This document shows, piece by piece, positions 1 to 64,000 of a stretch of DNA of 64,000 nt; within the stretch, counting starts at the first letter, position 1, and each line of letters opens with the position of its first letter. Below the pieces are notes generated by a model that was not told the origin of the DNA, did not search any database, and saw nothing but the letters and a program-made list of their open reading frames with translations. The DNA comes from an uncultured Bacilli bacterium (GTDB lineage Bacteria; Bacillota_I; Bacilli_A; RFN20; CAG-826): positions 4,863 to 68,862 of the forward strand of contig CANQQL010000002.1 of the NCBI GenBank assembly GCA_947625975.1, written 5' to 3'. Both the position numbers and the translations under genes were made by a program.

Positions 1-796
1 AATTTTTAAGTAAATCAGTTATAGGAATAAGACCTACTGATAAAAGCAAGACATCAACATCAAAATATTTTTCCGTACCTTTAATTGGTAATAAATTATC
101 ATCAACTTGACTCAATTCTATTTTTTCCAATTTTTCTTTTCCTATAACATTAGTCACAGTATGAGACAAATATAAAGGTATATCAAAATCATTTAAACAT
201 TGGACAATGTTTCGATTTAGTCCATTAGAGTAAGGCATTATCTCGGCAACTCCCAATACTTTGGCTCCTTCTAAAGTCATCCTACGCGCCATAATTAAGC
301 CGATGTCTCCCGATCCTAAAATAAATACTTTTTTACCCACTAGATAACCTTCAGCATTTAAGTATTTTTGGGCAGTTCCAGCAGTATAAATACCAACAGG
401 ACGATCACCCGCAAGCTGAATGGCTCCGGCATTTTTTTCATAACAACCCATTGCAAAAATTATGGTTTGGGCCTCTATTTCTTGAAATCCCTCCGATTCG
501 TTCGTATAAAACACATGCTTATCCTTTGTAACATTTGTAACCATTGTATTGAGTTTAACTTCTACATCAGTTTTTTTTATCATTTCGATAAATCGATAAG
601 CATATTCCGGCCCAGATAGTTGCTCTTTAAATTCATGAAGACCAAAACCATTATGAATACATTGATTCAAGATACCACCTAAAAAATCTTCTTTTTCAAT
701 AACTAAAATATTTTTTACGCCTAAGTCATAGCATTTTACAGCGGCTGATAAACCTGCTGAACCTCCACCAATAATGACAACATTGTATTTATTCAT
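1..796 (-). CDS. NAD(P)/FAD-dependent oxidoreductase (pyridine nucleotide-disulfide family), N-terminal part only; the gene runs off the left edge
   Basis: Not in the ORF track because no stop lies inside the window. My own minus-strand translation from the ATG at 796-794 gives MNKYNVVIIGGGSAGLSAAVKCYDLGVKNILVIEKEDFLGGILNQCIHNGFG, with a later second Rossmann motif KKVFILGSGDIGL. The start overlaps the upstream gene's stop by 8 nt (ATGAATAA). Confidence 0.75.
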   Translation of the reverse strand, partial: MNKYNVVIIGGGSAGLSAAVKCYDLGVKNILVIEKEDFLGGILNQCIHNGFGLHEFKEQLSGPEYAYRFIEMIKKTDVEVKLNTMVTNVTKDKHVFYTNESEGFQEIEAQTIIFAMGCYEKNAGAIQLAGDRPVGIYTAGTAQKYLNAEGYLVGKKVFILGSGDIGLIMARRMTLEGAKVLGVAEIMPYSNGLNRNIVQCLNDFDIPLYLSHTVTNVIGKEKLEKIELSQVDDNLLPIKGTEKYFDVDVLLLSVGLIPITDLLKN

Positions 797-2228
797 CAGT
801 ATCACCAGCTTTCGTTTTAAATTTTGCAACTTGTGTACCTAATTCATCATAATTGATTTCTGATAAATCAACCTTTAAATAATTTGCTAGTAGTTTAGCT
901 ACGAGAGGCTGACACATGCCCCCTTGGCATCGGCCAAAACCCGCCCTTACTCTCTTTTTTATCGCTTTGATAGAATGAGGTGGACAACTTCTTTCTAAAA
1001 CGTCAAGAATTTCTTGCTCAGAAACCCCTTCACATTTACAAATTATATGTCCATATTTCGGATTAGTTTTAATTAACTCTTTTCTCTCTTGACTTGAAAG
1101 CATATTAGGGTGAGGATATTTTTTTACACACGGATTATATTTTTGCTTGATGGTCAAGTGAATAATTTCTTGCACTAATTCATCCGCAATATATTTTCCT
1201 ATCGCTGGCGCACTTGCCAAACCGGGTGATTCAATACCAACAGCATTAATAAAGTGATTATTAACTTTTTCGATTATAAAATCATGTGTTGATGGGGTCG
1301 GTCTATTTCCAGCAAAAGTACGTATTGTCATATTAAAAGGAATATCTTTCATAATTAATAAAGCTTGTTCCCTTATTTGTTTTAAAGTCAATGCATCTGT
1401 CGAAAGATCATCCTTCTCATCGACAAATTCCGAAGAAGGTCCAACTAAATAATTCAGACTGGAAGTTGGTGTCATTAAAATTCCTTTTCCTTTTTCACTT
1501 GGCAATGGAAAAATAGGCATAGATAAGAAATTATTATCAAAATGATCTAAAACATAGTATTCACCTTTCCGAGCTTTAATATCGAAATGATGGGCTGTGA
1601 CAAAATCAGAAATAGTTTCCCCATTGATACCTGTGGCATTGATAATTATATTACCATCAAATTGATGATTCTTAGTAAAAATTCTATATCCATCTTTAAT
1701 TTGCTTAATATTAATTACTTCTTCGTTTAATGCTAAATTAACTCCATTGTCAATGGCATTTTCCATCGCATGCACAACTAAATTAAATGGATCAACAACT
1801 CCGGCAGTGGGGCAATATAACGCTCCACGTACCGCGTTATTCAAATTAGGAACCATTTGTTTAGCTTCTTTTTCATTTAATAATTTTACTTCAACGCCAT
1901 TTTCATGAGCTCGTTTTTCTAAATCTTTTAAAACAGTTAGTTGATCTTCGGAAATTGCCACAGTCAACGAACCGGTTTGAAGAAATTTAACATCAAGCTC
2001 TTCGCAGACTTTCTTATATTGTTTATTACCTAAAACATTAAATTTTGCTTTTAAAGTTCCTGGAACTGGATCATATCCGGAATGAACAATAGCAGAGTTT
2101 GCCATTGATGTCACATTTCCCACATCATTTTCCTTTTCCAAAATTAGAATATTTGCTTCATATTTTGCTAATTCTCTGGCAATAAATGAACCAATTACTC
2201 CCGCGCCAATAATTATTATATCGTACAT
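789..2228 (-). CDS. FAD-dependent oxidoreductase, glycerol-3-phosphate dehydrogenase-like (GlpA/LhgO family), with a C-terminal BFD-like [2Fe-2S] domain
   Basis: N-terminal IIIIGAGVIGSFIARELA dinucleotide fold. C-terminal Cys cluster CKCEGVSEQEI...GFGRCQGGMCQ. Translationally coupled to the downstream oxidoreductase. Confidence 0.8.
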   Translation of the reverse strand: MYDIIIIGAGVIGSFIARELAKYEANILILEKENDVGNVTSMANSAIVHSGYDPVPGTLKAKFNVLGNKQYKKVCEELDVKFLQTGSLTVAISEDQLTVLKDLEKRAHENGVEVKLLNEKEAKQMVPNLNNAVRGALYCPTAGVVDPFNLVVHAMENAIDNGVNLALNEEVINIKQIKDGYRIFTKNHQFDGNIIINATGINGETISDFVTAHHFDIKARKGEYYVLDHFDNNFLSMPIFPLPSEKGKGILMTPTSSLNYLVGPSSEFVDEKDDLSTDALTLKQIREQALLIMKDIPFNMTIRTFAGNRPTPSTHDFIIEKVNNHFINAVGIESPGLASAPAIGKYIADELVQEIIHLTIKQKYNPCVKKYPHPNMLSSQERKELIKTNPKYGHIICKCEGVSEQEILDVLERSCPPHSIKAIKKRVRAGFGRCQGGMCQPLVAKLLANYLKVDLSEINYDELGTQVAKFKTKAGDTDE

Positions 2229-2285
2229 CTAATATTTCTCCTTATTTCATAAACATTTTAACAATTATCTGACAGCAAATCAATT

Positions 2286-2308
2286 AAAAAAGCCTATAAA
2301 AATAGGCT
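2286..2308 (-). terminator. Rho-independent terminator downstream of the dapA-family gene
   Basis: AGCCTAT-aaaa-ATAGGCT hairpin (2291-2308), followed on the minus strand by a T-run (plus-strand A-run 2286-2290). Confidence 0.7.
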
Positions 2309-2324
2309 CTATATTTTAATAAAA

Positions 2325-3167
2325 TTAAATAATGTCCAACGCTCTTTCGCCCTCTCCGCTAAGTCTAACTAGCGGAAGGCGGAGATTCATACTTTTAAAT
2401 CCGCGTTTTGAAAGTAAATATTTAATCGGTATGGGATTAGTTTCATATGAAATTAACTCACCAATTAAATTTAGATAATCGATTAAAAGTTCATTGGAAA
2501 ATCCCTCTTCATAATCTTTTATTAATTGTAAATAGTCTTTGGCATATAAAATTGAGGATACGGAAATAATGCCATCTGCACCAGCCTTTAAAGCATTATA
2601 AAATCCTTTATCATTACCATAATATACTCGGAATTTGGGATAATTTTTTTTCAATAATCTAATTAAATTCATATCCCCGCTACATTCTTTTATACCGAGT
2701 AATTTGTCACTCAAATGTAAAAGCTTTTTAATTGTGTGATACTCAATAGAAACCCCACATCGACTTGGCACATTATAAATTATTATGGGATGAATACTAG
2801 TTTGTAAGAGCTTTTTATAATGTAAAAATATTCCTCTTTGTGGTGGTTTATTATAATATGGTAATGCTACTAAAATTGCATAAATTGGCAACTTATTTAA
2901 TTCTTTAATTTGTTCAATAGCTTTCTTTGTGCTATTTTCCACCACTCCTACAATAATTTTCAACTTTGAATTAGCAATTACAAAATTTATTAATTCTTTT
3001 TTTTCTTGTTGAGTAAGTGAAGATTCTTCTCCTGTTGTACCGGCCACTACTATCGCCTCATGGCCATTCATACTATAAATGTCTAATAATTTTTTTACTT
3101 CTTGATAATCTATTTGATCTTCATCAGTAAATGGTGTTACCATCGCACCAATTAGCTCTTTTTTCAT
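2325..3167 (-). CDS. dapA: 4-hydroxy-tetrahydrodipicolinate synthase family (DapA/NAL class I aldolase)
   Basis: GTTGE, YNVPSRCG and the Schiff-base lysine context GIKECSGD. 280 aa. Confidence 0.8.
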   Translation of the reverse strand: MKKELIGAMVTPFTDEDQIDYQEVKKLLDIYSMNGHEAIVVAGTTGEESSLTQQEKKELINFVIANSKLKIIVGVVENSTKKAIEQIKELNKLPIYAILVALPYYNKPPQRGIFLHYKKLLQTSIHPIIIYNVPSRCGVSIEYHTIKKLLHLSDKLLGIKECSGDMNLIRLLKKNYPKFRVYYGNDKGFYNALKAGADGIISVSSILYAKDYLQLIKDYEEGFSNELLIDYLNLIGELISYETNPIPIKYLLSKRGFKSMNLRLPLVRLSGEGERALDII

Positions 3168-3211
3168 ATGCCCACCTCAATATAACATATGATAGTAGCC
3201 TAGATTTGTTC

Positions 3212-3246
3212 AAAAAAATGACTGATAATTTACCAGTCATTTTTAT
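3212..3246. terminator. Bidirectional hairpin terminator between pnp and the dapA-family gene
   Basis: AAAAATGACTG-(9 nt)-CAGTCATTTTT, with an A-run on one side and a T-run on the other. Confidence 0.7.
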
Positions 3247-3252
3247 TATTAT

Positions 3253-5406
3253 TTATTCTTTCTTTGACTCTTCTTTTACTTCCGGAGCAGGTTTTGGTTC
3301 AAATTCTTTATGTGATAAATTGATACGTCCTTTTTCATCAATTTCTGTCACAATAACTTTAAGTTTTTGACCAATTTTTACAAAATCCTTTGGATGCTCA
3401 ATTCTTTTATGAGCGAGTTTTGAGACATGGACCATACCATCCACATCTCCAAACAAATTAACAAAACAACCAAATGATTCAATTCGTACAACTGTTCCTT
3501 CATAAATTTCGCCAACTTTTGCTTCACGTACTATATCTTCAATCATCTTTTGTGCTTTATTAATAGCTTCGCGATTCATATGATAAATGACTACACGTCC
3601 ATCATCTTCAATATCTATTTTAACATTATCGCACTTTGCAATAATGTCATTGATAACCTTGCCACCGGTCCCGATAACATCACGGATCTTATCAACATCA
3701 ATTTTCATTTGTGCAAGTTTTGGTGCATATTTACCAACATCTGGACGAGGTTCACTGATAGTGTTTTTAATAACTTTCATAATTTGTGCACGCGCGCCAT
3801 GAGCTTGTGCTAATGCTTCGCGTAAAACTTCTTTTGTAATACCTTTAATTTTTATATCCATTTGAAGAGCAGTAATACCATCATCAGTACCCGCTACTTT
3901 AAAGTCCATATCACCATAGTGATCTTCCATACCTTGAATATCTGTCAAAATTGTATATGGATGATTACCATCTAATGGCCCACTGGAAATTAATCCCATT
4001 GCTATACCGGCAACTGGAGCTTTAATTGGAACACCAGCAGCCATAAGAGCCATCGTGGAAGCGCAAATTGAAGCTTGTGAAGATGAACCATTTGATTCAA
4101 CAACTTCTGCTACACAACGAATTGTGTATGGAAATTCTTCTTCACTAGGAATAACGTATGATAACGCTCTTTCCCCTAAAGCACCGTGTCCAATTTCTCT
4201 TCGACCAGGTGTACCCATCCTACCAACTTCGCCGACTGAATAAGGAGGAAAATTATAGTGGTGCATCCAACGTTTTGATTCTTCATCCGTTAGGTTATCG
4301 ATAATTTGTTCATCTGCTTTCGGACCTAATGTACATACGGAAATTACTTGTGTTTGACCACGTGTAAACATGGCAGAACCATGCACTCTTGGTAACAAAT
4401 CGACTTGAGCATCAAGTGGACGAATTTCGTCAACCTTACGACCATCCGGTCTTATTTTTTCTTCGGTAATTAAGCGACGAACTTCTTCAGAAACAATAGT
4501 TTCTAAAACATCATGAACTTGCATCATAGTCTTAGCCTTGACTTTTTCATTTTCATAAGTCATTGCTTCGTATTTGTCATTAACTTCTTTGTTAATCATA
4601 TCGATTGCCGCATATCTTTCAAGTTTATCAACAATTGATACTGATTTTTTAAGTCGTGCTTCAGCTTGATTACGGACATCTCTATCTATAGCCTCATCGA
4701 CATGATATAAGTCAACCGATCTTTTTTCTTTACCGATTTCTTTAATGATATTTTTTTGAAAAGCACATAGCTTTTTAATAGCTTCATGCCCAAACATAAT
4801 AGCATCAAGCATATCTTCTTCACTAACTTCAGCTGCACCGGCTTCAACCATATTAATAGCTTCACTTGTACCAGCAACAGCCAAATTAATATCACTTTTT
4901 TCTTTTTGTTCAACTGATGGATTAATTATAAATTTTCCATCAACACGTCCCACATAAACCCCGGCAATTGGGCCATCAAACGGAATATCAGAAATTGATA
5001 AGGCAAGTGATGCACCAAACATTGCTGTCATCTCTGGAGTTGAATCTAAGTCAACAGACATTACAGTGTTTACTACTTGAACTTCATTACGGAATCCCTC
5101 TGAAAACATCGGACGGATTGGACGGTCAATTAAACGCGCAGTTAAAGTTGCGTGTTCACCAGGACGACCTTCTCTTCTTAAAAAACTTCCTGGAATTTTT
5201 CCTACTGCATATTGCTTTTCCTCATAACCAACAGTTAAAGGAAAGAAATCAGTATCTTTGGCTTCATCAGAAGCACATGCTGTGGATAAAACTACGGTAT
5301 CATTCAAGCGCACTAAAACAGCACCATCAGCTTGCTTAGCAATTTCGCCTGCTTCAACGATCAGTTTTTTACCTTCGAAATCTAATTCGAAAACCTTTTT
5401 TCCCAT
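3253..5406 (-). CDS. pnp: Polyribonucleotide nucleotidyltransferase (PNPase)
   Basis: Two RNase PH domains plus KH and S1 domains ([21 protein letters not shown]; C-terminal S1 [14 protein letters not shown]). I place the start at [10 protein letters not shown], with an AAGGAG RBS 7 nt upstream. The track start at 5481 is an unsupported N-terminal extension. Confidence 0.97.
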
Positions 5407-5550
5407 TTTAAAACTCCTTTTATTATTTTTAACTTTGTTATTATAGCATAATAAATTATTTATTATCAAAATTTTAATCAATTTCGCAAATTTAAAATTT
5501 ATTTATCTAAAATACTAAATATGCTATTATTTATTTATGGAGATGATAGT

Positions 5551-6543
5551 ATGTTGAATCCGCATATTGCTATTGATTTAGGAACATGTAACACCATAGT
5601 CTATATCAATCACAAAGGCATTATCTTTAATGAGCCTACTGTCATTGCCATAAATGAAACTAATAAAAACACTTATGCAATTGGCTATGAGGCCGCAAAA
5701 TTAATTGGGCGTACGCCTCAAGGAATAAAAATCATCCATCCTTTAAAAAACGGTGTAATTGCTGATTTAGAAGCTACAATAAAATTTATTTCTACAATTT
5801 TTCAATTAACTAAGAATAAACGGTCATTAAGAAAAGCAAAAATAATTATTACTGCTCCAAGTGAATTAACTCCTGTTGAAGAAAATGCCATCAAACAATT
5901 AGCAAAAAAATTAGGGGTCTCAAAACTGTTAATTGAAAATAAAGCAAAAATGGCGGCAATTGGTTCAGATTTAGATGTCAATTCATCTAAAGGTTCGATG
6001 ATTGTGGATGTTGGAGGTGGAACTACCGATGTTGTGGTTCTTTCCGTTGGAAAAGTCGTGGTTTCAAAATCCATTCCCAATGCCGGTTTACTGATAGATG
6101 AAGCGATTATTCGCTACATGCGTGCTACCCATAATATAATGATTGGCGAAAAAAATGCCGAATATATCAAAATGAAAATTGGCTCCGTTGGAACAAATTA
6201 TGAGAATCGCCTATTACAAATCAGCGGTGTCAGCATCGAAACATCTTTACCTCACTCGGTCATCATTACCACACAAGCAATAAGCGAAGTAATTAATCCT
6301 ATTGTTAACGATATTATTGATTGTGTGCGTGATATCTTGTTCATCACTCCGCCGGAACTTGCTGGGGATATTGTAGAAAACGGCATATCACTTACTGGCG
6401 GAATCGCTCTTTTAACTGGTCTACGCGAAACACTTGAAAAAGCGTTAAATGTGCCTGTTCGACTGACTGCAGATCCCTTGCTTTCAACTATTGAAGGATG
6501 CCGTTTATCATTAAAAACATTTAAAAATGCTCTAAATCACTAG
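5551..6543 (+). CDS. mreB: Rod shape-determining protein MreB (actin-like ATPase)
   Basis: IAIDLGTCNT phosphate-1 motif and DVGGGTTDV phosphate-2 motif. GGAGA RBS before the ATG at 5551. Confidence 0.9.
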   Translation: MLNPHIAIDLGTCNTIVYINHKGIIFNEPTVIAINETNKNTYAIGYEAAKLIGRTPQGIKIIHPLKNGVIADLEATIKFISTIFQLTKNKRSLRKAKIIITAPSELTPVEENAIKQLAKKLGVSKLLIENKAKMAAIGSDLDVNSSKGSMIVDVGGGTTDVVVLSVGKVVVSKSIPNAGLLIDEAIIRYMRATHNIMIGEKNAEYIKMKIGSVGTNYENRLLQISGVSIETSLPHSVIITTQAISEVINPIVNDIIDCVRDILFITPPELAGDIVENGISLTGGIALLTGLRETLEKALNVPVRLTADPLLSTIEGCRLSLKTFKNALNH

Positions 6544-6558
6544 AGCATTTTATTTTTT
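6524..6558 (+). terminator. Terminator overlapping the mreB stop codon
   Basis: AAAATGCTCTA-aatcac-TAGAGCATTTT (11-bp stem), followed by ATTTTTT. Confidence 0.75.
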
Positions 6559-6573
6559 ACTATCAATAATAAT

Positions 6574-7209
6574 TTATTTCTTTGCCGCGTCTTTAAATAT
6601 TTTTAATCCTGCATCGGTTAAAGGATGCTTAACCATTTTTTCTAAAACCGCAAAGGGAATCGTAGCAATATCCGCACCTGCTAATGCTGCTTGTTCCACA
6701 TGAGATAAATTTCTAATTGATGCCGCGATAACTTGTGTTTCATAGCCATAGTTATTAATCATCGTCATAATTTTTTCAATTAATTCCGCTCCGGAATCTC
6801 CGGCATCATCAACTCTTCCCATAAACGGAGAAATATATGTAGCACCTGCTTCACAAGCCATTAGGGCTTGATGAACGGAAAATACTAAGGTAACATTTGT
6901 CTTAATGCCTAATTTTGTCAACTCAGCACAGGCCTCTATACCATCAATTGTCATTGGTAATTTAATAACAATATTTCGATGAATTTTTGCTAATTCTTTA
7001 GCTTGCTCTACCATTTCATTTGCTGATGCTTCCGCTACTTCCGCAGAGATTGGCCCATCAATTAAATCAGAAATTTCTTTTACAACATCTTCTAATTTTC
7101 TTCCTTCTTTGGCTATCAAAGATGGATTCGTTGTAGCCCCCGAAATACACCCCCACTTAGCCGCAATACGAATGTGTTCAATGTTTGCAGTGTCAATAAA
7201 TAATTTCAT
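6574..7209 (-). CDS. tal: Fructose-6-phosphate aldolase / short transaldolase (class 3B)
   Basis: [13 protein letters not shown]...GATTNPSL...VIKLP, 211 aa. 4-nt overlap with ppa. Confidence 0.9.
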
Positions 7210-7748
7210 AAATGTTCTTTCCCTCCAAATTTATCTTGATAATTTTTTATACATTTTTGAATAACTTTAATAGCCACGTCTCGTCCTTCAACTTCATTAA
7301 CAATGGTGTCTTTATTTTCTAAAGTTTTATAGACAGCAAAGAAATGCTTTATTTCTTCAGAAATATGAGCTGGCAAGTCTTTGATGTCTTTATACATATT
7401 ATAAAATGGATCATGTTCACAAATGGCAATAATCTTTTCATCATATTCGCCATTATCAATCATTTTGACAACACCAATCGGATAGCATTCAACTAACGCT
7501 AATGGGGTAATTGATTCAGAGCACAAAATCAAAGCATCCAAAGGATCATTATCTCCCGCATAAGTTAAAGGAATAAAGCCATAATTTTGAGGATAGTGCG
7601 TGGAAGTAAATAAAATTCTGTCTAATCTTAACGCACCTGTTTCTTTATCCAGTTCGTATTTGTTTTTACTTCCCTTTGGAATTTCTATACAGGCCAAAAA
7701 TTTTTCAGGAGTAATTCTTTTAGTTGATACATTATGCCATATGTTCAT
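7206..7748 (-). CDS. ppa: Inorganic pyrophosphatase, family I
   Basis: [18 protein letters not shown] and DEKIIA motifs. 180 aa. Confidence 0.92.
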
Positions 7749-7842
7749 AAAAACACCTCTTTCCTCTTAAAGTTTATCATAAATTAAACTTTTATTATAT
7801 ATTTTGCAAATAATTAATCATTATTGCATTTTAAAATAGTTA

Positions 7843-9636
7843 TTATTCTATGCGTTCAAAATCCATAGCTCCATGTTTACAAAGTGGACACACATAATCT
7901 TCCGGCAGTTCTTCTCCTTCATAAACAAATCCGCATATTTTACAAACCCATCCTTTTTTTGATTCAACTTTTGGCTTTGGTTTAACATTATCAAAATAAT
8001 AATCATAGGTCATTGTCGGCTTATTTGAAATAACTCTTGCTTCTGTAATAGAGCAAATAAACATTCCATGAGTTCCTAAATCAATATAATTCTCAACACT
8101 TAATGACATAAATGCATTGATGTATTTAGGCAAAAACACTAAGCCGTTGTCACTTCTTAATATCTCTTGGTTTTTAAACTTATCGACATTTCGGCCACTT
8201 TGAAAACCGAATTGCTGAAAAATAAAGAAAGGTGCTTCGGTAGATAAGCAACAAACATTTAATTTACCGGTTTGCTTTATTACATGATGAGAATAATTTT
8301 CTTTATTAATCGTGACCGCAATTCTATTTGGATTATTGGTAACTTGAACAATAGAATTCACAATTAGACCATTATCTTTTCTACCATCATTACTGGTGAC
8401 TACATATAATCCATAGCCAATTTTAAACAGGGCAGTCAAATCTTGCTTGTTGGCAAGTTTCTCATCTTTGGCAGCGTAATCTTTACATAACTCTTCGGCC
8501 ATTAATTCAAGTTGATTTAAACTTTTTTCATTTAAATTAGACATGATAGTAACGTTATTTGTGAGATAGGTAAGATTTTTGGCTACTGCTAATTTGTTTT
8601 GCATTACCCGAATAGCAGTAGGAGCCCATGTTCCATTTTCAATAAAGCCTACAATTTTATTTTGGAATCCATGCTCGACCAGGCGATTAATAAAATCAGA
8701 CATGAATGGGAATATTTCCGAATTATAGGTTGTCGTTGCAAATATTACTTTTTCGTATCTAAAAGCATCTTCTAAAGCTTCGGCCATATCTGTTCTAGCC
8801 AAATCTTGAAGAACAACTTTCGGACACCCTTTGGCTTTAAGCTTTTTTTCAAGTTCCAGAACAGCTTCTTTGGTATGCCCGTAAACCGAAGTATAAGCAA
8901 TAACCACACCTTCCGATTCCGGCAAATATTTAGACCAAAGGTTATATAAGTTAATATAGTAACCTAAATTTTCTGTTAAAATTGGTCCATGCAAAGGACA
9001 AATGGTTTTTATATCAAGTTTTCCCACTGTTTCTAATAATTTTTGGACTTGCACTCCATATTTGCCAACTATTCCAAAATAATATCTACGCGCCTCACAA
9101 GCCCACTCTTCTTCTACATCCAGTGCTCCAAATTTACCAAAGCCATCTGCAGAGAATAAAACTTTGGAAAAACTATCATAGGTAACCATGACTTCCGGCC
9201 AATGCACCATAGGAGCAAAAACAAAGGTAAGTTCATGTGCACCAAGTGGTAATTTTGCCCCATTTTCTATTACAAGGCGATTTTTAAATTCTACATTTGG
9301 GAAAAAATTTTCCAACATTTGAAAGGTCTTGACATTACCTACCAAAATAGTATTTGGATATCGTTCCATCAGTTTAGCAATATTTGCCGAATGATCCGGT
9401 TCCATATGTTGAATAATAAAATAATAAGGTTCTTTGTCTTTAAGCACTTCTTCAATATTGTCCAGCCATTGATGAGTAAATTTAATATCGACACTATCCA
9501 TGACTGCAATTCTTTCATCCATAATGACATATGAATTATACGCCATGCCATTAGGTACAATATACTGTCCTTCAAATAAATCAATTTCGTGGTCATTTAC
9601 ACCAACATAATAAATATCAGATGCAACTTTTTTCAT
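7843..9636 (-). CDS. Multidomain flavodiiron protein: FDP core + flavin-reductase-like domain + rubredoxin
   Basis: Diiron motif HMEPDHS; flavodoxin-like middle; flavin-reductase-like LYVVTSNDGRKDNGLIVNS; C-terminal rubredoxin CKICGFVY...CPLCKHG. AAGGAG RBS. Confidence 0.88.
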   Translation of the reverse strand: MKKVASDIYYVGVNDHEIDLFEGQYIVPNGMAYNSYVIMDERIAVMDSVDIKFTHQWLDNIEEVLKDKEPYYFIIQHMEPDHSANIAKLMERYPNTILVGNVKTFQMLENFFPNVEFKNRLVIENGAKLPLGAHELTFVFAPMVHWPEVMVTYDSFSKVLFSADGFGKFGALDVEEEWACEARRYYFGIVGKYGVQVQKLLETVGKLDIKTICPLHGPILTENLGYYINLYNLWSKYLPESEGVVIAYTSVYGHTKEAVLELEKKLKAKGCPKVVLQDLARTDMAEALEDAFRYEKVIFATTTYNSEIFPFMSDFINRLVEHGFQNKIVGFIENGTWAPTAIRVMQNKLAVAKNLTYLTNNVTIMSNLNEKSLNQLELMAEELCKDYAAKDEKLANKQDLTALFKIGYGLYVVTSNDGRKDNGLIVNSIVQVTNNPNRIAVTINKENYSHHVIKQTGKLNVCCLSTEAPFFIFQQFGFQSGRNVDKFKNQEILRSDNGLVFLPKYINAFMSLSVENYIDLGTHGMFICSITEARVISNKPTMTYDYYFDNVKPKPKVESKKGWVCKICGFVYEGEELPEDYVCPLCKHGAMDFERIE

Positions 9637-9666
9637 AATAATCTCCTTTTTATTTGAAACAAGAGT

Positions 9667-9695
9667 ATTATAATACTACAAAGCTATTTTTTGAA
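9667..9695 (-). promoter_or_regulatory. Candidate sigma-A promoter of the flavodiiron gene, embedded in a 14-bp perfect palindrome
   Basis: On the minus strand: -35 TTCAAA (9690-9695), a 17-nt spacer, then -10 TATAAT (9667-9672). The -10 lies inside the palindrome AGTATTATAATACT (9664-9677). Confidence 0.4.
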
Positions 9696-9779
9696 AGAGA
9701 AATGCTCATTAAAATCATTTTTTTTATTTAAATAAAAGAAGTATAATGAGTTTATAATAAGGTAAAGGAGAGATAAGCA

Positions 9780-10571
9780 ATGAAGATTTTAAATAAGTTG
9801 CTGTTTATATCAATAGCCATGACACTTTTTGCCTGTAATAATCACGATGAAAACGCTATTTATACTCCTAAGCTAACAATTACAGAAGAATACAATGCTA
9901 AAAACGACTATTCTTCGGCAAGTATTGATGATTATTCTTTACTCCTCAATCCACAACAATTAAAGGAAATGCTCGACAACAAAGAAGATTTTGCTTTTTA
10001 TTTTCATAATAAATACTGTGAAAATTGTGAAATGATAAAGCCCCTTTTAATTCATTATATCTTAGAAACCAAAAATTCTTTTTATAGTTTAGATATTGGT
10101 AATGATGAGATATACGCGAATTTACAAATACTATCAAATGACCTCAAAGATAGCAACAATAATTATTTATTTTTGAATGGTGACGGTGAATACTCTGTTG
10201 CGACACCGGAATTTTATTTTTTTAAAAATGGCGCAATTATAAAAAAGCAACTTGTTACTACAAATATGTTCAATTATAATTATTTTAAAAAAATAATGAA
10301 CAAGTATTTAATCACTAGTACTTCTTATATTATTGCTAATCCAGATGATATAAATAAATACCGCTTTATTTATTTTTGCAATTTTTCTTTAACAAACAAT
10401 AATAGCTTATATAAAAACATTATCGCTCAAAATGATATATCTCTTTATATATTACGCACTACCTCTAATACAGAAAAATCCTCTCTTATTATTGATCAAA
10501 ATACAAAAAAAGAACTTATAATTGAGGATGAGACAACACTTGAGCAAATATTGTCATTTTATAAAAATTGA
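9780..10571 (+). CDS. Lipoprotein with a thioredoxin-like CxxC region (putative extracytoplasmic thiol-disulfide oxidoreductase)
   Basis: Lipobox MTLFAC. FAFYFHNKYCENCEMIKP resembles thioredoxin-fold accessory proteins. The rest is unassigned. Confidence 0.5.
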   Translation: MKILNKLLFISIAMTLFACNNHDENAIYTPKLTITEEYNAKNDYSSASIDDYSLLLNPQQLKEMLDNKEDFAFYFHNKYCENCEMIKPLLIHYILETKNSFYSLDIGNDEIYANLQILSNDLKDSNNNYLFLNGDGEYSVATPEFYFFKNGAIIKKQLVTTNMFNYNYFKKIMNKYLITSTSYIIANPDDINKYRFIYFCNFSLTNNNSLYKNIIAQNDISLYILRTTSNTEKSSLIIDQNTKKELIIEDETTLEQILSFYKN

Positions 10572-10637
10572 AATGCAACAATGAATAATTAAAAAAACAT
10601 TTTTTATTAATAATAAAAAATTTTTATATGAAAGCCC

Positions 10638-10666
10638 TTGCATTTTTTTCTATACAACTTTAAAAT
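10638..10666 (+). promoter_or_regulatory. Candidate promoter of the udk-like gene
   Basis: TTGCAT, 17 nt, TAAAAT, ending 28 nt upstream of the start codon. Confidence 0.4.
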
Positions 10667-10694
10667 CAAATAGTAATTTATGGAGGTGGAATTT

Positions 10695-12335
10695 ATGTCT
10701 TTCAATATCAAATTAGAAGACAAGATTTTAACTTTTGATAAAAAAGTTAGCTTATTATCATTAATAGAAGGCAATCAAAATTATATTGCTGCAAAAGTAA
10801 ATAATAAATTGCGTGAATTAACTTACGAAGTATATTATGATGCTGAAGTAGAATTTTTAACAGTTAAAGACCAACCAGCAATAAAAATATATGAAACCTC
10901 GATTAGGTACTTGTTTGCGATGGCTGCACAACGTACTTACCCTAGCTTAAAATTTCGCTTTTCTTACAACGTTTCACGTTCGATTTTCGTACAAATTCTC
11001 AATGATAATGTTCGTATTGACACTACAATGGTCAAAAGGATTGATGAAGAAATGCGAAAAATCGTTGAGCTAAATTTGCCATTTAAAAGAATAATTGTTA
11101 GCAACGAAAAAGCTATAGAAATTTATAAGGAGCGCGGATTTGAAGATAAAATTGAAACTCTAAAATATCGTCCCGAGAAAACTGTCCATTTTTATGAATG
11201 TGATGGTTATATGAACTATATGTATGGCCATATGGTTCCGTCTAGCGGATACTTAAGAAGATTTTCACTTCGCCTTTATTCCCCTGGCATAATTATTCAA
11301 TACCCGAGATCTGAATGCAATGGCAACATCCCACCTTTTGAAGATGCACCTACTTTCGGCAAAACTTTGAAAGAAGCACACAAATGGGCAAAGGCTACCG
11401 GCGTTGATTCTGTAGCAGGTCTTAACAAAATGGTTGAAGAAGCGGGTGATGTAGAATTTATTAATCTTTGCGAAGCCAAGCATAATAGAATGCTTTGTGA
11501 ACTTGGCGATATGATTGAGAAAGACATCGAAAACATTCGCTTAATTTGTATTGCCGGACCTTCTAGCTCTGGTAAAACAACATTTGCTAATCGCCTAAGA
11601 ATTGAATTACTGTCACGTGGAATAAAACCAATTAGAATTTCCATAGATGATTATTATTTACCACGTGAAATGGCACCTTTAGATGAAAATGGTGAACCAG
11701 ATTTAGAAAGCATGAATGCTTTGGATGTTCCTTTATTTAACCAAAATATTTTGGATTTAATACAAGGTGAAGAAGTCCAATTACCCAAATTCGACTTTAA
11801 AATTGGAAAGCGTGTGCCAGGTCGAGTTTTAAAAGTTCCTGATGGTCAGCCAATTATCATAGAAGGAATTCACGCTTTAAACGATCAAATGACATCGCTT
11901 ATTCCAAAGCACCAAAAATTTAAGATTTATATTGCTCCGCAAGCACAAATTAATCTTGACAATCACAATCCAATTTCTTTAACTGATTTAAGATTATTAA
12001 GGCGCATTGTTCGTGATAAACAATTTCGTAATGCTTCTGCTGAAAGTACGATGCAAATGTGGCCAAGTGTCAGAAAAGGTGAATTTACTTGGATTTATAA
12101 AACTCAAGAGGGCGCTGACTATGTATATAACTCTTTCCTACCATATGAATTATGTATTATGCGCAAATACGCTTTACCAGTTTTACAAAAAATCGATGCC
12201 GAATCGCCATACTATAACCTAGCCGAAAGACTAATTAAGTTTTTAAAATATTTTAAAGATATGGACGACACCTGGGTTCCTTGCAATTCTTTAATGCGTG
12301 AATTCATAGGTGGAAGCTGTTATCAGGATATATAG
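10695..12335 (+). CDS. Uridine kinase/PRK-family nucleoside kinase with an N-terminal TGS/ThrRS-like extension
   Basis: P-loop IAGPSSSGKTTFANRL and IIEGIHALN. GGAGGTG RBS before the ATG at 10695. Confidence 0.75.
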   Translation: MSFNIKLEDKILTFDKKVSLLSLIEGNQNYIAAKVNNKLRELTYEVYYDAEVEFLTVKDQPAIKIYETSIRYLFAMAAQRTYPSLKFRFSYNVSRSIFVQILNDNVRIDTTMVKRIDEEMRKIVELNLPFKRIIVSNEKAIEIYKERGFEDKIETLKYRPEKTVHFYECDGYMNYMYGHMVPSSGYLRRFSLRLYSPGIIIQYPRSECNGNIPPFEDAPTFGKTLKEAHKWAKATGVDSVAGLNKMVEEAGDVEFINLCEAKHNRMLCELGDMIEKDIENIRLICIAGPSSSGKTTFANRLRIELLSRGIKPIRISIDDYYLPREMAPLDENGEPDLESMNALDVPLFNQNILDLIQGEEVQLPKFDFKIGKRVPGRVLKVPDGQPIIIEGIHALNDQMTSLIPKHQKFKIYIAPQAQINLDNHNPISLTDLRLLRRIVRDKQFRNASAESTMQMWPSVRKGEFTWIYKTQEGADYVYNSFLPYELCIMRKYALPVLQKIDAESPYYNLAERLIKFLKYFKDMDDTWVPCNSLMREFIGGSCYQDI

Positions 12336-12357
12336 TTTTTGTTCGAAAAAGCAATTA

Positions 12358-12389
12358 AAAAGCCTTGCCAAATAAGTAAGGCTTTTTTA
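12358..12389 (+). terminator. Terminator after the udk-like gene
   Basis: AAAGCCTT-(12 nt)-AAGGCTTT, followed by a T-run. Confidence 0.7.
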
Positions 12390-12528
12390 CGTCTATAGCT
12401 TACCTAACATTTAAAATAAAATCCTAAAAAATTAATATTTATATGTATAAATAATATTTAAAAGATAAAAAAATAAACAATAGCAACTTTTTATGCTAAA
12501 ATGATTGTTGAAATTGGGAGAAAAAAAT

Positions 12529-13770
12529 ATGCAAAAATTACTCGCTTCCTTCAATAAATTTACGGAAAAGCTTTTTGATGGATTTATAAAATTCTTTCGT
12601 AAGCATATTTTATTAATCGTACTTATAGTTTTATCTGTTTTTGCTTTAGTTATGAGAATCCTTTTCTTTGACTATGTAAGTGGCGATATGGGAAGTTTTT
12701 TAATTCCCTGGATGAATTATTTTAAAAATAATGGTCATTTCTTGGCACTCAGAGATATGACGCAATGTCCAAATGCCAATTACCTCTATGGCTACTATAA
12801 CTTGCTAGCCTTAGTTAGTTATTTTAATGGCCGTCCTATAGATTTAATAAAATCAATAAGTGTGTTTTTTGACTTTGCCCTAGCTATTGGCGTTGCTCTT
12901 GTGACTTATCACTATAGTAAAAGTAAAACAACTTTTACGGTATCATACCTTATTGTTTTATTTGCTCCTACTGTATTTGCTAATTCTGCTATTTGGGGGC
13001 AATGTGACCAAATATATGTATGCTTAATTGTTTATGCTTTCTTATTGATATTAAAAAAGCATAACGTTATTGCCACTTTAATTTTAGGAATATCACTCGG
13101 TTTTAAGTTACAAACAATTTTTATATTACCACTTCTTGGCTTCATGTGGCTCAATAAAAAGTATCGCATTTTTAATCTATTTTTATTACCAATCGGCTTT
13201 ATGATTACGGCATTACCCAGTTATTTGGTGGGAGGTAGTTTTGTTGCTCCATTTGTCGCAATTGGCTTACAATTAGGGCAATATTCAGATTTAAATTATG
13301 GTTCTGGCTCAATGTACGCTTTTATGGAAATGTACTATATCAAAGAATGTTTTAATAAAGGTACTGCTATTATTTTAGCTTTAGCGATAATGTTATTTGT
13401 TATGTTTGTTTTGTTCTACAAAAAAGTTGAATGTAACGAAAAAAATATTTTATATGTTGCTACGCTATACGCTTTATTAGCTCCTTTTGTTTTACCGCAT
13501 ATGCACGAACGATATTTCTTTATGGCAGATATATTCATCTTGCTATACGTCATTGTACATAAAAAACAATATTATCTCGCACCTTTAATGATTTTTTCAT
13601 CTATAAACACTTACACTCATTTCTTAACATTTGGTGAGTATATTTTTAAATTTTTAGGACAAGATAGTGTACGCTTATCCGCTTTAATAAATTTGTTTAT
13701 TCTTATAATTATGTTGCTAAATATGAAAAAATTATTTAGTTCAGTTAAAAATCAGCCTACAAAAATATAA
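12529..13770 (+). CDS. Polytopic membrane glycosyltransferase, GT-C-like (Gpi18/DUF2029-like mannosyltransferase type)
   Basis: About 10 hydrophobic helices. Acidic first-loop motif FFDYVSGDMGSFLIPW. GGGAG RBS before the ATG at 12529. The family call is from memory only. Confidence 0.45.
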   Translation: MQKLLASFNKFTEKLFDGFIKFFRKHILLIVLIVLSVFALVMRILFFDYVSGDMGSFLIPWMNYFKNNGHFLALRDMTQCPNANYLYGYYNLLALVSYFNGRPIDLIKSISVFFDFALAIGVALVTYHYSKSKTTFTVSYLIVLFAPTVFANSAIWGQCDQIYVCLIVYAFLLILKKHNVIATLILGISLGFKLQTIFILPLLGFMWLNKKYRIFNLFLLPIGFMITALPSYLVGGSFVAPFVAIGLQLGQYSDLNYGSGSMYAFMEMYYIKECFNKGTAIILALAIMLFVMFVLFYKKVECNEKNILYVATLYALLAPFVLPHMHERYFFMADIFILLYVIVHKKQYYLAPLMIFSSINTYTHFLTFGEYIFKFLGQDSVRLSALINLFILIIMLLNMKKLFSSVKNQPTKI

Positions 13771-13998
13771 AAATACTGAAAAAAATTTTAAAAAGAAAAT
13801 CAATAAAATGAAAATATATTTGGTAAAGAAGCTTATAAAGATTGATAAAAGCCAACCAGCCTGACAAAATTTAGTTATAATAGTTATGCCAATTTTAACT
13901 TTCAAATATCAATTATGAGCTTTATATCTTGTTTTTAACTGCAAAATTCATAACCAACGCATTGTAAATTTTTAACATGAATTGGCAATTTCTTTATA

Positions 13999-14027
13999 TT
14001 GTTTTTAGTAGAGTAGTTATATATAAT
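13999..14027 (+). promoter_or_regulatory. Candidate promoter of the nuclease lipoprotein gene
   Basis: TTGTTT, 17 nt, TATAAT, ending 25 nt upstream of the ATG. Confidence 0.4.
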
Positions 14028-14052
14028 ATAACTAATAAATGAGGTACACATT

Positions 14053-15717
14053 ATGAAACACAAATCATTATTCATTGCAATAGTAGCTTTATTTTTAACT
14101 AGTTGCGATTTTTCAAATTCGAGCGTTTCTGTTAATAGTTTTGATTCTCAATTACAACCAAGTGTAATTAGTCCCAGTTCACCTAGCCTTCCTGGAAGTG
14201 TAGAGAATTCCACCTCAAACGCTTCTTCAAAGCCTACGACTACAGAGTCATTGCCCTCTAACTCTCCAAGTTTAGATTTAAGTACGAATATTTCTTTTGG
14301 TGATGAAAATATTAAAGAATATTATAAAAGTGTTGATTTTTCTACTAATGGTGAACAACTACTTTCTCAATTGCAATCTTTGAATCGTAGCAAAATATCA
14401 AATAAACCTGGATATAGTGGATTATGGAATTACTATAATCAAACTGATTATGATCCTAATGATTCCAGTAAATATATTGCCTTTTATCGTGGAACATCTG
14501 CCACTAAATCTCAAATGAATAAAGAACATGTTTGGCCAAAATCTCATGGTGGAAATCTTGTAGAAGGCGATTTGCATATGACTCGTCCAACCTTAAGTAA
14601 TGATAACTCAAGTCGCGGAAATTCATTCTATGTCGAAGGGAAAAGCCATTCATCTAATGGTTGGGATCCATACGCAGATGGAATGACTGAATATTATCGA
14701 GGAATTGCAGCTAGAATTATTTTTTACTGTGTTGTAGCGGAACCTCGCTTATCGTTAATTGATGAAGATTATCATCCGACATCTAATGCTAACCCAGATT
14801 ATATGATGGGAAAACTATCCGATTTATTAAAATGGAATTTGGAATATGACATCGATTATACAGAAATAAACCGCAATAATGGAATCGAGAAAATTCAACA
14901 TAATCGTAATCCATTTATTGATAATCGTGCCTTAGCTTGTAAAGTATGGGGAGATTATAATGAAGAGACTAAAAAAATCTGTTCAGCCAATCCCGACATT
15001 GATACTCCTCCTGTCTCTGAAGATCCTGTTAAACCCACAAAAATCAGTATAGAGCCAAGCACTGCCAATATTAAAGTTGGTTCATCTTTACAATTATCGG
15101 CTTCATTTACTCCTAGTAATGCTATAAAAACCGTTAATTGGCAATCATCTAATAATCAGATTGCCTCCGTGACAAATAGTGGTTTTGTCAATGCCATCTC
15201 AGAAGGAACCGCCAAAATAACTGCTACTTCTATTGAAGATTCTAATATAGTTGGGACGGCCACTATTACGGTAAAAAGTTCTGATTCAACCACAACAGGT
15301 GAATATAATTATTCTTTTGAAGAAAAAATGTTTTCTGCTAAGCCCTCTAACGAAACAAAAATATTAAATGAAGTAGAGTGGACAATGACCCATGATGGGA
15401 ATTATGCTGGTTACGATAGTAATAAAGGCCAACAATTTGGTTCCAGCGGTAATCCTTTAACAACTTTAGAATTGAGTACAACCGCTATTCCCGGAACAAT
15501 TGAAGAGATAGTTGTTACTGCCTGTGGCGCTTCAAGCACAAATGCCGTTATGACAATAAGTGTTGGAGATACTAAATATCTTTCTAGTTCTATTACAAGC
15601 TCGATAGCAAGTTATGAGGCTACTGGTGCTAATTCTGGTAAAATTATTATAAAAATAACTCAAACAAGTAAAAAGGCCGTTTATATTAAAGCCATTAAAA
15701 TATCCTATACAGTTTAA
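14053..15717 (+). CDS. Surface lipoprotein nuclease: Endonuclease I family domain + Big_2 Ig-like domain + unassigned C-terminal domain
   Basis: Lipobox FLTSC followed by an S/T/P-rich linker. EHVWPKSHGG and NRNPFIDN nuclease motifs. Big_2-like KVGSSLQLSASFTP...VTNSGFVNAISEGTAKITATS. Confidence 0.8.
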   Translation: MKHKSLFIAIVALFLTSCDFSNSSVSVNSFDSQLQPSVISPSSPSLPGSVENSTSNASSKPTTTESLPSNSPSLDLSTNISFGDENIKEYYKSVDFSTNGEQLLSQLQSLNRSKISNKPGYSGLWNYYNQTDYDPNDSSKYIAFYRGTSATKSQMNKEHVWPKSHGGNLVEGDLHMTRPTLSNDNSSRGNSFYVEGKSHSSNGWDPYADGMTEYYRGIAARIIFYCVVAEPRLSLIDEDYHPTSNANPDYMMGKLSDLLKWNLEYDIDYTEINRNNGIEKIQHNRNPFIDNRALACKVWGDYNEETKKICSANPDIDTPPVSEDPVKPTKISIEPSTANIKVGSSLQLSASFTPSNAIKTVNWQSSNNQIASVTNSGFVNAISEGTAKITATSIEDSNIVGTATITVKSSDSTTTGEYNYSFEEKMFSAKPSNETKILNEVEWTMTHDGNYAGYDSNKGQQFGSSGNPLTTLELSTTAIPGTIEEIVVTACGASSTNAVMTISVGDTKYLSSSITSSIASYEATGANSGKIIIKITQTSKKAVYIKAIKISYTV

Positions 15718-15798
15718 CTATGCACTTAATTAAGAGTGAAACAAATAGCGAACTTCAACTCAAAACTTGTTATATTCTAAAGCTATTATAATTTTATT

Positions 15799-16398
15799 TT
15801 AAAATGTTTTTTCTATATAATTTGCTTCTTTTTTCTCTGCTAATTTTTGTAGTACTTCTTTAACTTCAAAAGGGGCGCTTTTGCTCACAATTACTCTTTT
15901 TATTACTGGGGCAAAAAAGGCATTATTAATTAAATTTTTATCTTCTAAAATAATGACTGCTTCATTTTCTTCTCCAATCATAAATAATTTTAAAAGTTCT
16001 TTAATATCGGAAGAATCTCTTTTTATTTCTAAATCTTTTTTACTTAAGCATGGATAAAAATTCGCTACAAGTGCTTGATAGCCTTTCTGGTCGATTTTAT
16101 TAAAATCATACTCAATATAAAAATGTGGATGAGTATTACCATTCATGTTCGTTTTAAACTTTACATAGCGATAAGAATTTACTCTTTCATCATTTAATGA
16201 ATTAAATAATAAGACATCATCAAACAAAGCCTCTAAGCCAAAGAAATGATTTTTTCCTTCTTTATCTTTACTAATTGATAAATCGCCGGGTAAATATAAT
16301 GGCTTCAAAATCCAATCTTTCTTTTCCAATATTGCTTTATAGACCTCTTGGTCATCACTTGAAAAAAGGCGATAAAAATTATTTAAATATCGATGCAT
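15799..16398 (-). CDS. Hypothetical cytoplasmic protein (199 aa), no recognisable motif
   Basis: Clean ORF with a coding-like composition and no TM segment. Convergent with the nuclease gene. Confidence 0.5.
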   Translation of the reverse strand: MHRYLNNFYRLFSSDDQEVYKAILEKKDWILKPLYLPGDLSISKDKEGKNHFFGLEALFDDVLLFNSLNDERVNSYRYVKFKTNMNGNTHPHFYIEYDFNKIDQKGYQALVANFYPCLSKKDLEIKRDSSDIKELLKLFMIGEENEAVIILEDKNLINNAFFAPVIKRVIVSKSAPFEVKEVLQKLAEKKEANYIEKTF

Positions 16399-16525
16399 AT
16401 TTTCACCTCAGTCATCGTTTCGTATTATAGCTTATTTTCTCTCTATATAAAATGCCTAATAGATATTTTTATACGCACAATTTTTTGAAGCAATAAATAA
16501 AATATTATTAGTAAGGAGGACTTTG

Positions 16526-17278
16526 ATGAAATCACTTTTAACATTTAATAATGTTTCAAAGTCGTTTTTCACTGAAACCGGCAAAACCGATGTTTTATCA
16601 AAAATAAGTTTTACACTTCATGATGATGAAATTATTGCAGTAATTGGACCATCTGGATGTGGAAAATCCACAATATTAAATCTTGCTTCTGCGCTGGAGA
16701 ACCAAACAAGTGGTGAAATAAAAAAAGATGGAAAAATCGGTTATATGTTTCAAAGAGATAACCTCTTTATGTGGCGTAATGTTTTAGATAATATTAAATT
16801 AGGTTTAGAAATCTCTAAAACATTAAACAAAGAAAATTTAGATTATATTCATAGTCTAATAAATAAATATGGTTTACAAGATTTTGCCAAGTATTATCCA
16901 AATGAGCTATCTGGAGGCATGCGACAACGTGTTGCACTTATTAGAACACTGGCCCTTAAACCAGATGTTCTCCTTCTTGATGAACCTTTTTCAGCCTTAG
17001 ATTATCAAACTCGTCTATTCGTTCTTGATGATGTTTATAAAATTATCAAGAGTGAGGGTAAATCCGCGATTATCGTAACACATGATATTTCTGAAGCAAT
17101 TAGTGTAGCAGATCGTGTAATAGTTCTTTCTAACCGACCTTGTAAAATTAAAAAAATTTTGGATATTAAATTTGACTTAGAAAATAAACGAACACCAACA
17201 GCTACAAGAAATGCAAAAGAATTTCAGCAATACTTTGATCTAATTTATAAGGAGTTAAATGCTTATGAAACAGATTGA
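16526..17278 (+). CDS. ABC transporter ATP-binding protein (NitT/TauT nitrate/sulfonate/HMP type)
   Basis: Walker A GPSGCGKST, signature LSGGMRQRV, Walker B LLLDEPFSALD. AAGGAGGA RBS before the ATG at 16526. Confidence 0.92.
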   Translation: MKSLLTFNNVSKSFFTETGKTDVLSKISFTLHDDEIIAVIGPSGCGKSTILNLASALENQTSGEIKKDGKIGYMFQRDNLFMWRNVLDNIKLGLEISKTLNKENLDYIHSLINKYGLQDFAKYYPNELSGGMRQRVALIRTLALKPDVLLLDEPFSALDYQTRLFVLDDVYKIIKSEGKSAIIVTHDISEAISVADRVIVLSNRPCKIKKILDIKFDLENKRTPTATRNAKEFQQYFDLIYKELNAYETD

Positions 17279-18083
17279 ATCAATTGAGCAATTCAAAAAA
17301 ATTAAAAAAAGAAGAAAAGTTTTAATTTTACTTTCACAAATTGGTTTAACCATACTATTTTTAGTCGCCTGGGAACTCTTGGCCAATTTAAATATCATAA
17401 ATGTATTCTTAGTATCTAAACCCTCTGATATTTTCAAACTTTTTATCAAATATATCCAAAGTGGCGAGTTGTTTGGGCACATAAAAATAAGTGTATATGA
17501 AACATTACTCGGCTTAATTATCGGTACATTTCTCGGTTTGATTATCGGTGTCTTATTATGGTGGAATGAAACAATTGCTAAAATACTTGATCCGTTTTTA
17601 GTCGTATTAAATGCTCTACCAAAAACCGCTCTCGCTCCTATCTTAATTATATGGGCAGGGACAGGAATTAAAGGTATAGTGCTTGTTGCAGTTTCCTTGT
17701 CAATAGTTGTCACTATTATGTCTTCCTACAATTATTTTGTTTCGGTAGACAAAGAACAAATTAAAATGCTAAAAACAATGGGCGCAAGCAAATTTCAAAT
17801 ACTTACCAAGCTTATATTGCCATCTAACATACCAAACATAATTAATATTATAAAAATAAATATTGGTATGAGTTGGGTTGGTGTAATCGTGGGCGAATTC
17901 CTTGTTTCTCGCGAAGGCATTGGTTATTTAGTAGTATATGGTGGCCAAGTATTTAAATTAGATCTCGTAATGATGGGCGTATTTATATTAGGAATTTTAG
18001 CTTTAATAATGTATTTAGTCCTAAACGCAATTGAAAAATATTATCGTTATACTAAATACTCCAAAAAAAGCCATAAATCTTAA
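17259..18083 (+). CDS. ABC transporter permease (BPD-type, NitT/TauT family)
   Basis: Six hydrophobic helices; overlaps the ATPase gene by 20 nt. Confidence 0.85.
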   Translation: MLMKQIESIEQFKKIKKRRKVLILLSQIGLTILFLVAWELLANLNIINVFLVSKPSDIFKLFIKYIQSGELFGHIKISVYETLLGLIIGTFLGLIIGVLLWWNETIAKILDPFLVVLNALPKTALAPILIIWAGTGIKGIVLVAVSLSIVVTIMSSYNYFVSVDKEQIKMLKTMGASKFQILTKLILPSNIPNIINIIKINIGMSWVGVIVGEFLVSREGIGYLVVYGGQVFKLDLVMMGVFILGILALIMYLVLNAIEKYYRYTKYSKKSHKS

Positions 18084-18093
18084 AAGCTATACA

Positions 18094-18125
18094 AAAAGTG
18101 AATTTTTTTAGCAAAATTCACTTTT
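18094..18125. terminator. Bidirectional terminator at the left border of the polysaccharide locus
   Basis: Perfect 13-bp stem AAAAGTGAATTTT-tttagc-AAAATTCACTTTT, flanked by an A-run and a T-run, between convergent genes. Confidence 0.8.
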
Positions 18126-18152
18126 TTTCAAATTTCATTAAAGCAAAAAATA

Positions 18153-18830
18153 TTATTTAGCAAAAAATTTCTTAAAAAAATTGTTTTTCGAAGCAGGCGC
18201 AACAAATAATGTCCCCATAAATGGCAAGTCACGGGACAACAACAATTCAATAGCTCTTTTTATATCCGCTATTTTTGTTTCGTTCTTTTTACCTACCAAA
18301 ACTACACATTCCAAATTATCTTTTAACAAGAAAATGTCTTGATATTTCAATATTGGAGGAAGCAATAAAATTATTCGATCATATCTATCTTTAGACTCAT
18401 TAATAAATTGATAAAATTGCCTTGATTGTAAAACTTTTGTTGGATAATTTGTATATCCCGCAATAACTAAATCCAAGCAGTCGTTTATTTTTATTAACAA
18501 ATCATTATTATTTAATTCCTCTGCTGCCATCTGTGACAATGTTTTTACATTAGTTACTCCATAAAATTTATCAAGCTTTGAATCATGCATACAAGCATCA
18601 ATTAAAAGAACTTTTTCACCATCTCTTGCGAATGTATCGGCAATCATTTTACTCATATATGCTGCATTGACGTGTATAACAGGTGCCATTATTCCGATAA
18701 TTTTTGCATACTTGCCTTGCACTGCTGTTAATTTATTACGAAATTCTAAAATGCTTGCTTGAAGTTTTTGATCAAGCTCTGCATTTTCTATAACAAATTG
18801 TAAATCATCTTGTTTATTTTTCATTTTCAT
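18153..18830 (-). CDS. CpsD/CapB-like BY-kinase homolog with degenerate Walker motifs (probable pseudokinase)
   Basis: Alignable by eye to CpsD: KIIGIMAPVIHVNAAYMSKMIADTFARDGEKVLLIDACMHDS. It lacks GK[ST], lacks the Walker B Asp (RIILLLPP), and has no Tyr in the C-terminal tail. Confidence 0.65.
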   Translation of the reverse strand: MKMKNKQDDLQFVIENAELDQKLQASILEFRNKLTAVQGKYAKIIGIMAPVIHVNAAYMSKMIADTFARDGEKVLLIDACMHDSKLDKFYGVTNVKTLSQMAAEELNNNDLLIKINDCLDLVIAGYTNYPTKVLQSRQFYQFINESKDRYDRIILLLPPILKYQDIFLLKDNLECVVLVGKKNETKIADIKRAIELLLSRDLPFMGTLFVAPASKNNFFKKFFAK

Positions 18831-19479
18831 TTCCTCCGGATGAATAAGTTATAGGAAACACATTTGAGCCAATTTCGATAATATCATTCGGTTCAAAGAT
18901 AGAATTATCTTTAATTTCTACCCAAATAGCTATAACACATCCTAGTAACAATCCAAATGCCGAAAATAAACTTATAGCCAAAGCATTTGATTTTGCAATG
19001 TTAACGGGCTCACTGGCGGGAAGAAGTATTTGAAATTTCGAGATGTCTTTATCAAATCCATTAACTGAATCCACTACCACTGATTGAGAAACTTCCATAA
19101 ACTCATTTAATACTACTTTTGTAATACTGCTATCTCTATTCGTAAAACTAACCAATACACTTGAATTACTTATAGAAAAAGATAAACCGTCTAAAATTTC
19201 AGTACTGGTTATTCCCACATTATTGCTATGAGTTATATTTTTTTCATTTAAATTATTAACAACCTTGGTATAAATTTTGACATCACTTTTCAAAACACTA
19301 ACAACTTTTGTGTTCGTTGGAAGACTATCAGTAAAAGACTCAAACTGTGCATCTGAACGGTAAATTGGTCTATTAAAGGCTAAGGCATATATAATTCCCA
19401 TTGCTAAAAAGCACACAAGAAAATAAATTATGGTAGCAAATCGTCTTTTAAATGCCCGTAATAACTGCCGAAATGTCAT
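18814..19479 (-). CDS. Wzz/CpsC-like polysaccharide chain-length determinant
   Basis: N-terminal TM helix plus a C-terminal TM helix flanking a roughly 150-aa loop. Overlaps the kinase-like gene by 17 nt. Confidence 0.7.
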   Translation of the reverse strand: MTFRQLLRAFKRRFATIIYFLVCFLAMGIIYALAFNRPIYRSDAQFESFTDSLPTNTKVVSVLKSDVKIYTKVVNNLNEKNITHSNNVGITSTEILDGLSFSISNSSVLVSFTNRDSSITKVVLNEFMEVSQSVVVDSVNGFDKDISKFQILLPASEPVNIAKSNALAISLFSAFGLLLGCVIAIWVEIKDNSIFEPNDIIEIGSNVFPITYSSGGNENEK

Positions 19480-19574
19480 TTCAAAATACTCCTTTCAATT
19501 TTGAATTATTATAACATATCCATTATCAAAAAAATATGCCATATATTTTTTTGCTGTATAGCTTCTTTTTAGCT

Positions 19575-20708
19575 TTACCCAAAATGAAGCGAATAAAGCT
19601 TAAATAATTTTATATTATTTTTTGTTAAAGCCAATTCCAAATCATAATATTTTTTATTTTTTGTTTTAAAGTCATTGAAAAAATTTTTTTTAATTATGCA
19701 TAGTATTGAAAATGATTGTTCCAAAAGTTCTTTTTTTAAAAGAAATAATCGATTATATGAAATAACACAATGCAATAAAAAGTATTCATAAAAGTCTTGA
19801 TCTAATTTTATATTAAACTTTTTACGATCGTCTAATAATTGTAAAAAAATCAAAATAGTATCTATAGATTTTTCATCATAAAGTGCTTTATTGGATAAAC
19901 TCTTTTTATTTATGCGATAATAATAAACACAATTTGGAACAAATTCTATTAACTTTGCAAGTCGATAAACAATCATTTGCATAACCGAATCTTCAAACCA
20001 ATATCCATCTGGAAATTTAATATTTTTAAATAATTCAGACTTAAAAACCTTCCCCCAAGCAAATCCGGGAATTAAATAACGCTCTTGGGACGAATGCTTT
20101 CTATAGTTTGTATTTTCTAATATTTTATTTTTTTCATCTACCTTACAAAAGTTGCCATAAACTACATCAGCATCAGTGGCAAAAGCTTTATGTAACAAAA
20201 TATCAATGGCATTTAATGGCAAAAAATCATCAGAATCCACAAACATTAAGTATTTCGCATTTGATTTTTGAAGACCAATATTTCTTGCTCGCGAAATTCC
20301 TTTGTTTTCTGTTAAAGTTATAATTGTTGCCTTTGAGCTATACTTATTATAAATATTCTGAGATTTATCTGTCGATCCGTTATCTATGACAATTAGTCTA
20401 AATTTATAGGATGATTCTTGTTGAAAAATACTTTTTAAACATTCGTCCAAATACTTTTCCCCGTTATAAATTGGCATGATAATATCTAGATCATAAACTT
20501 TTTTATTTTCATTTTTATTGTCTAGGGCAAAACTCGTTCCTTTATTTTCTCTACTTAATTTCTTATATTCCAATAAATTTACACTTGTAGGAGATTTTTT
20601 ATTACAATTTTTTATAAATAATTTTTTAAAACTATAATAAAAATATCCGATATGCAGCTTATTCAAAATATTTATAATATGACGTCTTAATTTCATAAAT
20701 CTTCTCAT
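19575..20708 (-). CDS. Glycosyltransferase family 2
   Basis: IIMPIYNGEKYLDECLKSI...LIVIDNGSTD...FVDSDD (DxD). Confidence 0.88.
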   Translation of the reverse strand: MRRFMKLRRHIINILNKLHIGYFYYSFKKLFIKNCNKKSPTSVNLLEYKKLSRENKGTSFALDNKNENKKVYDLDIIMPIYNGEKYLDECLKSIFQQESSYKFRLIVIDNGSTDKSQNIYNKYSSKATIITLTENKGISRARNIGLQKSNAKYLMFVDSDDFLPLNAIDILLHKAFATDADVVYGNFCKVDEKNKILENTNYRKHSSQERYLIPGFAWGKVFKSELFKNIKFPDGYWFEDSVMQMIVYRLAKLIEFVPNCVYYYRINKKSLSNKALYDEKSIDTILIFLQLLDDRKKFNIKLDQDFYEYFLLHCVISYNRLFLLKKELLEQSFSILCIIKKNFFNDFKTKNKKYYDLELALTKNNIKLFKLYSLHFG

Positions 20709-20711
20709 AGT

Positions 20712-22214
20712 TTATTTTTCCTTTGATAAGTTTGCTTCTTTTTTATTAAATTTAGTGTGTAAAAATTTTTTTATTTGGGACAAAATCTGCATTAATAACT
20801 CATCCTTTAATAAAAGTAAAGCTATAAAATAAATTAATACTCCTAAAACGACTTCAATTATAAAGCATAAATAATTTTTTAATTCAAGTACATTACGTAA
20901 AACAAAGCCAAAACCAAAAACAGAAATAAGCATTATAAGGGCAGATATGATTGATTTGTATGATAATTTAAATATTGAAGATACTTTTAAATATTTATGT
21001 TTCCAACAATAAACTATAAAATAGACTAGAATGATTAATTCTGCCAATATGGATGAAATTGCCGCACCATATGATCCAAGCCAAGGAATAAGTAGTAGTG
21101 TAGCTATACAATTAAATATTGCTGCACAAACTTGTCCGATATTTGATTTTGCTTGTAACCCAAATGGTGTAAAGATAATTGATTCGATACAAGATCTTAA
21201 AGAAATAATAAGTATTATAGGAGCTAAAATAATTAACAGATATTTTACTTTATCATAATCCATACCAAAGAAAAAAGGTACAAAATCAAATGAAACACAG
21301 ATAATTCCAAATGAGATTGGCAAAGCAATTAGCAATATAAACCTTATCGATAAATCGATATTTTGATTTATGGCCTTCACATCTTTCTTCGCAAATAAAT
21401 AAGCCATTCTAGATCTAATGACTAATGTATAGGCATTTAAAAACATCATACACATATTTATTATTTTATTTGCCTGTTCATAGAATCCTGTTTCTTCTTC
21501 TGAAGAAAATGCACCTAATATTACTTTATCGATTAATGCATAAAATTGATAGGCAATTGTCGGTACAAAATATACCATTACTTCTTTTAAATGTTTCTTT
21601 AAATTTAATTCTTTAAGATTAACTTTTGCAACAATCTTTTTCAATTTAAGCCAAAGCGATAAATTACCAAGTAATTGCGTAGAAGATAAAATTAAAATAT
21701 AAAGCCATAAATCTTCTTTCTTACTAATAAATAAAAAAATCAATACCACACCCAAAATTTTAAAAATACCATTTTTTAGAGCAATGTTTTTAAATTTTTC
21801 TAGTCCTTGATATAACCATTCTATATCTAAAATAGCAGAAATAAAGTATGGAATTTGCAGTAATAAAAATAATCTATATTCAGTGTATATTGATGCAATT
21901 ACTAGAAACAAAATAAGTGATATACCTAGAAATATTACTCTTAAGAAAAATATTTCGTAAAAAACTTTCGAATATTTATCCTTATTATCAGAATCCATAG
22001 CAATTATACGTTGTGCATGAGTTGCTGTACCAAGTCCTCCAGTTAGCATAAACATGGTAACGATTGAAAAGGTATAGCTGTATATTCCTATACCATCTGG
22101 CATTAAAATACGCGAAAGAATAGGAGTTGTAATAATAGGTATTATAGCTTCAATAAGTGTAACTATTAAATTAAAAATATAATTTTTACCTAAGTCACTT
22201 GTTTTCTTTATCAT
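20712..22214 (-). CDS. wzx: Wzx-type oligosaccharide flippase (MOP superfamily)
   Basis: 500 aa with about 14 TM helices. N-terminal ILSRILMPDGIGIYS is typical of polysaccharide biosynthesis flippases. Confidence 0.8.
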   Translation of the reverse strand: MIKKTSDLGKNYIFNLIVTLIEAIIPIITTPILSRILMPDGIGIYSYTFSIVTMFMLTGGLGTATHAQRIIAMDSDNKDKYSKVFYEIFFLRVIFLGISLILFLVIASIYTEYRLFLLLQIPYFISAILDIEWLYQGLEKFKNIALKNGIFKILGVVLIFLFISKKEDLWLYILILSSTQLLGNLSLWLKLKKIVAKVNLKELNLKKHLKEVMVYFVPTIAYQFYALIDKVILGAFSSEEETGFYEQANKIINMCMMFLNAYTLVIRSRMAYLFAKKDVKAINQNIDLSIRFILLIALPISFGIICVSFDFVPFFFGMDYDKVKYLLIILAPIILIISLRSCIESIIFTPFGLQAKSNIGQVCAAIFNCIATLLLIPWLGSYGAAISSILAELIILVYFIVYCWKHKYLKVSSIFKLSYKSIISALIMLISVFGFGFVLRNVLELKNYLCFIIEVVLGVLIYFIALLLLKDELLMQILSQIKKFLHTKFNKKEANLSKEK

Positions 22215-23587
22215 ATTGCAACATTAGCTCCTATGTAACTACTCATACTTTTCTCACCTTGTATATTATTTTCTGGGTAGGCATTCTCTTTCATAATTAA
22301 AAAACATAATAATATTATAAATTGCGTTATGTCTTCTCGAAAAATAGCGATTGTTTGTGAAAAGCACAGAAATACTAAGAGAGGAATCAAACGATTGTAG
22401 TCTTTATTTAATTTGAAATTAAAATTCGGACTAAAAATGTCCAAATAAATGCTCAATAATAAAATAAAACCAATTAATCCATATCCGCATATTATTTCTA
22501 ATATAATATTATGTGTTATCATCGCTTCGCCAGTGATAGAAATAACATTTATATTGTAAAAATTAATATAAGAGAATAATCCCGTACCAAAAAAACATTG
22601 TAATGGATGATTTAATAAACCATTTATATAAGACGCGTAAATTTCAAAACGTCCTGTGGTAATTTCATTAATATTTGATAAATCCCCGAATCTATTTAAC
22701 GTAGTTATTAAGAGTGTTTTTGTTTGAGGTACCACCAAAATCGTAATAATTACCAAAATTAATAATGAAAATAGTATTTTCATTCTTTTTATGTATTGAA
22801 TATTAAAAGCTAGCAATAATATTGCCCAAATTATGAGTAACAAAAAGTACGTTTTAGATGTCATTAATGCTCCAGCATATAATGAAATAATCGCACATAC
22901 AGTGAGAAATGGTATCAAATATTTTTTATACTTAATAAACAATTTTTCTTCTTGAATTTTTTTATCCAAGAAAACATACGTTGAACAAGTCGCAGTTAAT
23001 AAACAATATAATGAAAAAGTATTTTTATCTAATGTCGATAAAGCCCCACTCAAAGATTGAATAGCCGCATTCTCTATTGTCAAAGAATTTAATATCACAG
23101 CCACTTCCATGATTATACTACCTAAACATAAAAATAAAATTGCCGGCAATTTCCTTATTTTTATAGTATTGTCATACATTAGGTCAATAGCTAAAAATAT
23201 CGATAAAACCCATTTAATTAAATATGAAATACTAGTAGAATTTCCAACAATCAAATAAGCAAAAATTTCGTATACCAATAAGAATACAGCCACACTTATA
23301 GCTTTAATATTTAACTTGTTTTTCTTAAGGATTAATTGCATTAAAATTGATAAGGTAATAACATTGTAAAAGGCAAAACCAAATATAAAAATATATAAAT
23401 AAAATTGCATAAAAAAGAATAAACAATATATTTTGTGCTCCAAAGGCATATATATAATGACTATAAACATTAAGATAGATATTACACTCAATACACTATC
23501 TGGTAATAACTTAAAATATTTTAGAGATATATATAGTAGTGTAAAAATTAGAAGAATTATCCACTTTAAAACATTTGACTTTTTCAT
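22211..23587 (-). CDS. wzy: Wzy-type polysaccharide polymerase / O-antigen ligase-like membrane protein
   Basis: 458 aa, polytopic, with one larger loop. 4-nt overlaps with both neighbours. The position in the locus fits. Confidence 0.65.
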   Translation of the reverse strand: MKKSNVLKWIILLIFTLLYISLKYFKLLPDSVLSVISILMFIVIIYMPLEHKIYCLFFFMQFYLYIFIFGFAFYNVITLSILMQLILKKNKLNIKAISVAVFLLVYEIFAYLIVGNSTSISYLIKWVLSIFLAIDLMYDNTIKIRKLPAILFLCLGSIIMEVAVILNSLTIENAAIQSLSGALSTLDKNTFSLYCLLTATCSTYVFLDKKIQEEKLFIKYKKYLIPFLTVCAIISLYAGALMTSKTYFLLLIIWAILLLAFNIQYIKRMKILFSLLILVIITILVVPQTKTLLITTLNRFGDLSNINEITTGRFEIYASYINGLLNHPLQCFFGTGLFSYINFYNINVISITGEAMITHNIILEIICGYGLIGFILLLSIYLDIFSPNFNFKLNKDYNRLIPLLVFLCFSQTIAIFREDITQFIILLCFLIMKENAYPENNIQGEKSMSSYIGANVAI

Positions 23588-24681
23588 GATAAATTCCTCT
23601 TATTTGAATATTTTAAATATAATGCTTCATATTGTTTCGTAATTGTATCTATATCATATTTACGTGAATTTTTAACTGATTTTGTACTAAACAAGTTTCT
23701 TTTTTCATTATCTCTATAAAGAGTTATCATAGCGTTTAATAGCTCCTCTTGAGAGTTTGAATTTACTAAAATGCCATTTTCACGAACAATATCTGCAACT
23801 CCTCCAACATTAGTGGATATAATCGGTAACCCACAAGCCATTGCTTCTAGTATTGTCATTGGCAATCCTTCATATATTGAAGACAAAACAAAAACATCTG
23901 CCTTTGCATAAAAATCTTCAATATTAATAACATTTCCTATAAATTCAATGTGACTTTCAATGTTGTTTTTACAAGCATAATTTACCAATTCATCTCTTAA
24001 ATCACCATCACCTGCAAAAATTAACTTAACAGAATTATGCAATTTTAAAAAATCATTAAATGCTTTTAACAATAAAATTTGATTTTTTTGTTCTTCCATT
24101 CTTCCTACCGTTATAAATGTAAATGTTTCATGATCCTTTTTATTATTAAAATTAAATCTTTTTAAATCAACAAAATTATAAATTGTTTCAGCAGTTTTTA
24201 TTTTATAAAAATCTTTTAATTGCTTAGTAATAATATCGGAAATTCCCACCGGTATAGCTTTTTTCAGTTTAAATAGTATTTTTAAAATAAGTTTGCCACT
24301 TTTTTTTGATTCATAAATTGGCATATTATGCACTGTATGCAAAACCTTTACTTTATGAAATAAAACATATGGAAATAAATATGCATAGATATGCAAATGA
24401 GTATGAATAACATTTGGCCTTATTTTTTTTAAAATTTGTGACATTTTAAAAATTGCTCTTAAATTGATGCCCTTATTTTCGTCAAGTGAAATAATATTAA
24501 TATTTTCAATTTTTTCTAGTAAAGCCTTAGCTTCATTTTGAAAAAGTGTACGCTTAGCGATAAGATAAACATCAAATTTGCTTTTATCAATATGCTTTAC
24601 AAGTTGAGTGACCATTGTTTCGGCACCGCCAAAACATAGACCTGGAATTACTATAGCTACTTTTAACTTTTTCAAAATCAT
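23584..24681 (-). CDS. Glycosyltransferase family 4 (GT-B)
   Basis: FVLSSIYEGLPMTILEAMACGLPIISTNVGG (EX7E region). The ATG at 24681 is preferred over the TTG at 24690. Confidence 0.88.
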   Translation of the reverse strand: MILKKLKVAIVIPGLCFGGAETMVTQLVKHIDKSKFDVYLIAKRTLFQNEAKALLEKIENINIISLDENKGINLRAIFKMSQILKKIRPNVIHTHLHIYAYLFPYVLFHKVKVLHTVHNMPIYESKKSGKLILKILFKLKKAIPVGISDIITKQLKDFYKIKTAETIYNFVDLKRFNFNNKKDHETFTFITVGRMEEQKNQILLLKAFNDFLKLHNSVKLIFAGDGDLRDELVNYACKNNIESHIEFIGNVINIEDFYAKADVFVLSSIYEGLPMTILEAMACGLPIISTNVGGVADIVRENGILVNSNSQEELLNAMITLYRDNEKRNLFSTKSVKNSRKYDIDTITKQYEALYLKYSNKRNLS

Positions 24682-24820
24682 CAACCCCAAGTTTTTTATA
24701 ATTATAACATATATAAAGTAACAATTTAAGAAAAATAGTCTCTTTTATTAAGCAATTAATTTCATGTTGGATTGAAAATGCTAACTAACTAAAGCTCATT
24801 AAATATTCTTTTTTGTAATT

Positions 24821-25546
24821 TTAACGTGCTTCATTAAACTTAAATAACACTACTACTGTCAAAAGTATTAATTTAATATCAAACCAAATACTCCTTAACT
24901 TAAAATATTCTAACTCCAAAGTTTGTCGCTTTCGGGAATTATAAGAGACCATACTTCGACCATGAGTTTGCCAATAACCCGTTAATCCCGGACGGGCACA
25001 TAAAAGTATTGCTCTTTCGTTTTCAGAATAATTTTCATATAATTCTTGCTCACATATCGGTCTCGGTCCCACAAACGACATTGATCCAAATAAGATATTG
25101 AATAATTGCGGTAATTCATCAATAGACGTTTTTCGTAAAATTCGTCCAAGTTTTGTAATTCTTGGATCATTTTCTAATTTTCTTTCGATGCACCAAGTCT
25201 CATAATCTTCCTTACTTAAATATTCTTTAATACGCTTTTCAGCATCTATGTACATAGTTCTAAATTTATAAACAATAATAGGCTTTCCATTCTTTCCTAT
25301 ACGCTTATCCTTAAATAAAATTGGGCCACGCGATGTCAGTTTTACTATGATAGCTACAATTAAAAATAATGGAGAAAGAATGATAATGGCAATGAGTGAA
25401 GCAAATATATCAAAAATTCGTTTAAAAAACTCATAAATTTTTCCACCTTTAACAACAAATTTTTCAATTTCCACTTTATTAATTTCACTTGTTGTTTTTA
25501 TTTTTGTCGCAATTCCTCCATCTTGCTCTTGACATTTTTCTACCAT
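24821..25546 (-). CDS. Polyprenyl-phosphate sugar phosphotransferase (initiating 'bacterial sugar transferase', CpsE/WbaP C-terminal type)
   Basis: FKRIFDIFASLIAIIILSPLFLIVAIIVKLTSRGPILFKDKRIGKNGKPIIVYKFRTM...DELPQLFNIL...GPRP. Confidence 0.9.
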   Translation of the reverse strand: MVEKCQEQDGGIATKIKTTSEINKVEIEKFVVKGGKIYEFFKRIFDIFASLIAIIILSPLFLIVAIIVKLTSRGPILFKDKRIGKNGKPIIVYKFRTMYIDAEKRIKEYLSKEDYETWCIERKLENDPRITKLGRILRKTSIDELPQLFNILFGSMSFVGPRPICEQELYENYSENERAILLCARPGLTGYWQTHGRSMVSYNSRKRQTLELEYFKLRSIWFDIKLILLTVVVLFKFNEAR

Positions 25547-25590
25547 AAGTAACCTACTTTCTAATCATTTTCAACAAATAATTATCCATA

Positions 25591-25613
25591 TATGAATATA
25601 TTATATATTCATA
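25591..25613. promoter_or_regulatory. 11-1-11 perfect palindrome in the divergent control region of the polysaccharide locus
   Basis: TATGAATATAT-T-ATATATTCATA. Verified base by base; only the central base is asymmetric. Confidence 0.35.
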
Positions 25614-25757
25614 ATTAATACAAGCAATTGAATTTGTTTTTTCACTTTTTGTCAAATAAAGGCTATTTTTAAAATGACAAAAATCAAGAAATCATAACAA
25701 ATTTTCAATTACCTATTTATATCAATGCTTTTACGTATTGATATAAAAAATTGCACA

Positions 25758-25766
25758 TGATAAAAT
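25758..25766 (+). promoter_or_regulatory. Extended -10 element (TGATAAAAT) upstream of the plus-strand GT gene
   Basis: TGnTAAAAT, 52 nt upstream of the ATG at 25818. Confidence 0.3.
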
Positions 25767-25817
25767 TTGTTCGAAATAAGCGAGTATTTTTTTTCAACCA
25801 AATAGCGAGGTTACAAA

Positions 25818-26987
25818 ATGAAAATTTTATATTTTTTAGATAGTATCAACAATGCTGGCGGTATACAGGAACAAATAGTTAGATGGCTTCAAATTCTAAA
25901 TAAAAAAAATCAAATAGATATTTTAGGTTATTATTCCACAAATTCAAAAGGAGAAAAATTAAATACTGAGCAAAATTATATTAAAAGGCTTAATAAATTA
26001 GGTAGCCAAGTCTATTTAATTGATCCTTTCAAAAAAGGTTATTTTATAAAATGTATAAAACAAACTAAAAATTTTTTTAAAGAACATTGTGATTACGATA
26101 TTATTGAAGTTCACGGTTCTAGTAAATGCTATCACATTTTAAAATACGCCAAAAAATATGGGATAAAAGTAAGAATTGCTCATTCGCATTGCACACAGTT
26201 TCAAACTAAAAACAAGTTTAAAATTTTTATTGGAAATATTTTAAAAAGGAGTTACGCACGTTTAGCAACAACATATTTTGCTTGTTCTACTGAGGCCGGA
26301 AAATGGTTATTTTCTAATAAAATTATAAATTCTTCTAATTTTTATATAATAAACAATGCACTTGATTTAAATAAATTCTTTTTTTCCGAGACACTACGCT
26401 TAGAGACAAGAAATAATTTAAACATAAATAGTTCAAAAGTTATTTTGCATATTGGAAGATTTATGTATCAAAAAAATCATAGTTTCTTAATTGATATATT
26501 TAATGAACTTCATAAAATCGATAATAATTACTATCTTATATTATTAGGTGATAGCGTTGATGGAGACACTACTTTCAAAGAGCATATAATCCAAAAGGTT
26601 ACAAACTACAACCTTAGTAATTCTGTTTTATTTGCCGGCGTTCAAGAAGAAGTTAATAAATTTTTGAATGCTGCTGATTTATTTCTCTTACCATCCCATT
26701 ATGAAGGCCTACCAATTGTTTGTTTGGAAGCACAGGCCACTGGCTTACCATGTCTTTTATCCGATGTAATATCTTCCGAAACTAAAATCACCTCCTTAGT
26801 TTCTTTTTATTCTTTAAAGAACTCTGCTAAAGAATGGGCGCAAAAAATAGATGCGATTATTAAAAATTCGCCAAAACGATGTAATCATTCTGAAGAATTT
26901 GTATCCGCTAATTATGAAATTGTTTCAAGTACGCTAAATTTACAAAATTTATATAAAAAATTAATTAAAGAAAATAATCTTCATTAA
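25818..26987 (+). CDS. Glycosyltransferase family 4 (GT-B)
   Basis: LLPSHYEGLPIVCLEAQATGLPCLLSD (EX7E region). AGCGAGG RBS. Confidence 0.88.
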   Translation: MKILYFLDSINNAGGIQEQIVRWLQILNKKNQIDILGYYSTNSKGEKLNTEQNYIKRLNKLGSQVYLIDPFKKGYFIKCIKQTKNFFKEHCDYDIIEVHGSSKCYHILKYAKKYGIKVRIAHSHCTQFQTKNKFKIFIGNILKRSYARLATTYFACSTEAGKWLFSNKIINSSNFYIINNALDLNKFFFSETLRLETRNNLNINSSKVILHIGRFMYQKNHSFLIDIFNELHKIDNNYYLILLGDSVDGDTTFKEHIIQKVTNYNLSNSVLFAGVQEEVNKFLNAADLFLLPSHYEGLPIVCLEAQATGLPCLLSDVISSETKITSLVSFYSLKNSAKEWAQKIDAIIKNSPKRCNHSEEFVSANYEIVSSTLNLQNLYKKLIKENNLH

Positions 26988-27108
26988 AATAAATAAGTAG
27001 TCATAAGGTTTCAATAGCATAATAAATTCTTACTTATAAAACTTATAAAAAAGTATTAAATTTAATCACAATTTCTTGCTTACTAAATACACTACTATAG
27101 GTGATTTT

Positions 27109-28110
27109 ATGAAAAAGATTAAATACTTTTTATTATCAGCATTTCTAGTTTTACCATTGTCATTGTTAAACTCTTGTAATGACGATGGTCTTACTCATAT
27201 TACGATTGCTGAAGTAACGCATTCCTTGTTCTATGCCCCTCAATACATTGCTATAAACAAGGGATATTTTGAAGATGAAGGATTAAAAGTAGATGTAATT
27301 ACTACTCCTGGTGCCGATAAAACGATGGCGGCTTTACTTTCTAAAGAAGCTCAAATTGGCTTAATGGGACCAGAAGCAAGTGTTTATGTATACCAAAATG
27401 GACAAAAAGATTACGCTATTAATTTTGCTCAATTAACACAAAAAGATGGATCATTTATCTTAGGACGTGATCCTATTGAAAACTTTGATTACACCATGAT
27501 GCGTGGCAAAACGGTAATCGGTGGTCGTAAAGGTGGTATGCCTTTAATGATTCTAGAATATATTTTAAAACGCGCTGGATTAGATATTGGAGAAGATGAT
27601 CCAACTAAAGAAGTAAATGTCAGAACCGATGTTTCCTTTGATGCAATGTCAGGAGTATTTGTCGCCGGAGAATCTGATTTTGTTACAGCATTCGAACCAA
27701 CGGCATCACAAGTAGTTCGGTCTGGAAAAGGACATATTCTTACTTCTCTTGGCGAAGATTCCGGAGTTATTCCATATACATGTTATTCAACTTTGAAATC
27801 TTATATGGATAATAATGAAGAAATATTAAAAAAATTTACTCGTGCATTACAAAAAGGAATTGATTATGTTTTAAATAACACTATAGAAGACATTATTCCG
27901 CTTTTAAGAAAAGATTTTACCTCCAGTGATGATGAAGAATTAACCACTGTTATGAATAACTATCTTGGCATTGAGGCCTGGCCTACTAGTCTTCGTTTTA
28001 ATAAAGACAATTTTGATAAACTAATTGAAATTGTAAAAATGGCTGGTCAATTAAATGAAGAGGCCGTGGTTCCTTATGATAAATTAGTTACTAATGCTTA
28101 TATTAGTTAA
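27109..28110 (+). CDS. ABC transporter substrate-binding lipoprotein (NMT1/THI5-like, NitT/TauT family)
   Basis: Lipobox LLNSC. HSLFYAPQYIA...GYFEDEGL is typical of the NMT1 fold. AGGTGA RBS before the ATG at 27109. Confidence 0.85.
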   Translation: MKKIKYFLLSAFLVLPLSLLNSCNDDGLTHITIAEVTHSLFYAPQYIAINKGYFEDEGLKVDVITTPGADKTMAALLSKEAQIGLMGPEASVYVYQNGQKDYAINFAQLTQKDGSFILGRDPIENFDYTMMRGKTVIGGRKGGMPLMILEYILKRAGLDIGEDDPTKEVNVRTDVSFDAMSGVFVAGESDFVTAFEPTASQVVRSGKGHILTSLGEDSGVIPYTCYSTLKSYMDNNEEILKKFTRALQKGIDYVLNNTIEDIIPLLRKDFTSSDDEELTTVMNNYLGIEAWPTSLRFNKDNFDKLIEIVKMAGQLNEEAVVPYDKLVTNAYIS

Positions 28111-28287
28111 TTGAAGAATCTTAGGTAAACGCATATTTTTATAATGTTATTTAAATAGGGGCTGTTTAGAAATTAAAAAGTTTCAAGCCTCTTTTTTTAT
28201 ACTTACAGTTTTAAAATGTTAGGGCTTATTAACTATGAGAAAAGAGAATTGTTACCAATATAGAAAATTAATTGAATGCAACATAAA

Positions 28288-28324
28288 AGGACAACCATCA
28301 AATAAGTTGTCCTATTGTTTTTTC
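28288..28324 (+). terminator. Hairpin terminator downstream of the binding-protein gene
   Basis: AGGACAAC-(10 nt)-GTTGTCCT, followed by TATTGTTTTTT. Confidence 0.5.
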
Positions 28325-28389
28325 TAAAGTAGTGATAAAACTTTAAATCTATGTAAACAAGTAAAAGTTAGTTTAAATCGAATCTTAAT

Positions 28390-29229
28390 CTAATTTACGA
28401 CTTTGCGTGATTTCTTTTCTTTAATTACTTCTGTTCGAACTTCCTCTTTAGAATTTACTTTTATATACTCATATCTTTTATCAAGATAGGAATGATTTTC
28501 TTCAACTCGTTTTATTAATTGCTGATAAACACGATCCCGTAACTCTATTTGTGCTTCTTTTGTATCTAAACTCGTATTAGGATAGAATGGTCCATCAATA
28601 TAAAGAATTAGTTTTGATTTACCATTTTTCTTCTTTTTATAAACTGTGGTTTTTACAAATACTGGTGCATTAAATTTAACCGGATAATAAAATGATGTTT
28701 CTTTAAACTGCCTTATTTTATTGTATTTAGGCCATATATGTGCTTCGGGATAAATAGAAATAACGCTACCACGATTATAAAAATCCTTAATTGCTTTAAG
28801 AAAATTGATATACGCTCTTTTTGAAGTAGGTGTCGGTAAGCACCCTAATAACCTCACGATTGTCTTAATTCCTTTAATACTGATAGAGTCGGGATTTGAA
28901 ATAATATAAGTACTACGTGGCCAAGCCAATACCGGAACAGAAAAAACATCACAGAGTGGTGAGGTGTGGTTAGAATAAACAAAATATCCTTCCTTCCTTT
29001 TGGCCATTGTCTTTAAAACTTTTCGATTTCTGATTCGTCCTCGGATAATACAATATAGCAGCAAAGCCACAATAGGATAAAACAAGTGATATATTACTTT
29101 CTTCCAAAATCTCCACCACTTACTTTTAGGATTATAGCAAAAATCATCAGGTGTCAATTTTGTTTTGATCCCAATATTTGCAAAATCATCATTTTCTTCA
29201 TCAAAGTAATAATACTTAATTTTTTTCAT
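28390..29229 (-). CDS. Membrane-anchored lysophospholipid/glycerolipid acyltransferase (PlsC/LPLAT family)
   Basis: NHTSPLCD (HX4D), YPEAHIW block, one N-terminal TM helix. Confidence 0.7.
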   Translation of the reverse strand: MKKIKYYYFDEENDDFANIGIKTKLTPDDFCYNPKSKWWRFWKKVIYHLFYPIVALLLYCIIRGRIRNRKVLKTMAKRKEGYFVYSNHTSPLCDVFSVPVLAWPRSTYIISNPDSISIKGIKTIVRLLGCLPTPTSKRAYINFLKAIKDFYNRGSVISIYPEAHIWPKYNKIRQFKETSFYYPVKFNAPVFVKTTVYKKKKNGKSKLILYIDGPFYPNTSLDTKEAQIELRDRVYQQLIKRVEENHSYLDKRYEYIKVNSKEEVRTEVIKEKKSRKVVN

Positions 29230-30379
29230 GCTTCTCTTCGTTATGCTTTTTTATTATATCAAAAAACATTTGCTCCATTTGTTCCATACAATGTTCTTGA
29301 TTAAAAGACTTACTATTTTCAAGATATTTTTGACGCAATTTCATCTTTTCTTCTGGATGTTCAATAAAATAATCGATTTTTTGGGCCAAATCCTTACTAT
29401 CGTTTACTTTAAAAAGTGATCTTTCATCCAGAGCAAAAGCTTTAGTCGCACATCTTGGAGAATTGGCAATAATAGGTACTAATCCACAGCAAATTGCCTC
29501 TAAACAAGATATCGCCTCAATTTCTATTTCTGCCGGATGGCAATATAAATCACAATAATTAATGATTTTTAATAATTCTTCCCGTTTAAAAAATTGAAAT
29601 ATTGGCATATTTGTTAGATGTTTTGCTGTATATTTTGCTAATTTTTTCTTTAATGGTCCGTCTCCAGCACAAATAAGTTGAATTTTATCTTTGTATTTTG
29701 ATTTTTCAATAGCTTTAAATAAAACCATATGTGATTTTTCTTTGGAGTATCTCCCTGTAAATAAAATACAAAATTTATCTTTAAACTGATCGGGCTTTTC
29801 ACTTGGAGTGACTTTATAAAGATCATTAACACCGTTTGAAATTACATAGCCATTTGTTTTTATTTTCATTTCTCGCTCAAAATAATCACGAATAAATTGT
29901 GTTGGATAATGTATACCATCAACATACTTGTATAAATTATTGTAATAGAATTTATAGGTTAAATGATTAGCCAAAGGAACATTTTTCATTCCAATGTGCG
30001 CAGTCAAATTTTCCGCTTGGGCATGAAAACCTGCCGAAATGGGTATATCTAGTTCCTTAAGAAGCTTTGCTGTCTTTTTGGCAATGAAAATAGGTATCAT
30101 AATATGAACAATATCCGCATCTTTGACAGCTTCATAAATGGTTGTACGGTCAAATTTTGCTACTACGATGTTATTCATATCTAATATTTTATTAGCTAAA
30201 AATCCAAATTTTGCTACAGGAATTACATAATAGTTTTCTTTATCTTTCTTATCAACATCAGGGCAAACTACTTTAACATCATATTTCTTTTTAATGAGAT
30301 GATTAATCAAGTTCATGGCTGCTATGGTTGTGCCGTTATTAGCTTTACCCAAAACTTCACAAATCACTGTAATCTTCAT
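29216..30379 (-). CDS. Glycosyltransferase family 4 (possible glycolipid synthase)
   Basis: GT-B fold. CHPAEIEIEAISCLEAICCGLVPIIANS is an EX7E-like region. The ATG at 30379 has an AGGTGA RBS. Overlaps the acyltransferase gene by 14 nt. Confidence 0.8.
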   Translation of the reverse strand: MKITVICEVLGKANNGTTIAAMNLINHLIKKKYDVKVVCPDVDKKDKENYYVIPVAKFGFLANKILDMNNIVVAKFDRTTIYEAVKDADIVHIMIPIFIAKKTAKLLKELDIPISAGFHAQAENLTAHIGMKNVPLANHLTYKFYYNNLYKYVDGIHYPTQFIRDYFEREMKIKTNGYVISNGVNDLYKVTPSEKPDQFKDKFCILFTGRYSKEKSHMVLFKAIEKSKYKDKIQLICAGDGPLKKKLAKYTAKHLTNMPIFQFFKREELLKIINYCDLYCHPAEIEIEAISCLEAICCGLVPIIANSPRCATKAFALDERSLFKVNDSKDLAQKIDYFIEHPEEKMKLRQKYLENSKSFNQEHCMEQMEQMFFDIIKKHNEEKHEKN

Positions 30380-30499
30380 ATAACTCACCTATTACAATTA
30401 TAACTACAATAAACTTAAAGTAAAGAAAGTTTTTAATTTACGCTTGCACTTGTTAATTATGACTATACTACTCACTTTTTTCGATGCGTGTTACTTAAC

Positions 30500-32389
30500 T
30501 TACTCTAAAAAGACTCTTAAGGAATTCAAAATGGCCAATATAGTGACTCCCACATCTCCAAATACTGCAACCCACATATTGGTAATTCCCAAAGCAGATA
30601 ATATAAGAATCAGCACTTTGATTACTATTGCTAACCATATATTTTCCAAAACTATTTTCATGGTTTTCTTAGCGATTTTTCTTGCTTCAATAATACTCTT
30701 TAAATCATCCTTCATTAAAACAATGTCGCTTGCTTCAATCGCCGCATCACTGCCAATGCCACCCATTGAAATACCTATGTCAGAAATCATTAAAGAGGGG
30801 GCATCATTAATTCCATCTCCAACAAAGCACACTGCTCTATGATTGTTTTTTATGACATTACTTAAATAAGTATATTTATTTTGTGGTAATAGTGATGCTT
30901 GATAATTTGGAATCCTTAATTCCTCGGCAACATGTTTTGCTGTTACTTCATTATCACCTGTAAGCATTATTACTTTTGCTTTAATATTATTTAAATAATT
31001 TATTAATACATAACTTTCTTCTTTAATTTCGTCGTTTATGACAATATATCCGATAAGTTTATTATTTTGAGCAACATAGACTATTGTACCGGATTCTTGA
31101 CAACGTTCATAATTTATATGATATTTTTTCATTAATTTCTCATTGCCACATAAAATAATGTCTTTTTCATTTTTAGCGACAATTCCCAATCCTTGTAAAT
31201 CGGTCATTAAATAATTCTTCGGAAAGTCTTTTTGGTACTTGGCACATATTGATTTGGCAATTGGATGAGATAAATCATGTTCTGCAATAACGGCTAAGCG
31301 TAAAATTTCTTCACTTTTTTCTTCAGGATATATTTTCGTAATGACAAAATTTCCTTTAGTTAAAGTTCCGGTTTTATCAAATACAAAAGTATCCGCTTTA
31401 CTAAATTTTTCAAGATAATTAGATCCCTTAATCAATATTCCCTTTTTTGAAGCTACACCTATACCAGAAAAAAAAGTTAATGGTATTGAGATGACTAAAG
31501 CACATGGGCAAGACACGACAAGAAAACTCAAAGCCCGATATATCCAAATATTCCAATTACCTGTAATAATGCTAGGAACTATGGCTAAAAATATTGCCAA
31601 AAAAACTACAATTGGCGTATAGTAACGGGCAAATTTTGTAATAAATTTTTCAGAGGGTGCTTTTTTGCTAGAAGCATTTTCCACCAACTCTAAAACTTTG
31701 GAAACTGTTGAATTATAAAACTGGCGGGTCACCTTGACTTCAATTGTTGAACTCAAGTTAATCGTGCCACTTATGACAGAATCACCAACCACCACGCAAG
31801 ACGGTTTCGCTTCTCCGGTTAATGATTTCGTATCTAAAGTAGTTTCGCCTTTAACTACGATTCCATCAAGTGGTACTTTTTCTCCGGGATTAATCACAAT
31901 GATGTCATCAATTTGGACAACTTCCGGATCAACGGTCTGAATTTTATTTTGAAAGCGCAAATTAGCATAGTCCGGGCGAATATCCATAAGTGCGGAGATT
32001 GATTTCCGAGATTTACTGACGGCATAGTTTTGGAAAAATTCCCCAATTTGGTAAAATAACAAAACGGCGCAGGCCTCATCAAATCCTTCGATTTGGAGAC
32101 CATTCACACCCCGATATATGGCGAGAGAAAAAGCCCCAATCGTGGCAACAAGCATTAAAAAACATTCATCAAATATCTGACCGTTTTTAATATTTATAAG
32201 TGCTTTATAAATTACATCATAGCCAATAATAATATATACTGCCAAATACAAAGAAAATGGCAACAGCCAATTTAAAGCACCGTTGAAAACACTTGCAAGA
32301 TTTATAAATTTATCAACTACAAAAATAATTATAAAAAGCGTTAATGCTACTATTATTCGCATTAAATTTTTCTTTTGCTTACTAGTCAT
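30500..32389 (-). CDS. Heavy-metal translocating P1B-type ATPase (Zn/Cd/Co-type) without a fused N-terminal metal-binding domain
   Basis: CPC in VVSCPCALVISIPL, DKTGTLT, GDGINDAP. The N-terminus begins directly with TM helices. Confidence 0.92.
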   Translation of the reverse strand: MTSKQKKNLMRIIVALTLFIIIFVVDKFINLASVFNGALNWLLPFSLYLAVYIIIGYDVIYKALINIKNGQIFDECFLMLVATIGAFSLAIYRGVNGLQIEGFDEACAVLLFYQIGEFFQNYAVSKSRKSISALMDIRPDYANLRFQNKIQTVDPEVVQIDDIIVINPGEKVPLDGIVVKGETTLDTKSLTGEAKPSCVVVGDSVISGTINLSSTIEVKVTRQFYNSTVSKVLELVENASSKKAPSEKFITKFARYYTPIVVFLAIFLAIVPSIITGNWNIWIYRALSFLVVSCPCALVISIPLTFFSGIGVASKKGILIKGSNYLEKFSKADTFVFDKTGTLTKGNFVITKIYPEEKSEEILRLAVIAEHDLSHPIAKSICAKYQKDFPKNYLMTDLQGLGIVAKNEKDIILCGNEKLMKKYHINYERCQESGTIVYVAQNNKLIGYIVINDEIKEESYVLINYLNNIKAKVIMLTGDNEVTAKHVAEELRIPNYQASLLPQNKYTYLSNVIKNNHRAVCFVGDGINDAPSLMISDIGISMGGIGSDAAIEASDIVLMKDDLKSIIEARKIAKKTMKIVLENIWLAIVIKVLILILSALGITNMWVAVFGDVGVTILAILNSLRVFLE

Positions 32390-32403
32390 TAATGTCGCTC
32401 TCC

Positions 32404-32619
32404 CTATTTGATTTTACAATCAGGTTCAATTTTACTAATAATTTTTTTCACTTGAAGAAGAATAGTTTCAAAGTTTTCTTCTTCAGCTTCTAATGTTAAT
32501 CTTTGCGTCATAAATGAAATACTGGCATCTTGCACACCGGCAATTTTTTTGATACTTTCTTCCATCTTAGCTGCACAATTTGCACAATCAATTTCTTCTA
32601 ATTTAAAAACTTTTCGCAT
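32404..32619 (-). CDS. Stand-alone heavy-metal-associated (HMA) domain protein / metallochaperone
   Basis: IDCANCAAKME CxxC motif in a ferredoxin-like length. GGAGGA RBS before the ATG at 32619. Confidence 0.85.
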   Translation of the reverse strand: MRKVFKLEEIDCANCAAKMEESIKKIAGVQDASISFMTQRLTLEAEEENFETILLQVKKIISKIEPDCKIK

Positions 32620-32635
32620 AAAAAATCCTCCAATA

Positions 32636-32653
32636 TTTGAACAACTATTCAAA
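32636..32653. promoter_or_regulatory. ArsR/SmtB-type operator candidate 2 (upstream of the HMA and ATPase genes)
   Basis: TTTGAACAACTATTCAAA (6-6-6 inverted repeat). 17 of 18 bases match the site at 33058-33075. Confidence 0.55.
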
Positions 32654-32683
32654 TAATAAATATTTTAAAAACACTCATTTGGT

Positions 32684-33040
32684 TTATTTTTCTTCATTAA
32701 TATGAGATAATCCGCACTTGAAAATTTGTGAAACATGATCATCATCAAGAGAATACATAACTTCTTTTCCCATTTTTATAGCTTTAACTAGTTTTGCATC
32801 TCTTAAGATACGAAGTTGGTGCGAAACAGCAGAAACACTTATATTAAGAACATCCGCAATATCACACACACACAAATCACGAATCTCCAAAACAGACATG
32901 ATTTTTGCACGAGTTGCATCACCAAATACCTTAAACAGATTAGCAAGATCACTAACTTGATCACTATTGGGCATGTGTTGACGAACATTCTCAATTAATG
33001 CGTTGTGATTTTTAATTGCTTGATCTATTAATTTTTCCAT
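32684..33040 (-). CDS. ArsR/SmtB-family metalloregulator (CzrA/SmtB/CadC-like)
   Basis: wHTH LCVCDIADVLNISVSAVSHQLRILR. Complete alpha5 site DxHx10Hx2E (DDHVSQIFKCGLSHINE). Confidence 0.9.
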   Translation of the reverse strand: MEKLIDQAIKNHNALIENVRQHMPNSDQVSDLANLFKVFGDATRAKIMSVLEIRDLCVCDIADVLNISVSAVSHQLRILRDAKLVKAIKMGKEVMYSLDDDHVSQIFKCGLSHINEEK

Positions 33041-33057
33041 AAATTCACCGCCATTCG

Positions 33058-33082
33058 TTTGAACAATTATTCAAATGTTCAA
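33058..33082. promoter_or_regulatory. ArsR/SmtB-type operator candidate 1 (upstream of the regulator gene)
   Basis: TTTGAACAATTATTCAAA overlaps a second dyad, TTGAACA-N10-TGTTCAA. Confidence 0.55.
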
Positions 33083-33124
33083 TTAATTATATGCACAATA
33101 ATATTTTTTGTCAACTATTATTAA

Positions 33125-33529
33125 TTATTTTAAATAGTTTAAGGACTGCTCTAATAATTTTTTTTCATTTTCTATTTCACACTTTTCTTTAAAATGCGAT
33201 ATTTTCATATAATATATTTTAGCAATCTTATCTTTGTCCATAATTTCCGGCTTTTGCTTATCGTGTAAACAAAAAACCAGTGGTTTAACCTTTGCTATTA
33301 TATCAGTTTGTGACAAGCTATATTCTTCTAACTCTCTGACAAGATCTTTTTGTGTCACTATGACTCCGGTAGTTTCATAACAAACCCTAATTGCGGATTG
33401 TAAATTGTTTTCTCCTAATTTAATTTCTCCTATAGGAAAAGAGATTCTGGTTTTATTGATGGTCTTTTCTTCAATTACCAAAATTTCTTTTTCAAAAATT
33501 GTTATAATCTGTACAAGCTTAATTTCCAT
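33125..33529 (-). CDS. Small Nudix-fold protein with a degenerate Nudix box
   Basis: GEIKLGENNLQSAIRVCYETTGV fits GX5EX7R..E..G, but REUXEE is replaced by RVCYET. Overlaps the addA stop by 1 nt (TAATG). Confidence 0.55.
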   Translation of the reverse strand: MEIKLVQIITIFEKEILVIEEKTINKTRISFPIGEIKLGENNLQSAIRVCYETTGVIVTQKDLVRELEEYSLSQTDIIAKVKPLVFCLHDKQKPEIMDKDKIAKIYYMKISHFKEKCEIENEKKLLEQSLNYLK

Positions 33530-36500
33530 TATTTTATCTCTTTTATTTTTGCCTCTGTAATTGAAAGCAAATACGTCGTAACTTTTTTGTTAAATTTTTC
33601 TAAAATAAACTTTTGATAAACCTTCAATTGATGCACATAACTTTCATCATCGATATTTTTCGTTTTATAGTCAATTATTTTTATATCTGATTCTCCGATT
33701 AATAACAAGTCAATAACTCCAATCATTTCATTTTTTTCATCATAGAAAGAATATTCTTTATAAATCATATAATGAGATAAATCTTTGAAAATATCCAAGG
33801 ATAATATTTTATCAATATAATTTTTTATCTTTTTATCATTAATAAAACTAGTATCCTTAGTTTTAAAATCGGTAAGTTCTAAAATGTAATGTAATGTACT
33901 GCCAAAGTTTAAAGCCTCAATATTTGCGTCGTTATTCAAAGCCTTAGAAGCATGTTCTTTTTCGCTATTTTCCGGCATTTGAATATTTGGCATAGTTAAA
34001 AGATTTATTTCCATTTCCTCATCAAAATTTGCTTCATTATTTTTTAAAGTCAATATCTGAAAATCAACTTCTTTCTCCGATATTTTTTGACTTGCTACAT
34101 TTTGATAATAATTTACAAAATCATAAAAAGACTTGCTAAATCTTAAATCCTTTGATTCTTCTTCGCTTTTAGTATCCATCAGCAAAATTGCTTTTTCTTT
34201 TGCTCTTGTTAAGGCCACATAAATTAATCTTATCCGCTCAGAACGCGTTTTGTTTTTTATATCTTCTTTATTTAAAAAATCAAGAATATTTAAAGAGCTA
34301 TTATTATTAATTAACGGAAGAATCAAACCATATTTTAAACTTGTTTTAAACTTTGATTTTCTGTTGTTAGATAAAAAGAAATTAGTTTCTAAAGATGGCA
34401 AATAAACTATCGGAAATTCTAAGCCTTTAGATTTATGAATAGTCATTAATTTTACAACATTATCGACAGCATTATCGGCACTGCTTTCCAGATCAATCCC
34501 CAAAGTTTTTAAGTCATTAATGTACTTTGCAAAATCATTTAACGAATATTCCAATTTTTGCATGTCACATGCAACGTTATAGAGATGGTCAAGAATTATT
34601 TGATTTTCCTCAATATCGCCAATTAGAATTAATTTATTATAAATATCTAGTCTTTCATAAAGGCACAGTATTATTTCGCTCAATGGTAAAACATCGGTCA
34701 TTTTGGCGATTTCATTCATATCTATATATGCTTTTGTTTTCTTTAATTGGTCAGACTTCACCGCATCATAAATTTCCGAATCCTTAACTTGATAGGCAAA
34801 GGAGCGCAATAAGCCAATTAAAGTATGTTTAAATTCCACATCAAATTGTTCATTTTTTATTTTGAGAATTACTGTTAAAGCATCATAAAACAAATTGCCT
34901 ACCAACGAAGAAATTATCTTTTCATCTCGATATGTTTTTAGTGGAAATTGATATTGGTCAAAAACTTTTTTATATAAATCAAATTGAGCTTTTTTATCGA
35001 TAAGTATAGCAAAATCCGCATATTTACATGCCCGTAGATTTTTATTTTTAGCATCATACACTAAGTATTTATCATTTACTTTTCGCACTATATCTTGAGC
35101 GATTAAATGTGCCTCGTATTCTGCTTTTTTTAACGTGCTACTATCCGAATTATATTTATATATTTCAAGATGATTACTGACATTATTGGCTCCATAATTC
35201 AAATAATCCGTGTTCCCGGCTTTTGAAATATGGTCAATACGATAATCTACTGACCCATAATTTTTAGTCATTAATAAAGAAAATATTTTATTTAAGTCTT
35301 CAACAAGTTCTTGCCTGCTTCGGAAATTATAATTTAAATCAATCTTTTCCCCATTTATCCCCTGTTTATACTTTTCATATTTTTCTTGGAAAATACTACA
35401 ATTTGCATTTCTAAAGGAATAGATTGATTGCTTTGTATCACCAACCATAAATAAATTATTATTAGCTATCTTACTGATAAAAGCTTCTTGAATATCAGAA
35501 GTGTCTTGATATTCATCGACCATTATAAATTTAATTGATTCTTTAATTTCTTTATTGATTTGCTCATCATCAACAAGTTTTAAAGCCATTTTAGCAATAT
35601 CAGCAAAGGTGTATGCATTCTTCCTATGTTTAAATTCTCCTAAACGTTTATCTAATTCAATTGCTATTTTAAATAGATAATTGTAAGCATTTTTATATTG
35701 CTCATTGGTAAATACCTCGATAACATCTTCACGTGTTCCTATATTTTTAATATTACTACATAGTTCTTTAAAACTATCGTTAATGCTCTTTTTAAGTTGC
35801 TTATCAGTTTCGGAAACATTTTTGGCATCAACCAATTTAGCTCCACAGGCTATAGTAAATAAATCATTATAATCTTGAGCAGATTTTAGCAGATTTATTT
35901 TTTCTATGATTTTATTGGCAAAATCAATGTCTTCAAAGTAATCACACATTTTTATAAAATCATCTAAATATGATTTTGCTACTATTAATACTTCTTCTAG
36001 CAAATTATCTATAAATTTTACATCAAAAACTTCTTTATTGGCATTGTTTAAAAAACCTTCTTTGTCAATCTTTAAATCTGCCAAAGCTAAAATTGCCACA
36101 ACATAATCTTTTAAAACGTCGTCATCTTTAACTACAAAAGTTTTAATAAAATCTAGGAATGATTGATCTCCTTGGTCATAAAGGGTATTAAATATATCTT
36201 CAAGAATTTCATATTCTTTAATTTTTACAATGTTTGAATCAATAATAGATACATCCTTCGAAATATCGAAAAAATAGTTATATTTTTTTACTAAATATAA
36301 AGAATATGCATCAAAGGTTGTCACTTGACTTCCTTCAACATCATCAGCTTCTGCAAAAAAACTTTCTTTTCTCAGTTGAGCAATTAAACGATCTTTCATT
36401 TCGTGAGCCGCTGCATTTGTAAAGGTCAGAATCAATAACTCATCAACTTTAGCTTCTTTCTTTTTGATAATCTCAAAAGCTCTCGCTGTTAGCACTGCCG

Positions 36501-36585
36501 TTTTTCCAGAGCCTGCTCCGGCTGACACAATCGCATTGACATTACGAATATTTATTGCTTTTAATTGCTCGCTAGTCCACGCCAT
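33529..36585 (-). CDS. addA: ATP-dependent helicase/nuclease subunit A (AddA/RexA), compact 1018-aa form
   Basis: UvrD-type Walker A AGAGSGKT, DEYQDT, and the C-terminal PD-(D/E)xK motif VIDLLL...IKIIDYKT. Confidence 0.9.
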   Translation of the reverse strand: MAWTSEQLKAINIRNVNAIVSAGAGSGKTAVLTARAFEIIKKKEAKVDELLILTFTNAAAHEMKDRLIAQLRKESFFAEADDVEGSQVTTFDAYSLYLVKKYNYFFDISKDVSIIDSNIVKIKEYEILEDIFNTLYDQGDQSFLDFIKTFVVKDDDVLKDYVVAILALADLKIDKEGFLNNANKEVFDVKFIDNLLEEVLIVAKSYLDDFIKMCDYFEDIDFANKIIEKINLLKSAQDYNDLFTIACGAKLVDAKNVSETDKQLKKSINDSFKELCSNIKNIGTREDVIEVFTNEQYKNAYNYLFKIAIELDKRLGEFKHRKNAYTFADIAKMALKLVDDEQINKEIKESIKFIMVDEYQDTSDIQEAFISKIANNNLFMVGDTKQSIYSFRNANCSIFQEKYEKYKQGINGEKIDLNYNFRSRQELVEDLNKIFSLLMTKNYGSVDYRIDHISKAGNTDYLNYGANNVSNHLEIYKYNSDSSTLKKAEYEAHLIAQDIVRKVNDKYLVYDAKNKNLRACKYADFAILIDKKAQFDLYKKVFDQYQFPLKTYRDEKIISSLVGNLFYDALTVILKIKNEQFDVEFKHTLIGLLRSFAYQVKDSEIYDAVKSDQLKKTKAYIDMNEIAKMTDVLPLSEIILCLYERLDIYNKLILIGDIEENQIILDHLYNVACDMQKLEYSLNDFAKYINDLKTLGIDLESSADNAVDNVVKLMTIHKSKGLEFPIVYLPSLETNFFLSNNRKSKFKTSLKYGLILPLINNNSSLNILDFLNKEDIKNKTRSERIRLIYVALTRAKEKAILLMDTKSEEESKDLRFSKSFYDFVNYYQNVASQKISEKEVDFQILTLKNNEANFDEEMEINLLTMPNIQMPENSEKEHASKALNNDANIEALNFGSTLHYILELTDFKTKDTSFINDKKIKNYIDKILSLDIFKDLSHYMIYKEYSFYDEKNEMIGVIDLLLIGESDIKIIDYKTKNIDDESYVHQLKVYQKFILEKFNKKVTTYLLSITEAKIKEIK

Positions 36586-38899
36586 TACTAAAGTCTCCTT
36601 TTAAATCTATTGTGACAAAGTCGCATTCTTTTACATTACATATATCACCAAACTCACAGTACTTACAAGGTGTATTTTGCTCTCCATTGATAATTTTTGG
36701 ATTAATAATAAAATTGCCCTCCTGAATCTTTTGATCTGCTTCTAAGTAATTGTTTTTGGTAACTTGGATAAGATTTAAAAATTCATCTCTTGAAAGGACT
36801 TTTGCATAGTGTACAAAAGAATTGTTTTTGGTCAAAGCCAAAGATTTAATATAGAAAGATTTACTATAAGTAGCATCAAATGTAACAATTTTATCTATTT
36901 CGTTGATTGTTTCTCCCACTAGTTTAAAGTTCTCAAAATAATGCATTTTATTTTCTTCAACATTACCAATTTCTGTCGATAATATATGCTGGATATAAAA
37001 TCCAATTAGTTCCTTATCTTTAAATGTATCACTCTCTGATAAGAGGAAGGCATAGGTGGGAAGTTGCAAAGAATAGCCATATGGAACTTCTTTTCGATTA
37101 TAGGATTCGGCGCCAGATTTATAGTCAATTATAGAGTAATAGTCATTTTTACCATCAGTCGTTACAATTATTTTATCAATTTTTCCATTCAAAAATACCT
37201 TATCTTTTAGTTTTATAGTAAATTCTTTCTCAAAATATACATCTTTTAAATTCATTTGTGACTTTTGTTTTATTAACATTTCACATAAAATTTTTAGTTC
37301 TTCTTTTTTTCGCTCTAATAAAATTTTTTCTTTTGCTTCAAAAACAAATTTATTTATGATTTTAGAATATAAACTTTCAAAATCAAAATTATCTTCATAA
37401 ACATGTGTTAAAATCTCATGAAACAAAGTACCTGTTTTCTGCGCAAAAGTCTCTTCAAAAGTGTTTAGATTTAAAATATTTTGCAAATAATATTTAAATT
37501 GGCATTGAAAAAAAGTTTTTATTTGTGAATAAGAATAGTTACGTTCATCTTTACAAACATAATTATTTAATGGTGTAAATGAGCGATTATAATTTAAATA
37601 TGAAATATTAAACAACTTCTGATAGGCCTGTCTTTCTGGGCTATCTAGATCAAATTTTCTTTTTAAATCCTCAAATTTTGCAAGTCTCTTTTCTCCTTCT
37701 AAACCCGAATAAATCTTTTGTGTCTTTATTTTTTCTACTTTCATTCCCAATTCTTTAATAAGATTCGAAGGATATAGTTTCTCTCCGGAATTAACTAAAG
37801 CATAAGAAATATAAATATTCTCGGCATGCGTAATTTGATCGATTATTTCATTCTTACTTACGCTGTTTTCTATAAAACTTGTTGATAACCGGAGCTTTGT
37901 TTTTTCTTTGTTTGTCAAATAATCATCATCTTTTTTAATAACTGGAAAACGTCCTTGATTAAACCCCAAAATAAAGTAAAATTTATTGGGGAAAATGAGT
38001 CCTAAATTCTCCTTATTATGAATAAATGGTGTCGCTTCTTGATAGATAGTTTCATTTTTTAGAATCGTTTTTAAGGTCTCTATTTGGCGAGAATTATTTT
38101 TTATTTCCCTTATCTTATTGGTTGTAATTAAATCTTTAATTAGATTTATCTCTTCATTAATAGAGAAATCATTATAAATTAAAAACTCCTCAACTCCACT
38201 GCTTTCTATTTGTTTAATGATATTTAAAATTTTCGGCATATTTAAAAGATTAGTTTTTGCCTTAATTAATTTTGATAAATTAAATTGCCGACACATTTTA
38301 TTAATTGCAAAAGCATATGAATCATTATTCACGACTAAAACTATATCTTTCTGATTTACTCCTTGCTTAAGTAAATCACATAGAGTATTGAAAAAATTAA
38401 AAACTTCATCATCAATATTTTCAAATTCAAAGACAGAAGGTAAAAATTCACCTCTGTCAAATCCTATATAATTTGCTTTAATTTTCCAAAAGTCAAGTAC
38501 TGTCTCTAATTCTTTATCTTCATTTCCATATCCCACAATGTATATTGGCTTAGAGTTCAATTCATATTCTAAATATTCGTTTTTTTGGAGATAACCCTGG
38601 GCATTTAACTCTTCATAAAGCTCAACTAATTGCGTAGCCTTTTCATTGTAATAATTTTTTGGCAAGAAATAAATATTATCGATTAACAACTTTGCATTAT
38701 TATACGATTTGTTAAATTTGTTCATCGTATAAATTATGGCATTTATATCATATTTGCCGTAAAAATTTTCCAAAATTTCTTGTTTAGTATAAAATTTAAA
38801 ATTTTTCAACTGCCCATGTTGAAAATAAGTAATGATATCCTGATAATATTTTCGCGGTGCGATTATGATGAATCGCTCATCACTTATTTTTAGTTGCAT
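36572..38899 (-). CDS. addB: Helicase/nuclease subunit B (AddB/RexB), compact 775-aa form lacking the N-terminal Walker A
   Basis: C-terminal nuclease motif YSIIDYKSG. Fe-S cysteines FQCQFKY and PCKYCEFGDIC. 14-nt overlap with addA. Confidence 0.85.
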   Translation of the reverse strand: MQLKISDERFIIIAPRKYYQDIITYFQHGQLKNFKFYTKQEILENFYGKYDINAIIYTMNKFNKSYNNAKLLIDNIYFLPKNYYNEKATQLVELYEELNAQGYLQKNEYLEYELNSKPIYIVGYGNEDKELETVLDFWKIKANYIGFDRGEFLPSVFEFENIDDEVFNFFNTLCDLLKQGVNQKDIVLVVNNDSYAFAINKMCRQFNLSKLIKAKTNLLNMPKILNIIKQIESSGVEEFLIYNDFSINEEINLIKDLITTNKIREIKNNSRQIETLKTILKNETIYQEATPFIHNKENLGLIFPNKFYFILGFNQGRFPVIKKDDDYLTNKEKTKLRLSTSFIENSVSKNEIIDQITHAENIYISYALVNSGEKLYPSNLIKELGMKVEKIKTQKIYSGLEGEKRLAKFEDLKRKFDLDSPERQAYQKLFNISYLNYNRSFTPLNNYVCKDERNYSYSQIKTFFQCQFKYYLQNILNLNTFEETFAQKTGTLFHEILTHVYEDNFDFESLYSKIINKFVFEAKEKILLERKKEELKILCEMLIKQKSQMNLKDVYFEKEFTIKLKDKVFLNGKIDKIIVTTDGKNDYYSIIDYKSGAESYNRKEVPYGYSLQLPTYAFLLSESDTFKDKELIGFYIQHILSTEIGNVEENKMHYFENFKLVGETINEIDKIVTFDATYSKSFYIKSLALTKNNSFVHYAKVLSRDEFLNLIQVTKNNYLEADQKIQEGNFIINPKIINGEQNTPCKYCEFGDICNVKECDFVTIDLKGDFSNGVD

Positions 38900-38977
38900 A
38901 CATTATCTCCTTGTTAAAATTATAAACATAACTAAAAGATAATTCAATGGTAGGCTTAAAGCGTTTTTGATGCCTTT

Positions 38978-40456
38978 TTATTCAAAAACACGCGTTGCTT
39001 TAATTGCTAGTTTCCATTTGCGATATCGCTCTTTAACTTCACTTTGTGGCATTGACGGATAAAAAGTATTTTCAATGCAGTGAGACTTCTTTATTTCTTT
39101 TAAAGATGCAAAAAAACCTGTTTTTAATCCGGCGAAATACGCAACCCCTAACGCGGTAGTTTCCAGACATTTTGGCAAATTTATTGGCATTTCTAAGATA
39201 TCTGCTTGAAATTGCATTAAATAATTATTCGCTGTTGCTCCTCCATCAACGCTCAAGGAATTAATTTTTGTATGCGCATCTTTTTTGATAGTTTGTAGCA
39301 AATCCATCGATTGATAAGCAATGGCTTCTAAAGTTGCACGAATAAAGTGATATTTATTTGTTGCGCGTGTTAAACCAAAAACGGCTCCACGTGCATAATC
39401 ATCCCAATATGGTGTTCCAAGGCCCACAAAAGCGGGAACAACATAAACGCCATTAGAACTATCGACTTTCCGCGCAGAAATTTCACTATCGGAGGCTTTA
39501 TTTATCATTTTCATTTGATCTCTTAACCATTGAATTGAAGCACCTGCAATAAAAACAGATCCTTCTAAAGCATAGGTTACTTGATTATTTATAGACCAGG
39601 CAATTGTCGTTAACAAACCATTTTTTGATAAACGTGCTTCTTTGCCCGTGTTCATTAACATAAAACAACCGGTACCATAAGTATTTTTCACATCGCCCTT
39701 ACTAAAACAGGTTTGACCAAACAAAGAAGCTTGCTGATCACCTGCTACTCCCATAATAGGAATACTTACCGTTCCAAGCATTAAAATTGCATCACCATAA
39801 TGATAAGAACATTCGTGTACAGTAGGTAGCATGCATTTAGGGATATTAAAAAGTTTTAATAATTCATCATCCCATTTTTTTTCAAAAATATTATAAAGTA
39901 ATGTTCTTGAGGCATTCGTAATATCTGTGGCATGAACTTTGCCTTTTGTTAATTTATAAATAATCCAAGTATCTATTGTTCCAAATAACAATTTTCCTTC
40001 TTCTGCCACTTTTTGCAAATCGTTTTTATCTAAAATAAATCTTATTTTTGATGCTGAAAAATAAGGATTAATAATTAGGCCGGTTTTATGATGAATAAAT
40101 TCTTCTTTATCTTTCAAAGCATCGCAAATCTCTTGCGATTGACGTGATTGCCATACAATAGCGTTTGCAACCGGCAAACCTGTTTCTTTGTCCCACACGA
40201 CAGTTGTTTCCCGTTGATTAGTGATGCCAATTGAATCAATCGCGTTCGCATCAATATTGGCCTTTATCAAGACCTCATTAATCACATCAACCACTGAACT
40301 ATAAACTTCTAGTGCATCTTCTTCTACCCACCCAGATTGGGGATAGATAAGTTCTAATTCCCGCTGCGCTATAAATCGCGAAATTCCTTTTTTATCAAAA
40401 AGTATCGCTCTTGTTGAAGTTGTACCTTGATCAATAGATAATACAAATTTTTCCAT
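38978..40456 (-). CDS. glpK: Glycerol kinase
   Basis: FVLSIDQGTTSTRAILFD, full-length FGGY kinase. GVAGDQQASLFGQ. Confidence 0.96.
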   Translation of the reverse strand: MEKFVLSIDQGTTSTRAILFDKKGISRFIAQRELELIYPQSGWVEEDALEVYSSVVDVINEVLIKANIDANAIDSIGITNQRETTVVWDKETGLPVANAIVWQSRQSQEICDALKDKEEFIHHKTGLIINPYFSASKIRFILDKNDLQKVAEEGKLLFGTIDTWIIYKLTKGKVHATDITNASRTLLYNIFEKKWDDELLKLFNIPKCMLPTVHECSYHYGDAILMLGTVSIPIMGVAGDQQASLFGQTCFSKGDVKNTYGTGCFMLMNTGKEARLSKNGLLTTIAWSINNQVTYALEGSVFIAGASIQWLRDQMKMINKASDSEISARKVDSSNGVYVVPAFVGLGTPYWDDYARGAVFGLTRATNKYHFIRATLEAIAYQSMDLLQTIKKDAHTKINSLSVDGGATANNYLMQFQADILEMPINLPKCLETTALGVAYFAGLKTGFFASLKEIKKSHCIENTFYPSMPQSEVKERYRKWKLAIKATRVFE

Positions 40457-40466
40457 ATTTACTCCT

Positions 40467-41744
40467 TTAATATCGTTTACTTTGGCATGTTTTTTGATAT
40501 AAATTTAAAAATTTATTTTTTAAAAAATCCGACTTCTTAAATCTAAAATTTTCATTGTCACAGAAAGAATTATTTTTTACAAATAATATGTCTTGTAATG
40601 AAAAAATCGTAACATGAGCATTTGATTTAAGCATAATATCTTTTACCCTCTCAACAATATTTTCATTGCTCATACCTTTTACATTCAAAAATTTTTGATA
40701 TGTGTCTTTTAAACTATCATCAACTCTTAATTTATTAATTAAAGAGCAATTATCATTATCATTTAAGTATAAGATACTTTTTTCATGTTCAAAGAAAGAA
40801 TTTTTGTTAATTAAAGAATCTACTCTTATGACTTCAAAATATGAAGCTTTATTTACTCCTTCGCATATTAATTTACTTTTTTCGAAATTATTAAGTTTGA
40901 CAAAAATATAATTGTTTATCTTTTCCGCATTTAAATCTTTTTCATTTATTATTAATAAGTCGTATAACTTTAATGCATTTTTTATTCCCTTGTTCAAAAA
41001 TTTATAATATTTTCGTTCTTTTTTTTCCATAAGTGCATTTTTATCTAAAGCAAAACAATCTTGGTTACTCCACACATCTACTGAATCCCAAGACAAAGAA
41101 AAATTAAAGGCACCGATTATTTTAATATTCTTGCTTTTGGCGTATTTTTTTAACTTCAAATATTGGGAAAACGCCAAATATTGCATAGCTACATAATCTT
41201 CAAAAATATCTAAATTTTTTTCTTTATATAAGACAAGTTCTTCTTGATTATGTTCTTTAAAAGGATTAGGCCATTCACACCATGGCAAATAATTAAACTT
41301 TTCTTTTAAACACATAAATAAAGCATAATCCTCTAACCAAAACTTATTTTTTGCATAAAATTTTTGAATTTGGACTTTCTCTTTTTCCTTTACTGAGACT
41401 AATGCATTCTTCAACAAAGTCAAACGATGAAGATGTAAATAATTAAAATCAATTCTTCGATTATTATAATTTTTGGTATGCGCTACAAGTTCTTCTTTTT
41501 TCAAATAGCCTTTCTTTACTAAATGTTCTAAATCAATAAAGTAAGGATTTAGCGCAAACGTGGAATAAAATGAAACTTCTAGATTACTACATTTTGCGTC
41601 ATTAATCGGCATTATCTGCCAATATTTTTGACCTGCTAATTTTAATAATTTTACAAATCTTTTTGCCTCTACTCCAAAATTACCAATTCCGTATTTGGAA
41701 GGTAATGCCGTGATACTAAGTAATAATCCGCTTCCTCTTTCCAT
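40467..41744 (-). CDS. GH77 4-alpha-glucanotransferase (MalQ)-like protein, shortened and with a divergent catalytic core
   Basis: The N-terminus matches amylomaltase (GLLLSITALPSKYGIGNFG...YWQIMPIN...NPYFIDL...WLEDYALFM). It is only 425 aa, and the canonical GDxPI, RIDH and AEDLG blocks are not intact. Confidence 0.6.
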   Translation of the reverse strand: MERGSGLLLSITALPSKYGIGNFGVEAKRFVKLLKLAGQKYWQIMPINDAKCSNLEVSFYSTFALNPYFIDLEHLVKKGYLKKEELVAHTKNYNNRRIDFNYLHLHRLTLLKNALVSVKEKEKVQIQKFYAKNKFWLEDYALFMCLKEKFNYLPWCEWPNPFKEHNQEELVLYKEKNLDIFEDYVAMQYLAFSQYLKLKKYAKSKNIKIIGAFNFSLSWDSVDVWSNQDCFALDKNALMEKKERKYYKFLNKGIKNALKLYDLLIINEKDLNAEKINNYIFVKLNNFEKSKLICEGVNKASYFEVIRVDSLINKNSFFEHEKSILYLNDNDNCSLINKLRVDDSLKDTYQKFLNVKGMSNENIVERVKDIMLKSNAHVTIFSLQDILFVKNNSFCDNENFRFKKSDFLKNKFLNLYQKTCQSKRY

Positions 41745-41745
41745 A

Positions 41746-42993
41746 TTATCCTTTCATTAATGTCTCAATTTCTTCTATATCTTTCGCTATCTCCAGCGAT
41801 AAACATTCTGAACCATCCTCGGTAACTAAAACATCATCTTCAATACGAATACCGATTTTCAATTCTTTAATATATAGGCCCGGCTCTACAGTTATAACAT
41901 TTCCTTTTGTTAGAGGTAATTCTCTTAAAGATATATCATGCGTATCTAACCCAAGATGATGAGAAATATTATGGTAATAATATTTGGAGATTTCCTCTAA
42001 ATCGCTTATTAAGCCCATTTTTATTAACTCTTTTGCCATAAACATTTTAGCTTCTTCTTGCAATTTTTTTATTGTCAATCCCGGTTTAATTAAAGAAATA
42101 ATGTATTTGTTACAATTTAAGACTATTTCATAAATCTTTTTTTGTTCTTCGCTATATTTCCCATTGATTGGATAAGTGCGAGAAATATCGGCTTTATACT
42201 CATCATTATCTGATCCTAAATCAAATAAAATAAGATCGCCATCATTCATTTTGCTCATTGGATGAGGATAATGTAATATAGTTGCATTAATGCCACTTGC
42301 CGCGATTGTATTAAAAGATAATTTGGCATTATTATTTAAAGCTATTATATATTTAAATAGTGCTGCCATCTCATATTCATATTTATTTGGTTTTAATTGT
42401 TTTAAAATAGCTTGTAAACCCAGATTGGTATTATGAATTGCCTGCCTTATTTTTTCAATTTCATGAGCAGATTTAATCATTCTCAAAAGCTTAAGATTTT
42501 GGGAAATATCTATAAATTTCAAATGAGAAAAGTTTTCTTTTAAGAATTTTTGATAGCCACTTAAAGAAACAAATTCATTCATATTTCCGTAATTTGCTGC
42601 CGATTCATAATCTAGACATATTGTCACATTAGTAAAACTATTGATTAACTTGGTAAGCTCATCGGAAAAATCTTCAACAAATAATATTTCCTCTATACCG
42701 GAAATTTCCCGAGCTTCCTCTACCTTTAACCGAATACCTGTCCATTTTTCTTTTAATTCGTCAAATTTTTGAATAAACAACAAAGTTTTTGTTTTGCTTT
42801 CCTTTTTTACAAAAACTAAAACAGTATCCGCTTGGTTTATTCCCGTCAAATAGAAAAAATTATAATCAATTTGAAATTCAAAAGCTTCATCAGCGCTTTT
42901 TCTTATCTCTGATCCACCAAAAATTATTGTTATTGAATTATTTGGTAAGTCGGCAATAAACTTATTTTGACGTTCAATTCTTTCCTTTAACAT
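41746..42993 (-). CDS. Xaa-Pro aminopeptidase (M24B)
   Basis: DLGSDNDEYKADISRT, HHLGLDTHD, VEPGLY, IRIEDDV. Confidence 0.9.
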   Translation of the reverse strand: MLKERIERQNKFIADLPNNSITIIFGGSEIRKSADEAFEFQIDYNFFYLTGINQADTVLVFVKKESKTKTLLFIQKFDELKEKWTGIRLKVEEAREISGIEEILFVEDFSDELTKLINSFTNVTICLDYESAANYGNMNEFVSLSGYQKFLKENFSHLKFIDISQNLKLLRMIKSAHEIEKIRQAIHNTNLGLQAILKQLKPNKYEYEMAALFKYIIALNNNAKLSFNTIAASGINATILHYPHPMSKMNDGDLILFDLGSDNDEYKADISRTYPINGKYSEEQKKIYEIVLNCNKYIISLIKPGLTIKKLQEEAKMFMAKELIKMGLISDLEEISKYYYHNISHHLGLDTHDISLRELPLTKGNVITVEPGLYIKELKIGIRIEDDVLVTEDGSECLSLEIAKDIEEIETLMKG

Positions 42994-43008
42994 AAATCAT
43001 ACTCCCTT

Positions 43009-43821
43009 TTATAAATTTTTAATTTTCTCTATTGCTTTATTTAGATATTCGCATTCAATATCTTCTACTTCCCCTTTATCTACAAGGCGAGATATTTCTT
43101 CTTTTAATGGTAATTGACCTAAAATATCCAAATTGAAATCTTTTGCTACTTCTTCAAGATGCGATTTACCATAAATATAAATTTTTTCTTGGCATTTTGA
43201 GCATTCGACATAGGACATATTTTCGACAATACCTAAAATAGATATATTCATGGCACTTGCCATTTTAATGGCCTTTTTTACAATCGTAGAAACTAAATCT
43301 TGTGGCGAAGTGACAATTATAATACCATCAATAGGTAAGTATTGAAAAGTTGTTAAAGCAACATCTCCTGTTCCTGGTGGCATATCGACAATCATATAAT
43401 CAACATTATGCCATAAAACATCTGTATAAAATTGTTTAACTAAGTCGCCTATCATTGGTCCTCGCCAAATAATTGGATCTTCTTCGTTTTCCAATAATAA
43501 ATTAGCAGACATTATTTGGATACCGGTTTTAGATATTGCCGGATATATAATTCCTTGTTCTCCCATGGCTTTTTCAGTAATACCAAAAGACTTCGGAATA
43601 GAAGGTCCGGTTATATCGGCGTCAAGTATTCCGATACGATAACCTTCTTTGGAAAGCTGACTAGCAATCAAAGAAGAAACCAAACTCTTGCCTACGCCTC
43701 CCTTTCCGGAAATTACACCTATTATTTTCTTTACTTTTGAGAGTTCATTCAATTTTGCTTTTTCAATACGGTGATCACAACTTTGACCACATTCATTACA
43801 ATTTCCATTACATTGTGCCAT
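43009..43821 (-). CDS. Mrp/NBP35/ApbC-family Fe-S cluster carrier ATPase
   Basis: Deviant Walker A SGKGGVGKS, CxxC SKCQEKI, N-terminal Cys-rich CNGNCNECGQSC. The ATG at 43821 has a GAGGA RBS; the track start is a TTG. Confidence 0.88.
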   Translation of the reverse strand: MAQCNGNCNECGQSCDHRIEKAKLNELSKVKKIIGVISGKGGVGKSLVSSLIASQLSKEGYRIGILDADITGPSIPKSFGITEKAMGEQGIIYPAISKTGIQIMSANLLLENEEDPIIWRGPMIGDLVKQFYTDVLWHNVDYMIVDMPPGTGDVALTTFQYLPIDGIIIVTSPQDLVSTIVKKAIKMASAMNISILGIVENMSYVECSKCQEKIYIYGKSHLEEVAKDFNLDILGQLPLKEEISRLVDKGEVEDIECEYLNKAIEKIKNL

Positions 43822-43825
43822 AATA

Positions 43826-44431
43826 TTATTCCTCAACTTTTTTATATTTTATTTTGTTTTCAATTATTTCAATCATTGTGCCTTGATATAATAATTGCTT
43901 AAATTCATGATAAACCTCTTCGCCAACAAAAACTTTTAAAGTTATTAATTCGTTAAACTCTGTATTTTCTATGATACTATGCGCATCTTTGCATATATGA
44001 ACAACATTATCATAATTCATGTAACTAGTAGTTATATTACAAAGATATCCCTGGCATATTGCGTATTTTTCGACAGTTTTTATGACTAAATTAGCCATAT
44101 CAACATAAGTCCTTAAGAGACGAGCTGCTCCCAATAATGTTCCTCCGAAGTACCGCACCACTACTAATAGAACATTACTGAAATTATTTTTAATTAACAA
44201 ATCTAGCATAGGGCGTCCTGCCGTACCTTGTGGCTCTCCATCATCACTTGACTTTTGGAAATCTCCGATTATTCCCGCATAACAATAATGTTTTGCTTTC
44301 GGATATCTTTTCTTAATTTTAGTAATTTCTTGCTTAATATCCTCTTTGTTTGTGAGTGGTTTTATTATTCCAATGAAGCGTGAATGTTCAACTTCTAATT
44401 CTTTAATATATTCTGATACTATTGAATACAA
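43826..44431 (-). CDS. yigZ: YigZ/IMPACT-family protein (UPF0029)
   Basis: SDDGEPQGTAGRPMLDLL and VVVRYFGGTLLG. Confidence 0.85.
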   Translation of the reverse strand: MYSIVSEYIKELEVEHSRFIGIIKPLTNKEDIKQEITKIKKRYPKAKHYCYAGIIGDFQKSSDDGEPQGTAGRPMLDLLIKNNFSNVLLVVVRYFGGTLLGAARLLRTYVDMANLVIKTVEKYAICQGYLCNITTSYMNYDNVVHICKDAHSIIENTEFNELITLKVFVGEEVYHEFKQLLYQGTMIEIIENKIKYKKVEE

Positions 44432-44478
44432 TCAAAATCACCCCTCATAAATTACGCTAGTTATTAAAATAAAGAATG

Positions 44479-44507
44479 GCAAAAACCCTTAAGATTTCTT
44501 AAGGGTT
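44479..44507 (-). terminator. Strong terminator of the giant ORF
   Basis: Perfect 10-bp stem AACCCTTAAG-attt-CTTAAGGGTT, followed on the minus strand by TTTTTG. Confidence 0.85.
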
Positions 44508-44520
44508 AAAATTTAAGTTA

Positions 44521-47500
44521 TTAATTTGCCAAGGCATTAAACATATTCATAATATCATCATGAACATTTTTGAATAGGTTTTTATTATTAACTATTGAAC
44601 TACGCTCAGTTAACATATCATTATAAGCAGTTTCAAAAGAAGACTTTCTTTCTTCTCCATTTGGAAATACTAAGAAGACAACATCCTTGTTACTATGTAC
44701 CATGGTACAAATGCCATTTTCTCCAATAAGTTTATCGTAAATACCTTTTTTATAAATGAATTTAGCAATCATGGAATCTTCATTAGTACTCTTGCTATAT
44801 AACGACTCTAAACAACTAACAATTTTTTGTGCGTTAGTCATTTCGGTCGGCATACCATTTTCTTCATAAGGATTATTAAGATTTAAATAGTTATTTTTTA
44901 CAGCAGTAATTACATTGATACTATCGATTGATGAAGATAGAGCATTTGCTTCTAATTCATTAAAGAGAGGATACGCAAAATCCTCGCCATTACTATAGAA
45001 CCAAAGTTTGCTATAATCATTTAAGCTATCTAAATAATAATCATCTAAGTAACCGGAATCTTTAATATTAGTGCTTAAGAAACCTGCTACAATCTCACTG
45101 GCAATTAAAGCCTTTCCATTTTGGAAGCATCCTTTAAAAATTCCATCGACCGCTTTTGCATTAAGAGACGTGAAGACATTTTCTCCATCCTGTGGTATGT
45201 TACCTATTACTTCTTTAAGACTACTAGCAATAGAATTTAAAGCACCGCCTTCAATATCTATTTGTTTTTGACGATCCTCACTTGAAGGATATGTAGTTTC
45301 TATTTTTTCAAAGATTTTATCAAAGACATTTTTATGCTCTGCATCATAATCATTTCTAATGTAATCCGCAAACCCTACTGAATTAATTGCATTTTTCAAA
45401 ACTAATCCACGGCAATCTTTGAAAATTTCAGAATCCAACAAAAATTGAATAAATGTTCCTAAGCCTTTTTCACCAAAACTCGAAATTTCGAATTCGCTAC
45501 CAAACTTGATATTGTAATTAACTTGTCCATCAACATCAACTTCACAAATTTCGTTAAGCAATTTATTTATGTTATTTAATTCTATATTATAATCTTCACG
45601 GCCAATCAAATAATTTTCTTTATTTTCTCCGTTATATTTAGAAAATTCCGATAAGGCAACATTTTCGAAAGCTTTTTTGATATAAACTGGAACAGCATCA
45701 TAACATAAATCACTCGAATTTATAGTTTTTAAGATATTAGTAATGGAATCCGGCGACATCTTTTCGACATTGATATCTTGAATTTGTGTAACAGTTTCAT
45801 CAGTAACACTATCAAATATATTAAAAATATCATCAATTTCTTTTTCCCAAGATTTGCTATTCTGTTTATTAAATTCAATGATTTTATTTCTTGCATTCTT
45901 ATGTGCTGTCACACCCGGCATGTAGTCATATAAACCACCATCAGTTTTTGCATCATATATAACTTTAGATAAGCTAGATTCATCAAATATTAACCACATT
46001 AATTGAATAAATACTGTATCATTAGTCTCTAGACTATTCGCATCCATCAGATCCTTTGCATTAAATTGATTAAATACACTTGAATTTGCTAGTGCATTTA
46101 AAGTTTCTTTAATAATTTCCTCATTTTCACCTTTTATAAAATTAATATCTAGTTTATTTCTTAATGCATCGGTAAGTGATGTAAAATTATTCATAATAGT
46201 CGTCAAATAACTAATTTCTTCATCATCATAATGATCGTACTCTTTAGTATCGGCGTTATAAGTATATTCCGGTGTTGCTGCTCTTAGATTAAGTTCATAT
46301 CGTGTAGTTCCATCTAAAGTAGTAAAGTCAGATGTATCACATTGTTCGGTAAACATATGTATATAATGTGGAATAGCTCTAAATAAAAGCTTAGATTTAT
46401 TTAAAAGAGGTAAAAGATCATCAGCCTTTTCTTCAAGCCATCCTGTGTCATTTCCGGCATTATCGAAATCAACACCCGATGAACTTTGAATCAATTCAAA
46501 GAGATTATCTATTTCTCCTTTTGAGGCTTCTTTTGTAATCCATTCATCATTTAAATTTTCATTGCAACGATTATTTAGAATTGAGTCTCGAACAATTTCT
46601 AGTGTTGTCTTATATTTTAATTCAGTATTATTTATTTTATCAGTAGTACCAATAACAGCTTCCTCACCCAAAGTAGCATTCAAAAATTCTGTGACAATTC
46701 CCTCAAAGACGGTAGCATCAGCCTCGTTTTCTAAGTTTTCATTTTGCAAAGTATTAAATATTTTGGAATCATGTAAGAAGATTAAGGCATCTTTTAAATT
46801 GGTTAATTGTTCATTGTCATTACGTACATCATTAAAATCTGATCCTTTAATAGATTGAATTTTTTCTAAAGCGCTATAAACGGTATTAATTTCGGCATTT
46901 CGTTCGTCAGCATTATCAAGATCTACAAGAGCCTGAACATTAATTCTTGAATTAATTTTTAAATCAATACCATTAAAATCTCCTACAACTGAAGCGGCAT
47001 CTTTAATAGCGTTTGCAATAGCCATTCTTAAAATATTGGAGTTATTAATACCCACAAAATTTTCTTCTTTAGCTGTAAACAAACGACGATATTCCGCTTT
47101 TGATGGATCATTTAATACTTTATCTAACCCATCACTTCCGGATGTGTTGGAAATTGGACCATCTCCTGCACCAATTAATTGAATCTCTTTAATAAAATCA
47201 AATAAAATGTCGATCTCATATTCCCAATTCTTTTTTTCTGATATTTCTGCAATAAATTCCGTAGTTTTCGAATAACTCTCGGGATTATCAATATCTGCCA
47301 AATTAAGTCCTTTTGTACTGATTAATTGATTTTTTAAAAATTCCCCAAAGCTATTTTCATCTGTAAATAACTGCGTGGTAGACAAAGCTTTAACCAAACT
47401 TCTTGTTAGCTCGGTATCACTATTTATAAAGTCGATATTATCTAATGCGACTCCCTTTTCATTTAATTTTTGTGCACTATCAAGTAATGTAGAGAATGTT

Positions 47501-50172
47501 TCTCCCTCTGCTTTCCAATCTTTAATATTTCTAAATGAAACTTCTGTACTATCAATAGAATCTAATAAATCTGATAAATGTTTGTCTAAGATTGGTCCAA
47601 GTCCAACGCTTAGAAGCTGAGATTCACCAATTGAATCAAATAGTGAAACGATAGAGTCTGGAGCGATGACTTCCGGATCCAAATAATCTGGTGAGTCATC
47701 TTGGCTAAGTAATTTTGTAAAATTACATTCTTTAAATGTATCAAAGAAAGTACCAAATTTGTCAATTTCTGCATTCCAGTCAGCAGTTTCCAACTCACTA
47801 CTATCCGTTATATTTCCATCTTCATAGCCAATTTTACTGAACAAACTATCAATAACACATAAGAAATTTTCTTTTTTATTCTCTACATTTGGATTAAAAA
47901 TTTTAGAATCTCGGATATGGCCTAAGACTGTTGTTAAGTCACTGGATTCAATTTTATTAAGCTGTTCTTCTAAATTACCTTCACCGGACATAGCATCAAC
48001 AATATTAAATAGAGATGGTGCCATATCTAAAATGTTATATAATTCGTCACCTAAGTTTTCTACGTCATAGTCTAAAGAATCTTTATCCAAGCCTATTTCA
48101 GTTAATTGTTCAGAGTTACTATCGATAACTCCTTTTAAAACTTGTGGAATAGTGGCTTTCAAAATTTTGGAATTATCTATTTTTCTTAATGGTTCCTTTA
48201 AACTATTGCAAACTTCTTCATTGAAATCAAAGCTTCCTGTTAGAAGCATGTCTTTCGTATTATCATTTGTTGCAATTTCTGCGACAATATCAAGCATTGT
48301 TCCAAACTCTTTTTTGTAATCCAATCGTGTTTCAAGACTACTTACTGCATCATCGATTTTCGTACTATCCAATTCCATTTGTAATTGAGAAGTAATGGAT
48401 GACACTATTAAATTAACTGCACTAGTGGATAATTTATTGAAAGAGTTAAATAATAAGTCACTATCTAATAAGCAACGACCTTCTAATAATTTTCCGCTTT
48501 CATTATCTATATTTACAAAATTATCATTTTCACGTTCACCAATTAAAATAGGTACCAAATCCTTAGAATGGGCTAAGATGGCATCTAATAACGCATTTAA
48601 ATTACTATCTTCTGGTTGTTGTTCTTCCGTAGTTTCTTCGTTCTTTAAAGATTTTTTACTTGCGACATCATTATTTACTACTAAAGTCTTGTCAATATAA
48701 GTCACTAAAGCATTTTCCGTAGTTTTATTTATGCGATAAATTGAATCATATATCGTCGCAAATTCATTTCCAAACTTTATATTTTCATATATTTCCCAAT
48801 CTGTAGGTAAATAGTCATGTAAAGGATATAAATAATTGCCTTCTTCATCTTGAACATTAGCCATTGTCCAAACAAGAGCGGGTAAGACTTGATCCATAAA
48901 CTTAATACTATCAAAATTCTCAAAAGTTTTAATTAAGAGTGTGTGTACACTTTCATCTTCTGAGTTTAAAATATTTTTTATCATTGAAGTTGGATTGTTA
49001 AGCACTTCTTCATCCACAATTCCTGATTCATATAAATCAGAATAAATGCCAACTAGAGTGTTTAAATCATTTTTCCAATCAATTTCATCTAAGTTGATTT
49101 TTTCTGAATCAATATAGTTATTAACTCCCTCCATGTTAAGTGCAAAGTCAGCGGCAATCGGCAAAACATTCATAACTAGATTTGATGTGGTGAGTTGAGC
49201 CACTAATACAGAGATAAGCTCACTATCTAACAAAATAGAGCCATTAACCGCAATTGTACTACTATCCACTATATCAATTGCTCCACTTGCAAAAAGAATT
49301 GTGCCAAGTGACAAAAGGGAAGACAATTCATCTGTAAAATACATTGTAGAATCGCTTGTGCTCGTGATGATGTTTGCAAGTTTCATATCCAATGTGTTTC
49401 CATCACTGTCTTTTGTCCAATTAAATAAAGCTTTTGCTAAAATAGAGTTGTCATATGCATCAATCCAACTCATTAATTGATTATAGGTTTCGCTATCTAA
49501 ATTTTCTTTTTCAACAGTTTGTGCATTATGAAAAGATTTTGAAATGGAATTCAAGACTGAACTAAAAGGCACAACAATCATTGATAAAACTAGTCCGCTT
49601 TTCACTATTCCTTCAATAAAACCAATTAAACGCATTTTGACTTCTTTGCGTAATTTTTTCGAAATAATATGTTTGAATATAAGGTGATACAAAAGCGTTG
49701 CTAAAAGGTTTCCAATAATTATAGTTACTAACGCCAAACAAATAAAAGCAATAAATCTAATAATTATCAAAGCCAATTCAGTTACTATAGCAATTGTTCT
49801 TGGATCTGATAATGTTTTTTCCAAACTACCACCTGAACTTGTGCCCAAAGCCGCTAATGCTTCAACTAAAGTTTCTTTAACAGATGTTATATTTATTGTT
49901 AATCCATTAACTTCAGCAGTCTGTGAACCAATAAAATTAGTTAAATCGACATCCGCAATAGCATTTCCGAGTTGACCAGCAAATACATAAGAAAGAATTA
50001 CAAGTATGCCAATAAAAATAAGCCTGAAAGAAGCATTCCAAACTCCTCTCAATAAACCTATAAGTCCACCTAATAGCACTAAAACAATGATAACTATAAA
50101 AGCTATATTGCAAATAGTCGAAATCATTTGTGGATCAATATTAGGTAAAGTTGATAAAATTAGAAAATTCAT
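44521..50172 (-). CDS. Giant (1883 aa) membrane-anchored protein: CvpA-like N-terminal TM domain + long acidic repeat-containing region of unknown family
   Basis: One uninterrupted 5.65-kb ORF. The first 200 aa or so hold 4-5 hydrophobic helices (LIGLLRGVWNASFRLIFIGILVILSYVFAG). The remainder is N/D/E/S-rich with recurring motifs. It has its own terminator. Confidence 0.85.
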   Translation of the reverse strand: MNFLILSTLPNIDPQMISTICNIAFIVIIVLVLLGGLIGLLRGVWNASFRLIFIGILVILSYVFAGQLGNAIADVDLTNFIGSQTAEVNGLTINITSVKETLVEALAALGTSSGGSLEKTLSDPRTIAIVTELALIIIRFIAFICLALVTIIIGNLLATLLYHLIFKHIISKKLRKEVKMRLIGFIEGIVKSGLVLSMIVVPFSSVLNSISKSFHNAQTVEKENLDSETYNQLMSWIDAYDNSILAKALFNWTKDSDGNTLDMKLANIITSTSDSTMYFTDELSSLLSLGTILFASGAIDIVDSSTIAVNGSILLDSELISVLVAQLTTSNLVMNVLPIAADFALNMEGVNNYIDSEKINLDEIDWKNDLNTLVGIYSDLYESGIVDEEVLNNPTSMIKNILNSEDESVHTLLIKTFENFDSIKFMDQVLPALVWTMANVQDEEGNYLYPLHDYLPTDWEIYENIKFGNEFATIYDSIYRINKTTENALVTYIDKTLVVNNDVASKKSLKNEETTEEQQPEDSNLNALLDAILAHSKDLVPILIGERENDNFVNIDNESGKLLEGRCLLDSDLLFNSFNKLSTSAVNLIVSSITSQLQMELDSTKIDDAVSSLETRLDYKKEFGTMLDIVAEIATNDNTKDMLLTGSFDFNEEVCNSLKEPLRKIDNSKILKATIPQVLKGVIDSNSEQLTEIGLDKDSLDYDVENLGDELYNILDMAPSLFNIVDAMSGEGNLEEQLNKIESSDLTTVLGHIRDSKIFNPNVENKKENFLCVIDSLFSKIGYEDGNITDSSELETADWNAEIDKFGTFFDTFKECNFTKLLSQDDSPDYLDPEVIAPDSIVSLFDSIGESQLLSVGLGPILDKHLSDLLDSIDSTEVSFRNIKDWKAEGETFSTLLDSAQKLNEKGVALDNIDFINSDTELTRSLVKALSTTQLFTDENSFGEFLKNQLISTKGLNLADIDNPESYSKTTEFIAEISEKKNWEYEIDILFDFIKEIQLIGAGDGPISNTSGSDGLDKVLNDPSKAEYRRLFTAKEENFVGINNSNILRMAIANAIKDAASVVGDFNGIDLKINSRINVQALVDLDNADERNAEINTVYSALEKIQSIKGSDFNDVRNDNEQLTNLKDALIFLHDSKIFNTLQNENLENEADATVFEGIVTEFLNATLGEEAVIGTTDKINNTELKYKTTLEIVRDSILNNRCNENLNDEWITKEASKGEIDNLFELIQSSSGVDFDNAGNDTGWLEEKADDLLPLLNKSKLLFRAIPHYIHMFTEQCDTSDFTTLDGTTRYELNLRAATPEYTYNADTKEYDHYDDEEISYLTTIMNNFTSLTDALRNKLDINFIKGENEEIIKETLNALANSSVFNQFNAKDLMDANSLETNDTVFIQLMWLIFDESSLSKVIYDAKTDGGLYDYMPGVTAHKNARNKIIEFNKQNSKSWEKEIDDIFNIFDSVTDETVTQIQDINVEKMSPDSITNILKTINSSDLCYDAVPVYIKKAFENVALSEFSKYNGENKENYLIGREDYNIELNNINKLLNEICEVDVDGQVNYNIKFGSEFEISSFGEKGLGTFIQFLLDSEIFKDCRGLVLKNAINSVGFADYIRNDYDAEHKNVFDKIFEKIETTYPSSEDRQKQIDIEGGALNSIASSLKEVIGNIPQDGENVFTSLNAKAVDGIFKGCFQNGKALIASEIVAGFLSTNIKDSGYLDDYYLDSLNDYSKLWFYSNGEDFAYPLFNELEANALSSSIDSINVITAVKNNYLNLNNPYEENGMPTEMTNAQKIVSCLESLYSKSTNEDSMIAKFIYKKGIYDKLIGENGICTMVHSNKDVVFLVFPNGEERKSSFETAYNDMLTERSSIVNNKNLFKNVHDDIMNMFNALAN
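45222..49185 (-). repeat. Intragenic array of about 12 degenerate 90-115-aa protein repeat modules within the giant ORF
   Basis: Motif A (DWNAEIDKFGTFF, NWEYEIDILFDFI, SWEKEIDDIFNIF, DWKAEGETFSTLL, GEIDNLFELI) alternates with motif B (IDNSKILKATIP, IRDSKIFN, LHDSKIFN, LNKSKLLFRAIP, LANSSVFN, INSSDLCYDAVP, LLDSEIFK, INNSNILRMAI). Spacing is roughly regular by residue count. Confidence 0.5.
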
Positions 50173-50355
50173 AAAACAACACCTCGCAAAGTATTATAAC
50201 ATATACATTTAAAAAATATATATGTTATTTAGATTTGTTTTAATTTTACCAATAAATGTCTTTAGCTATAGTCAAATTTAAAAATTTTGTTTTTTTCAAG
50301 TAGCAACACACATTTTTGATAAAATTTAAACATTAACAGTTAATTTAATATTTTG

Positions 50356-50364
50356 TGCTATAAT
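50356..50364 (+). promoter_or_regulatory. Extended -10 promoter element (TGCTATAAT) for the CPBP-TraX-trxA genes
   Basis: TGnTATAAT, 28 nt upstream of the ATG at 50392. AGGTGA RBS. Confidence 0.45.
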
Positions 50365-50391
50365 ATATTAATGTGAAAAAGGTGAATTTTT

Positions 50392-51114
50392 ATGCAAACT
50401 AAAAACAAAATTACATATTTAAATATCGTAAAGCATGCCATATGCTACTTAATCAGTTTCGGTGGGCTATATGCATTTTTTATTTTACTTTCTTTAATTT
50501 GTCAAGCCTTCCCCTCATTCACAGCGCTAGATGTCAATGTTCAAAATATCATTGTTCAAGTTCTTGCCTATGGATTTACTTTCGTGGCTATTATAATTTA
50601 CCTTTACAATATTGCTTTAAAAGATATTCTTAATCAATTTAAGAATTTACAAAACATAGCGAGTGGTTTTCTATATGGTGCAGGCTTACTAGTTGGCACT
50701 ATTATAATAGGCATAATTTGTCAAACAATTGGAAATTTAATTGGTGCACCAGTAACACCGAATGAAAATGAAGAGGCTATAAATAACGCAGCATTATCTC
50801 TACCACTTTTGACATGTCTCATGACCATAATTTTTGCACCTGTTACAGAAGAAATCGGCTACAGATTTGGAATATTTGGGGGAATTCATCAATATAATCG
50901 ATGGCTTGCTTATATTGTTACTTCTTTAATTTTCGCTTTAATTCACACTAACTTCGATACTGGAAATTTTGTCAATGAACTCCTTAACTTGCCTTCATAC
51001 ATATTTGCTGGAGCATGGCTTTGCTTCACCTATGAAAGAAGTGGCTCGATAGTAACATCTATAACCGCTCATATGACAAATAATCTCGTGGCATTTTTAT
51101 TATCTGTATTATAG
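50392..51114 (+). CDS. CPBP-family intramembrane glutamic endopeptidase (CAAX protease/Abi family)
   Basis: PVTEEIGYRFG (EExxxR), FALIH, and HMTNN near the C-terminus. Polytopic. Confidence 0.85.
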   Translation: MQTKNKITYLNIVKHAICYLISFGGLYAFFILLSLICQAFPSFTALDVNVQNIIVQVLAYGFTFVAIIIYLYNIALKDILNQFKNLQNIASGFLYGAGLLVGTIIIGIICQTIGNLIGAPVTPNENEEAINNAALSLPLLTCLMTIIFAPVTEEIGYRFGIFGGIHQYNRWLAYIVTSLIFALIHTNFDTGNFVNELLNLPSYIFAGAWLCFTYERSGSIVTSITAHMTNNLVAFLLSVL

Positions 51115-51121
51115 AAAAAGC

Positions 51122-51961
51122 ATGAAAAACACCCGCATTTTAGATGGATTTTGGCTAAGAATTATCGCTATTATTACAATGATTATTGATCATTTGGCAA
51201 TTTTATTAGTGTCTTTTGATTTGTTATCGGCTAGTTCTATTTTATATTTTATTATGCGCATTTTTGGAAGAATTTCTTTTCCATTATACGCTTTGGGCAT
51301 TGTCGAAGGCGTACTAAATACCAAAAATTTAAAAAAATATCTTTTACGTTTAGGCTTCATGGCAATAAGTATGGGGCTAGCGATAGTTATAATTGATAAA
51401 CTTATTGTATTTCATTTAACATTTGTGGAAAATATATTTTTAACTCTATTTTTAGGTGCCACCGCAATCTCTTTCTTAAATAGTAAAAAACAATGGATTA
51501 AATTAATTAGTTTCGTTCCACTTCTTCTATCTTTTTTCGGCAATTTTACAGTTTTATCCCCATATTTTAATCCTCAATATGGCATTTATGGTGTATTAAT
51601 GATTATCTTAATGTATTTAGGAAATAAATTGGCTCACTCCTATTCCGTAAAGCAAGCCAAAAAATATTCAATATCATTCTTAGATTATTCAACTACTTCT
51701 TATTATCAAAAAAATATAAATTTTGGATACGCTATAGCAATACTTTTACTTAATGTTTTATATTATCTTATCCTAGAATTAATGCCATCTTTAACGAATT
51801 TTTTCTTATTAAGCTTGCAAGATTATAGTATTATTTCAATCTTTATTGTGATACTATATAATGGAAAACGTGGATATGATTCTAAATGGTTTAGAACATT
51901 TAATTATATGTTTTATCCTATGCATCTACTAATTCTTTATCTAATTTTATATATATTGTAA
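51122..51961 (+). CDS. TraX-family membrane protein
   Basis: FWLRIIAIITMIIDHLA N-terminal signature. Polytopic, 279 aa. Confidence 0.7.
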   Translation: MKNTRILDGFWLRIIAIITMIIDHLAILLVSFDLLSASSILYFIMRIFGRISFPLYALGIVEGVLNTKNLKKYLLRLGFMAISMGLAIVIIDKLIVFHLTFVENIFLTLFLGATAISFLNSKKQWIKLISFVPLLLSFFGNFTVLSPYFNPQYGIYGVLMIILMYLGNKLAHSYSVKQAKKYSISFLDYSTTSYYQKNINFGYAIAILLLNVLYYLILELMPSLTNFFLLSLQDYSIISIFIVILYNGKRGYDSKWFRTFNYMFYPMHLLILYLILYIL

Positions 51962-51973
51962 AGGAGAAATACT

Positions 51974-52285
51974 ATGATAAAATACATTGAAAATACAGTT
52001 GAATTCGAGAATTTCATTAAAGATGGGCAAGTTGTTGTAGATTTTTATGCTAACTGGTGTGGACCATGTAAAATGCTATCTCCGGTTTTAGAGGAATTAG
52101 ATCAGGAGATTGAGAACTTAAAGATTGCTAAAGTTAATGTCGATGATTTTGGTGACTTAGCAGAAAAATACACCATATTTTCTATTCCGACTTTAATTCT
52201 TATAAAAGATGGCCAAGAAGTAGCAAAACAAATTGGTTTTTTACCAAAAGATTCATTGGTACATTTAATTAAAAAAACTTTTTAA
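51974..52285 (+). CDS. trxA: Thioredoxin
   Basis: VDFYANWCGPCKM active site. 103 aa. Confidence 0.95.
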   Translation: MIKYIENTVEFENFIKDGQVVVDFYANWCGPCKMLSPVLEELDQEIENLKIAKVNVDDFGDLAEKYTIFSIPTLILIKDGQEVAKQIGFLPKDSLVHLIKKTF

Positions 52286-52291
52286 AAATTC

Positions 52292-52319
52292 TTGATTTTT
52301 CCTATATATATGGTAATAT
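52292..52319 (+). promoter_or_regulatory. Candidate promoter of the tRNA-Asp and tRNA-Gly pair
   Basis: TTGATT, 16 nt, then TGgTAATAT (extended -10), ending 22 nt upstream of the tRNA 5' end. Confidence 0.45.
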
Positions 52320-52341
52320 TTATTCGCACAGTAAATTGCAT

Positions 52342-52417
52342 GGACCAGTGGTGTAGCGGTTAACATGCTTCCCTGTCACGGAAGAGACCGCGGGTTCGAT
52401 TCCCGTCTGGTCCGCCA
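52342..52417 (+). tRNA. tRNA-Asp (anticodon GUC), CCA encoded
   Basis: Cloverleaf folded by hand: acceptor GGACCAG/CTGGTCC; anticodon arm CTTCC-CTGTCAC-GGAAG; T-arm GCGGG-TTCGATT-CCCGT. Confidence 0.9.
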
Positions 52418-52427
52418 TATTTATATT

Positions 52428-52501
52428 GCAGGTGTAGTTCAGTGGTAGAACATCAGCCTTCCAAGCTGATTATGCGGGTTCGATTCCCGTCACCTGCTCC
52501 A
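52428..52501 (+). tRNA. tRNA-Gly (anticodon UCC), CCA encoded
   Basis: Acceptor GCAGGTG/CACCTGC; anticodon arm TCAGC-CTTCCAA-GCTGA; T-arm GCGGG-TTCGATT-CCCGT. Confidence 0.9.
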
Positions 52502-52513
52502 TGTTAAAGGAAT

Positions 52514-52545
52514 CAGATTGATACAGTGTGTCAGTCTGTTTTTTA
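52514..52545 (+). terminator. Terminator after the tRNA pair
   Basis: CAGATTG-(11 nt)-CAGTCTG (7 bp including one G-U pair), followed by TTTTTT. Confidence 0.5.
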
Positions 52546-52588
52546 TAGAGTTCGACTCCCAAACGTCTATGTGGTTTTAAAGAAAAAC

Positions 52589-52633
52589 AGGTCTTAGGAA
52601 GTGCAGAAGTTGCATTTTTCTAAGACCTTTTTA
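52589..52633. terminator. Bidirectional hairpin downstream of the TetR gene
   Basis: Perfect 9-bp stem AGGTCTTAG-(22 nt)-CTAAGACCT, then TTTT on the plus strand and GTTTTT on the minus strand. Confidence 0.6.
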
Positions 52634-52703
52634 GTCTATCTTAAATCAATATATGGTGATTGGCGTGCTGGTAGTAAAAGCCATTACAATATCTACAAAA
52701 AAA

Positions 52704-53207
52704 TTAAATTTTATCAATATATTCTTGCATTTCTTTTGGTGTTTCGTGAAATCCACGCTTAATCCAACCATCAAGCAATCCGAACAGTCCATAAGAATAA
52801 AATAGTCCTCTATAAAATTCAAAAACATTTTCTTTATTTTGAGAAACCATAATAGAATAAAAAGCATCATAAATTGTTGATTGCAAGCCTCTTTCATAAA
52901 AAAGAGCAAGTAAGTCTTTTATGCTGTAATTAAACTCAAAAAATGTCAATCCGTTTTTTGAAGTGAAGTTTTTTCGCTCCACAACATTATGTTCATCTGC
53001 CCAGCGTTCCCATAATTTAATTAGTTTAAAAGTAATTGCTTCTTGTTTGCTCGAAAAGTTTCGGAAATAAGTTGTTCTTCCAACTTGAGCTGTTTCTGAA
53101 ATTTCTGGTATGGATATTTTATTTAACGGTTTCTTTCGTAACAATTTGATTAGTGCGTCGGCAAGACACTCTTTTAAAAATTCTGTTGTTTTTGCATTTC
53201 CACCCAT
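52704..53207 (-). CDS. TetR/AcrR-family transcriptional regulator
   Basis: N-terminal HTH ISIPEISETAQVGRTTYFRNFSSKQEA. AGGAGG RBS. Confidence 0.88.
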   Translation of the reverse strand: MGGNAKTTEFLKECLADALIKLLRKKPLNKISIPEISETAQVGRTTYFRNFSSKQEAITFKLIKLWERWADEHNVVERKNFTSKNGLTFFEFNYSIKDLLALFYERGLQSTIYDAFYSIMVSQNKENVFEFYRGLFYSYGLFGLLDGWIKRGFHETPKEMQEYIDKI

Positions 53208-53281
53208 ATTATGTTCCTCCTATATGGTACTTTTTTTTGATTTCGTACCGCAATGAATTGCTTTTTTCTTAAAGTTCCATT

Positions 53282-53313
53282 TTGAATTTTGAGAAATTCA
53301 AACGCTTGAATTT
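53282..53313. promoter_or_regulatory. Candidate TetR operator: 8-4-8 perfect inverted repeat plus a third half-site
   Basis: TTGAATTT-tgag-AAATTCAA (53282-53301), then TTGAATTT again at 53306-53313. It lies in the divergent tetR/hydrolase intergenic region. Confidence 0.5.
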
Positions 53314-53496
53314 ATGTTGAAAGATGTTATATTATTGGTACGATAATACCTTTCTGATTTTATAATACCACAAAGGTTTTGTCAAACGAAAGAAAAATGT
53401 GTTTGATATTTTCATTAATTATTGTTTTAAATGCAACAAATATAATGAAAAAATGAACAATACAAATTTTAAATATAAATTTTGGAGGTATAGGAA

Positions 53497-54567
53497 ATGG
53501 AAGAACAATCTATTATGGAAACTAAAGCTGAAAAGCCAAAAAAGAAATTAAAACACAAAGGGCTTATTATTGTTGGATCAATTTTTGGCTGCTTGCTTGT
53601 TTTATGCTTAACGCTTTATTTTGTGGTTACCTGTAATACGCAAATTATTGTGGGATTTATTCAAAAGGCAACCTATGGTGATAATCCTATCAATTCATAT
53701 GAACCTTTTTACGAACCGATAAACGGCAAAAAAGATAACGGACAATATCTAATTAGCGAGATAAAATACGACACCGAATATCCAAATAGCTATTTAGATA
53801 TTACTTATCCAAATGAAAATGTAGAAATTAATCGTCCTACACTATTTTATTTTCATGGTGGTGGATTCTTTGCTGGAAGCAAAAACATGGGAGATCCTTT
53901 AGCAGAAACTGAAACAACAGCCTTACTAGATGATATTTGTGCCGATGGCTACAATATCGTCAATGTAGATTATGCATTAGTTCCTGATTATCATTTCCCT
54001 GTTCCACTTATCCAAGCAAACAGAGCTTTTGCGTATATACAAGAGCATGCAGAAGAATATCATTTGAATATTGATAATGTTGTGATTATGGGTTCATCAG
54101 CTGGTGCAATCATAACTAGTCAATTGGGCAGTATCATAACGAATTCCGAATATGCTGACTTACTTGGAATTGAGCCATCATTTACACCTCAACAAATCAA
54201 AGCAGTCATTCTTGACGATGCACCACTTGATTATGAAGCATTTTCTTTTGCTACAAAAATTCTTGTCGGTAATTATGTGAAAGGTAGCATTTACTTAAAT
54301 AAAGATGAAATAAAAAAGTATAACAATATAAAAAGTCTAACTACAAATTATCCAGATGCAGTACTTCTTGGCAGTGAATATAGACACGATATGAATGTAA
54401 TGCACGAAGAACTCAATAAACTCGGTTGTGAACATATTTTAATAGATCCGTACGCAGAACGTGGAGAAACAAAGCAACATTGTTTTGTGGCTTCTGAAAG
54501 AGTTGATCCTATAGCAAAAGATGCATTCGATAGAATGATGTCTTTCATAAATGAAAGGACTAAATAA
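53497..54567 (+). CDS. Membrane-anchored alpha/beta hydrolase, HSL-type esterase/lipase
   Basis: N-terminal TM helix. Oxyanion HGGGF, nucleophile elbow GSSAG. GGAGG RBS. Confidence 0.85.
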   Translation: MEEQSIMETKAEKPKKKLKHKGLIIVGSIFGCLLVLCLTLYFVVTCNTQIIVGFIQKATYGDNPINSYEPFYEPINGKKDNGQYLISEIKYDTEYPNSYLDITYPNENVEINRPTLFYFHGGGFFAGSKNMGDPLAETETTALLDDICADGYNIVNVDYALVPDYHFPVPLIQANRAFAYIQEHAEEYHLNIDNVVIMGSSAGAIITSQLGSIITNSEYADLLGIEPSFTPQQIKAVILDDAPLDYEAFSFATKILVGNYVKGSIYLNKDEIKKYNNIKSLTTNYPDAVLLGSEYRHDMNVMHEELNKLGCEHILIDPYAERGETKQHCFVASERVDPIAKDAFDRMMSFINERTK

Positions 54568-54571
54568 ACTT

Positions 54572-55543
54572 ATGAAGAAATTTTTAAAAGGTATTTTAAG
54601 TGCCGTTATCATTATTGTAGTTTTGATTATTATATTGATTGTTGTCTTATCAATAAAAAGTGGTATTGATGCTAAAAAATCACATTTAACTGATGATTAT
54701 TATACGAGTTTTAAATCTGATTCTTTACTGGAACAAAAATATTCTGGGTTAGGAGATTACGAGGTCACAAATGTAGATTTTGATGCAGACAATAAAAAAA
54801 TTGACAAATTCCGTGTTTGGTATCCAAAAGAATTAGAAAGTAAACAAAAAGAATATCCACTTATTGTTATCACTAACGCAAGTAATGTTGCGTCACTTAA
54901 TTATGAGCCATATTTCAAGCGACTTGCTTCTTGGGGATTTATCGTTGCAGGGAATGAGGATAGACAAGCAGGTTCTGGTGAATCCACCTCACTTACGCTT
55001 GACTATGTATTGAATCTTAATGACAAACAAGATAGTGTTTTTTATAAGAAAATCAGTCAAACAAATATTGGTAGTCTGGGCTTTTCACAAGGAGGAGCAG
55101 GTGCGATTAGAGCTGTGACAGAATTTGAAAATAGTAACCGATATAAAACAATTTTTACTGGCAGTGCAGCTTATGCTAAACTTGCGAAAAATATGGGTTG
55201 GGAATATGATGCTTCTAAAATCAAAATTCCATATTTTATGACAGCAGGCACAGGAAAATCCGATGATTCTGGAAAATATGGGGAAAATGATTTTTCAGGC
55301 GTAGCACCTTTATTTTCATTAAAAGAAAACTATGAAGCGATGAGTAACGATGTATTCAAAATTCGTGCAAGAATAAAAGATGCAGAACATGAAGATATGC
55401 TTACCTTAACAGACGGCTATATGACAGCTTGGATGCTTTGGCAACTTTGTGACAATGAAGAAGCAAAAACTGTTTTTGTGGGGAATAACGCAAAAATACT
55501 TTTAAACACAAATTGGCAAGATATTAAAAAAATAGATAATTAG
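54572..55543 (+). CDS. Membrane-anchored alpha/beta hydrolase (dienelactone hydrolase/chlorophyllase/cutinase-like)
   Basis: N-terminal TM helix. GFSQGG nucleophile elbow. I prefer the start at MKKFLKG, 4 nt after the upstream stop. Confidence 0.75.
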   Translation: MKKFLKGILSAVIIIVVLIIILIVVLSIKSGIDAKKSHLTDDYYTSFKSDSLLEQKYSGLGDYEVTNVDFDADNKKIDKFRVWYPKELESKQKEYPLIVITNASNVASLNYEPYFKRLASWGFIVAGNEDRQAGSGESTSLTLDYVLNLNDKQDSVFYKKISQTNIGSLGFSQGGAGAIRAVTEFENSNRYKTIFTGSAAYAKLAKNMGWEYDASKIKIPYFMTAGTGKSDDSGKYGENDFSGVAPLFSLKENYEAMSNDVFKIRARIKDAEHEDMLTLTDGYMTAWMLWQLCDNEEAKTVFVGNNAKILLNTNWQDIKKIDN

Positions 55544-55649
55544 CTTTATTGTATGGAAGTATATTACGATATACATTGATATTTTCAACAATAAATAGAG
55601 TTTCACTTCAAAAACGGAAACAAAATAAAGGTATATATGTCTATTTAAT

Positions 55650-55686
55650 AAACCACCACTAGCTAATATGATTTTGGTGGTTTTTG
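55650..55686 (+). terminator. Terminator of the esterase operon
   Basis: AAACCACCA-(16 nt)-TGGTGGTTT, followed by a T-run. Confidence 0.65.
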
Positions 55687-55876
55687 CTTACCTTTAGCCT
55701 GCGTTCACTTGCGTGCATTGTATCAAAATGGTTCTCTTTTGCCATTTTTTTATTTACTAAAAGTTATTGTTAAAATTACTTTTAGTTTTTTTATTTTTTA
55801 TAAGTAGCAATATAAATTAAAATCATTTTTATGCTATACTTAAAGTAATAAAAACAATTATAGAAATGGGATAAAT

Positions 55877-56548
55877 ATGAAAGAAATTCGACAAAGAATA
55901 AAAGAAAAAATAGTAACGAAAAATAAAATTGAGCGTCGCAATCACAACTTCTCTATCTTAAACATTGTTATAAGCAGCAATAACTCGCATAAAATATATG
56001 AATATCGAGAGATATTTAAACCTTTTTCGAATATAAAGGTTTTTTCTTTGCATGATTTAAACATAATTGTCAATCCCGAAGAAACAGGATTAACATTTAA
56101 AGAAAATTCTTTAATTAAAGCTCAAGCTGTCAGTCAATTTACTAATGCTATCATTTTAGCTGATGATTCCGGATTAGAAATTGAAGCTCTCGGTGGTTTT
56201 CCCGGTATTAAATCATCACGATTTATGGATAATTGCCCTTATGAAAAGAAATTTCTAGCAATATTTGATCTTTTAAAAAATAAAGAAAATCGCAATGCTC
56301 AGTTTCATTGTGTTATTACAATTTTAAATTTAGAATCCCAACCTTTGTTTTTTGAGGGCATTATAAATGGGAAAATTGCCAAAACTTTTACCGGTAAAAA
56401 GGGATTTGGCTATGATCCTATCTTTGTTCCTAATGGCTATACAAAGTCATTTGCCGAACTTTCAGAGGTAGAAAAAAATGCAATTTCTCATCGAGGAATT
56501 GCTACGCAAAAAATGATAAATTATTTAAAAATAAATGGTTATATTTAA
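55877..56548 (+). CDS. rdgB: RdgB/HAM1 non-canonical purine NTP pyrophosphatase with a basic N-terminal extension of about 27 aa
   Basis: IVISSNNSHKIYEYREIF, DDSGLEIEALGGFPGIKSSRF, GFGYDPIF, and SHRG near the C-terminus. Confidence 0.88.
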   Translation: MKEIRQRIKEKIVTKNKIERRNHNFSILNIVISSNNSHKIYEYREIFKPFSNIKVFSLHDLNIIVNPEETGLTFKENSLIKAQAVSQFTNAIILADDSGLEIEALGGFPGIKSSRFMDNCPYEKKFLAIFDLLKNKENRNAQFHCVITILNLESQPLFFEGIINGKIAKTFTGKKGFGYDPIFVPNGYTKSFAELSEVEKNAISHRGIATQKMINYLKINGYI

Positions 56549-56549
56549 C

Positions 56550-57242
56550 CTAATTAGAATGCTGTTCGGCTAAATCATTAATATGATTTTTCATCGCCAA
56601 TGCAATCTTTTTTGGTTTTTTATAAATACTTTTTAATTCAGAATATTTAATTCCATTATCAATAATAAAAGCATTTTGTTTTTTTTGATAGTATGAAGAA
56701 TATATTAATATATCTTTTCCCTCTTTTAATAAATTTTCTGCTAGAGCAACAAAACCCGCAAAAAAATGTGTCAAATGATCTTTATATCCTTTTGAAGAAT
56801 CTTCAGGAAAAATTATTAAGTTTGAGCCATTAAAAATAGTTTTCATGCTTTCACGTATTGTGGTCACAAATCGCAAATCAGGATAAGTCGGTATTAAATT
56901 CATTCCACGATAAAACAAATTAACAAATGGTGTAGCAACAAAGCCAACAATTTTTGCAAATACTTTATTCCAATGATTTTTTTGTTGAAAATAGGTTGTA
57001 GATAAATATCGATAAACTGCTTTAGGTCCTTTAGTCATTTCTGCCACTCCCCAAAATCTAAAGTCATGAGGAAAATATAATTCCCATCTTACAGGCGCTT
57101 TTGATCCAACATGATTACTCAAAATTATTGAGGGCTCAGTAATTTCTTTATCAAGATAAACAAATTTAGGCTTGCGATATATAATGCTTATGATTTTTTT
57201 ATAGACTTTAAACCATAATTTGTTTTGGGCTTTTACTGACAT
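56550..57242 (-). CDS. Acyltransferase-like protein (PlsC/LPLAT-related, divergent)
   Basis: LSNHVGSKAP (H present, no D at +5) and IIFPEDSSKG resemble acyltransferase blocks I and III. The stop lies 1 nt from the rdgB stop. Confidence 0.5.
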   Translation of the reverse strand: MSVKAQNKLWFKVYKKIISIIYRKPKFVYLDKEITEPSIILSNHVGSKAPVRWELYFPHDFRFWGVAEMTKGPKAVYRYLSTTYFQQKNHWNKVFAKIVGFVATPFVNLFYRGMNLIPTYPDLRFVTTIRESMKTIFNGSNLIIFPEDSSKGYKDHLTHFFAGFVALAENLLKEGKDILIYSSYYQKKQNAFIIDNGIKYSELKSIYKKPKKIALAMKNHINDLAEQHSN

Positions 57243-57312
57243 ATAAATACTCCTTGGATAAATATTATACTAAAATCAACAAAATTACAACCATATAACT
57301 GTCATTTAGAAA

Positions 57313-57341
57313 TAAAAAAGCGACAAATAGCAAATTGTCGC
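57313..57341 (-). terminator. Terminator downstream of tRNA-Ser
   Basis: GCGACAA-(8 nt)-TTGTCGC, followed on the minus strand by TTTTTT. Confidence 0.7.
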
Positions 57342-57351
57342 ATTTTGTAAA

Positions 57352-57442
57352 TGGCGGAGCAAGAGAGACTCGAACTCTCGCACCAGTTACCCGATCTACG
57401 TCCTTAGCAGGGACGCCCCTTCACCAACTTGGGTATTGCTCC
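57352..57442 (-). tRNA. tRNA-Ser (anticodon GCU), long variable arm, CCA encoded
   Basis: The reverse complement reads GGAGCAATACCCAAGTTGGTGAAGGGGCGTCCCTGCTAAGGACGTAGATCGGGTAACTGGTGCGAGAGTTCGAGTCTCTCTTGCTCCGCCA (91 nt). Anticodon arm CGTCC-CTGCTAA-GGACG. Confidence 0.9.
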
Positions 57443-57454
57443 AAGGACGCAATA

Positions 57455-57483
57455 ATAATAGCACATCACAAAGTTTATTACAA
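57455..57483 (-). promoter_or_regulatory. Candidate promoter of tRNA-Ser
   Basis: On the minus strand: TTGTAA, 17 nt, then TGcTATTAT (extended -10), ending 12 nt upstream of the tRNA 5' end. Confidence 0.45.
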
Positions 57484-57664
57484 TATTATTATTGTGAAAA
57501 TAGTTATTCTTAGTTAGCAAATATACTTACTAATTTCTTTGTAATAGTGTACGTTGCTATGATAGCAACTATTGGAGTAATAGTAATTATTCACAAAATT
57601 ATGTGATTGTAAGATAACTAGAAATTATCTATAATTTTAATGTACATATAATGGGAGTATATTT

Positions 57665-59224
57665 ATGAAAACTTTTAGACTACTAATGTTATTTTCATTG
57701 ACTTTAGTGATTTCATCTTGTAATAGTGATGCAATTTCTGAAAATTCTTCAACAACTTCTCTTGAATCTTCATCTGTAGGTCATCAAAGTACACTTACCG
57801 ATTCTACATCTCAAAATAGTATTTCTCCAGTTCTGGAGCCTTTAAAAGTTTATATTCAGGTTTCCGGTAGAACTCCCCAAGAAATGAGGCAATCTGAGGA
57901 TGGCGAGATAAAAGTTTTTACAATAACACTAAATTTAAATGTTGGAGAGCAAATTTCAATTTTTGACAATGATAATGTATTTTATAATAATTATAATAAT
58001 GACTTTGATGGTACGGCTAAAATTTCCGGTGAATATACCTTTACTTTAAACATTTCAAAGGATACCGCATTTGTTGATGTAGATGCACCGCAACCAATTA
58101 ACCCGACTCCTAGAGACACCAAAGTAATGGTTTACTACACCAATAGCGAAAGATGGAATAATGTCTATGTTTATATGTGGAATTATAAAACTCAAACTCC
58201 GAAAGAAGCTTGGCCAGGCACTAAACTCTCTATAAGTGGCTATTCCGATTATGGAGAGGACCAATATTCCATAGAAATAGATTACAGTAAATATGATCGA
58301 GTAATTTTTAATGATGGTCAAAACAGACAAACCGAAGATTTGATTGTTAACTATGCAACAAGCGGTTATTATGGAAAGGATGGCGTTTTTACAATGAATG
58401 CAACAAGTTATGGCAAAGTAGAATATTTTACTCTTGAAGATAGTAAAAATTTACAATATACAAAAAGTAAAACAAAAAAAATATCTGTCTATACGCCAAG
58501 TACCTATACAAATACAAAAAAATATGGCGTACTCTACATGTTTGATAGTCAAAATTTATACGCTGCAGCAACAGGAGCAAGGCCCACATCTGACAGTTAT
58601 GGTTCATGGTCCGTGGATGTAGCAATATCTAATCTGGTCGAAAGAGGAGAAGATGGAATAATAATTGTCGCCATAGATAATTCTGATGGATATCGAGATT
58701 CCGAATTAACCATGAGTCAATCATTCGGTGAACTAACTAGTCTTGCTGATAATGCTAATTTTTATAATGGCAAATTAGATGATCTAGGCAATTTTATGAA
58801 AGAAACTGTCATGCCGTTTATTCAAGAAAAATACTCGGTAGATTCTCGTCGCGAACATACGGGAATTGCAGGCTCATCTTCTGGAGGATTAGCAGCTTAC
58901 TATTTAGGTTTGCGCGATAACAATATTTATGGATACATCGGAGCCTTCTCTCCTGCCAATGCTCTTTTTACTTCAAGTGCTTGGAAACGCTTTTATCAAA
59001 GTAAAGACTTTAGTGCACAAAAAACTGATATTTATCTATATTGTGGTAATGGCGATAATTTAGAAAAAATGCTACTTCCTGCTACAAAAGAGATTGCTAT
59101 TGATTTAAAGCAATTGGGATTTAGCGAAAATAATATTGTGGAAAACTATTATGAAAAAGGATCCCACAATGAAAGTTATTGGCGAATTGCCTTTTTGGAA
59201 TTTATCAGCAAAATGATTAAATAA
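57665..59224 (+). CDS. Lipoprotein: starch-binding-like CBM (CBM25/26-type) + esterase-D/Fes-type alpha/beta hydrolase
   Basis: Lipobox VISSC plus an S/T-rich linker. CBM-like VMVYYTNSERWNNVYVYMWN...AWPGTKLS...VIFNDGQNRQTEDL. Esterase nucleophile GIAGSSSGG. Confidence 0.7.
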   Translation: MKTFRLLMLFSLTLVISSCNSDAISENSSTTSLESSSVGHQSTLTDSTSQNSISPVLEPLKVYIQVSGRTPQEMRQSEDGEIKVFTITLNLNVGEQISIFDNDNVFYNNYNNDFDGTAKISGEYTFTLNISKDTAFVDVDAPQPINPTPRDTKVMVYYTNSERWNNVYVYMWNYKTQTPKEAWPGTKLSISGYSDYGEDQYSIEIDYSKYDRVIFNDGQNRQTEDLIVNYATSGYYGKDGVFTMNATSYGKVEYFTLEDSKNLQYTKSKTKKISVYTPSTYTNTKKYGVLYMFDSQNLYAAATGARPTSDSYGSWSVDVAISNLVERGEDGIIIVAIDNSDGYRDSELTMSQSFGELTSLADNANFYNGKLDDLGNFMKETVMPFIQEKYSVDSRREHTGIAGSSSGGLAAYYLGLRDNNIYGYIGAFSPANALFTSSAWKRFYQSKDFSAQKTDIYLYCGNGDNLEKMLLPATKEIAIDLKQLGFSENNIVENYYEKGSHNESYWRIAFLEFISKMIK

Positions 59225-59260
59225 TGGGCATTTTAATTGCTTTTTCATATTTGCAATGTA

Positions 59261-59301
59261 AAAAAATAATTGAGTAAAAGTGTTTTACTCAATTATTTTT
59301 T
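59261..59301. terminator. Bidirectional terminator between the esterase lipoprotein gene and the 184-aa membrane protein gene
   Basis: 15-bp stem AATAATTGAGTAAAA-gtg-TTTTACTCAATTATT, flanked by an A-run and a T-run. Confidence 0.75.
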
Positions 59302-59335
59302 ATTTAGTAGATTAACAAATACGTTCTTAACAAAA

Positions 59336-59890
59336 CTATTTCCCATTAATAAATTTTACTTCAGCATTTATTAATTGGTCTGCTCTATTAATTTCTCTTT
59401 TTAAGTAGTTACGCTCAAAAACAAATTTATCAACAGCTTCCCAAACAAACACCCAACCAATAATTTCTAAAATTGTGGACCATATTTCATTTATTTTATC
59501 TAAAAAGATAAAAATAAGCATCACCGCGATAATTACAAAACCAATACCAAACATTGAAAAAGCGGCAATTTGATTGTAAAGAAGATCTCTTTTAAGTTGT
59601 CTTTTTTCATTGCTATAATAATTTTTTATTGCTGCTTGATATTTCGACTCATTGTCTTTACTTATCACATTGCTATACAAATATAAACTAATGCTACCTT
59701 TTGGAGGCACATTTTTAATAATATTATCTAGATATGTTGCAACCTCACTTGATACTATCGGTTCTTTTCCACAATAAGGTGAAATAAAATTACTATCATC
59801 CAAAATAGTCATTTCTATAATATATCGACCTTGATCATCAATATTAATATTTAATAAATCATCAATTTTTTTCTTAGTATTTTGTCTCAT
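59336..59890 (-). CDS. Hypothetical membrane protein (184 aa, 2 TM helices near the C-terminus)
   Basis: Hydrophobic stretches IAAFSMFGIGFVIIAVMLIFIFL and ILEIIGWVFVWEAV. Lies 9 nt downstream of the flavin reductase gene. Confidence 0.55.
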   Translation of the reverse strand: MRQNTKKKIDDLLNINIDDQGRYIIEMTILDDSNFISPYCGKEPIVSSEVATYLDNIIKNVPPKGSISLYLYSNVISKDNESKYQAAIKNYYSNEKRQLKRDLLYNQIAAFSMFGIGFVIIAVMLIFIFLDKINEIWSTILEIIGWVFVWEAVDKFVFERNYLKREINRADQLINAEVKFINGK

Positions 59891-59899
59891 ATATTTTTC

Positions 59900-60460
59900 C
59901 TACTTTAGTTTTAATCCGTCTTTAAAAGCATTCCCAACTGTTTTACCTAATTCGACATAGCAATGGCACACCGGATCATAACTTATCAAATACATTTTTT
60001 TCAAATCTATTTTACCATCACTAAGAACTTCTTCTTTAGCACTTACGTTAATTATATCGGCCACAACCCAAGTTGTTTCCCCATCTTCTTGTAATTTATT
60101 AACTTTACATTCTAAAGACATCGGAAATTCATCAAAAAGCGGGGCGTTAACATACTCTGCTCTTAAAACAGTTAAATCAGCTTTTTTAATTTTATCAACT
60201 TCGTAACCGCTGATTATACCTACAAAATCCGCTTGTACGACATGTTGAGCATCAGCAAAAGAAATACTGAATTCTTGAGATTTTTTTATATTATCTGTTG
60301 TTTTATGATCACTGCTTAAACATAGATAAACTTGATTAGTATCATAGATTCCTCCCCAGGCTGCATTCATGGCATTAGGATTACCATATTCATCATATGT
60401 TCCTATAATTAAAACAGGCAAAGGATAAAAAAAAGTATTTTTTCCAAAATTTTTTCGCAT
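59900..60460 (-). CDS. Flavin reductase-like (FMN-binding split-barrel) protein
   Basis: FFYPLPVLIIGTYDEYGNPNAMNAAWGG is typical of flavin reductase domains. The ATG at 60460 has a GGAGGA RBS. Confidence 0.75.
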   Translation of the reverse strand: MRKNFGKNTFFYPLPVLIIGTYDEYGNPNAMNAAWGGIYDTNQVYLCLSSDHKTTDNIKKSQEFSISFADAQHVVQADFVGIISGYEVDKIKKADLTVLRAEYVNAPLFDEFPMSLECKVNKLQEDGETTWVVADIINVSAKEEVLSDGKIDLKKMYLISYDPVCHCYVELGKTVGNAFKDGLKLK

Positions 60461-60565
60461 AAAAAGATTCCTCCAACTTTCTATTATCATTTTATCATAT
60501 TTAAAACTATTTTCTTGTGATTTTTAAAAAATTTGTTATGATGGAAACGTCTTAAAGTATAATTA

Positions 60566-60608
60566 AAAACAAACCCAATTTGAAAGTTGTTTTCCAATTG
60601 GGTTTTTT
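60566..60608. terminator. Bidirectional terminator downstream of proS
   Basis: AAACCCAATT-(15 nt)-AATTGGGTTT, with an A-rich 5' flank and a T-run at the 3' side. Confidence 0.75.
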
Positions 60609-60638
60609 AAAAATAAATAATATTATATAAATAAAGTA

Positions 60639-62072
60639 TTAGTAGGCTTTAGCAAATAAAACAACTTTCGAAGCTTTTTTTCCACATACCGGACAAGTAT
60701 CTCCAAAATGCTCTTGCTCAAATGGTATACAACGAGATGTCGCGTTGGTATCTTCTTTGATTTTATTTTCGCAAGTTTCATCACCACACCACATCATTTT
60801 TATATAACCGCCCTTATCAATTAAGGACTTAAATTCATCATATGTATTGGCTTCTTTAATACTATTCAATAATTGATCTAAAGCTTTGTGATACATTTCT
60901 TCATGGATTGATGTAAGAGTATTTAAAACAGCATTTTCTAATTCATCAATTTTACATTGAATTTTTTCACCGGTATTTCGCTTGCATAAAACTACTTTAT
61001 TGCTTTCTAAATCACGTGGGCCTAATTCAATTCTTAATGGTATACCTTTCATTTCATATTCAGCAAATTTCCAGCCAGGAGTACGATCACTATCGTCAAA
61101 CTTTACTCGCAAGCCGATTTTTTCTAATCTATTTTTTATCTCTGTACATTTTGCAACTATTCCCGGCTTTGCTTGTTGAATAGGAACAATAACGACTTGT
61201 ATTGGTGCAACACGTGGAGGCAGTACTAAACCATTGTCATCACCATGAACCATGATAATGGCCCCAATAAGTCGTGTTGATACTCCCCAAGATGTTTGTT
61301 GAACATGCTTTACTTTGCCATCCTGGTCTTGAAAAGTAATACCAAAAGCTTTAGCAAAACCATCACCAAAGTAATGAGTTGTACCACTTTGTAAAGCTTT
61401 TCCATCGTGCATAAGTGCTTCAATTGTATAGGTCTCTTCAGCACCCGCAAATTTCTCTTTTTCAGTTTTTTGTCCGGTAACAAAGGGTATGGCAAGCAAA
61501 TCTTTACCCATATCTTTATAAATTTCTAACATCATCAAAGTTTCATGTTTCGCTTCTTCTTTTGTGCGATGAATTGTGTGACCTTCTTGCCATAAAAACT
61601 CAGAACCTCGCAAAAATGGACGTGTGGTCTTTTCCCAGCGTACAACGGAACACCATTGATTGTATTTTATCGGCAAATCACGATATGATGAAACAATTTT
61701 CGCAAAGTGCTCACAAAATAATGTTTCGCTTGTTGGTCGCACAATTAGTCTTTCGTCTAATTGATTTTGTCCTCCTATCGTGACAATTGCACATTCCGGA
61801 GCAAATCCTTCCACATGTTCTTTTTCTTTTTGCAACAAAGATTCAGGTATCATCATTGGCATATATACATTTTCATGTCCGGTTTGTTTAAATTTGTGAT
61901 CCAAATAATTTTGAATTTGTTCCCATATTGCAAATCCATATGGACGATATACAATAAATCCTTTAACAGAAGAATAATCCATTAATTCCGCTTTGCGACA
62001 TACATCAGTATACCATTGTGCAAAATCTACATCACGAGATGTAATTGCATCATTTTTTGTATCTATTCCCAT
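60639..62072 (-). CDS. proS: Prolyl-tRNA synthetase, archaeal/eukaryote-like type (no INS editing domain, C-terminal Zn-binding domain)
   Basis: 477 aa. [17 protein letters not shown], class II motifs ([14 protein letters not shown]), C-terminal cysteines CGDETCE...CPVCGK. Confidence 0.93.
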
Positions 62073-62083
62073 AAATAATCCTC

Positions 62084-63826
62084 CTAATTTTTGCCTTTAA
62101 CAGATAACATTGCCTTGTCAAATTTCTTTTTATCAATAGGCAAAATCATTTCATCACTTGGAGCTATAAGTATACTCGAACCGTAATTTATACCCATTTT
62201 TGTCAAAAGATATAAGGAACTTGTAGTATCTAAATCATAAGCAATTATATTTTTTTGGTAATTTTTTAATTCTTCCACTATCGTGTGAACGATAAGCATC
62301 GGCCTACCAAGTTTGCGACAAGCTCTTGTAAGTTCACCATCAATTATAAAATAGTCAAATAATTGTATAATTTCATTAGTTAAAAGAGATTCTTTTCTTC
62401 GAACAACCAACGCAAGCGAAAATTGATGTTCTTTTAAATTTTGTAAAGTTTCAATTATTTCCGACTCTTCTTGCAACCATTCTGATAATTCAACTTCACT
62501 AAAAGACAAAATTACATTTTCGATTTTTAAATTGTTTGTGTGAGCAAAACTTTTGATAATAAAATCTTTTTCCAATATTGAAACATGATAAATTAGTCTC
62601 ATATTGTCAGAATTTTCATTTTTAAACTTTGCTAAAATTTTCTTATTAAACATTGTAAACAGTTCTTTAATTTTGCCGGCTTTATATGCATATTCTTTTA
62701 GTTCTTGCAAATCACTAAATATAGAATTATTACATATTATTGTCGAGGAATAAGAATGCACTTTCCCCGTCGTAAAATTAACAATTGGTTGAAACTGCAC
62801 TTTAAAGTCTTTTTTCTCCACAAATGTTGCAAACTCTCTTTCGTATGAGCGCGTAATGTCATTATCAGAAGCTATGTTTTCATCATAAATCATAACATGA
62901 TTAGGATGATTCAAAGCAAGGGTGGATATTGAACGTGTAACGCGAACCAATTTCTTATATGATGCCAATTCTCCATTTAACAAACATCCGGAAATGGCAT
63001 ATGTATATTTATCACCATAAGAATTTAATTCGAAATATTTAGAGATTGACTTCGAAATGCTTTGCATCAAGCGTAATAAATTTCTTCTGGTGCTTATACC
63101 CGGGTAAAAAATTGTAAAGGCAGATTGAGAGTAATTCGCTACTGAACAATTTGTTTTCAAGCAAGGGATAATAATATTTTTAATAGAGGCAAAAAGCATT
63201 GAATCAACTTTATCATCATCGTCATCTTGAAGTTTAGTATTCTTAATGAGGACATATAAAAACGAGCCTTTGTTTTTATCACGCAAATTTTCAATATTAA
63301 ACATTTGATCAATATTAGTAACCGTGATTCTTCTTTTTTCGTTTTTTGCATCAAGTTGCTTAATGTTAATATTTTTCATTAAGCGATTTTCCAAATGTAA
63401 GATTTTTCTTTTCTTATCGATTTTGTTGACTTGCAAAAATGAAAAACATTTGTGTTTATCTTCATCTATATAACAATCCGCTTCTAAATAATCACTGACA
63501 TCCTTTTTGTTACCAAGTAATTCTTCAATCCACTTTGTAATTCGTATCCCGTCTTCCGTTGAATAAAACTCAAGGAATTTTGAAAAAGTACATTCATGTT
63601 GCTTTGTAATTTTATTTTTATCAAAATATTTTACTTTTTCTTGCTTATAGTCAATAATTATTATTCGTGTTGAATTTTTCGCCTTTTTAAAATCCTTTTC
63701 TAAATTATCATTTTTATGGCGAGAAACAAAAAAATAAATTAATAATAAAGCAAAAATAGCAATTGCTATTAAAACTAATAGAAAAATATATAAGATATCA
63801 TTGGTTTGGGTTACAAAAAATTTCAT
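62084..63826 (-). CDS. Membrane-anchored protein with degenerate GGDEF-like and degenerate EAL-like domains
   Basis: N-terminal TM helix. [13 protein letters not shown] stands where RxGGDEF is expected. [20 protein letters not shown] stands where QPI...E(A/V)L is expected. LALVVRR replaces DDFG, and IAYDLD replaces EGVE. Confidence 0.6.
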
Positions 63827-63855
63827 GAATTAAAATCACCTGCTAATATTATATA

Positions 63856-63872
63856 CTTGTATATAATACAAG
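63856..63872. promoter_or_regulatory. 7-3-7 palindrome overlapping a TATAAT box upstream of the GGDEF/EAL-like and proS gene pair
   Basis: CTTGTAT-ata-ATACAAG. Located 30-46 nt upstream of the start codon at 63826. Confidence 0.35.
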
Positions 63873-63913
63873 GAAAGAAAATTTTAATGTTTTATAATGG
63901 CTAACTAGTAAAT

Positions 63914-64000
63914 TTAAGAAGGTATTTTAACAATAAATGCTGGTCCTTTTAGTCTATTTTTTAACGATATTGTCCCATTCCAATTTGAGATAATTTTCTT
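63914..64000 (-). CDS. C-terminal 28 codons of a gene entering from the right edge; possibly the HATPase_c end of a sensor histidine kinase
   Basis: My translation is KKIISNWNGTISLKNRLKGPAFIVKIPS*, which resembles the hGGxIxvxSxxGxGtxFxxxlP terminus of histidine kinases. Very short, so weak. Confidence 0.3.
   Translation of the reverse strand, partial: KKIISNWNGTISLKNRLKGPAFIVKIPS

What the first reader, a model, noticed from the sequence alone, without database searches (positions are those of the whole stretch)
16526..28110. A 9-kb AT-rich Wzy-dependent glycan island splits an ABC importer operon
The ATPase (16526-17278) and permease (17259-18083) of a NitT/TauT-type importer end at a 13-bp-stem bidirectional terminator (18094-18125). 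The only matching NMT1/THI5-like binding lipoprotein (27109-28110, same strand) lies 9 kb further on. Between them is a complete polysaccharide locus (18153-26987), mostly on the opposite strand. It is visibly more AT-rich: sampled 60-nt lines give about 20% GC inside wzy versus about 45% inside pnp. Genes of this transporter type are normally contiguous. The arrangement therefore looks like insertion of a horizontally acquired glycan cassette into the operon. That would leave the binding-protein gene dependent on read-through from the plus-strand GT gene (25818-26987) or on a new promoter.
Basis: partly seen in the sequence, partly recalled or inferred. Interest (0 to 1): 0.6.

Follow-up and report, generated by a model that had tools for sequence, protein, structure and literature searches.

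The report
Glycan locus lodged inside ABC importer operon
A nine-kilobase sugar-coat gene cluster sits between the membrane part and the binding-protein gene of a nutrient importer in an uncultured gut bacterium, at a spot where related species carry other, unrelated inserted genes; it is a tidy but ordinary example of a gene-turnover hotspot.

Summary
An ABC ATPase (16526-17278) and permease (17259-18083) end at a 14-bp bidirectional hairpin. Eight Wzy-pathway glycan genes follow (18153-26987), then the NMT1-type binding lipoprotein (27109-28110). Independent sample assemblies reproduce both junctions, so this is not a misassembly.

Insertion into a once-contiguous operon is supported. The three transporter genes are adjacent in eight genomes of other genera and in one congener.

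The GC contrast is 26.4% against 31.1%, not 20% against 45%. It comes from amino-acid composition; codon usage is typical. The locus is also not foreign. Its closest relatives are homologous loci with nearly the same gene order in four congeners, where they lie at a different site near copA/ZIP/DUF5662. That site has no glycan locus in this genome.

The permease-SBP spacer is a turnover hotspot. Five of six species carry cargo there, of four unrelated kinds: this glycan locus, a RhuM/PDC-S05 defence candidate flanked by 200-bp repeats, GalT, and a Y-polymerase with YolD and a hydrolase. The EPS locus may therefore have replaced earlier cargo.

The transporter genes remain under strong purifying selection. 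How the SBP gene is transcribed is untested. Interest is modest.

The parts
16526..17278 (+). ABC importer ATP-binding subunit (NitT/TauT-like)
   Evidence: Pfam ABC_tran 4.6e-29. Best NCBIfam hits are the SaoA, taurine and nitrate ATPases, all below the equivalog cut-offs. dN/dS is 0.086 against G002.
17259..18083 (+). ABC importer permease, about 6 TM segments
   Evidence: Pfam BPD_transp_1 5.2e-25. Best NCBIfam hits are TauC, SaoP and SsuC, below cut-off. dN/dS is 0.027.
18093..18126 (.). Bidirectional terminator-like hairpin that ends the ATPase-permease transcript and the convergent glycan operon
   Evidence: 14-bp stem, -11.9 kcal/mol, z = -3.8 on the plus strand and -3.5 on the minus strand, with U-runs on both strands. 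The consensus scan missed it because the stem has only 2 G-C pairs.
18153..18830 (-). CpsD/EpsB-like BY-kinase homolog, degenerate
   Evidence: NCBIfam TIGR01007 7e-20, below cut-off. PDB hits BceF and Wzc. The Walker A GK[ST], the Walker B aspartate and the C-terminal tyrosine cluster are all absent. The three congener homologs read (G001, G003, G005) show the same loss of Walker A.
18814..19479 (-). Wzz/CpsC-like chain-length co-polymerase
   Evidence: Pfam Wzz 3.1e-6; 2 predicted TM segments.
19575..20708 (-). GT2 glycosyltransferase, the gene specific to this version of the locus
   Evidence: Pfam Glycos_transf_2 3.6e-31. It has no counterpart in the congeners' loci, which carry a GT4 at this position. 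Its GC of 24.5% is the lowest in the region.
20712..22214 (-). Wzx flippase
   Evidence: Pfam Polysacc_synt 1.2e-26. 53-57% identical to congeners.
22211..23587 (-). Wzy polymerase
   Evidence: Pfam Wzy_C 4.1e-12, 11 predicted TM segments. 40-44% identical to congeners.
23584..24690 (-). GT4 glycosyltransferase
   Evidence: Pfam Glycos_transf_1 1.4e-41.
24821..25546 (-). Initiating polyprenyl-phosphate hexose-1-phosphate transferase (small PGT)
   Evidence: Pfam Bac_transf 9.8e-61. NCBIfam EPS_sugtrans 2.5e-75, below cut-off.
25547..25817 (.). Divergent control region of the glycan locus, holding a candidate promoter (25738-25766, plus strand) for the GT4 gene and possibly for the SBP gene
   Evidence: TTGATA-17-TAAAAT, 10 of 12 matches, with TG before the -10 hexamer. 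Consensus match only.
25818..26987 (+). GT4 glycosyltransferase, inverted relative to the rest of the locus and co-directional with the SBP gene
   Evidence: Pfam Glycos_transf_1 2.6e-27. Its homologs in G003 and G004 are co-directional with the PGT gene.
26988..27108 (+). GT4-SBP spacer with no terminator; only its last ~29 nt, which include the AGGTGA ribosome-binding site, are conserved with G002
   Evidence: Fold z = 0.38. 29 nt at 90% identity with G002 and 22 nt with G004.
27109..28110 (+). NMT1/THI5-like substrate-binding lipoprotein, cognate to the ATPase and permease
   Evidence: Pfam NMT1 2.6e-17. Lipobox LLNSC. Adjacent to the permease in nine other genomes. dN/dS is 0.066.

Best explanation
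The segment from about 18127 to 27080 is a Wzy-dependent surface-polysaccharide locus of the type native to this genus of uncultured gut Erysipelotrichales-like Bacilli.

Location. It occupies the permease-SBP spacer of a NitT/TauT-family ABC importer whose ancestral form is a contiguous ATPase-permease-SBP operon. In this genus that spacer is a gene-turnover hotspot between conserved flanks. Five of six species carry cargo there, of four unrelated kinds. In four congeners the glycan locus normally lies elsewhere, next to copA/ZIP/DUF5662. In this genome that usual site carries no glycan locus, and a KAP-NTPase/RdrB-like pair adjoins it.

Origin (inferred). The locus reached its present place by recombination between conserved flanks. 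It either moved within the genome or, more likely, came from a related lineage carrying a divergent 'serotype-like' allele. It may have replaced earlier cargo. No site-specific mobile element appears to have been involved.

Function (inferred). The importer still works as a split system. The ATPase-permease transcript stops at the bidirectional hairpin. The SBP gene is transcribed by read-through from the GT4 promoter, from a promoter of its own in 26988-27108, or from both.
For: Shown:
- The three transporter genes are adjacent in G016, G022, G040, G031, G038, G026, G032 and G037, and in congener G006 (74-nt spacer).
- The same spacer holds a RhuM/PDC-S05 gene in G001 and G003, flanked by ~200-bp direct repeats of the permease 3' end. 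It holds GalT in G004, and an alpha/beta-hydrolase, a Y-family polymerase and a YolD-like gene in G002.
- On the transporter tree, G000 and G002 are sisters with different cargo. Empty G006 is sister to the RhuM carriers.
- Homologous glycan loci with nearly the same gene order lie near copA/ZIP/DUF5662 in G001, G003, G004 and G005. In G000 the ZIP and DUF5662 genes are adjacent, with no glycan genes.
- The nearest Wzx relatives anywhere are the congeners.
- Glycan proteins are about equally diverged among all congeners (Wzx about 54%, Wzy about 42%), while core proteins are 63-93% identical.
- Codon usage is typical of the genome.
- Both junctions recur in independent assemblies.
- The transporter genes are intact, with dN/dS of 0.03-0.09.
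- A hairpin follows the permease gene, and none precedes the SBP gene.
Against: - No mechanism is visible in G000: no repeats, integrase or cargo remnants.
- The spacers have diverged completely, so the insertion points cannot be mapped.
- The sample is small: six species in the genus, all MAGs. G005 is uninformative, because it has no permease and its SBP gene is cut by a contig end.
- The region's GC is in the lowest 2% of 9-kb windows and its tetranucleotide distance is at the 95th percentile. A somewhat foreign origin is therefore not excluded.
- The order of events cannot be resolved. The glycan locus may have split the operon, or it may have replaced earlier cargo.
- Nothing about transcription was measured.
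Confidence: 0.78

Rival explanations
1. A foreign, AT-rich glycan cassette came from a distant donor and inserted into an intact operon, splitting it in one step.
For: - GC is 26.4% against 31.1%, at the 1.9th percentile of 9-kb windows. The tetranucleotide distance is at the 95th percentile.
- Five of the eight genes are in the lowest 2-10% of genes for GC.
- The closest species, G002, has no Wzy at all.
- The best PGT hits (61-65%) are in other families of the order, above the congeners' 50-55%.
Against: - Codon usage is at the 81st percentile and GC3 barely differs. The deviation lies in amino-acid composition (95th percentile).
- Wzx, Wzy and GT4, and the gene order, match the congeners best. 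Nothing closer turned up in 185,579 species genomes.
- Sister species G002 already has the operon split by other cargo, so a single splitting event is not required.
Confidence: 0.12
2. The locus relocated within the genome. The lineage's own vertically inherited glycan locus moved from the copA/ZIP/DUF5662 site into the ABC spacer, with no lateral transfer.
For: - The usual site has no glycan locus in G000.
- Gene order is nearly the same. The differences are an inverted GT4 and a GT2 in place of a GT4.
- G005, close to G000 by the ZIP protein (89%), has the most similar glycan proteins.
Against: - G000 and G005 glycan proteins are only 36-57% identical, while their ZIP proteins are 89% identical. 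This fits allele replacement better than recent common descent.
- A separate PGT, GT4 and ABC-exporter remnant on C19 matches the G005 flank better: 64% for the GT4 and 85% for the exporter.
Confidence: 0.2
3. The arrangement is an assembly artefact: the MAG contig wrongly joins the glycan locus to the ABC genes.
For: The genome is a 66-contig MAG at 89% completeness.
Against: - The left junction (GT2-Wzz-kinase-permease-ATPase) appears in three separate sample assemblies.
- The right junction (PGT-GT4-SBP-acyltransferase) also appears in three.
- Both junctions lie inside a single 71-kb contig.
Confidence: 0.02

Closest known systems
Streptococcus pneumoniae cps locus between dexB and aliA (PMC5850285)
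   Same: Both are Wzy-dependent Gram-positive capsule loci (CpsC/D-like, PGT, GTs, Wzy, Wzx) held between conserved flanking genes. One of those flanks encodes an ABC substrate-binding lipoprotein. Both show deep allelic ('serotype-like') divergence among relatives. Exchange is attributed to homologous recombination of the flanks rather than to a mobile element.
   Different: Here the flanks are two genes of a single transporter operon, so the locus interrupts a functional unit. The site is not dedicated to capsule, since other species keep unrelated cargo there and the glycan locus elsewhere. There is no CpsA or CpsB, and the kinase is degenerate. Recombination was inferred here, not demonstrated.
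Gene-turnover hotspots between core genes (Oliveira et al. 2017, PMC5635113) and defence-island hotspots (PMC10121019)
   Same: An interval bounded by conserved genes holds different accessory genes in different genomes. The cargo includes defence candidates (RhuM/PDC-S05). Most versions lack integrases.
   Different: The interval lies inside an operon rather than between independent core genes. The sample is six species of MAGs, not a population of strains, so turnover rates cannot be estimated.
Classical integrase-borne genomic islands (tRNA- or gene-3'-end-targeting)
   Same: In G001 and G003 the inserted gene is bounded by ~200-bp direct repeats that duplicate the 3' end of the target gene. 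Islands that restore the target's 3' end look the same.
   Different: No integrase, tRNA or repeats accompany the glycan locus in G000. The G001/G003 insert is only about 1.55 kb and holds one gene.
NitT/TauT-family ABC importers with NMT1/THI5-like binding proteins (SsuABC, TauABC, ThiXYZ, Sao type)
   Same: One ATPase, one BPD_transp_1 permease and one NMT1-type lipoprotein SBP. They are contiguous in nearly all the relatives examined.
   Different: No NCBIfam equivalog cut-off is reached, so the substrate is unknown. No riboswitch precedes the operon. In this genus the operon is split.

Membership tests
Wzy-dependent CPS/EPS locus (Gram-positive type) | Initiating polyprenyl-phosphate phosphoglycosyl transferase | tested here: met
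   Bac_transf 9.8e-61
Wzy-dependent CPS/EPS locus (Gram-positive type) | Wzx flippase and Wzy polymerase | tested here: met
   Polysacc_synt 1.2e-26; Wzy_C 4.1e-12 with 11 predicted TM segments
Wzy-dependent CPS/EPS locus (Gram-positive type) | CpsC-like adaptor plus an active CpsD BY-kinase (Walker A, A' and B motifs, C-terminal tyrosine cluster) | tested here: not met
   The adaptor is present (Wzz 3e-6). The kinase homolog lacks GK[ST], the Walker B aspartate and the tyrosine cluster. The homologs in G001, G003 and G005 also lack Walker A.
Wzy-dependent CPS/EPS locus (Gram-positive type) | CpsB phosphatase and CpsA/LCP ligase | tested here: not met
   No such domain occurs in any ORF of the locus. 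PF03816 is absent from the 89%-complete genome.
NitT/TauT-family ABC importer | ABC_tran ATPase, BPD_transp_1 permease and NMT1-type SBP that co-occur as one unit | tested here: met
   Pfam. Adjacent in nine other genomes.
NitT/TauT-family ABC importer | Assignment to a substrate-defined subfamily (Ssu, Tau, Nrt, ThiXYZ or Sao) | tested here: inconclusive
   All NCBIfam hits are far below the equivalog cut-offs. No TPP or other riboswitch was found.
Classical horizontally acquired genomic island | Integrase or transposase, flanking direct repeats, or a tRNA target | tested here: not met
   All ORFs are glycan genes. No junction repeats. The nearest tRNA is 24 kb away.
Classical horizontally acquired genomic island | Composition and codon usage that deviate from the genome | tested here: inconclusive
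   GC at the 1.9th percentile and tetranucleotide distance at the 95th. Codon usage at the 81st percentile and GC3 difference at p = 0.04.
Gene-turnover hotspot between conserved genes | The same interval between orthologous flanks holds unrelated accessory genes in different genomes and is empty in some | tested here: met
   Four cargo kinds plus one empty site among six congeners; contiguous in eight outgroups.

The most novel reading that the evidence does not exclude
The permease-SBP spacer may be more than a passive hotspot. It could be the target of an unrecognised integrase-less cassette mechanism that uses homology to the last ~200 bp of the permease gene. The 98.5-99% identical direct repeats around the RhuM/PDC-S05 gene in G001 and G003 would be its footprint. 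Such a mechanism would shuttle defence genes, metabolic genes and whole glycan loci in and out of an operon, with the operon's own transcription driving the cargo or the downstream SBP gene.
Probability: 0.08. Interest if true: 0.55.

Novelty: new member of a known kind. Interest (0 to 1): 0.3.

Why it matters
The case shows that an operon's internal spacer can serve as a recurrent landing site for accessory genes, including a whole surface-glycan locus, without inactivating the transporter. It also documents serotype-like diversity and positional mobility of capsule-type loci in an uncultured gut lineage. For annotation, the lesson is that low GC in a polysaccharide locus is weak evidence of foreign origin, and synteny was the test that decided the question. 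None of this changes current understanding of genomic islands.

Tried and rejected
- Flanking direct or inverted repeats in the window: only chance-level AT-rich matches.
- Remnants of the other species' cargo in G000's spacers: none.
- Riboswitch or other RNA family near the operon: only three distant tRNAs.
- Single-protein scan of species genomes with Wzx: no relatives found. An alignment-based scan was needed.
- Exact-match look-ups of the permease and the kinase homolog: not on record. The Wzz-like protein and the SBP worked instead.
Transcript mapping and read-level junction checks were therefore not possible.
- The consensus terminator scan missed the hairpin because it requires at least 3 G-C pairs. 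Folding recovered it.
- G005 was examined as a further comparison but is uninformative at this site. It has no permease, and its SBP gene is cut at a contig end.
- Misassembly was considered and rejected.


Full report
WHAT IS THERE

The window is G000:C2:4863-68862 of a 1.27-Mb, 66-contig, 31%-GC MAG. Record titles of its congeners describe uncultured gut Erysipelotrichales/Bacilli bacteria.

- An ABC ATPase (16526-17278) overlaps a BPD_transp_1 permease (17259-18083).
- Ten bases after the permease stop lies a 14-bp-stem hairpin (18093-18126). Its energy is -11.9 kcal/mol, z = -3.8, and U-runs follow it on both strands.
- Seven minus-strand genes converge on that hairpin: a CpsD-like kinase homolog, a Wzz/CpsC-like protein, GT2, Wzx, Wzy, GT4 and a small Bac_transf phosphoglycosyl transferase.
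- A 271-bp divergent region follows, then a plus-strand GT4 (25818-26987).
- After a 121-nt unstructured spacer (fold z = 0.38) comes the NMT1/THI5-type lipoprotein (27109-28110, lipobox LLNSC, ribosome-binding site AGGTGA).

IS THE ARRANGEMENT REAL?

Yes. Exact-match look-ups found the right junction (PGT-GT4-SBP-acyltransferase) in three separately assembled samples. They found the left junction (GT2-Wzz-kinase, convergent with permease-ATPase) in three as well. Misassembly is therefore very unlikely.

COMPOSITION

The measured values are:
- The region has 26.4% GC against 31.1% for the genome. The SD of 9-kb windows is 1.95 points. This is the 1.9th percentile, and four other non-overlapping windows in the genome are lower. 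The tetranucleotide distance is at the 95th percentile.
- Gene by gene, GT2, Wzx, Wzy and the two GT4 genes fall in the lowest 2-10% of genes. The kinase homolog, Wzz and the PGT are typical.
- Among genes with at least 4 TM segments, Wzx is at the 11th percentile and Wzy at the 8th.
- GC3 differs only weakly (Mann-Whitney p = 0.04). Karlin-type codon bias of the eight genes is at the 81st percentile of contiguous 8-gene blocks. Amino-acid composition is at the 95th.

The AT-richness is real but modest. It reflects the kind of proteins encoded, not foreign codon usage, and on its own it is weak evidence for foreign origin.

SYNTENY

I searched 40 relatives with the SBP and fetched 20 kb around each hit.
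- In eight genomes from other genera of the family and order, ATPase, permease and SBP are adjacent. These are G016, G022, G026, G031, G032, G037, G038 and G040. The ATPase is inverted in G037.
- Congener G006 also has them adjacent, with a 74-nt spacer. Contiguity is therefore the ancestral state.
- The other congeners that could be scored all have something in the same spacer, and it is never the glycan locus:
  - G001 and G003 carry a 337-aa RhuM-family gene (Pfam 6e-103; PADLOC defence candidate PDC-S05, 1e-141). It is bounded by ~200-bp direct repeats, 98.5-99% identical, that duplicate the permease 3' end.
  - G004 carries a GalT gene.
  - G002 is the sister species, with 87-91% identical transporter proteins. 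It carries an alpha/beta-hydrolase, a Y-family polymerase and a YolD-like gene.
- On a tree of the concatenated transporter proteins, G000 and G002 are sisters (support 100) with different cargo. Empty G006 is sister to the RhuM carriers. At least four independent gains or replacements are needed.
- The sequence after the permease stop differs between the lineages from the first base, except that G001, G003 and G006 share their first ~15 nt. Only the last 22-29 nt before the SBP start codon are shared among G000, G002 and G004.

It does so in a way that strengthens the insertion reading and weakens the claim that the glycan locus itself did the splitting.

WHERE THE GLYCAN LOCUS COMES FROM

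- Wzy homologs (40-44% identity) occur only in congeners G001, G003, G004 and G005.
- Their loci have nearly the same order: PGT, GT4, GT4, Wzy, Wzx, GT4, Wzz, kinase homolog. They lie beside a copA-type P-type ATPase, a ZIP transporter and a DUF5662 gene.
- In G000 the orthologs of those flanking genes lie on contig C11. There ZIP and DUF5662 are adjacent, with no glycan genes. A KAP-type NTPase and an 873-aa RdrB-like deaminase follow (PADLOC 3e-20).
- A long-form PGT, a GT4 and an ABC exporter on C19 match the other flank of the G005 locus.
- An alignment-based scan of one genome per species (185,579 species) found no Wzx closer than the congeners (51-56%). The next hit is 41%.
- Pairwise identities are star-like. 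Wzx is about 54% and Wzy about 42% between any two congeners, except the sister pair G001/G003 (70% and 60%). Core copA and ZIP proteins are 63-93% identical.

G000's locus is therefore one more deep allele of a genus-typical locus, located at a different address.

MECHANISM AND CONSEQUENCES

The following steps are inferred, not shown.
- G000 has no integrase, transposase, tRNA or repeats at this site. The most economical route is recombination through the conserved flanks, as is accepted for the pneumococcal cps locus between dexB and aliA (PMC5850285). It also fits hotspots between core genes in general (PMC5635113).
- Three questions stay open: whether the DNA came from elsewhere in the same genome or from a related lineage; whether it entered an intact operon; and whether it displaced earlier cargo.
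- The importer has not decayed. All three genes are intact, with dN/dS of 0.03-0.09 between G000 and G002, and the operon is split in both.
- The hairpin should end the ATPase-permease transcript.
- The SBP gene has no terminator upstream. It lies 121 nt behind a co-directional GT4 gene that has a good extended -10 promoter-like site (TTGATA-17-TAAAAT with TG, 25738-25766). Read-through is therefore plausible. An own promoter in the AT-rich spacer cannot be excluded, because promoter-like matches occur at chance frequency in this genome (81 found against 87 expected).
- The glycan pathway has initiation, three transferases, a flippase, a polymerase and a co-polymerase. Its kinase homolog is degenerate, and no CpsB or LCP ligase was found. 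The cell does make peptidoglycan, with three PBPs. How the polymer is regulated and anchored is unknown.

LIMITS

- All genomes are MAGs, and there are only six species in the genus.
- G005 is uninformative at this site.

VERDICT

Insertion into a once-contiguous operon is well supported. 'Foreign AT-rich cassette' is not supported. The added value is that the spacer is a recurrent hotspot and that the glycan locus sits away from its usual site in the genus. This is a new member of a known kind and of modest interest.

Noticed in passing
L021 (G001:C75) 1474-1674 and 3222-3422; L023 (G003:C5) about 12000-12208 and 13742-13950: ~200-bp direct repeats (98.5-99% identical) duplicate the permease 3' end. 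They bracket a 1.55-kb insert with a single RhuM/PDC-S05 defence-candidate gene and no integrase. This looks like a single-crossover (Campbell-type) or att-like integration footprint.
   Followed up: partly
G000:C11:27252-31745 (L058:10252-14745): A KAP-type P-loop NTPase (619 aa) is followed by an 873-aa RdrB-like adenosine-deaminase protein (PADLOC RdrB 3e-20). The pair resembles the RADAR defence system. It adjoins the site where congeners keep their glycan locus.
   Followed up: partly
window 18153-18830, and homologs in L051, L052 and L055: The CpsD-like BY-kinase homolog lacks the Walker A GK[ST], the Walker B aspartate and the C-terminal tyrosine cluster. The homologs in G001, G003 and G005 also lack Walker A. 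This points to a conserved pseudokinase paired with the Wzz/CpsC-like protein.
   Followed up: partly
window 28390-30388: The acyltransferase and GT4 pair downstream of the SBP gene is also variable. G005 has it (77-84% identity), with a further 732-aa gene inserted between it and the SBP gene. In G004 it is absent, and the P-type ATPase gene directly abuts the SBP gene.
   Followed up: partly
G000:C12:25625-26915: A second, paralogous NMT1-type SBP (327-aa ORF) lies next to its own BPD_transp_1 permease. The genome therefore has two NitT/TauT-like systems.
   Followed up: no
window 15799-16398: A 199-aa ORF with no Pfam or NCBIfam match lies divergent from the ABC ATPase gene. It keeps that position in six other genomes (34-78% identity), so it may be functionally linked to the importer.
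   Followed up: no
G000:C19:20382-24974 (L059:15182-19774): A long-form Bac_transf PGT (495 aa), a GT4 and an ABC exporter form a second small glycan module. The GT4 and the exporter are orthologous to the flank of the G005 glycan locus.
   Followed up: partly
G000:C23:1-19950: These are the two lowest-GC 9-kb windows of the genome (22.6-23.7%), far more deviant than the region under study. Their content was not examined.
   Followed up: no
L089 3319-4487: In one low-coverage (3x) sample assembly the plus-strand GT4 gene is called as two ORFs (148 and 174 aa). This is either a frameshift variant in the population or a sequencing error.
   Followed up: no
G000 whole genome: No LytR-CpsA-Psr (PF03816) ligase was detected in the 89%-complete genome, although three PBP transpeptidase genes are present.
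   Followed up: partly

What the first reader, a model, noticed from the sequence alone, without database searches (positions are those of the whole stretch)
18153..19479. Wzz plus a catalytically dead BY-kinase homolog at the 3' end of the glycan operon
Gram-positive capsule loci use CpsC/CpsD: a transmembrane adaptor plus a BY-kinase with Walker A GxxxxGK[ST], A' hhhhDxDxR, Walker B hhhhD and a C-terminal Tyr cluster. Here the CpsD-like protein aligns well by eye, but its motifs are gone. Walker A is replaced by MAPVIHVNAAYMS. A' is LLIDACMH. Walker B is RIILLLPP, with no Asp. The last 40 or so residues (...PFMGTLFVAPASKNNFFKKFFAK) contain no tyrosine. No CpsB-type phosphatase or LytR-CpsA-Psr gene is present. 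The pair also sits last in the operon rather than first. This suggests a pseudokinase co-polymerase that retains a scaffolding role without phosphorylation.
Basis: partly seen in the sequence, partly recalled or inferred. Interest (0 to 1): 0.6.

Follow-up and report, generated by a model that had tools for sequence, protein, structure and literature searches.

The report
Dead tyrosine-kinase partner of capsule co-polymerase
The last two genes of this sugar-coat operon encode a membrane chain-length protein and a partner that keeps the shape of a bacterial tyrosine kinase but has lost every catalytic motif. It belongs to a conserved, so far unnamed Gram-positive family of such "pseudokinases", a kind already described in Gram-negative bacteria.

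Summary
ORF 18153-18830(-) is a true BY-kinase homologue (TIGR01007 E 7e-20, below cut-off). Its AF2 model has pLDDT 87, and the top 50 PDB fold hits are all BY-kinases. Walker A GK[ST], the second Asp and the Arg of Walker A', the Walker B Asp and the Tyr cluster are all gone. It is not a one-off decay. It sits in a clade of 29 representatives, all degenerate (SH-aLRT 100; 97 with motif columns masked). dN/dS in the family is 0.06-0.09, and the clade has its own conserved residues (LQN, YDH). Family members sit next to, overlap or are fused to a Wzz-like PCP gene, in or beside polysaccharide gene clusters. A natural fusion models like full-length Wzc, and its match to the CapA-CapB chimeras is about 45 columns longer than that of the kinase-like protein alone. 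The genome (89% complete) has no intact BY-kinase and no CpsB. In the same order, 0 of 12 genomes with the degenerate type have CpsB, against 16 of 20 with a canonical kinase. LCP absence is a trait of the whole order and is unrelated. BY pseudokinases that scaffold PCP-2 proteins are already known in Gram-negatives (EcpK/EpsV, HfsB/HfsA). I found no described example of this Gram-positive form.

The parts
18153..18830 (-). BY-kinase-like pseudokinase, 225 aa (probable start ATG 18824, giving 223 aa)
   Evidence: TIGR01007 E 7e-20, below cut-off. PDB sequence hits are all BY-kinases. AF2 pLDDT 87.4. Foldseek top 50 hits are all BY-kinases, TM 0.73-0.79. Member of a 29-representative all-degenerate clade.
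18660..18686 (-). Former Walker A (residues 49-57, APVIHVNAA); the G, K and S/T columns read N55, A56, A57
   Evidence: Alignment to BceF. Column counts: intact relatives G 102/104, K 104/104, S/T 103/104; clade 0 K at the Lys column, and Gly not among the four commonest residues at the Gly column.
18582..18608 (-). Former Walker A' (residues 75-83, LLIDACMHD); D78 kept, second Asp is C80, Arg is H82
   Evidence: The clade consensus is D-x-N-x-Y.
18354..18377 (-). Former Walker B (residues 152-159, RIILLLPP); the Asp column is L156, and R152 sits where the clade has a conserved His
18156..18200 (-). Lineage-specific basic amphipathic C-terminal tail APASKNNFFKKFFAK in place of the Tyr cluster
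   Evidence: Read from the sequence. Absent from most family members. pLDDT below 50. A role in membrane association is inferred only.
18814..19479 (-). Wzz-like PCP of PCP-2b size: 221 aa, two TM segments, about 130-aa external domain
   Evidence: PF02706 27.9 bits. It is the only Wzz gene in the genome. Homologous partners lie upstream of every family member examined.
18817..18918 (-). Cytoplasmic C-terminal tail of the PCP (residues 188-221, EIKDNSIFEPNDIIEIGSNVFPITY...), the presumed docking element for the pseudokinase
   Evidence: Conserved among partners and resembles the canonical DTTI...LGLxVL tail. In the natural fusion P0156 the same segment models as a helix plus a strand. The fusion model aligns to the CapA-CapB chimeras over 239 columns, against 194 for the kinase-like protein alone.
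18814..18837 (-). Gene overlap with a GGAGGA Shine-Dalgarno (18837-18832) inside the end of the PCP gene; implies translational coupling
   Evidence: Overlaps of 14-35 nt recur in L029, L030, L031, L039, L040 and L041.
18093..18126 (.). A/U-flanked 14-bp hairpin between the convergent pseudokinase and ABC permease genes; likely a bidirectional terminator
   Evidence: dG -13.8 kcal/mol, z -4.64, 0 of 200 shuffles fold as well.
19575..25546 (-). Rest of the Wzx/Wzy operon: Bac_transf PGT (24821-25546), GT4 (23584-24690), Wzy (22211-23587), Wzx (20712-22214), GT2 (19575-20708)
   Evidence: Pfam hits.

Best explanation
The 225-aa protein is a stand-alone BY pseudokinase, and the Wzz-like protein encoded just upstream is its PCP-2b-type partner. 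Shown: it keeps the BY-kinase P-loop-NTPase fold. It has lost the Walker A Gly-Lys-Ser/Thr, the second Asp and the Arg of Walker A', the Walker B Asp, most of the ExxRxxR ring motif and the Tyr-rich tail. It belongs to a distinct, selectively maintained family whose genes lie next to, overlap or are fused to a PCP gene, in or beside polysaccharide gene clusters. Genomes with this family have no intact BY-kinase and no CpsB phosphatase. Inferred: it cannot bind or hydrolyse ATP or autophosphorylate. It docks on the roughly 34-residue cytoplasmic tail of the PCP, as CapB docks on CapA. It acts as a phosphorylation-independent scaffold that stabilises or organises the PCP oligomer, so that Wzy can polymerise the lipid-linked repeat units. 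In this it would work as proposed for EcpK/EpsV and HfsB/HfsA. The two genes are probably translationally coupled, giving matched amounts of the two proteins.
For: Homology and fold.
Motif loss, by column against 104 intact relatives.
Family: a 29-representative clade, all degenerate, SH-aLRT 100, and 97 with motif columns masked. It has its own conserved residues: Q31, N32, Y67, Y129, H152, P203.
Selection: dN/dS 0.087 and 0.055 in two family pairs, against 0.045 for a partner gene.
Linkage: adjacent or overlapping PCP genes in every family context examined, and natural fusions P0010, P0012, P0015 and P0053.
Docking: the partner tail is conserved. The fusion model has pLDDT 92.3 and the tail forms a helix plus a strand. 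It matches full-length Wzc (E 2e-21, TMq about 0.7). It matches the CapAB chimeras over 239 columns, against 194 for the kinase-like protein alone.
No active partner: the other P-loop hits in the genome are MinD, ParA and Mrp. Each of the 10 family-positive genomes among 401 in the order has exactly one BY-kinase-like gene.
Phosphatase co-loss: CpsB is present in 0 of 12 genomes with the degenerate type and 16 of 20 with a canonical kinase, Fisher p 1.6e-5.
Precedent for the mechanism: PMC12004946.
Against: There is no biochemical or genetic evidence for any member of this family. Interaction with the PCP rests on gene linkage, natural fusions and a monomer AF2 model of a fusion from another branch of the clade, not on this pair. 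The alignment used for that model misplaced the tails of eight stand-alone partners. The genome is 89% complete, so an intact BY-kinase or CpsB could lie in the missing part. One LMW-PTP gene exists, although in an unrelated context. The Fisher test is not corrected for phylogeny. dN/dS was measured on other family members, not on the window gene. Some pseudokinases still bind nucleotide, and this was not tested.
Confidence: 0.72

Rival explanations
1. It is neofunctionalised. The former active-site region and the newly conserved residues (Q31/N32, Y67, N80/Y82 in the clade, Y129, H152) form a new ligand-binding or regulatory site. The protein would then control another step, such as the initiating phosphoglycosyl-transferase or Wzx/Wzy, rather than simply scaffolding the PCP.
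For: Six positions are conserved in the clade but not in active kinases. In two contexts the pair sits directly upstream of a large Bac_transf gene.
Against: The P-loop-equivalent segment is highly variable within the clade (entropy about 2.7-3.0 bits at the Gly and Lys columns). That argues against a conserved pocket there. The constant neighbour in every family context is the PCP gene, and the fusions are to the PCP, not to any other enzyme.
Confidence: 0.13
2. It is a regulatory partner of an active BY-kinase encoded elsewhere, forming a hetero-oligomer as proposed for CapB1/CapB2 or PtkB/PtkA.
For: The genome is only 89% complete. Inactive paralogues next to active ones are discussed for S. 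aureus and B. subtilis (PMC3795738).
Against: No intact BY-kinase was found in this genome. None was found in the nine other family-positive genomes, most of them 91-96% complete, each with a single match. CpsB is absent from all 12 genomes with the degenerate type.
Confidence: 0.05
3. It is a decaying relic of a kinase gene with no remaining function.
For: All catalytic motifs are gone.
Against: The frame is open here and in all relatives. The clade contains 29 representatives of 50%-identity clusters. dN/dS is 0.055-0.087. The fold is predicted with confidence. The overlap with the PCP gene and the Shine-Dalgarno are conserved. The clade has gained new conserved residues.
Confidence: 0.03
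4. It is still an active kinase or ATPase that uses non-canonical residues.
For: D78 of Walker A' and the YD(150-151) and PP motifs are retained.
Against: No Lys or Gly occurs at the P-loop positions in this protein, and no member of the clade has Lys at the Lys column. The loop often carries acidic residues. The Walker B Asp is replaced by aliphatic residues in nearly all members and by Asp in none. There is no Tyr tail to phosphorylate. The cognate phosphatase is lost.
Confidence: 0.03

Closest known systems
EcpK/EpsV of Myxococcus xanthus and HfsB/HfsA of Caulobacter crescentus (stand-alone BY pseudokinase plus a PCP-2 without a kinase domain; PMC12004946)
   Same: BY-kinase fold without Walker motifs or a Tyr tail. 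Encoded with a PCP that lacks a kinase domain, in a Wzx/Wzy pathway. Predicted docking on the cytoplasmic C-terminus of the PCP. No dependence on an active kinase. EcpK also carries a basic C-terminal helix, and the window protein has a basic amphipathic tail.
   Different: Those systems are Gram-negative, with large periplasmic PCP-2 proteins that contact an OPX outer-membrane exporter. This one is a Bacilli-type, CapA/CpsC-sized PCP (221 aa) with no outer membrane. Its nearest sequence relatives are short CpsD/CapB-like proteins. Common descent with EcpK or HfsB was not tested. Neither sequence was available to me, and whether they are among the 150 closest relatives could not be checked.
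CapA/CapB of Staphylococcus aureus and CpsC/CpsD of streptococci (PCP-2b plus an active BY-kinase)
   Same: Two-gene architecture, protein sizes, the PCP C-terminal tail motif, and the fold (CapAB chimeras 4jlv, 2ved, 3bfv: TM 0.75-0.82).
   Different: Walker A, A' and B, ExxRxxR and the Tyr cluster are all lost. No CpsB/CapC phosphatase is present. The pair lies at the 3' end of the operon instead of the 5' end.
CapB1 (S. aureus) and PtkB/EpsB (B. subtilis), BY-kinases reported as inactive (PMC3795738)
   Same: Gram-positive BY-kinase homologues discussed as possible pseudokinases.
   Different: They coexist with an active paralogue (PMC3795738), and from my own knowledge, not checked here, they keep the canonical motifs and Tyr clusters. 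Here the motifs are gone and it is the only homologue in the genome.
Fused PCP-2 variants with degenerate kinase domains (SMc01795, VV1_2305 and others listed by Cuthbertson et al. 2009; GumC called a 'pseudo-BY-kinase' in PMC9800525)
   Same: Natural fusions of a PCP with a dead kinase domain also occur in this clade (P0010, P0012, P0015, P0053; L015).
   Different: Those are proteobacterial PCP-2a-sized proteins. The fusions here are about 430-470 aa and of the Gram-positive type.

Membership tests
BY-kinase (TIGR01007 eps_fam; CpsD/CapB/Wzc catalytic domain) | Walker A ...GK[ST] | tested here: not met
   N55, A56, A57 sit where intact relatives have G 102/104, K 104/104 and S/T 103/104.
BY-kinase (TIGR01007 eps_fam; CpsD/CapB/Wzc catalytic domain) | Walker A' hhhhDxDxR | tested here: not met
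   LLIDACMHD: the first Asp is kept, the second Asp is Cys and the Arg is His.
BY-kinase (TIGR01007 eps_fam; CpsD/CapB/Wzc catalytic domain) | Walker B hhhhD | tested here: not met
   L156 sits where 104/104 intact relatives have Asp.
BY-kinase (TIGR01007 eps_fam; CpsD/CapB/Wzc catalytic domain) | C-terminal Tyr cluster | tested here: not met
   No Tyr in the last 40 residues. Most clade members end at ...LPxxGxxxxK.
BY-kinase (TIGR01007 eps_fam; CpsD/CapB/Wzc catalytic domain) | ExxRxxR oligomerisation motif | tested here: not met
   The window protein has A25, L28, R31. The clade has E in 8/29, no Arg among the commonest residues at position 28, and Q in 25/29 at position 31.
BY-kinase (TIGR01007 eps_fam; CpsD/CapB/Wzc catalytic domain) | Score above the curated model cut-off | tested here: not met
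   71.4 bits against a cut-off of 108.05. The window protein is under the cut-off, and the best E-value among the 22 of 23 family members that match (2.3e-21) is no stronger than a comparable score; their bit scores were not listed.
BY-kinase (TIGR01007 eps_fam; CpsD/CapB/Wzc catalytic domain) | BY-kinase fold | tested here: met
   pLDDT 87.4. The top 50 Foldseek PDB hits are all BY-kinases, E down to 4e-15.
BY pseudokinase / phosphorylation-independent PCP-2 subfamily (EcpK, HfsB; PMC12004946) | BY-kinase fold lacking the catalytic Walker residues and the Tyr tail | tested here: met
BY pseudokinase / phosphorylation-independent PCP-2 subfamily (EcpK, HfsB; PMC12004946) | Cognate PCP without a kinase domain, encoded in the same Wzx/Wzy cluster | tested here: met
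   The Wzz gene overlaps the pseudokinase gene. The operon has a PGT, GTs, Wzy and Wzx.
BY pseudokinase / phosphorylation-independent PCP-2 subfamily (EcpK, HfsB; PMC12004946) | Direct interaction with the cytoplasmic C-terminus of the PCP | tested here: inconclusive
   Supported indirectly by natural fusions, the conserved tail and the AF2 model of fusion P0156. No multimer model or experiment exists for this pair.
BY pseudokinase / phosphorylation-independent PCP-2 subfamily (EcpK, HfsB; PMC12004946) | Does not depend on an active BY-kinase or phosphatase | tested here: met
   No intact BY-kinase. CpsB is absent in 12 of 12 genomes with the degenerate type. Genome completeness of 89% is a caveat.
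BY pseudokinase / phosphorylation-independent PCP-2 subfamily (EcpK, HfsB; PMC12004946) | Required for polysaccharide synthesis | not testable with these tools
   Needs genetics. Only purifying selection was shown.
BY pseudokinase / phosphorylation-independent PCP-2 subfamily (EcpK, HfsB; PMC12004946) | Sequence kinship with EcpK or HfsB themselves | not tested
The class is functional, and the loss here may be independent.
MinD/ParA/Mrp deviant-Walker-A ATPases | KGGxGK[ST] deviant Walker A | tested here: not met
   Absent here. The genome's real MinD, ParA and Mrp carry it. MinD scores only E 0.006.

The most novel reading that the evidence does not exclude
This would be the first phosphorylation-independent PCP-2b system of a Gram-positive lineage. 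A whole clade of small-genome gut Bacilli would run Wzy-dependent polymer synthesis with a dead kinase. They would have discarded the kinase/CpsB-phosphatase cycle that is held to be essential for capsule assembly in streptococci and staphylococci. The clade-specific conserved residues (LQN on helix 2, YDH, D-x-N-x-Y) would mark a new, non-nucleotide way of controlling PCP oligomerisation.
Probability: 0.55. Interest if true: 0.55.

Novelty: new member of a known kind. Interest (0 to 1): 0.42.

Why it matters
The current model says PCP-2 co-polymerases need cycles of tyrosine phosphorylation and dephosphorylation. Exceptions (EcpK, HfsB) have been described only in Gram-negative bacteria.

This family gives a compact Gram-positive counterpart of about 205 aa plus a 220-aa PCP, with natural fusions. 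It shows the clean genomic signature of kinase-motif loss together with loss of the CpsB phosphatase.

It is a natural experiment on what the phosphorylation cycle is for. It is also a practical annotation point: the members whose source names were looked up are unnamed or called hypothetical, none matches a Pfam family above threshold, and the window protein scores below the NCBIfam cut-off, with the other members matching no more strongly by E-value.

Tried and rejected
- The word-indexed homologue search returned only the protein itself. The full HMMER scan was needed.
- The search for related loci with the 23-member alignment failed because no stretch was conserved enough. A 3-member alignment found only two MAG loci.
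- To model the PCP-pseudokinase contact I used a natural fusion, because no multimer tool is offered. Trimming the partner tails to tidy the alignment (A4) made the alignment worse, so the untrimmed A3 was used.
- MinD/ParA/Mrp identity was considered and rejected.
- The LMW-PTP as a cognate phosphatase was considered and rejected. It lies between an unrelated methyltransferase-like gene and a flavodoxin-like gene.
- A wall-less host as the reason for the missing LCP was considered and rejected. The genome has three PBP genes, and LCP is missing across the order.
- Direct comparison with EcpK and HfsB was not possible, because their sequences are not in reach of the tools.

Full report
**What is there.** On the minus strand, a Wzx/Wzy-type glycan operon runs from 25546 down to 18153. 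It encodes:

- a Bac_transf phosphoglycosyl-transferase (24821-25546)
- a GT4 (23584-24690)
- a Wzy-like polymerase (22211-23587)
- a Wzx flippase (20712-22214)
- a GT2 (19575-20708)
- a 221-aa Wzz-family protein (18814-19479)
- a 225-aa protein (18153-18830)

The last two genes overlap. A GGAGGA at 18837-18832 lies inside the end of the Wzz gene, 7 nt before the second ATG at 18824. That ATG is therefore the likelier start, and it gives the 223-aa product seen in public data. A 14-bp hairpin at 18093-18126 (dG -13.8 kcal/mol, z -4.6) separates the operon from the convergent ABC permease gene.

The 225-aa protein is a genuine BY-kinase homologue. TIGR01007 scores E 7e-20 but only 71 bits, against a cut-off of 108. 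Solved BY-kinases match at E 6e-11 to 4e-4. An AF2 model built on a family alignment has pLDDT 87.4, and its 50 best PDB fold matches are all BY-kinases (Wzc, CapAB, VpsO, BceF, Etk; TM 0.73-0.79).

The profile alignment places APVIHVNAA under the P-loop, IDACMHD under Walker A' and IILLLPP under Walker B. I compared the motif columns with 104 motif-intact relatives:

| Motif position | Intact relatives | Window protein |
|---|---|---|
| Walker A Gly | G 102/104 | N55 |
| Walker A Lys | K 104/104 | A56 |
| Walker A Ser/Thr | S/T 103/104 | A57 |
| Walker A' second Asp | D 100/104 | C80 |
| Walker A' Arg | R 94/104 | H82 |
| Walker B Asp | D 104/104 | L156 |
| ExxRxxR | E, R, R | A25, L28, R31 |

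There is no tyrosine in the C-terminal 40 residues.

**It is a family, not an accident.** A full HMMER scan of 1.84 billion representatives found 4242 relatives. The closest ones all share the same degeneration and end just after a conserved LP(F/L)xG motif with no Tyr cluster.

- In a tree of the 149 best representatives, the window protein lies in a 29-member group that is entirely degenerate. SH-aLRT is 100, and still 97 when all motif columns and the C-terminus are masked.
- Within this clade the P-loop columns are free to vary, with no Lys at the Lys column and no Asp at the Walker B position. New positions have become conserved: Q31, N32, Y67, Y129, H152 and P203. Walker A' has become D-x-N-x-Y.
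- Two pairs of close family members give dN/dS of 0.087 and 0.055. A partner PCP gene gives 0.045.
- The members whose names were looked up are unnamed or 'hypothetical'. None matches a Pfam family above threshold, and the window protein scores below the NCBIfam cut-off.

**Linkage to the co-polymerase.** In every family context I examined, a Wzz-like two-TM protein is encoded immediately upstream and overlaps by 14-35 nt. Several members are natural fusions of the two proteins (P0010, P0012/P0156, P0015, P0053; L015).

The cytoplasmic tail of the partner is conserved. It resembles the canonical CpsC/CapA tail that activates and completes the kinase fold. An AF2 model of the natural fusion P0156 has pLDDT 92.3 and shows this tail as a helix followed by a strand. 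The model matches full-length Wzc across the transmembrane, external and kinase parts (E 2e-21, TMq about 0.7). It aligns to the CapA-CapB chimeras over 239 columns, against 194 for the stand-alone model, which fits the tail occupying the CapA position. This is indirect evidence: it is a different clade member, a monomer model, and an alignment with some misplaced partner tails.

**No phosphorylation machinery.**

- The other P-loop hits in the 1.27-Mb genome (89% complete) are MinD, ParA/Soj and an Mrp-type protein at 43009-43836.
- No CpsB-type phosphatase was found.
- The single LMW-PTP sits in an unrelated neighbourhood.
- Among 401 genomes of the same order, 10 carry a family member (150 bits or more, against 112 or less for all other hits). 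These 10 span five genera and two families. Each has exactly one BY-kinase-like gene.
- All five sampled relatives in the window's genus have the degenerate type. Other genera of the order carry canonical kinases with intact motifs and Tyr clusters.
- CpsB is present in 0 of 12 genomes with the degenerate type and 16 of 20 with a canonical kinase, usually right beside the kinase gene. Fisher p is 1.6e-5, uncorrected for phylogeny.
- LCP ligases are missing from 30 of 32 genomes regardless of kinase type, and the genome does encode three PBPs.
- In 399 genomes sampled across the class, only the window's own genome scored at family level.

**Mechanism.** Shown: fold retention, loss of every catalytic determinant, purifying selection, conserved coupling or fusion to the PCP, and co-loss of the phosphatase. 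Inferred:

- The protein no longer binds or turns over ATP.
- It docks on the PCP tail.
- It acts as a non-catalytic scaffold for the PCP oligomer that supports Wzy polymerisation.
- The conserved LQN on the helix that carries ExxRxxR in active kinases suggests a retained but rewired subunit interface.
- The basic amphipathic tail NNFFKKFFAK may touch the membrane. It is specific to this protein and modelled with low confidence.

**Comparison with the literature.** BY pseudokinases are a published kind. EcpK/EpsV in Myxococcus xanthus and HfsB/HfsA in Caulobacter are proposed to scaffold PCP-2 proteins without phosphorylation. Sequence surveys listed further Gram-negative examples, including fusions (PMC12004946). 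GumC has been called a pseudo-BY-kinase (PMC9800525). In Gram-positives, only inactive paralogues that sit beside active kinases have been discussed, namely CapB1 and PtkB (PMC3795738).

I found no description of a motif-less, stand-alone or fused family in Bacilli. The literature search is limited to the open-access library.

**Verdict.** It adds a Gram-positive family, with a clear phosphatase co-loss signature, to a known functional class. I rate it a new member of a known kind, of moderate interest.

**Limits.** No multimer modelling was available. EcpK and HfsB could not be compared directly.

Noticed in passing
window 16523-18083 and 27076-28110, around the island 18153-26987: The glycan locus (GC 0.255-0.274, against about 0.30 in the flanks) sits between the ATPase and permease genes and the NMT1-type binding-protein gene of one ABC importer. 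This suggests it is an inserted island. The related locus in a congener (L029) lies in a different neighbourhood.
   Followed up: partly
L015 (G025) and 430-480-aa hits in G249, G182, G162: A sister genus carries PCP-pseudokinase fusions of about 465-485 aa. At least L015 is degenerate (VTSTREYQSKASLL, LVLDFDFEH, YVLVNCPP). They score about 100 bits with the family model, so they may be a second degenerate lineage.
   Followed up: partly
proteins P0027, P0031, P0032, P0037, P0051, P0057, P0080, P0082, P0087, P0088, P0090, P0115, P0126, P0139, P0150: Among the 150 closest BY-kinase relatives, at least seven further independent losses of the Walker A Lys and/or the Walker B Asp are scattered among intact kinases. 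Degeneration of BY-kinases therefore seems to be recurrent.
   Followed up: no
window 43009-43836 (-): An Mrp/ApbC-type P-loop ATPase with an N-terminal Cys-rich stretch (CNGNCNECGQSC). It is the only other P-loop hit to the BY-kinase model in the window.
   Followed up: no
window 44521-50172 (-): A 1883-aa ORF with an N-terminal multi-TM region and a long low-complexity, Asn/Asp/Ser-rich extracellular part. I did not look for family matches.
   Followed up: no
order-level genomes: LytR-CpsA-Psr ligases are absent from 30 of 32 sampled genomes of this order, although PBPs are present in the window's genome and many of these genomes have Wzy-dependent loci. How these bacteria anchor surface polymers is unclear.
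   Followed up: partly
L030 and L039, upstream of the PCP-pseudokinase pair: In one family branch the pair is preceded by defence or toxin-antitoxin-like genes (AbiH, AbiEii, MqsR/MqsA-like, AAA_13) and followed by a 607-aa Bac_transf. This looks like a variable island.
   Followed up: no

Follow-up and report, generated by a model that had tools for sequence, protein, structure and literature searches.

Results

The giant gene and its control signals

The window, meaning the whole stretch of 64,000 nucleotides that was analysed, carries one very long gene on the minus strand. The features of the locus are as follows.

41746..44431, minus strand: downstream neighbours, YigZ/Impact_N, Mrp-type ATPase and Xaa-Pro aminopeptidase (Pfam)
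44484..44507, minus strand: perfect 10-bp-stem hairpin AACCCUUAAG-AAAU-CUUAAGGGUU, 3' of the giant gene stop codon
44521..50172, minus strand: giant gene, complete, 1883 codons plus stop, ATG start
49513..50172, minus strand: CvpA-like membrane domain, aa 1–220 (AlphaFold2 secondary structure, hydropathy, Pfam Colicin_V)
49627..49677, minus strand: K/R-rich loop 3, aa 166–182 (KHIISKKLRKEVKMRLI), predicted cytoplasmic (charge counts, conservation)
50180..50185, minus strand: ribosome-binding site GAGGTG, 7 nt 5' of the ATG, in the conserved upstream region
50193..50201, minus strand: extended −10 promoter element TGtTATAAT, invariant in the upstream-region alignment of five relatives
50200..50224, minus strand: AT-rich imperfect palindrome CATATATA...TATATG over the −35 region (conserved columns of the upstream alignment)
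50392..52285, plus strand: divergent neighbours, CPBP/Rce1-like protease, TraX and thioredoxin (Pfam)

Translation of the ORF at 44521..50172 (minus strand) gives a product of 1883 aa. Its C-terminal region is rich in N (9.8%), D (9.2%), S (8.5%) and E (8.4%), poor in Cys (0.72%) and acidic (D+E 17.6% vs K+R 8.2%). The ORF and these counts bear out the earlier note, which had described a single 5.65-kb ORF with an acidic, N/D/E/S-rich and Cys-poor C-terminal part. The probability that the ORF is an artefact, either a long frame arising by chance in AT-rich DNA or a pseudogene, is negligible: full-length homologues with 22–55% identity and kept synteny were found, the AlphaFold2 models are confident, and the promoter, the ribosome-binding site and the terminator are all conserved. 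This reading was ruled out by conservation, and nothing was found in its favour.

The intergenic region 50173–50391, located 5' of the gene, carries the conserved TGtTATAAT and GAGGTG elements; a generic promoter scan was uninformative (36 sites vs 36.7 expected from shuffles). Judged by its sequence, the palindrome over the −35 region is a possible candidate operator. The hairpin downstream has a folding energy of −12.9 kcal/mol (z = −3.7) and a short U-tract (UUU after the stem), and it was not flagged by a consensus terminator scan. Its stem sequence is repeated 3' of the gene in five relatives (L005, L006, L007, L001 and L009), and its features point to a likely terminator or attenuator. 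The gene had been proposed to be monocistronic, with its own control region and terminator. The promoter and the hairpin are both conserved, but the monocistronic layout is specific to the clade of the window protein, because in distant relatives no gap separates yigZ from the stop codon of the giant gene, or the two overlap. An Rfam scan of the window revealed tRNAs only.

The N-terminal membrane domain and its predicted topology

Four long helices (aa 14–42, 44–73, 124–169 and 181–219) were found in the membrane domain by AlphaFold2. The window protein matches Pfam Colicin_V (PF02674) with E=0.042 and 14.3 bits, under the gathering score of 29.3, and the family consensus reaches 15.8 bits. 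The family member P0050 scores 30.1 bits, above the cut-off, over profile positions 5–139 of 144. Since P0050 also matches the family profile of the giant protein (E=3e-140), CvpA homology extends to the giant family by transitivity. Of 39 family members scanned, 7 matched Colicin_V, the sole Pfam family matched by more than two of them. Alignment of the family profile with E. coli CvpA by hhalign gave E=0.011 over only 33 columns, which cover helix 1 and the RG motif. According to the profiles and models, aa 1–220 are a divergent four-helix CvpA-type domain, recognised via family members rather than by the window protein's own score. A CvpA-type domain of four to five helices had been suggested for residues 1–200 or so; the family-level evidence upholds the CvpA assignment, and AlphaFold2 supports four helices, not five.

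The giant protein shares with the CvpA family the four-helix inner-membrane domain, the G-x-x-RG motif after helix 1 and a C-terminus that varies in length and is predicted to be extracytoplasmic. It differs in falling under the Pfam cut-off, in an extra insert of 50 residues, containing a small beta hairpin, that separates helices 2 and 3, and in its C-terminal extension, which consists of 1650 residues of helical repeats and not of a short tail or a protease. M. tuberculosis MarP, with its protease arm, is likewise a CvpA-type fusion with an extracytoplasmic C-terminal domain.

In all 40 homologues compared, there are 2.2 K/R in loop 1 and 7.1 in loop 3, with almost no D/E in either (for loop 3, a mean of 7.1 K/R and 0.3 D/E per 17 residues), the N-terminus, loop 2 and the stretch that follows TM4 being acidic (40/40). 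Conservation in the protein peaks in loop 3 (0.69), with F166, K167, R175 and R181 kept at ≥90%, and conservation drops outward from the membrane, from 0.69 to 0.30. E. coli CvpA has been predicted to span the membrane four times and to have a periplasmic C-terminus of variable length (bioRxiv 10.1101/2020.09.25.314492). From the charge bias and this published prediction, loop 3 is predicted to face the cytoplasm and the repeat domain is probably extracytoplasmic, with both termini outside. The termini are placed on the same side of the membrane because AlphaFold2 gives four helices, not five. The K+R (8.2%) and Cys (0.72%) contents resemble those of the window's two putative secreted proteins, unlike those of its cytoplasmic ones. 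Alpha-solenoids in general are commoner in cytoplasmic proteins, which counts against an extracellular placement. The C-terminus (...DDIMNMFNALAN) contains no LPXTG motif and no hydrophobic segment occurs after aa 336, so the protein is not of the LPXTG sortase-anchored type.

The repeat array

The repeats span approximately aa 240–1815 and comprise 15–16 degenerate units of 86–152 aa. Their register was taken from the self-alignment of the family profile (all units on the minus strand).

49363..49512, minus strand: linker and partial first unit, aa 221–270, motif B-like AYDNS (Y240, S243 invariant)
49102..49362, minus strand: repeat 1, aa 271–357, motif A aa 279, motif B Ser aa 330
48799..49101, minus strand: repeat 2, aa 358–458, W366 invariant, Ser-equivalent aa 423
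48343..48798, minus strand: repeat 3, aa 459–610, motif A aa 467 (E470 invariant), B-like aa 537 and 571
48079..48342, minus strand: repeat 4, aa 611–698, aa 619 (K620, E622 conserved), S668
47803..48078, minus strand: repeat 5, aa 699–790, aa 707 (E710), S756
47542..47802, minus strand: repeat 6, aa 791–877, W799, E802, S851
47251..47541, minus strand: repeat 7, aa 878–974, W886, E889, G890, aa 933
46927..47250, minus strand: repeat 8, aa 975–1082, W983, E986, S1045
46549..46926, minus strand: repeat 9, aa 1083–1208, R1091, E1094, S1136
46252..46548, minus strand: repeat 10, aa 1209–1307, aa 1217 (E1220), S1260
45874..46251, minus strand: repeat 11, aa 1308–1433, aa 1316, S1364
45616..45873, minus strand: repeat 12, aa 1434–1519, W1442, E1445, S1487
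45286..45615, minus strand: repeat 13, aa 1520–1629, aa 1528, S1581
45028..45285, minus strand: repeat 14, aa 1630–1715, aa 1609/1638 and 1673; weak, less certain
44731..45027, minus strand: repeat 15, aa 1716–1814, W1724, aa 1809; weak, less certain
44524..44730, minus strand: C-terminal tail, aa 1815–1883, lowest conservation of the protein (0.30)

Repeat 3, with its 152 aa, probably represents two units, and AlphaFold2 shows a disordered insert in it (aa 500–520, pLDDT <50). The internal periodicity is significant: the family profile aligned to itself gave off-diagonal matches with E=1e-32, 4e-20 and 5e-20 in a coherent register, whereas the column-shuffled controls reached only E of about 0.5 and the reversed one E=0.03. 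Motif A occurs five times (0.19 in shuffles) and motif B eight times (0.33 in shuffles). About 12 bipartite modules with a period of about 90–115 aa had been read by eye; the repeats themselves proved robust against the controls, but their number (15–16) and unit lengths had to be revised. The enrichment of both motifs likewise stands, and the spacing from motif A to motif B, previously given as about 40–55 aa, was measured as 43–62 aa. A single-unit repeat HMM found 11–13 units in the window protein; with the same HMM, which is too insensitive on distant members, family length correlated with repeat number at r=0.22. The repeats are ancient, because the units share approximately 16% identity while orthologues share 38–55%.

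The fold and the search for known families

Two AlphaFold2 models (pLDDT 80.7 and 86.3, pTM 0.61 and 0.70) are nearly all helix, and the repeat region is thus modelled as an almost all-helical, solenoid-like fold. Helices begin at W799, W886 and W983 in the AlphaFold2 models, and S668 and S851 lie between helices. In each unit, motif A (aromatic-x2-E) would open the first helix, which is long, and the Ser of motif B would be placed at a helix–helix junction. On the models, the residues of both motifs are most simply understood as caps maintaining the fold, not as catalytic ones.

The C-terminal 1650 aa or so had been said to lack a recognisable family, and the searches agree. Neither Pfam and NCBIfam nor a PDB sequence search with the window protein yielded anything significant for this region, Pfam added no domains in 43 further family members (the largest of 2996 aa), and Foldseek found no match at E ≤0.001 for either half against PDB or for the C-terminal half against viral structures. 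The best look-alikes, none of them significant, were cohesin SA2, importins, CAND1 and huntingtin (E 0.035–0.05, TM-score 0.11–0.14); flexible solenoids usually score low in global TM-score. The protein resembles the HEAT/ARM solenoids (importin-beta, cohesin SA2/STAG2, CAND1, huntingtin) in its stacked arrays of short helices. It differs from them in its unit of 86–152 aa with 3–5 helices (approximately 40 aa in HEAT or ARM) and in a repeat domain predicted to be extracellular and membrane-anchored. No HEAT, ARM or TPR matches were found by Pfam in the window protein or the 43 members scanned. Three-helix repeats of the spectrin type (approximately 106 aa, helices of approximately 30 residues) were rejected, since the helices of the model have 13–23 residues; spectrin-family entries were absent from the Foldseek matches listed.

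The family and its gene neighbourhood

A word-indexed search detected 42 homologues at 22–55% identity, and an exhaustive profile search extended the family to at least 301 clusters at 50% identity. Among the matches listed (the best ~151 of 301), the architecture is the same and the match always starts at approximately aa 210–250; members are 1200 to 3000 aa in length, the long ones aligning with the profile in as many as seven stretches. All homologues come from gut or rumen metagenomes. Cluster look-ups returned only "hypothetical protein" entries from metagenome bins and no characterised homologue, and a literature search for CvpA and "giant protein" found no paper.

The genes for CPBP, TraX and thioredoxin on one side and yigZ–pepP on the other were found in all eight lineages examined, and the giant gene is single-copy and fixed in its chromosomal position in lineages down to 20–25% identity. 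It is inherited vertically, as a single copy, in uncultured gut and rumen Bacilli belonging at least partly to the GTDB order RFN20. An origin from a mobile element or phage was rejected on the ground of this fixed synteny. Slow rearrangement of the genome, and not a shared function, could account for the kept neighbours. Processing of an N-terminal leader by CPBP/TraX was also considered and dropped, as distant homologues have only 2–8 residues before helix 1.

The homologue RUG131 belongs to RFN20/CAG-826; CAG-826 has been predicted to lack peptidoglycan and RFN20 to lack sortases (PMC10868615). The genome of the window carries MreB and DapA and may therefore have a wall; within the window, MreB is present without mreCD.

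Discussion

We tentatively propose, at not quite even chances, that the giant protein acts outside the cell as a membrane-anchored scaffold of the envelope, a role suggested by its sequence and models. The acidic solenoid would project tens of nanometres from the membrane and would serve the cell surface as a structural or organising element on which other envelope components dock or by which they are spaced. Surface proteins of this lineage would need their own membrane anchor, because sortases are missing and, according to prediction, at least one family has no peptidoglycan. A surface, cytoskeletal or envelope-organising role had been considered in the earlier note, and the predicted topology favours the surface or envelope over the cytoskeleton.

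A comparable protein is Ebh of Staphylococcus aureus, a giant membrane-anchored extracytoplasmic helical-repeat protein thought to aid envelope integrity. Ebh has an N-terminal signal peptide, a C-terminal anchor and near-identical FIVAR/GA/DUF1542 units recognised by Pfam. Both proteins are very large membrane-anchored helical-repeat arrays in Bacilli, but the likeness would lie in a possible mode of action, not in ancestry: the giant protein is anchored N-terminally and has a hydrophilic C-terminus, its repeats are ancient and each of them is distinct, and no FIVAR, GA or DUF1542 matches were found by Pfam in the window protein or in the family members scanned.

The solenoid might instead be the stalk or binding surface of an adhesin for the host or particles in the gut or rumen and not a housekeeping scaffold. 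The predicted extracellular topology, the fastest evolution in the distal repeats and tail, the lengths of 1200 to 3000 aa with up to seven profile stretches in the long members (among the matches listed) and the exclusive origin from gut or rumen metagenomes are all consistent with this, but it is unlikely in view of the single copy at a fixed chromosomal position in lineages down to 20–25% identity, of ancient repeats that are conserved individually without homogenisation, and of the absence of lectin, Ig-like or other adhesive domains in the 43 members scanned. By analogy with the variable periplasmic C-terminus proposed for CvpA and with the protease arm of MarP, the membrane domain could be the functional core (a channel, an export factor or an envelope-stress sensor) with the solenoid as its extracellular sensory or regulatory arm. 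The membrane domain is conserved best, above all loop 3, in which F166, K167, R175 and R181 count as invariant; the CvpA family has been connected with envelope stress, and the periplasmic C-terminus of CvpA was proposed to bind partners or sense stimuli (bioRxiv 10.1101/2020.09.25.314492). We consider this, too, rather improbable: 1650 residues would be very large for a sensor, known signalling or catalytic domains are absent according to Pfam and NCBIfam, and CvpA has no settled biochemical activity, which leaves such a reading unspecific.

There is only a slight chance that the repeat domain is cytoplasmic and forms a scaffold of the cytoskeleton or of cell division that is tethered to the membrane and possibly partners the solitary MreB. 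The charge bias in 40 of 40 homologues assigns loops 1 and 3 to the inside of the cell and the C-terminus to the outside, the published CvpA prediction concurs, the four AlphaFold2 helices, not five, leave the termini on the same side, and the K+R content is like that of secreted proteins. These arguments stand against the typically intracellular location of alpha-solenoids, including all the best Foldseek look-alikes, the presence of MreB without mreCD in the window, and the co-orientation with the genes of the cytoplasmic YigZ, Mrp and PepP. More far-reaching, and very doubtful, is the idea of a protein exoskeleton, in which the giant protein would be the surface element chiefly responsible for bearing load or defining shape, replacing wall functions in those RFN20 Bacilli that are predicted to lack peptidoglycan, with the invariant cytoplasmic K/R loop coupled across the membrane to the orphan MreB and with the CPBP protease and the TraX acyltransferase acting in processing or modification.

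Among the uncultured relatives of mycoplasmas, RFN20 and related orders are abundant in the guts of humans and animals, and their cell surface is almost uncharted. The gene described here is a 5.6-kb core gene held at one chromosomal position and represented by at least 301 clusters, nameless in databases. If the surface scaffold is real, its product would be a leading candidate for building and protecting the envelope in reduced, sortase-less and partly wall-less cells and for a target of antibodies or of enrichment of the lineage. It would also be a leading candidate for a new bacterial family of extracellular alpha-solenoids and a new C-terminal fusion partner of the CvpA domain.

Repeat array of the giant protein

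The giant gene (44521..50172, -) starts with ATG and encodes 1883 residues, as the earlier note had read it, and there is practically no doubt that it is a real gene. Past residue 215 the protein is rich in N (9.8%), D (9.2%), S (8.5%) and E (8.4%), poor in Cys (0.7%) and acidic (17.6% acidic vs 8.2% basic residues), again as described. In the form in which they were first proposed, motif A (at the start of a repeat unit) was counted 5 times vs 0.19 in 2000 shuffles, and motif B (Ser-containing, further along the same unit) 8 times vs 0.33 in as many shuffles, so that the proposed recurrence of both motifs was upheld. Since the patterns had been drawn up after viewing the sequence, an independent test was made, in which 22 family members were aligned and the family profile was compared with itself using hhalign. 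Off-diagonal alignments spanning more than 1000 columns were obtained at offsets of ~253 aa (E = 1e-32), ~87 aa (E = 4e-20) and ~433 aa (E = 5e-20); the remaining offsets fell close to multiples of 85-90 aa. Against itself, the profile scored 316 off the diagonal, whereas column-shuffled copies gave E ~0.5 at best (score ~20) and a reversed copy E = 0.03 (score 34). The internal periodicity is thus significant, and we are close to certain that a repeat array is present.

Aligned motif positions (aa) in the giant protein
Motif A (aromatic-x2-E): 279, 366, 467, 619, 707, 799, 886, 983, 1091, 1217, 1316, 1442, 1528, 1609/1638, 1724
Motif B Ser: 243, 330, 423, 571, 668, 756, 851, 933, 1045, 1136, 1260, 1364, 1487, 1581; weak sites near 1673 and 1809

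The repeat register is coherent across the self-alignment and divides the array into 15 units, each 86-152 aa long; as the longest (152 aa) probably represents two, there are 15-16 in all. The repetition and the order of the motifs therefore stood as first read by eye, but not the number (about 12) or the period (about 90-115 aa) of the modules, and the spacing from motif A to motif B is 43-62 aa rather than about 40-55. An HMM of one unit, built on hits from across the family, detected 11-13 units at a domain E-value of ≤0.01. The mean identity between units is only 16% in contrast to 38-55% between orthologues, which indicates that the array is ancient and that every unit has been retained individually. 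The top offset of the array (window 44731-49362), ~253 aa, corresponds to about three units, not one, which hints at growth by an old duplication of a three-unit block.

Distribution of the family

Word-indexed searches returned 42 proteins and then 22 more, all of them unnamed and from metagenome bins. When aa 228-1290 served as the profile in an exhaustive HMMER search (E ≤0.001), 301 clusters were obtained, including 226 with E ≤1e-30. In the best 150 of the 301 clusters, the match starts near residue 210-270 except in ~10 apparent fragments, so that an anchor followed by an array is the rule among them; the lengths in these 150 range from ~880 to 3000 aa. The gene was found in 17 GTDB species, all represented by metagenome bins from human, rumen, rabbit or mouse gut. 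One of these, the metagenome isolate RUG131, whose protein is 40% identical, belongs to the GTDB order RFN20, family CAG-826. According to a published survey, CAG-826 and CAG-288 are predicted to lack peptidoglycan and RFN20 to lack sortases (PMC10868615). No Pfam or NCBIfam model covers the repeat family and no literature on it was found, in agreement with the earlier suggestion that the repeats belong to no recognisable family.

Predicted fold, anchor and topology

Two overlapping AlphaFold2 models were built from a 40-sequence alignment (aa 1-1000, mean pLDDT 80.7, pTM 0.61; aa 861-1883, mean pLDDT 86.3, pTM 0.70). Both are nearly all helix with a few short hairpins. Every modelled unit opens with a long helix (17-23 residues) that begins at motif A (e.g. 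at W799, W886 and W983) and is followed by 2-4 shorter helices, and the motif B Ser falls where two helices meet (S668 between helices 652-667 and 669-685, S851 between 838-850 and 852-865). In view of these positions, the conserved Glu and Ser would most simply be helix-capping or packing residues. A Foldseek search of the PDB returned generic alpha-solenoids alone (cohesin SA2, importins, CAND1, FANCI, huntingtin) at E 0.035-0.05 and TM-score 0.11-0.14 for the best, and the viral structure library gave no match for the C-terminal half. The modelled repeat region is thus very likely solenoid-like, with no identifiable relative in either library.

The N-terminal part had been described as a CvpA-type membrane domain of 4-5 helices. 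AlphaFold2 places four long helices (aa 14-42, 44-73, 124-169 and 181-219), with a small insert carrying a beta hairpin between helices 2 and 3. Pfam Colicin_V (CvpA, PF02674) matched the window protein weakly (E = 0.042, 14.3 bits, cut-off 29.3). It matched 7 of the 39 family members scanned and was the sole family matched by more than two of them; the family member P0050, unmistakably homologous to the window protein, exceeds the cut-off (30.1 bits, profile positions 5-139 of 144). In a profile comparison with E. coli CvpA, the match was confined to helix 1 plus the RG motif behind it (E = 0.011). The anchor is therefore, with high probability, a divergent CvpA domain, as judged at the family level and by transitivity rather than from this sequence alone, and the protein is in the CvpA family only at its divergent edge.

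The charge pattern of the segments was the same in 40/40 aligned homologues.

Charge by segment (means over 40 aligned homologues)
N-terminus, aa 1-16: length 14.2 aa, K/R 0.1, D/E 1.3
Loop 1, aa 42-50: length 9.0 aa, K/R 2.2, D/E 0.1
Loop 2, aa 73-125: length 52.5 aa, K/R 2.3, D/E 6.3
Loop 3, aa 166-182: length 17.3 aa, K/R 7.1, D/E 0.3
After helix 4, aa 209-240: length 31.2 aa, K/R 2.4, D/E 5.3

The positive-inside rule predicts a cytoplasmic position for loops 1 and 3 and an outside one for both termini, in agreement with what has been predicted for CvpA of E. coli (bioRxiv 10.1101/2020.09.25.314492). The composition of the repeat region (K+R 8.2%, Cys 0.72%) lends weaker support to an outside location: it is similar to that of the two putative secreted proteins of the window (K+R 8.1-8.9%, Cys 0.4-0.9%), whereas the cytoplasmic proteins have 10-16% K+R and most of them more than 1% Cys.

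14053-15717, +, putative secreted Endonuclease I with Big_2 domain
57665-59224, +, putative secreted esterase with CBM26 starch-binding module

Conservation falls outwards from the membrane (loop 3, 0.69; proximal repeats, 0.42-0.49; distal repeats and tail, 0.30-0.40), the pattern expected if the tip of the protein faces the environment. The repeat domain is thus predicted, with fair assurance, to lie outside the membrane.

Transcription signals and gene neighbourhood

The gene had been credited with its own control region and terminator. The hairpin at 44484-44507, AACCCUUAAG-AAAU-CUUAAGGGUU, has the perfect 10-bp stem reported for it (-12.9 kcal/mol, z = -3.7 vs shuffles). The stem is followed by just three U residues, and the hairpin was not picked up in the consensus terminator scan. 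The stem AACCCTTAAG...CTTAAGGGTT, which includes two CTTAAG palindromes, recurs nearly letter for letter 3' of the gene in five relatives (L005, L006, L007, L001 and L009) with giant proteins of only 38-54% identity; two more distant relatives have another GC-rich hairpin at the same position. This preservation goes beyond what a terminator requires, and the stem could also be a protein-binding site or regulatory RNA. Three elements of the upstream intergenic region are conserved in five relatives:

50180-50185, ribosome-binding site GAGGTG
50193-50201, extended -10 element TGtTATAAT
50200-50224, -, AT-rich imperfect palindrome CATATATA-TTTTTAAA-TGTATATG

The palindrome overlaps the -35 region of the giant gene promoter and is a possible operator; the divergent CPBP gene shares this intergenic region. 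In relatives further removed, yigZ either directly adjoins the giant gene's stop codon or runs across it, so that a separate promoter and terminator are valid for this clade but not for the whole family.

The immediate neighbours were alike in 8/8 lineages examined, down to 20-25% protein identity.

50392-52285, +, CPBP (Rce1-like) protease, TraX and thioredoxin, on the divergent side
41746-44431, -, yigZ (Impact_N) and Xaa-Pro aminopeptidase (pepP), on the other side
33529-38899, -, AddA/AddB-type pair (UvrD-helicase and PD-(D/E)XK), downstream of the block

The conserved block is thioredoxin-TraX-CPBP facing giant-yigZ-(mrp)-pepP, an Mrp-type ATPase often lying between the last two; the outer flanks differ between lineages. 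Four relatives (L003/L004, L022, L023 and L027) also have the AddA/AddB-type pair close to their giant gene, which shows the reach of the synteny. E. coli too has a yigZ-peptidase pair (pepQ-yigZ), so this pairing is probably independent of the giant gene. The CPBP and TraX pairing is uncharacterised in its own right.

Other features of the window are:

5521-6543, +, MreB (Pfam E=9e-109)
18153-26987, Wzx/Wzy-type surface polysaccharide cluster (Wzz-like protein, GT2, flippase, Wzy-like polymerase, GT4 enzymes, initiating sugar transferase)
40467-41744, -, GH77 4-alpha-glucanotransferase, 425 aa
52342-52498, +, two tandem tRNA genes directly past the thioredoxin gene
57355-57442, -, third tRNA gene

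MreB is solitary, as had been noticed: neither mreC nor mreD follows it, the next two ORFs being on the opposite strand. The family of at least one relative is predicted to be without peptidoglycan, a situation reminiscent of wall-less bacteria that retain MreB. The window also encodes DapA, and the cell may have a wall. Judging from the polysaccharide cluster, its surface probably bears a capsule or exopolysaccharide. The best Pfam stretch of the GH77 ORF covers only profile positions 2-224 of 465, and the syntenic gene in L001 encodes 490 aa; the ORF in the window could be a truncated copy or could begin at another start site.

Possible role

The best-supported reading is that the giant protein would be a membrane-anchored, extracytoplasmic, acidic alpha-solenoid, which might give structure or organisation to the cell surface in a lineage predicted to be unable to use sortase anchoring and, in part, to be without a wall. 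Such a scaffold function is plausible, falling a little short of probable. A scaffold on the cytoplasmic side would conflict with the topology evidence. The variable tip and length would suit an adhesin, but the gene is core, syntenic and single-copy, and no adhesive domain was found in the 43 family members scanned. A sensor or transport role centred on CvpA, with the solenoid as its arm, would be favoured by the membrane domain and loop 3 being so extremely conserved.

For the surface solenoid, the closest parallel in mode of action would be staphylococcal Ebh and similar giant envelope proteins made of helical repeats; the protein also resembles CvpA fusions such as MarP. Tests of membership placed it outside the Ebh-type proteins, the LPXTG surface proteins, the spectrin family and, by sequence, the HEAT/ARM proteins. 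The anchor type and fold class are known; the repeat family and the architecture are new. Long-standing questions are not yet made testable by this finding without culture or proteomics. What it adds to a poorly understood lineage is a large, conserved, confidently modelled and wholly unannotated family with a proposed function at the cell surface.
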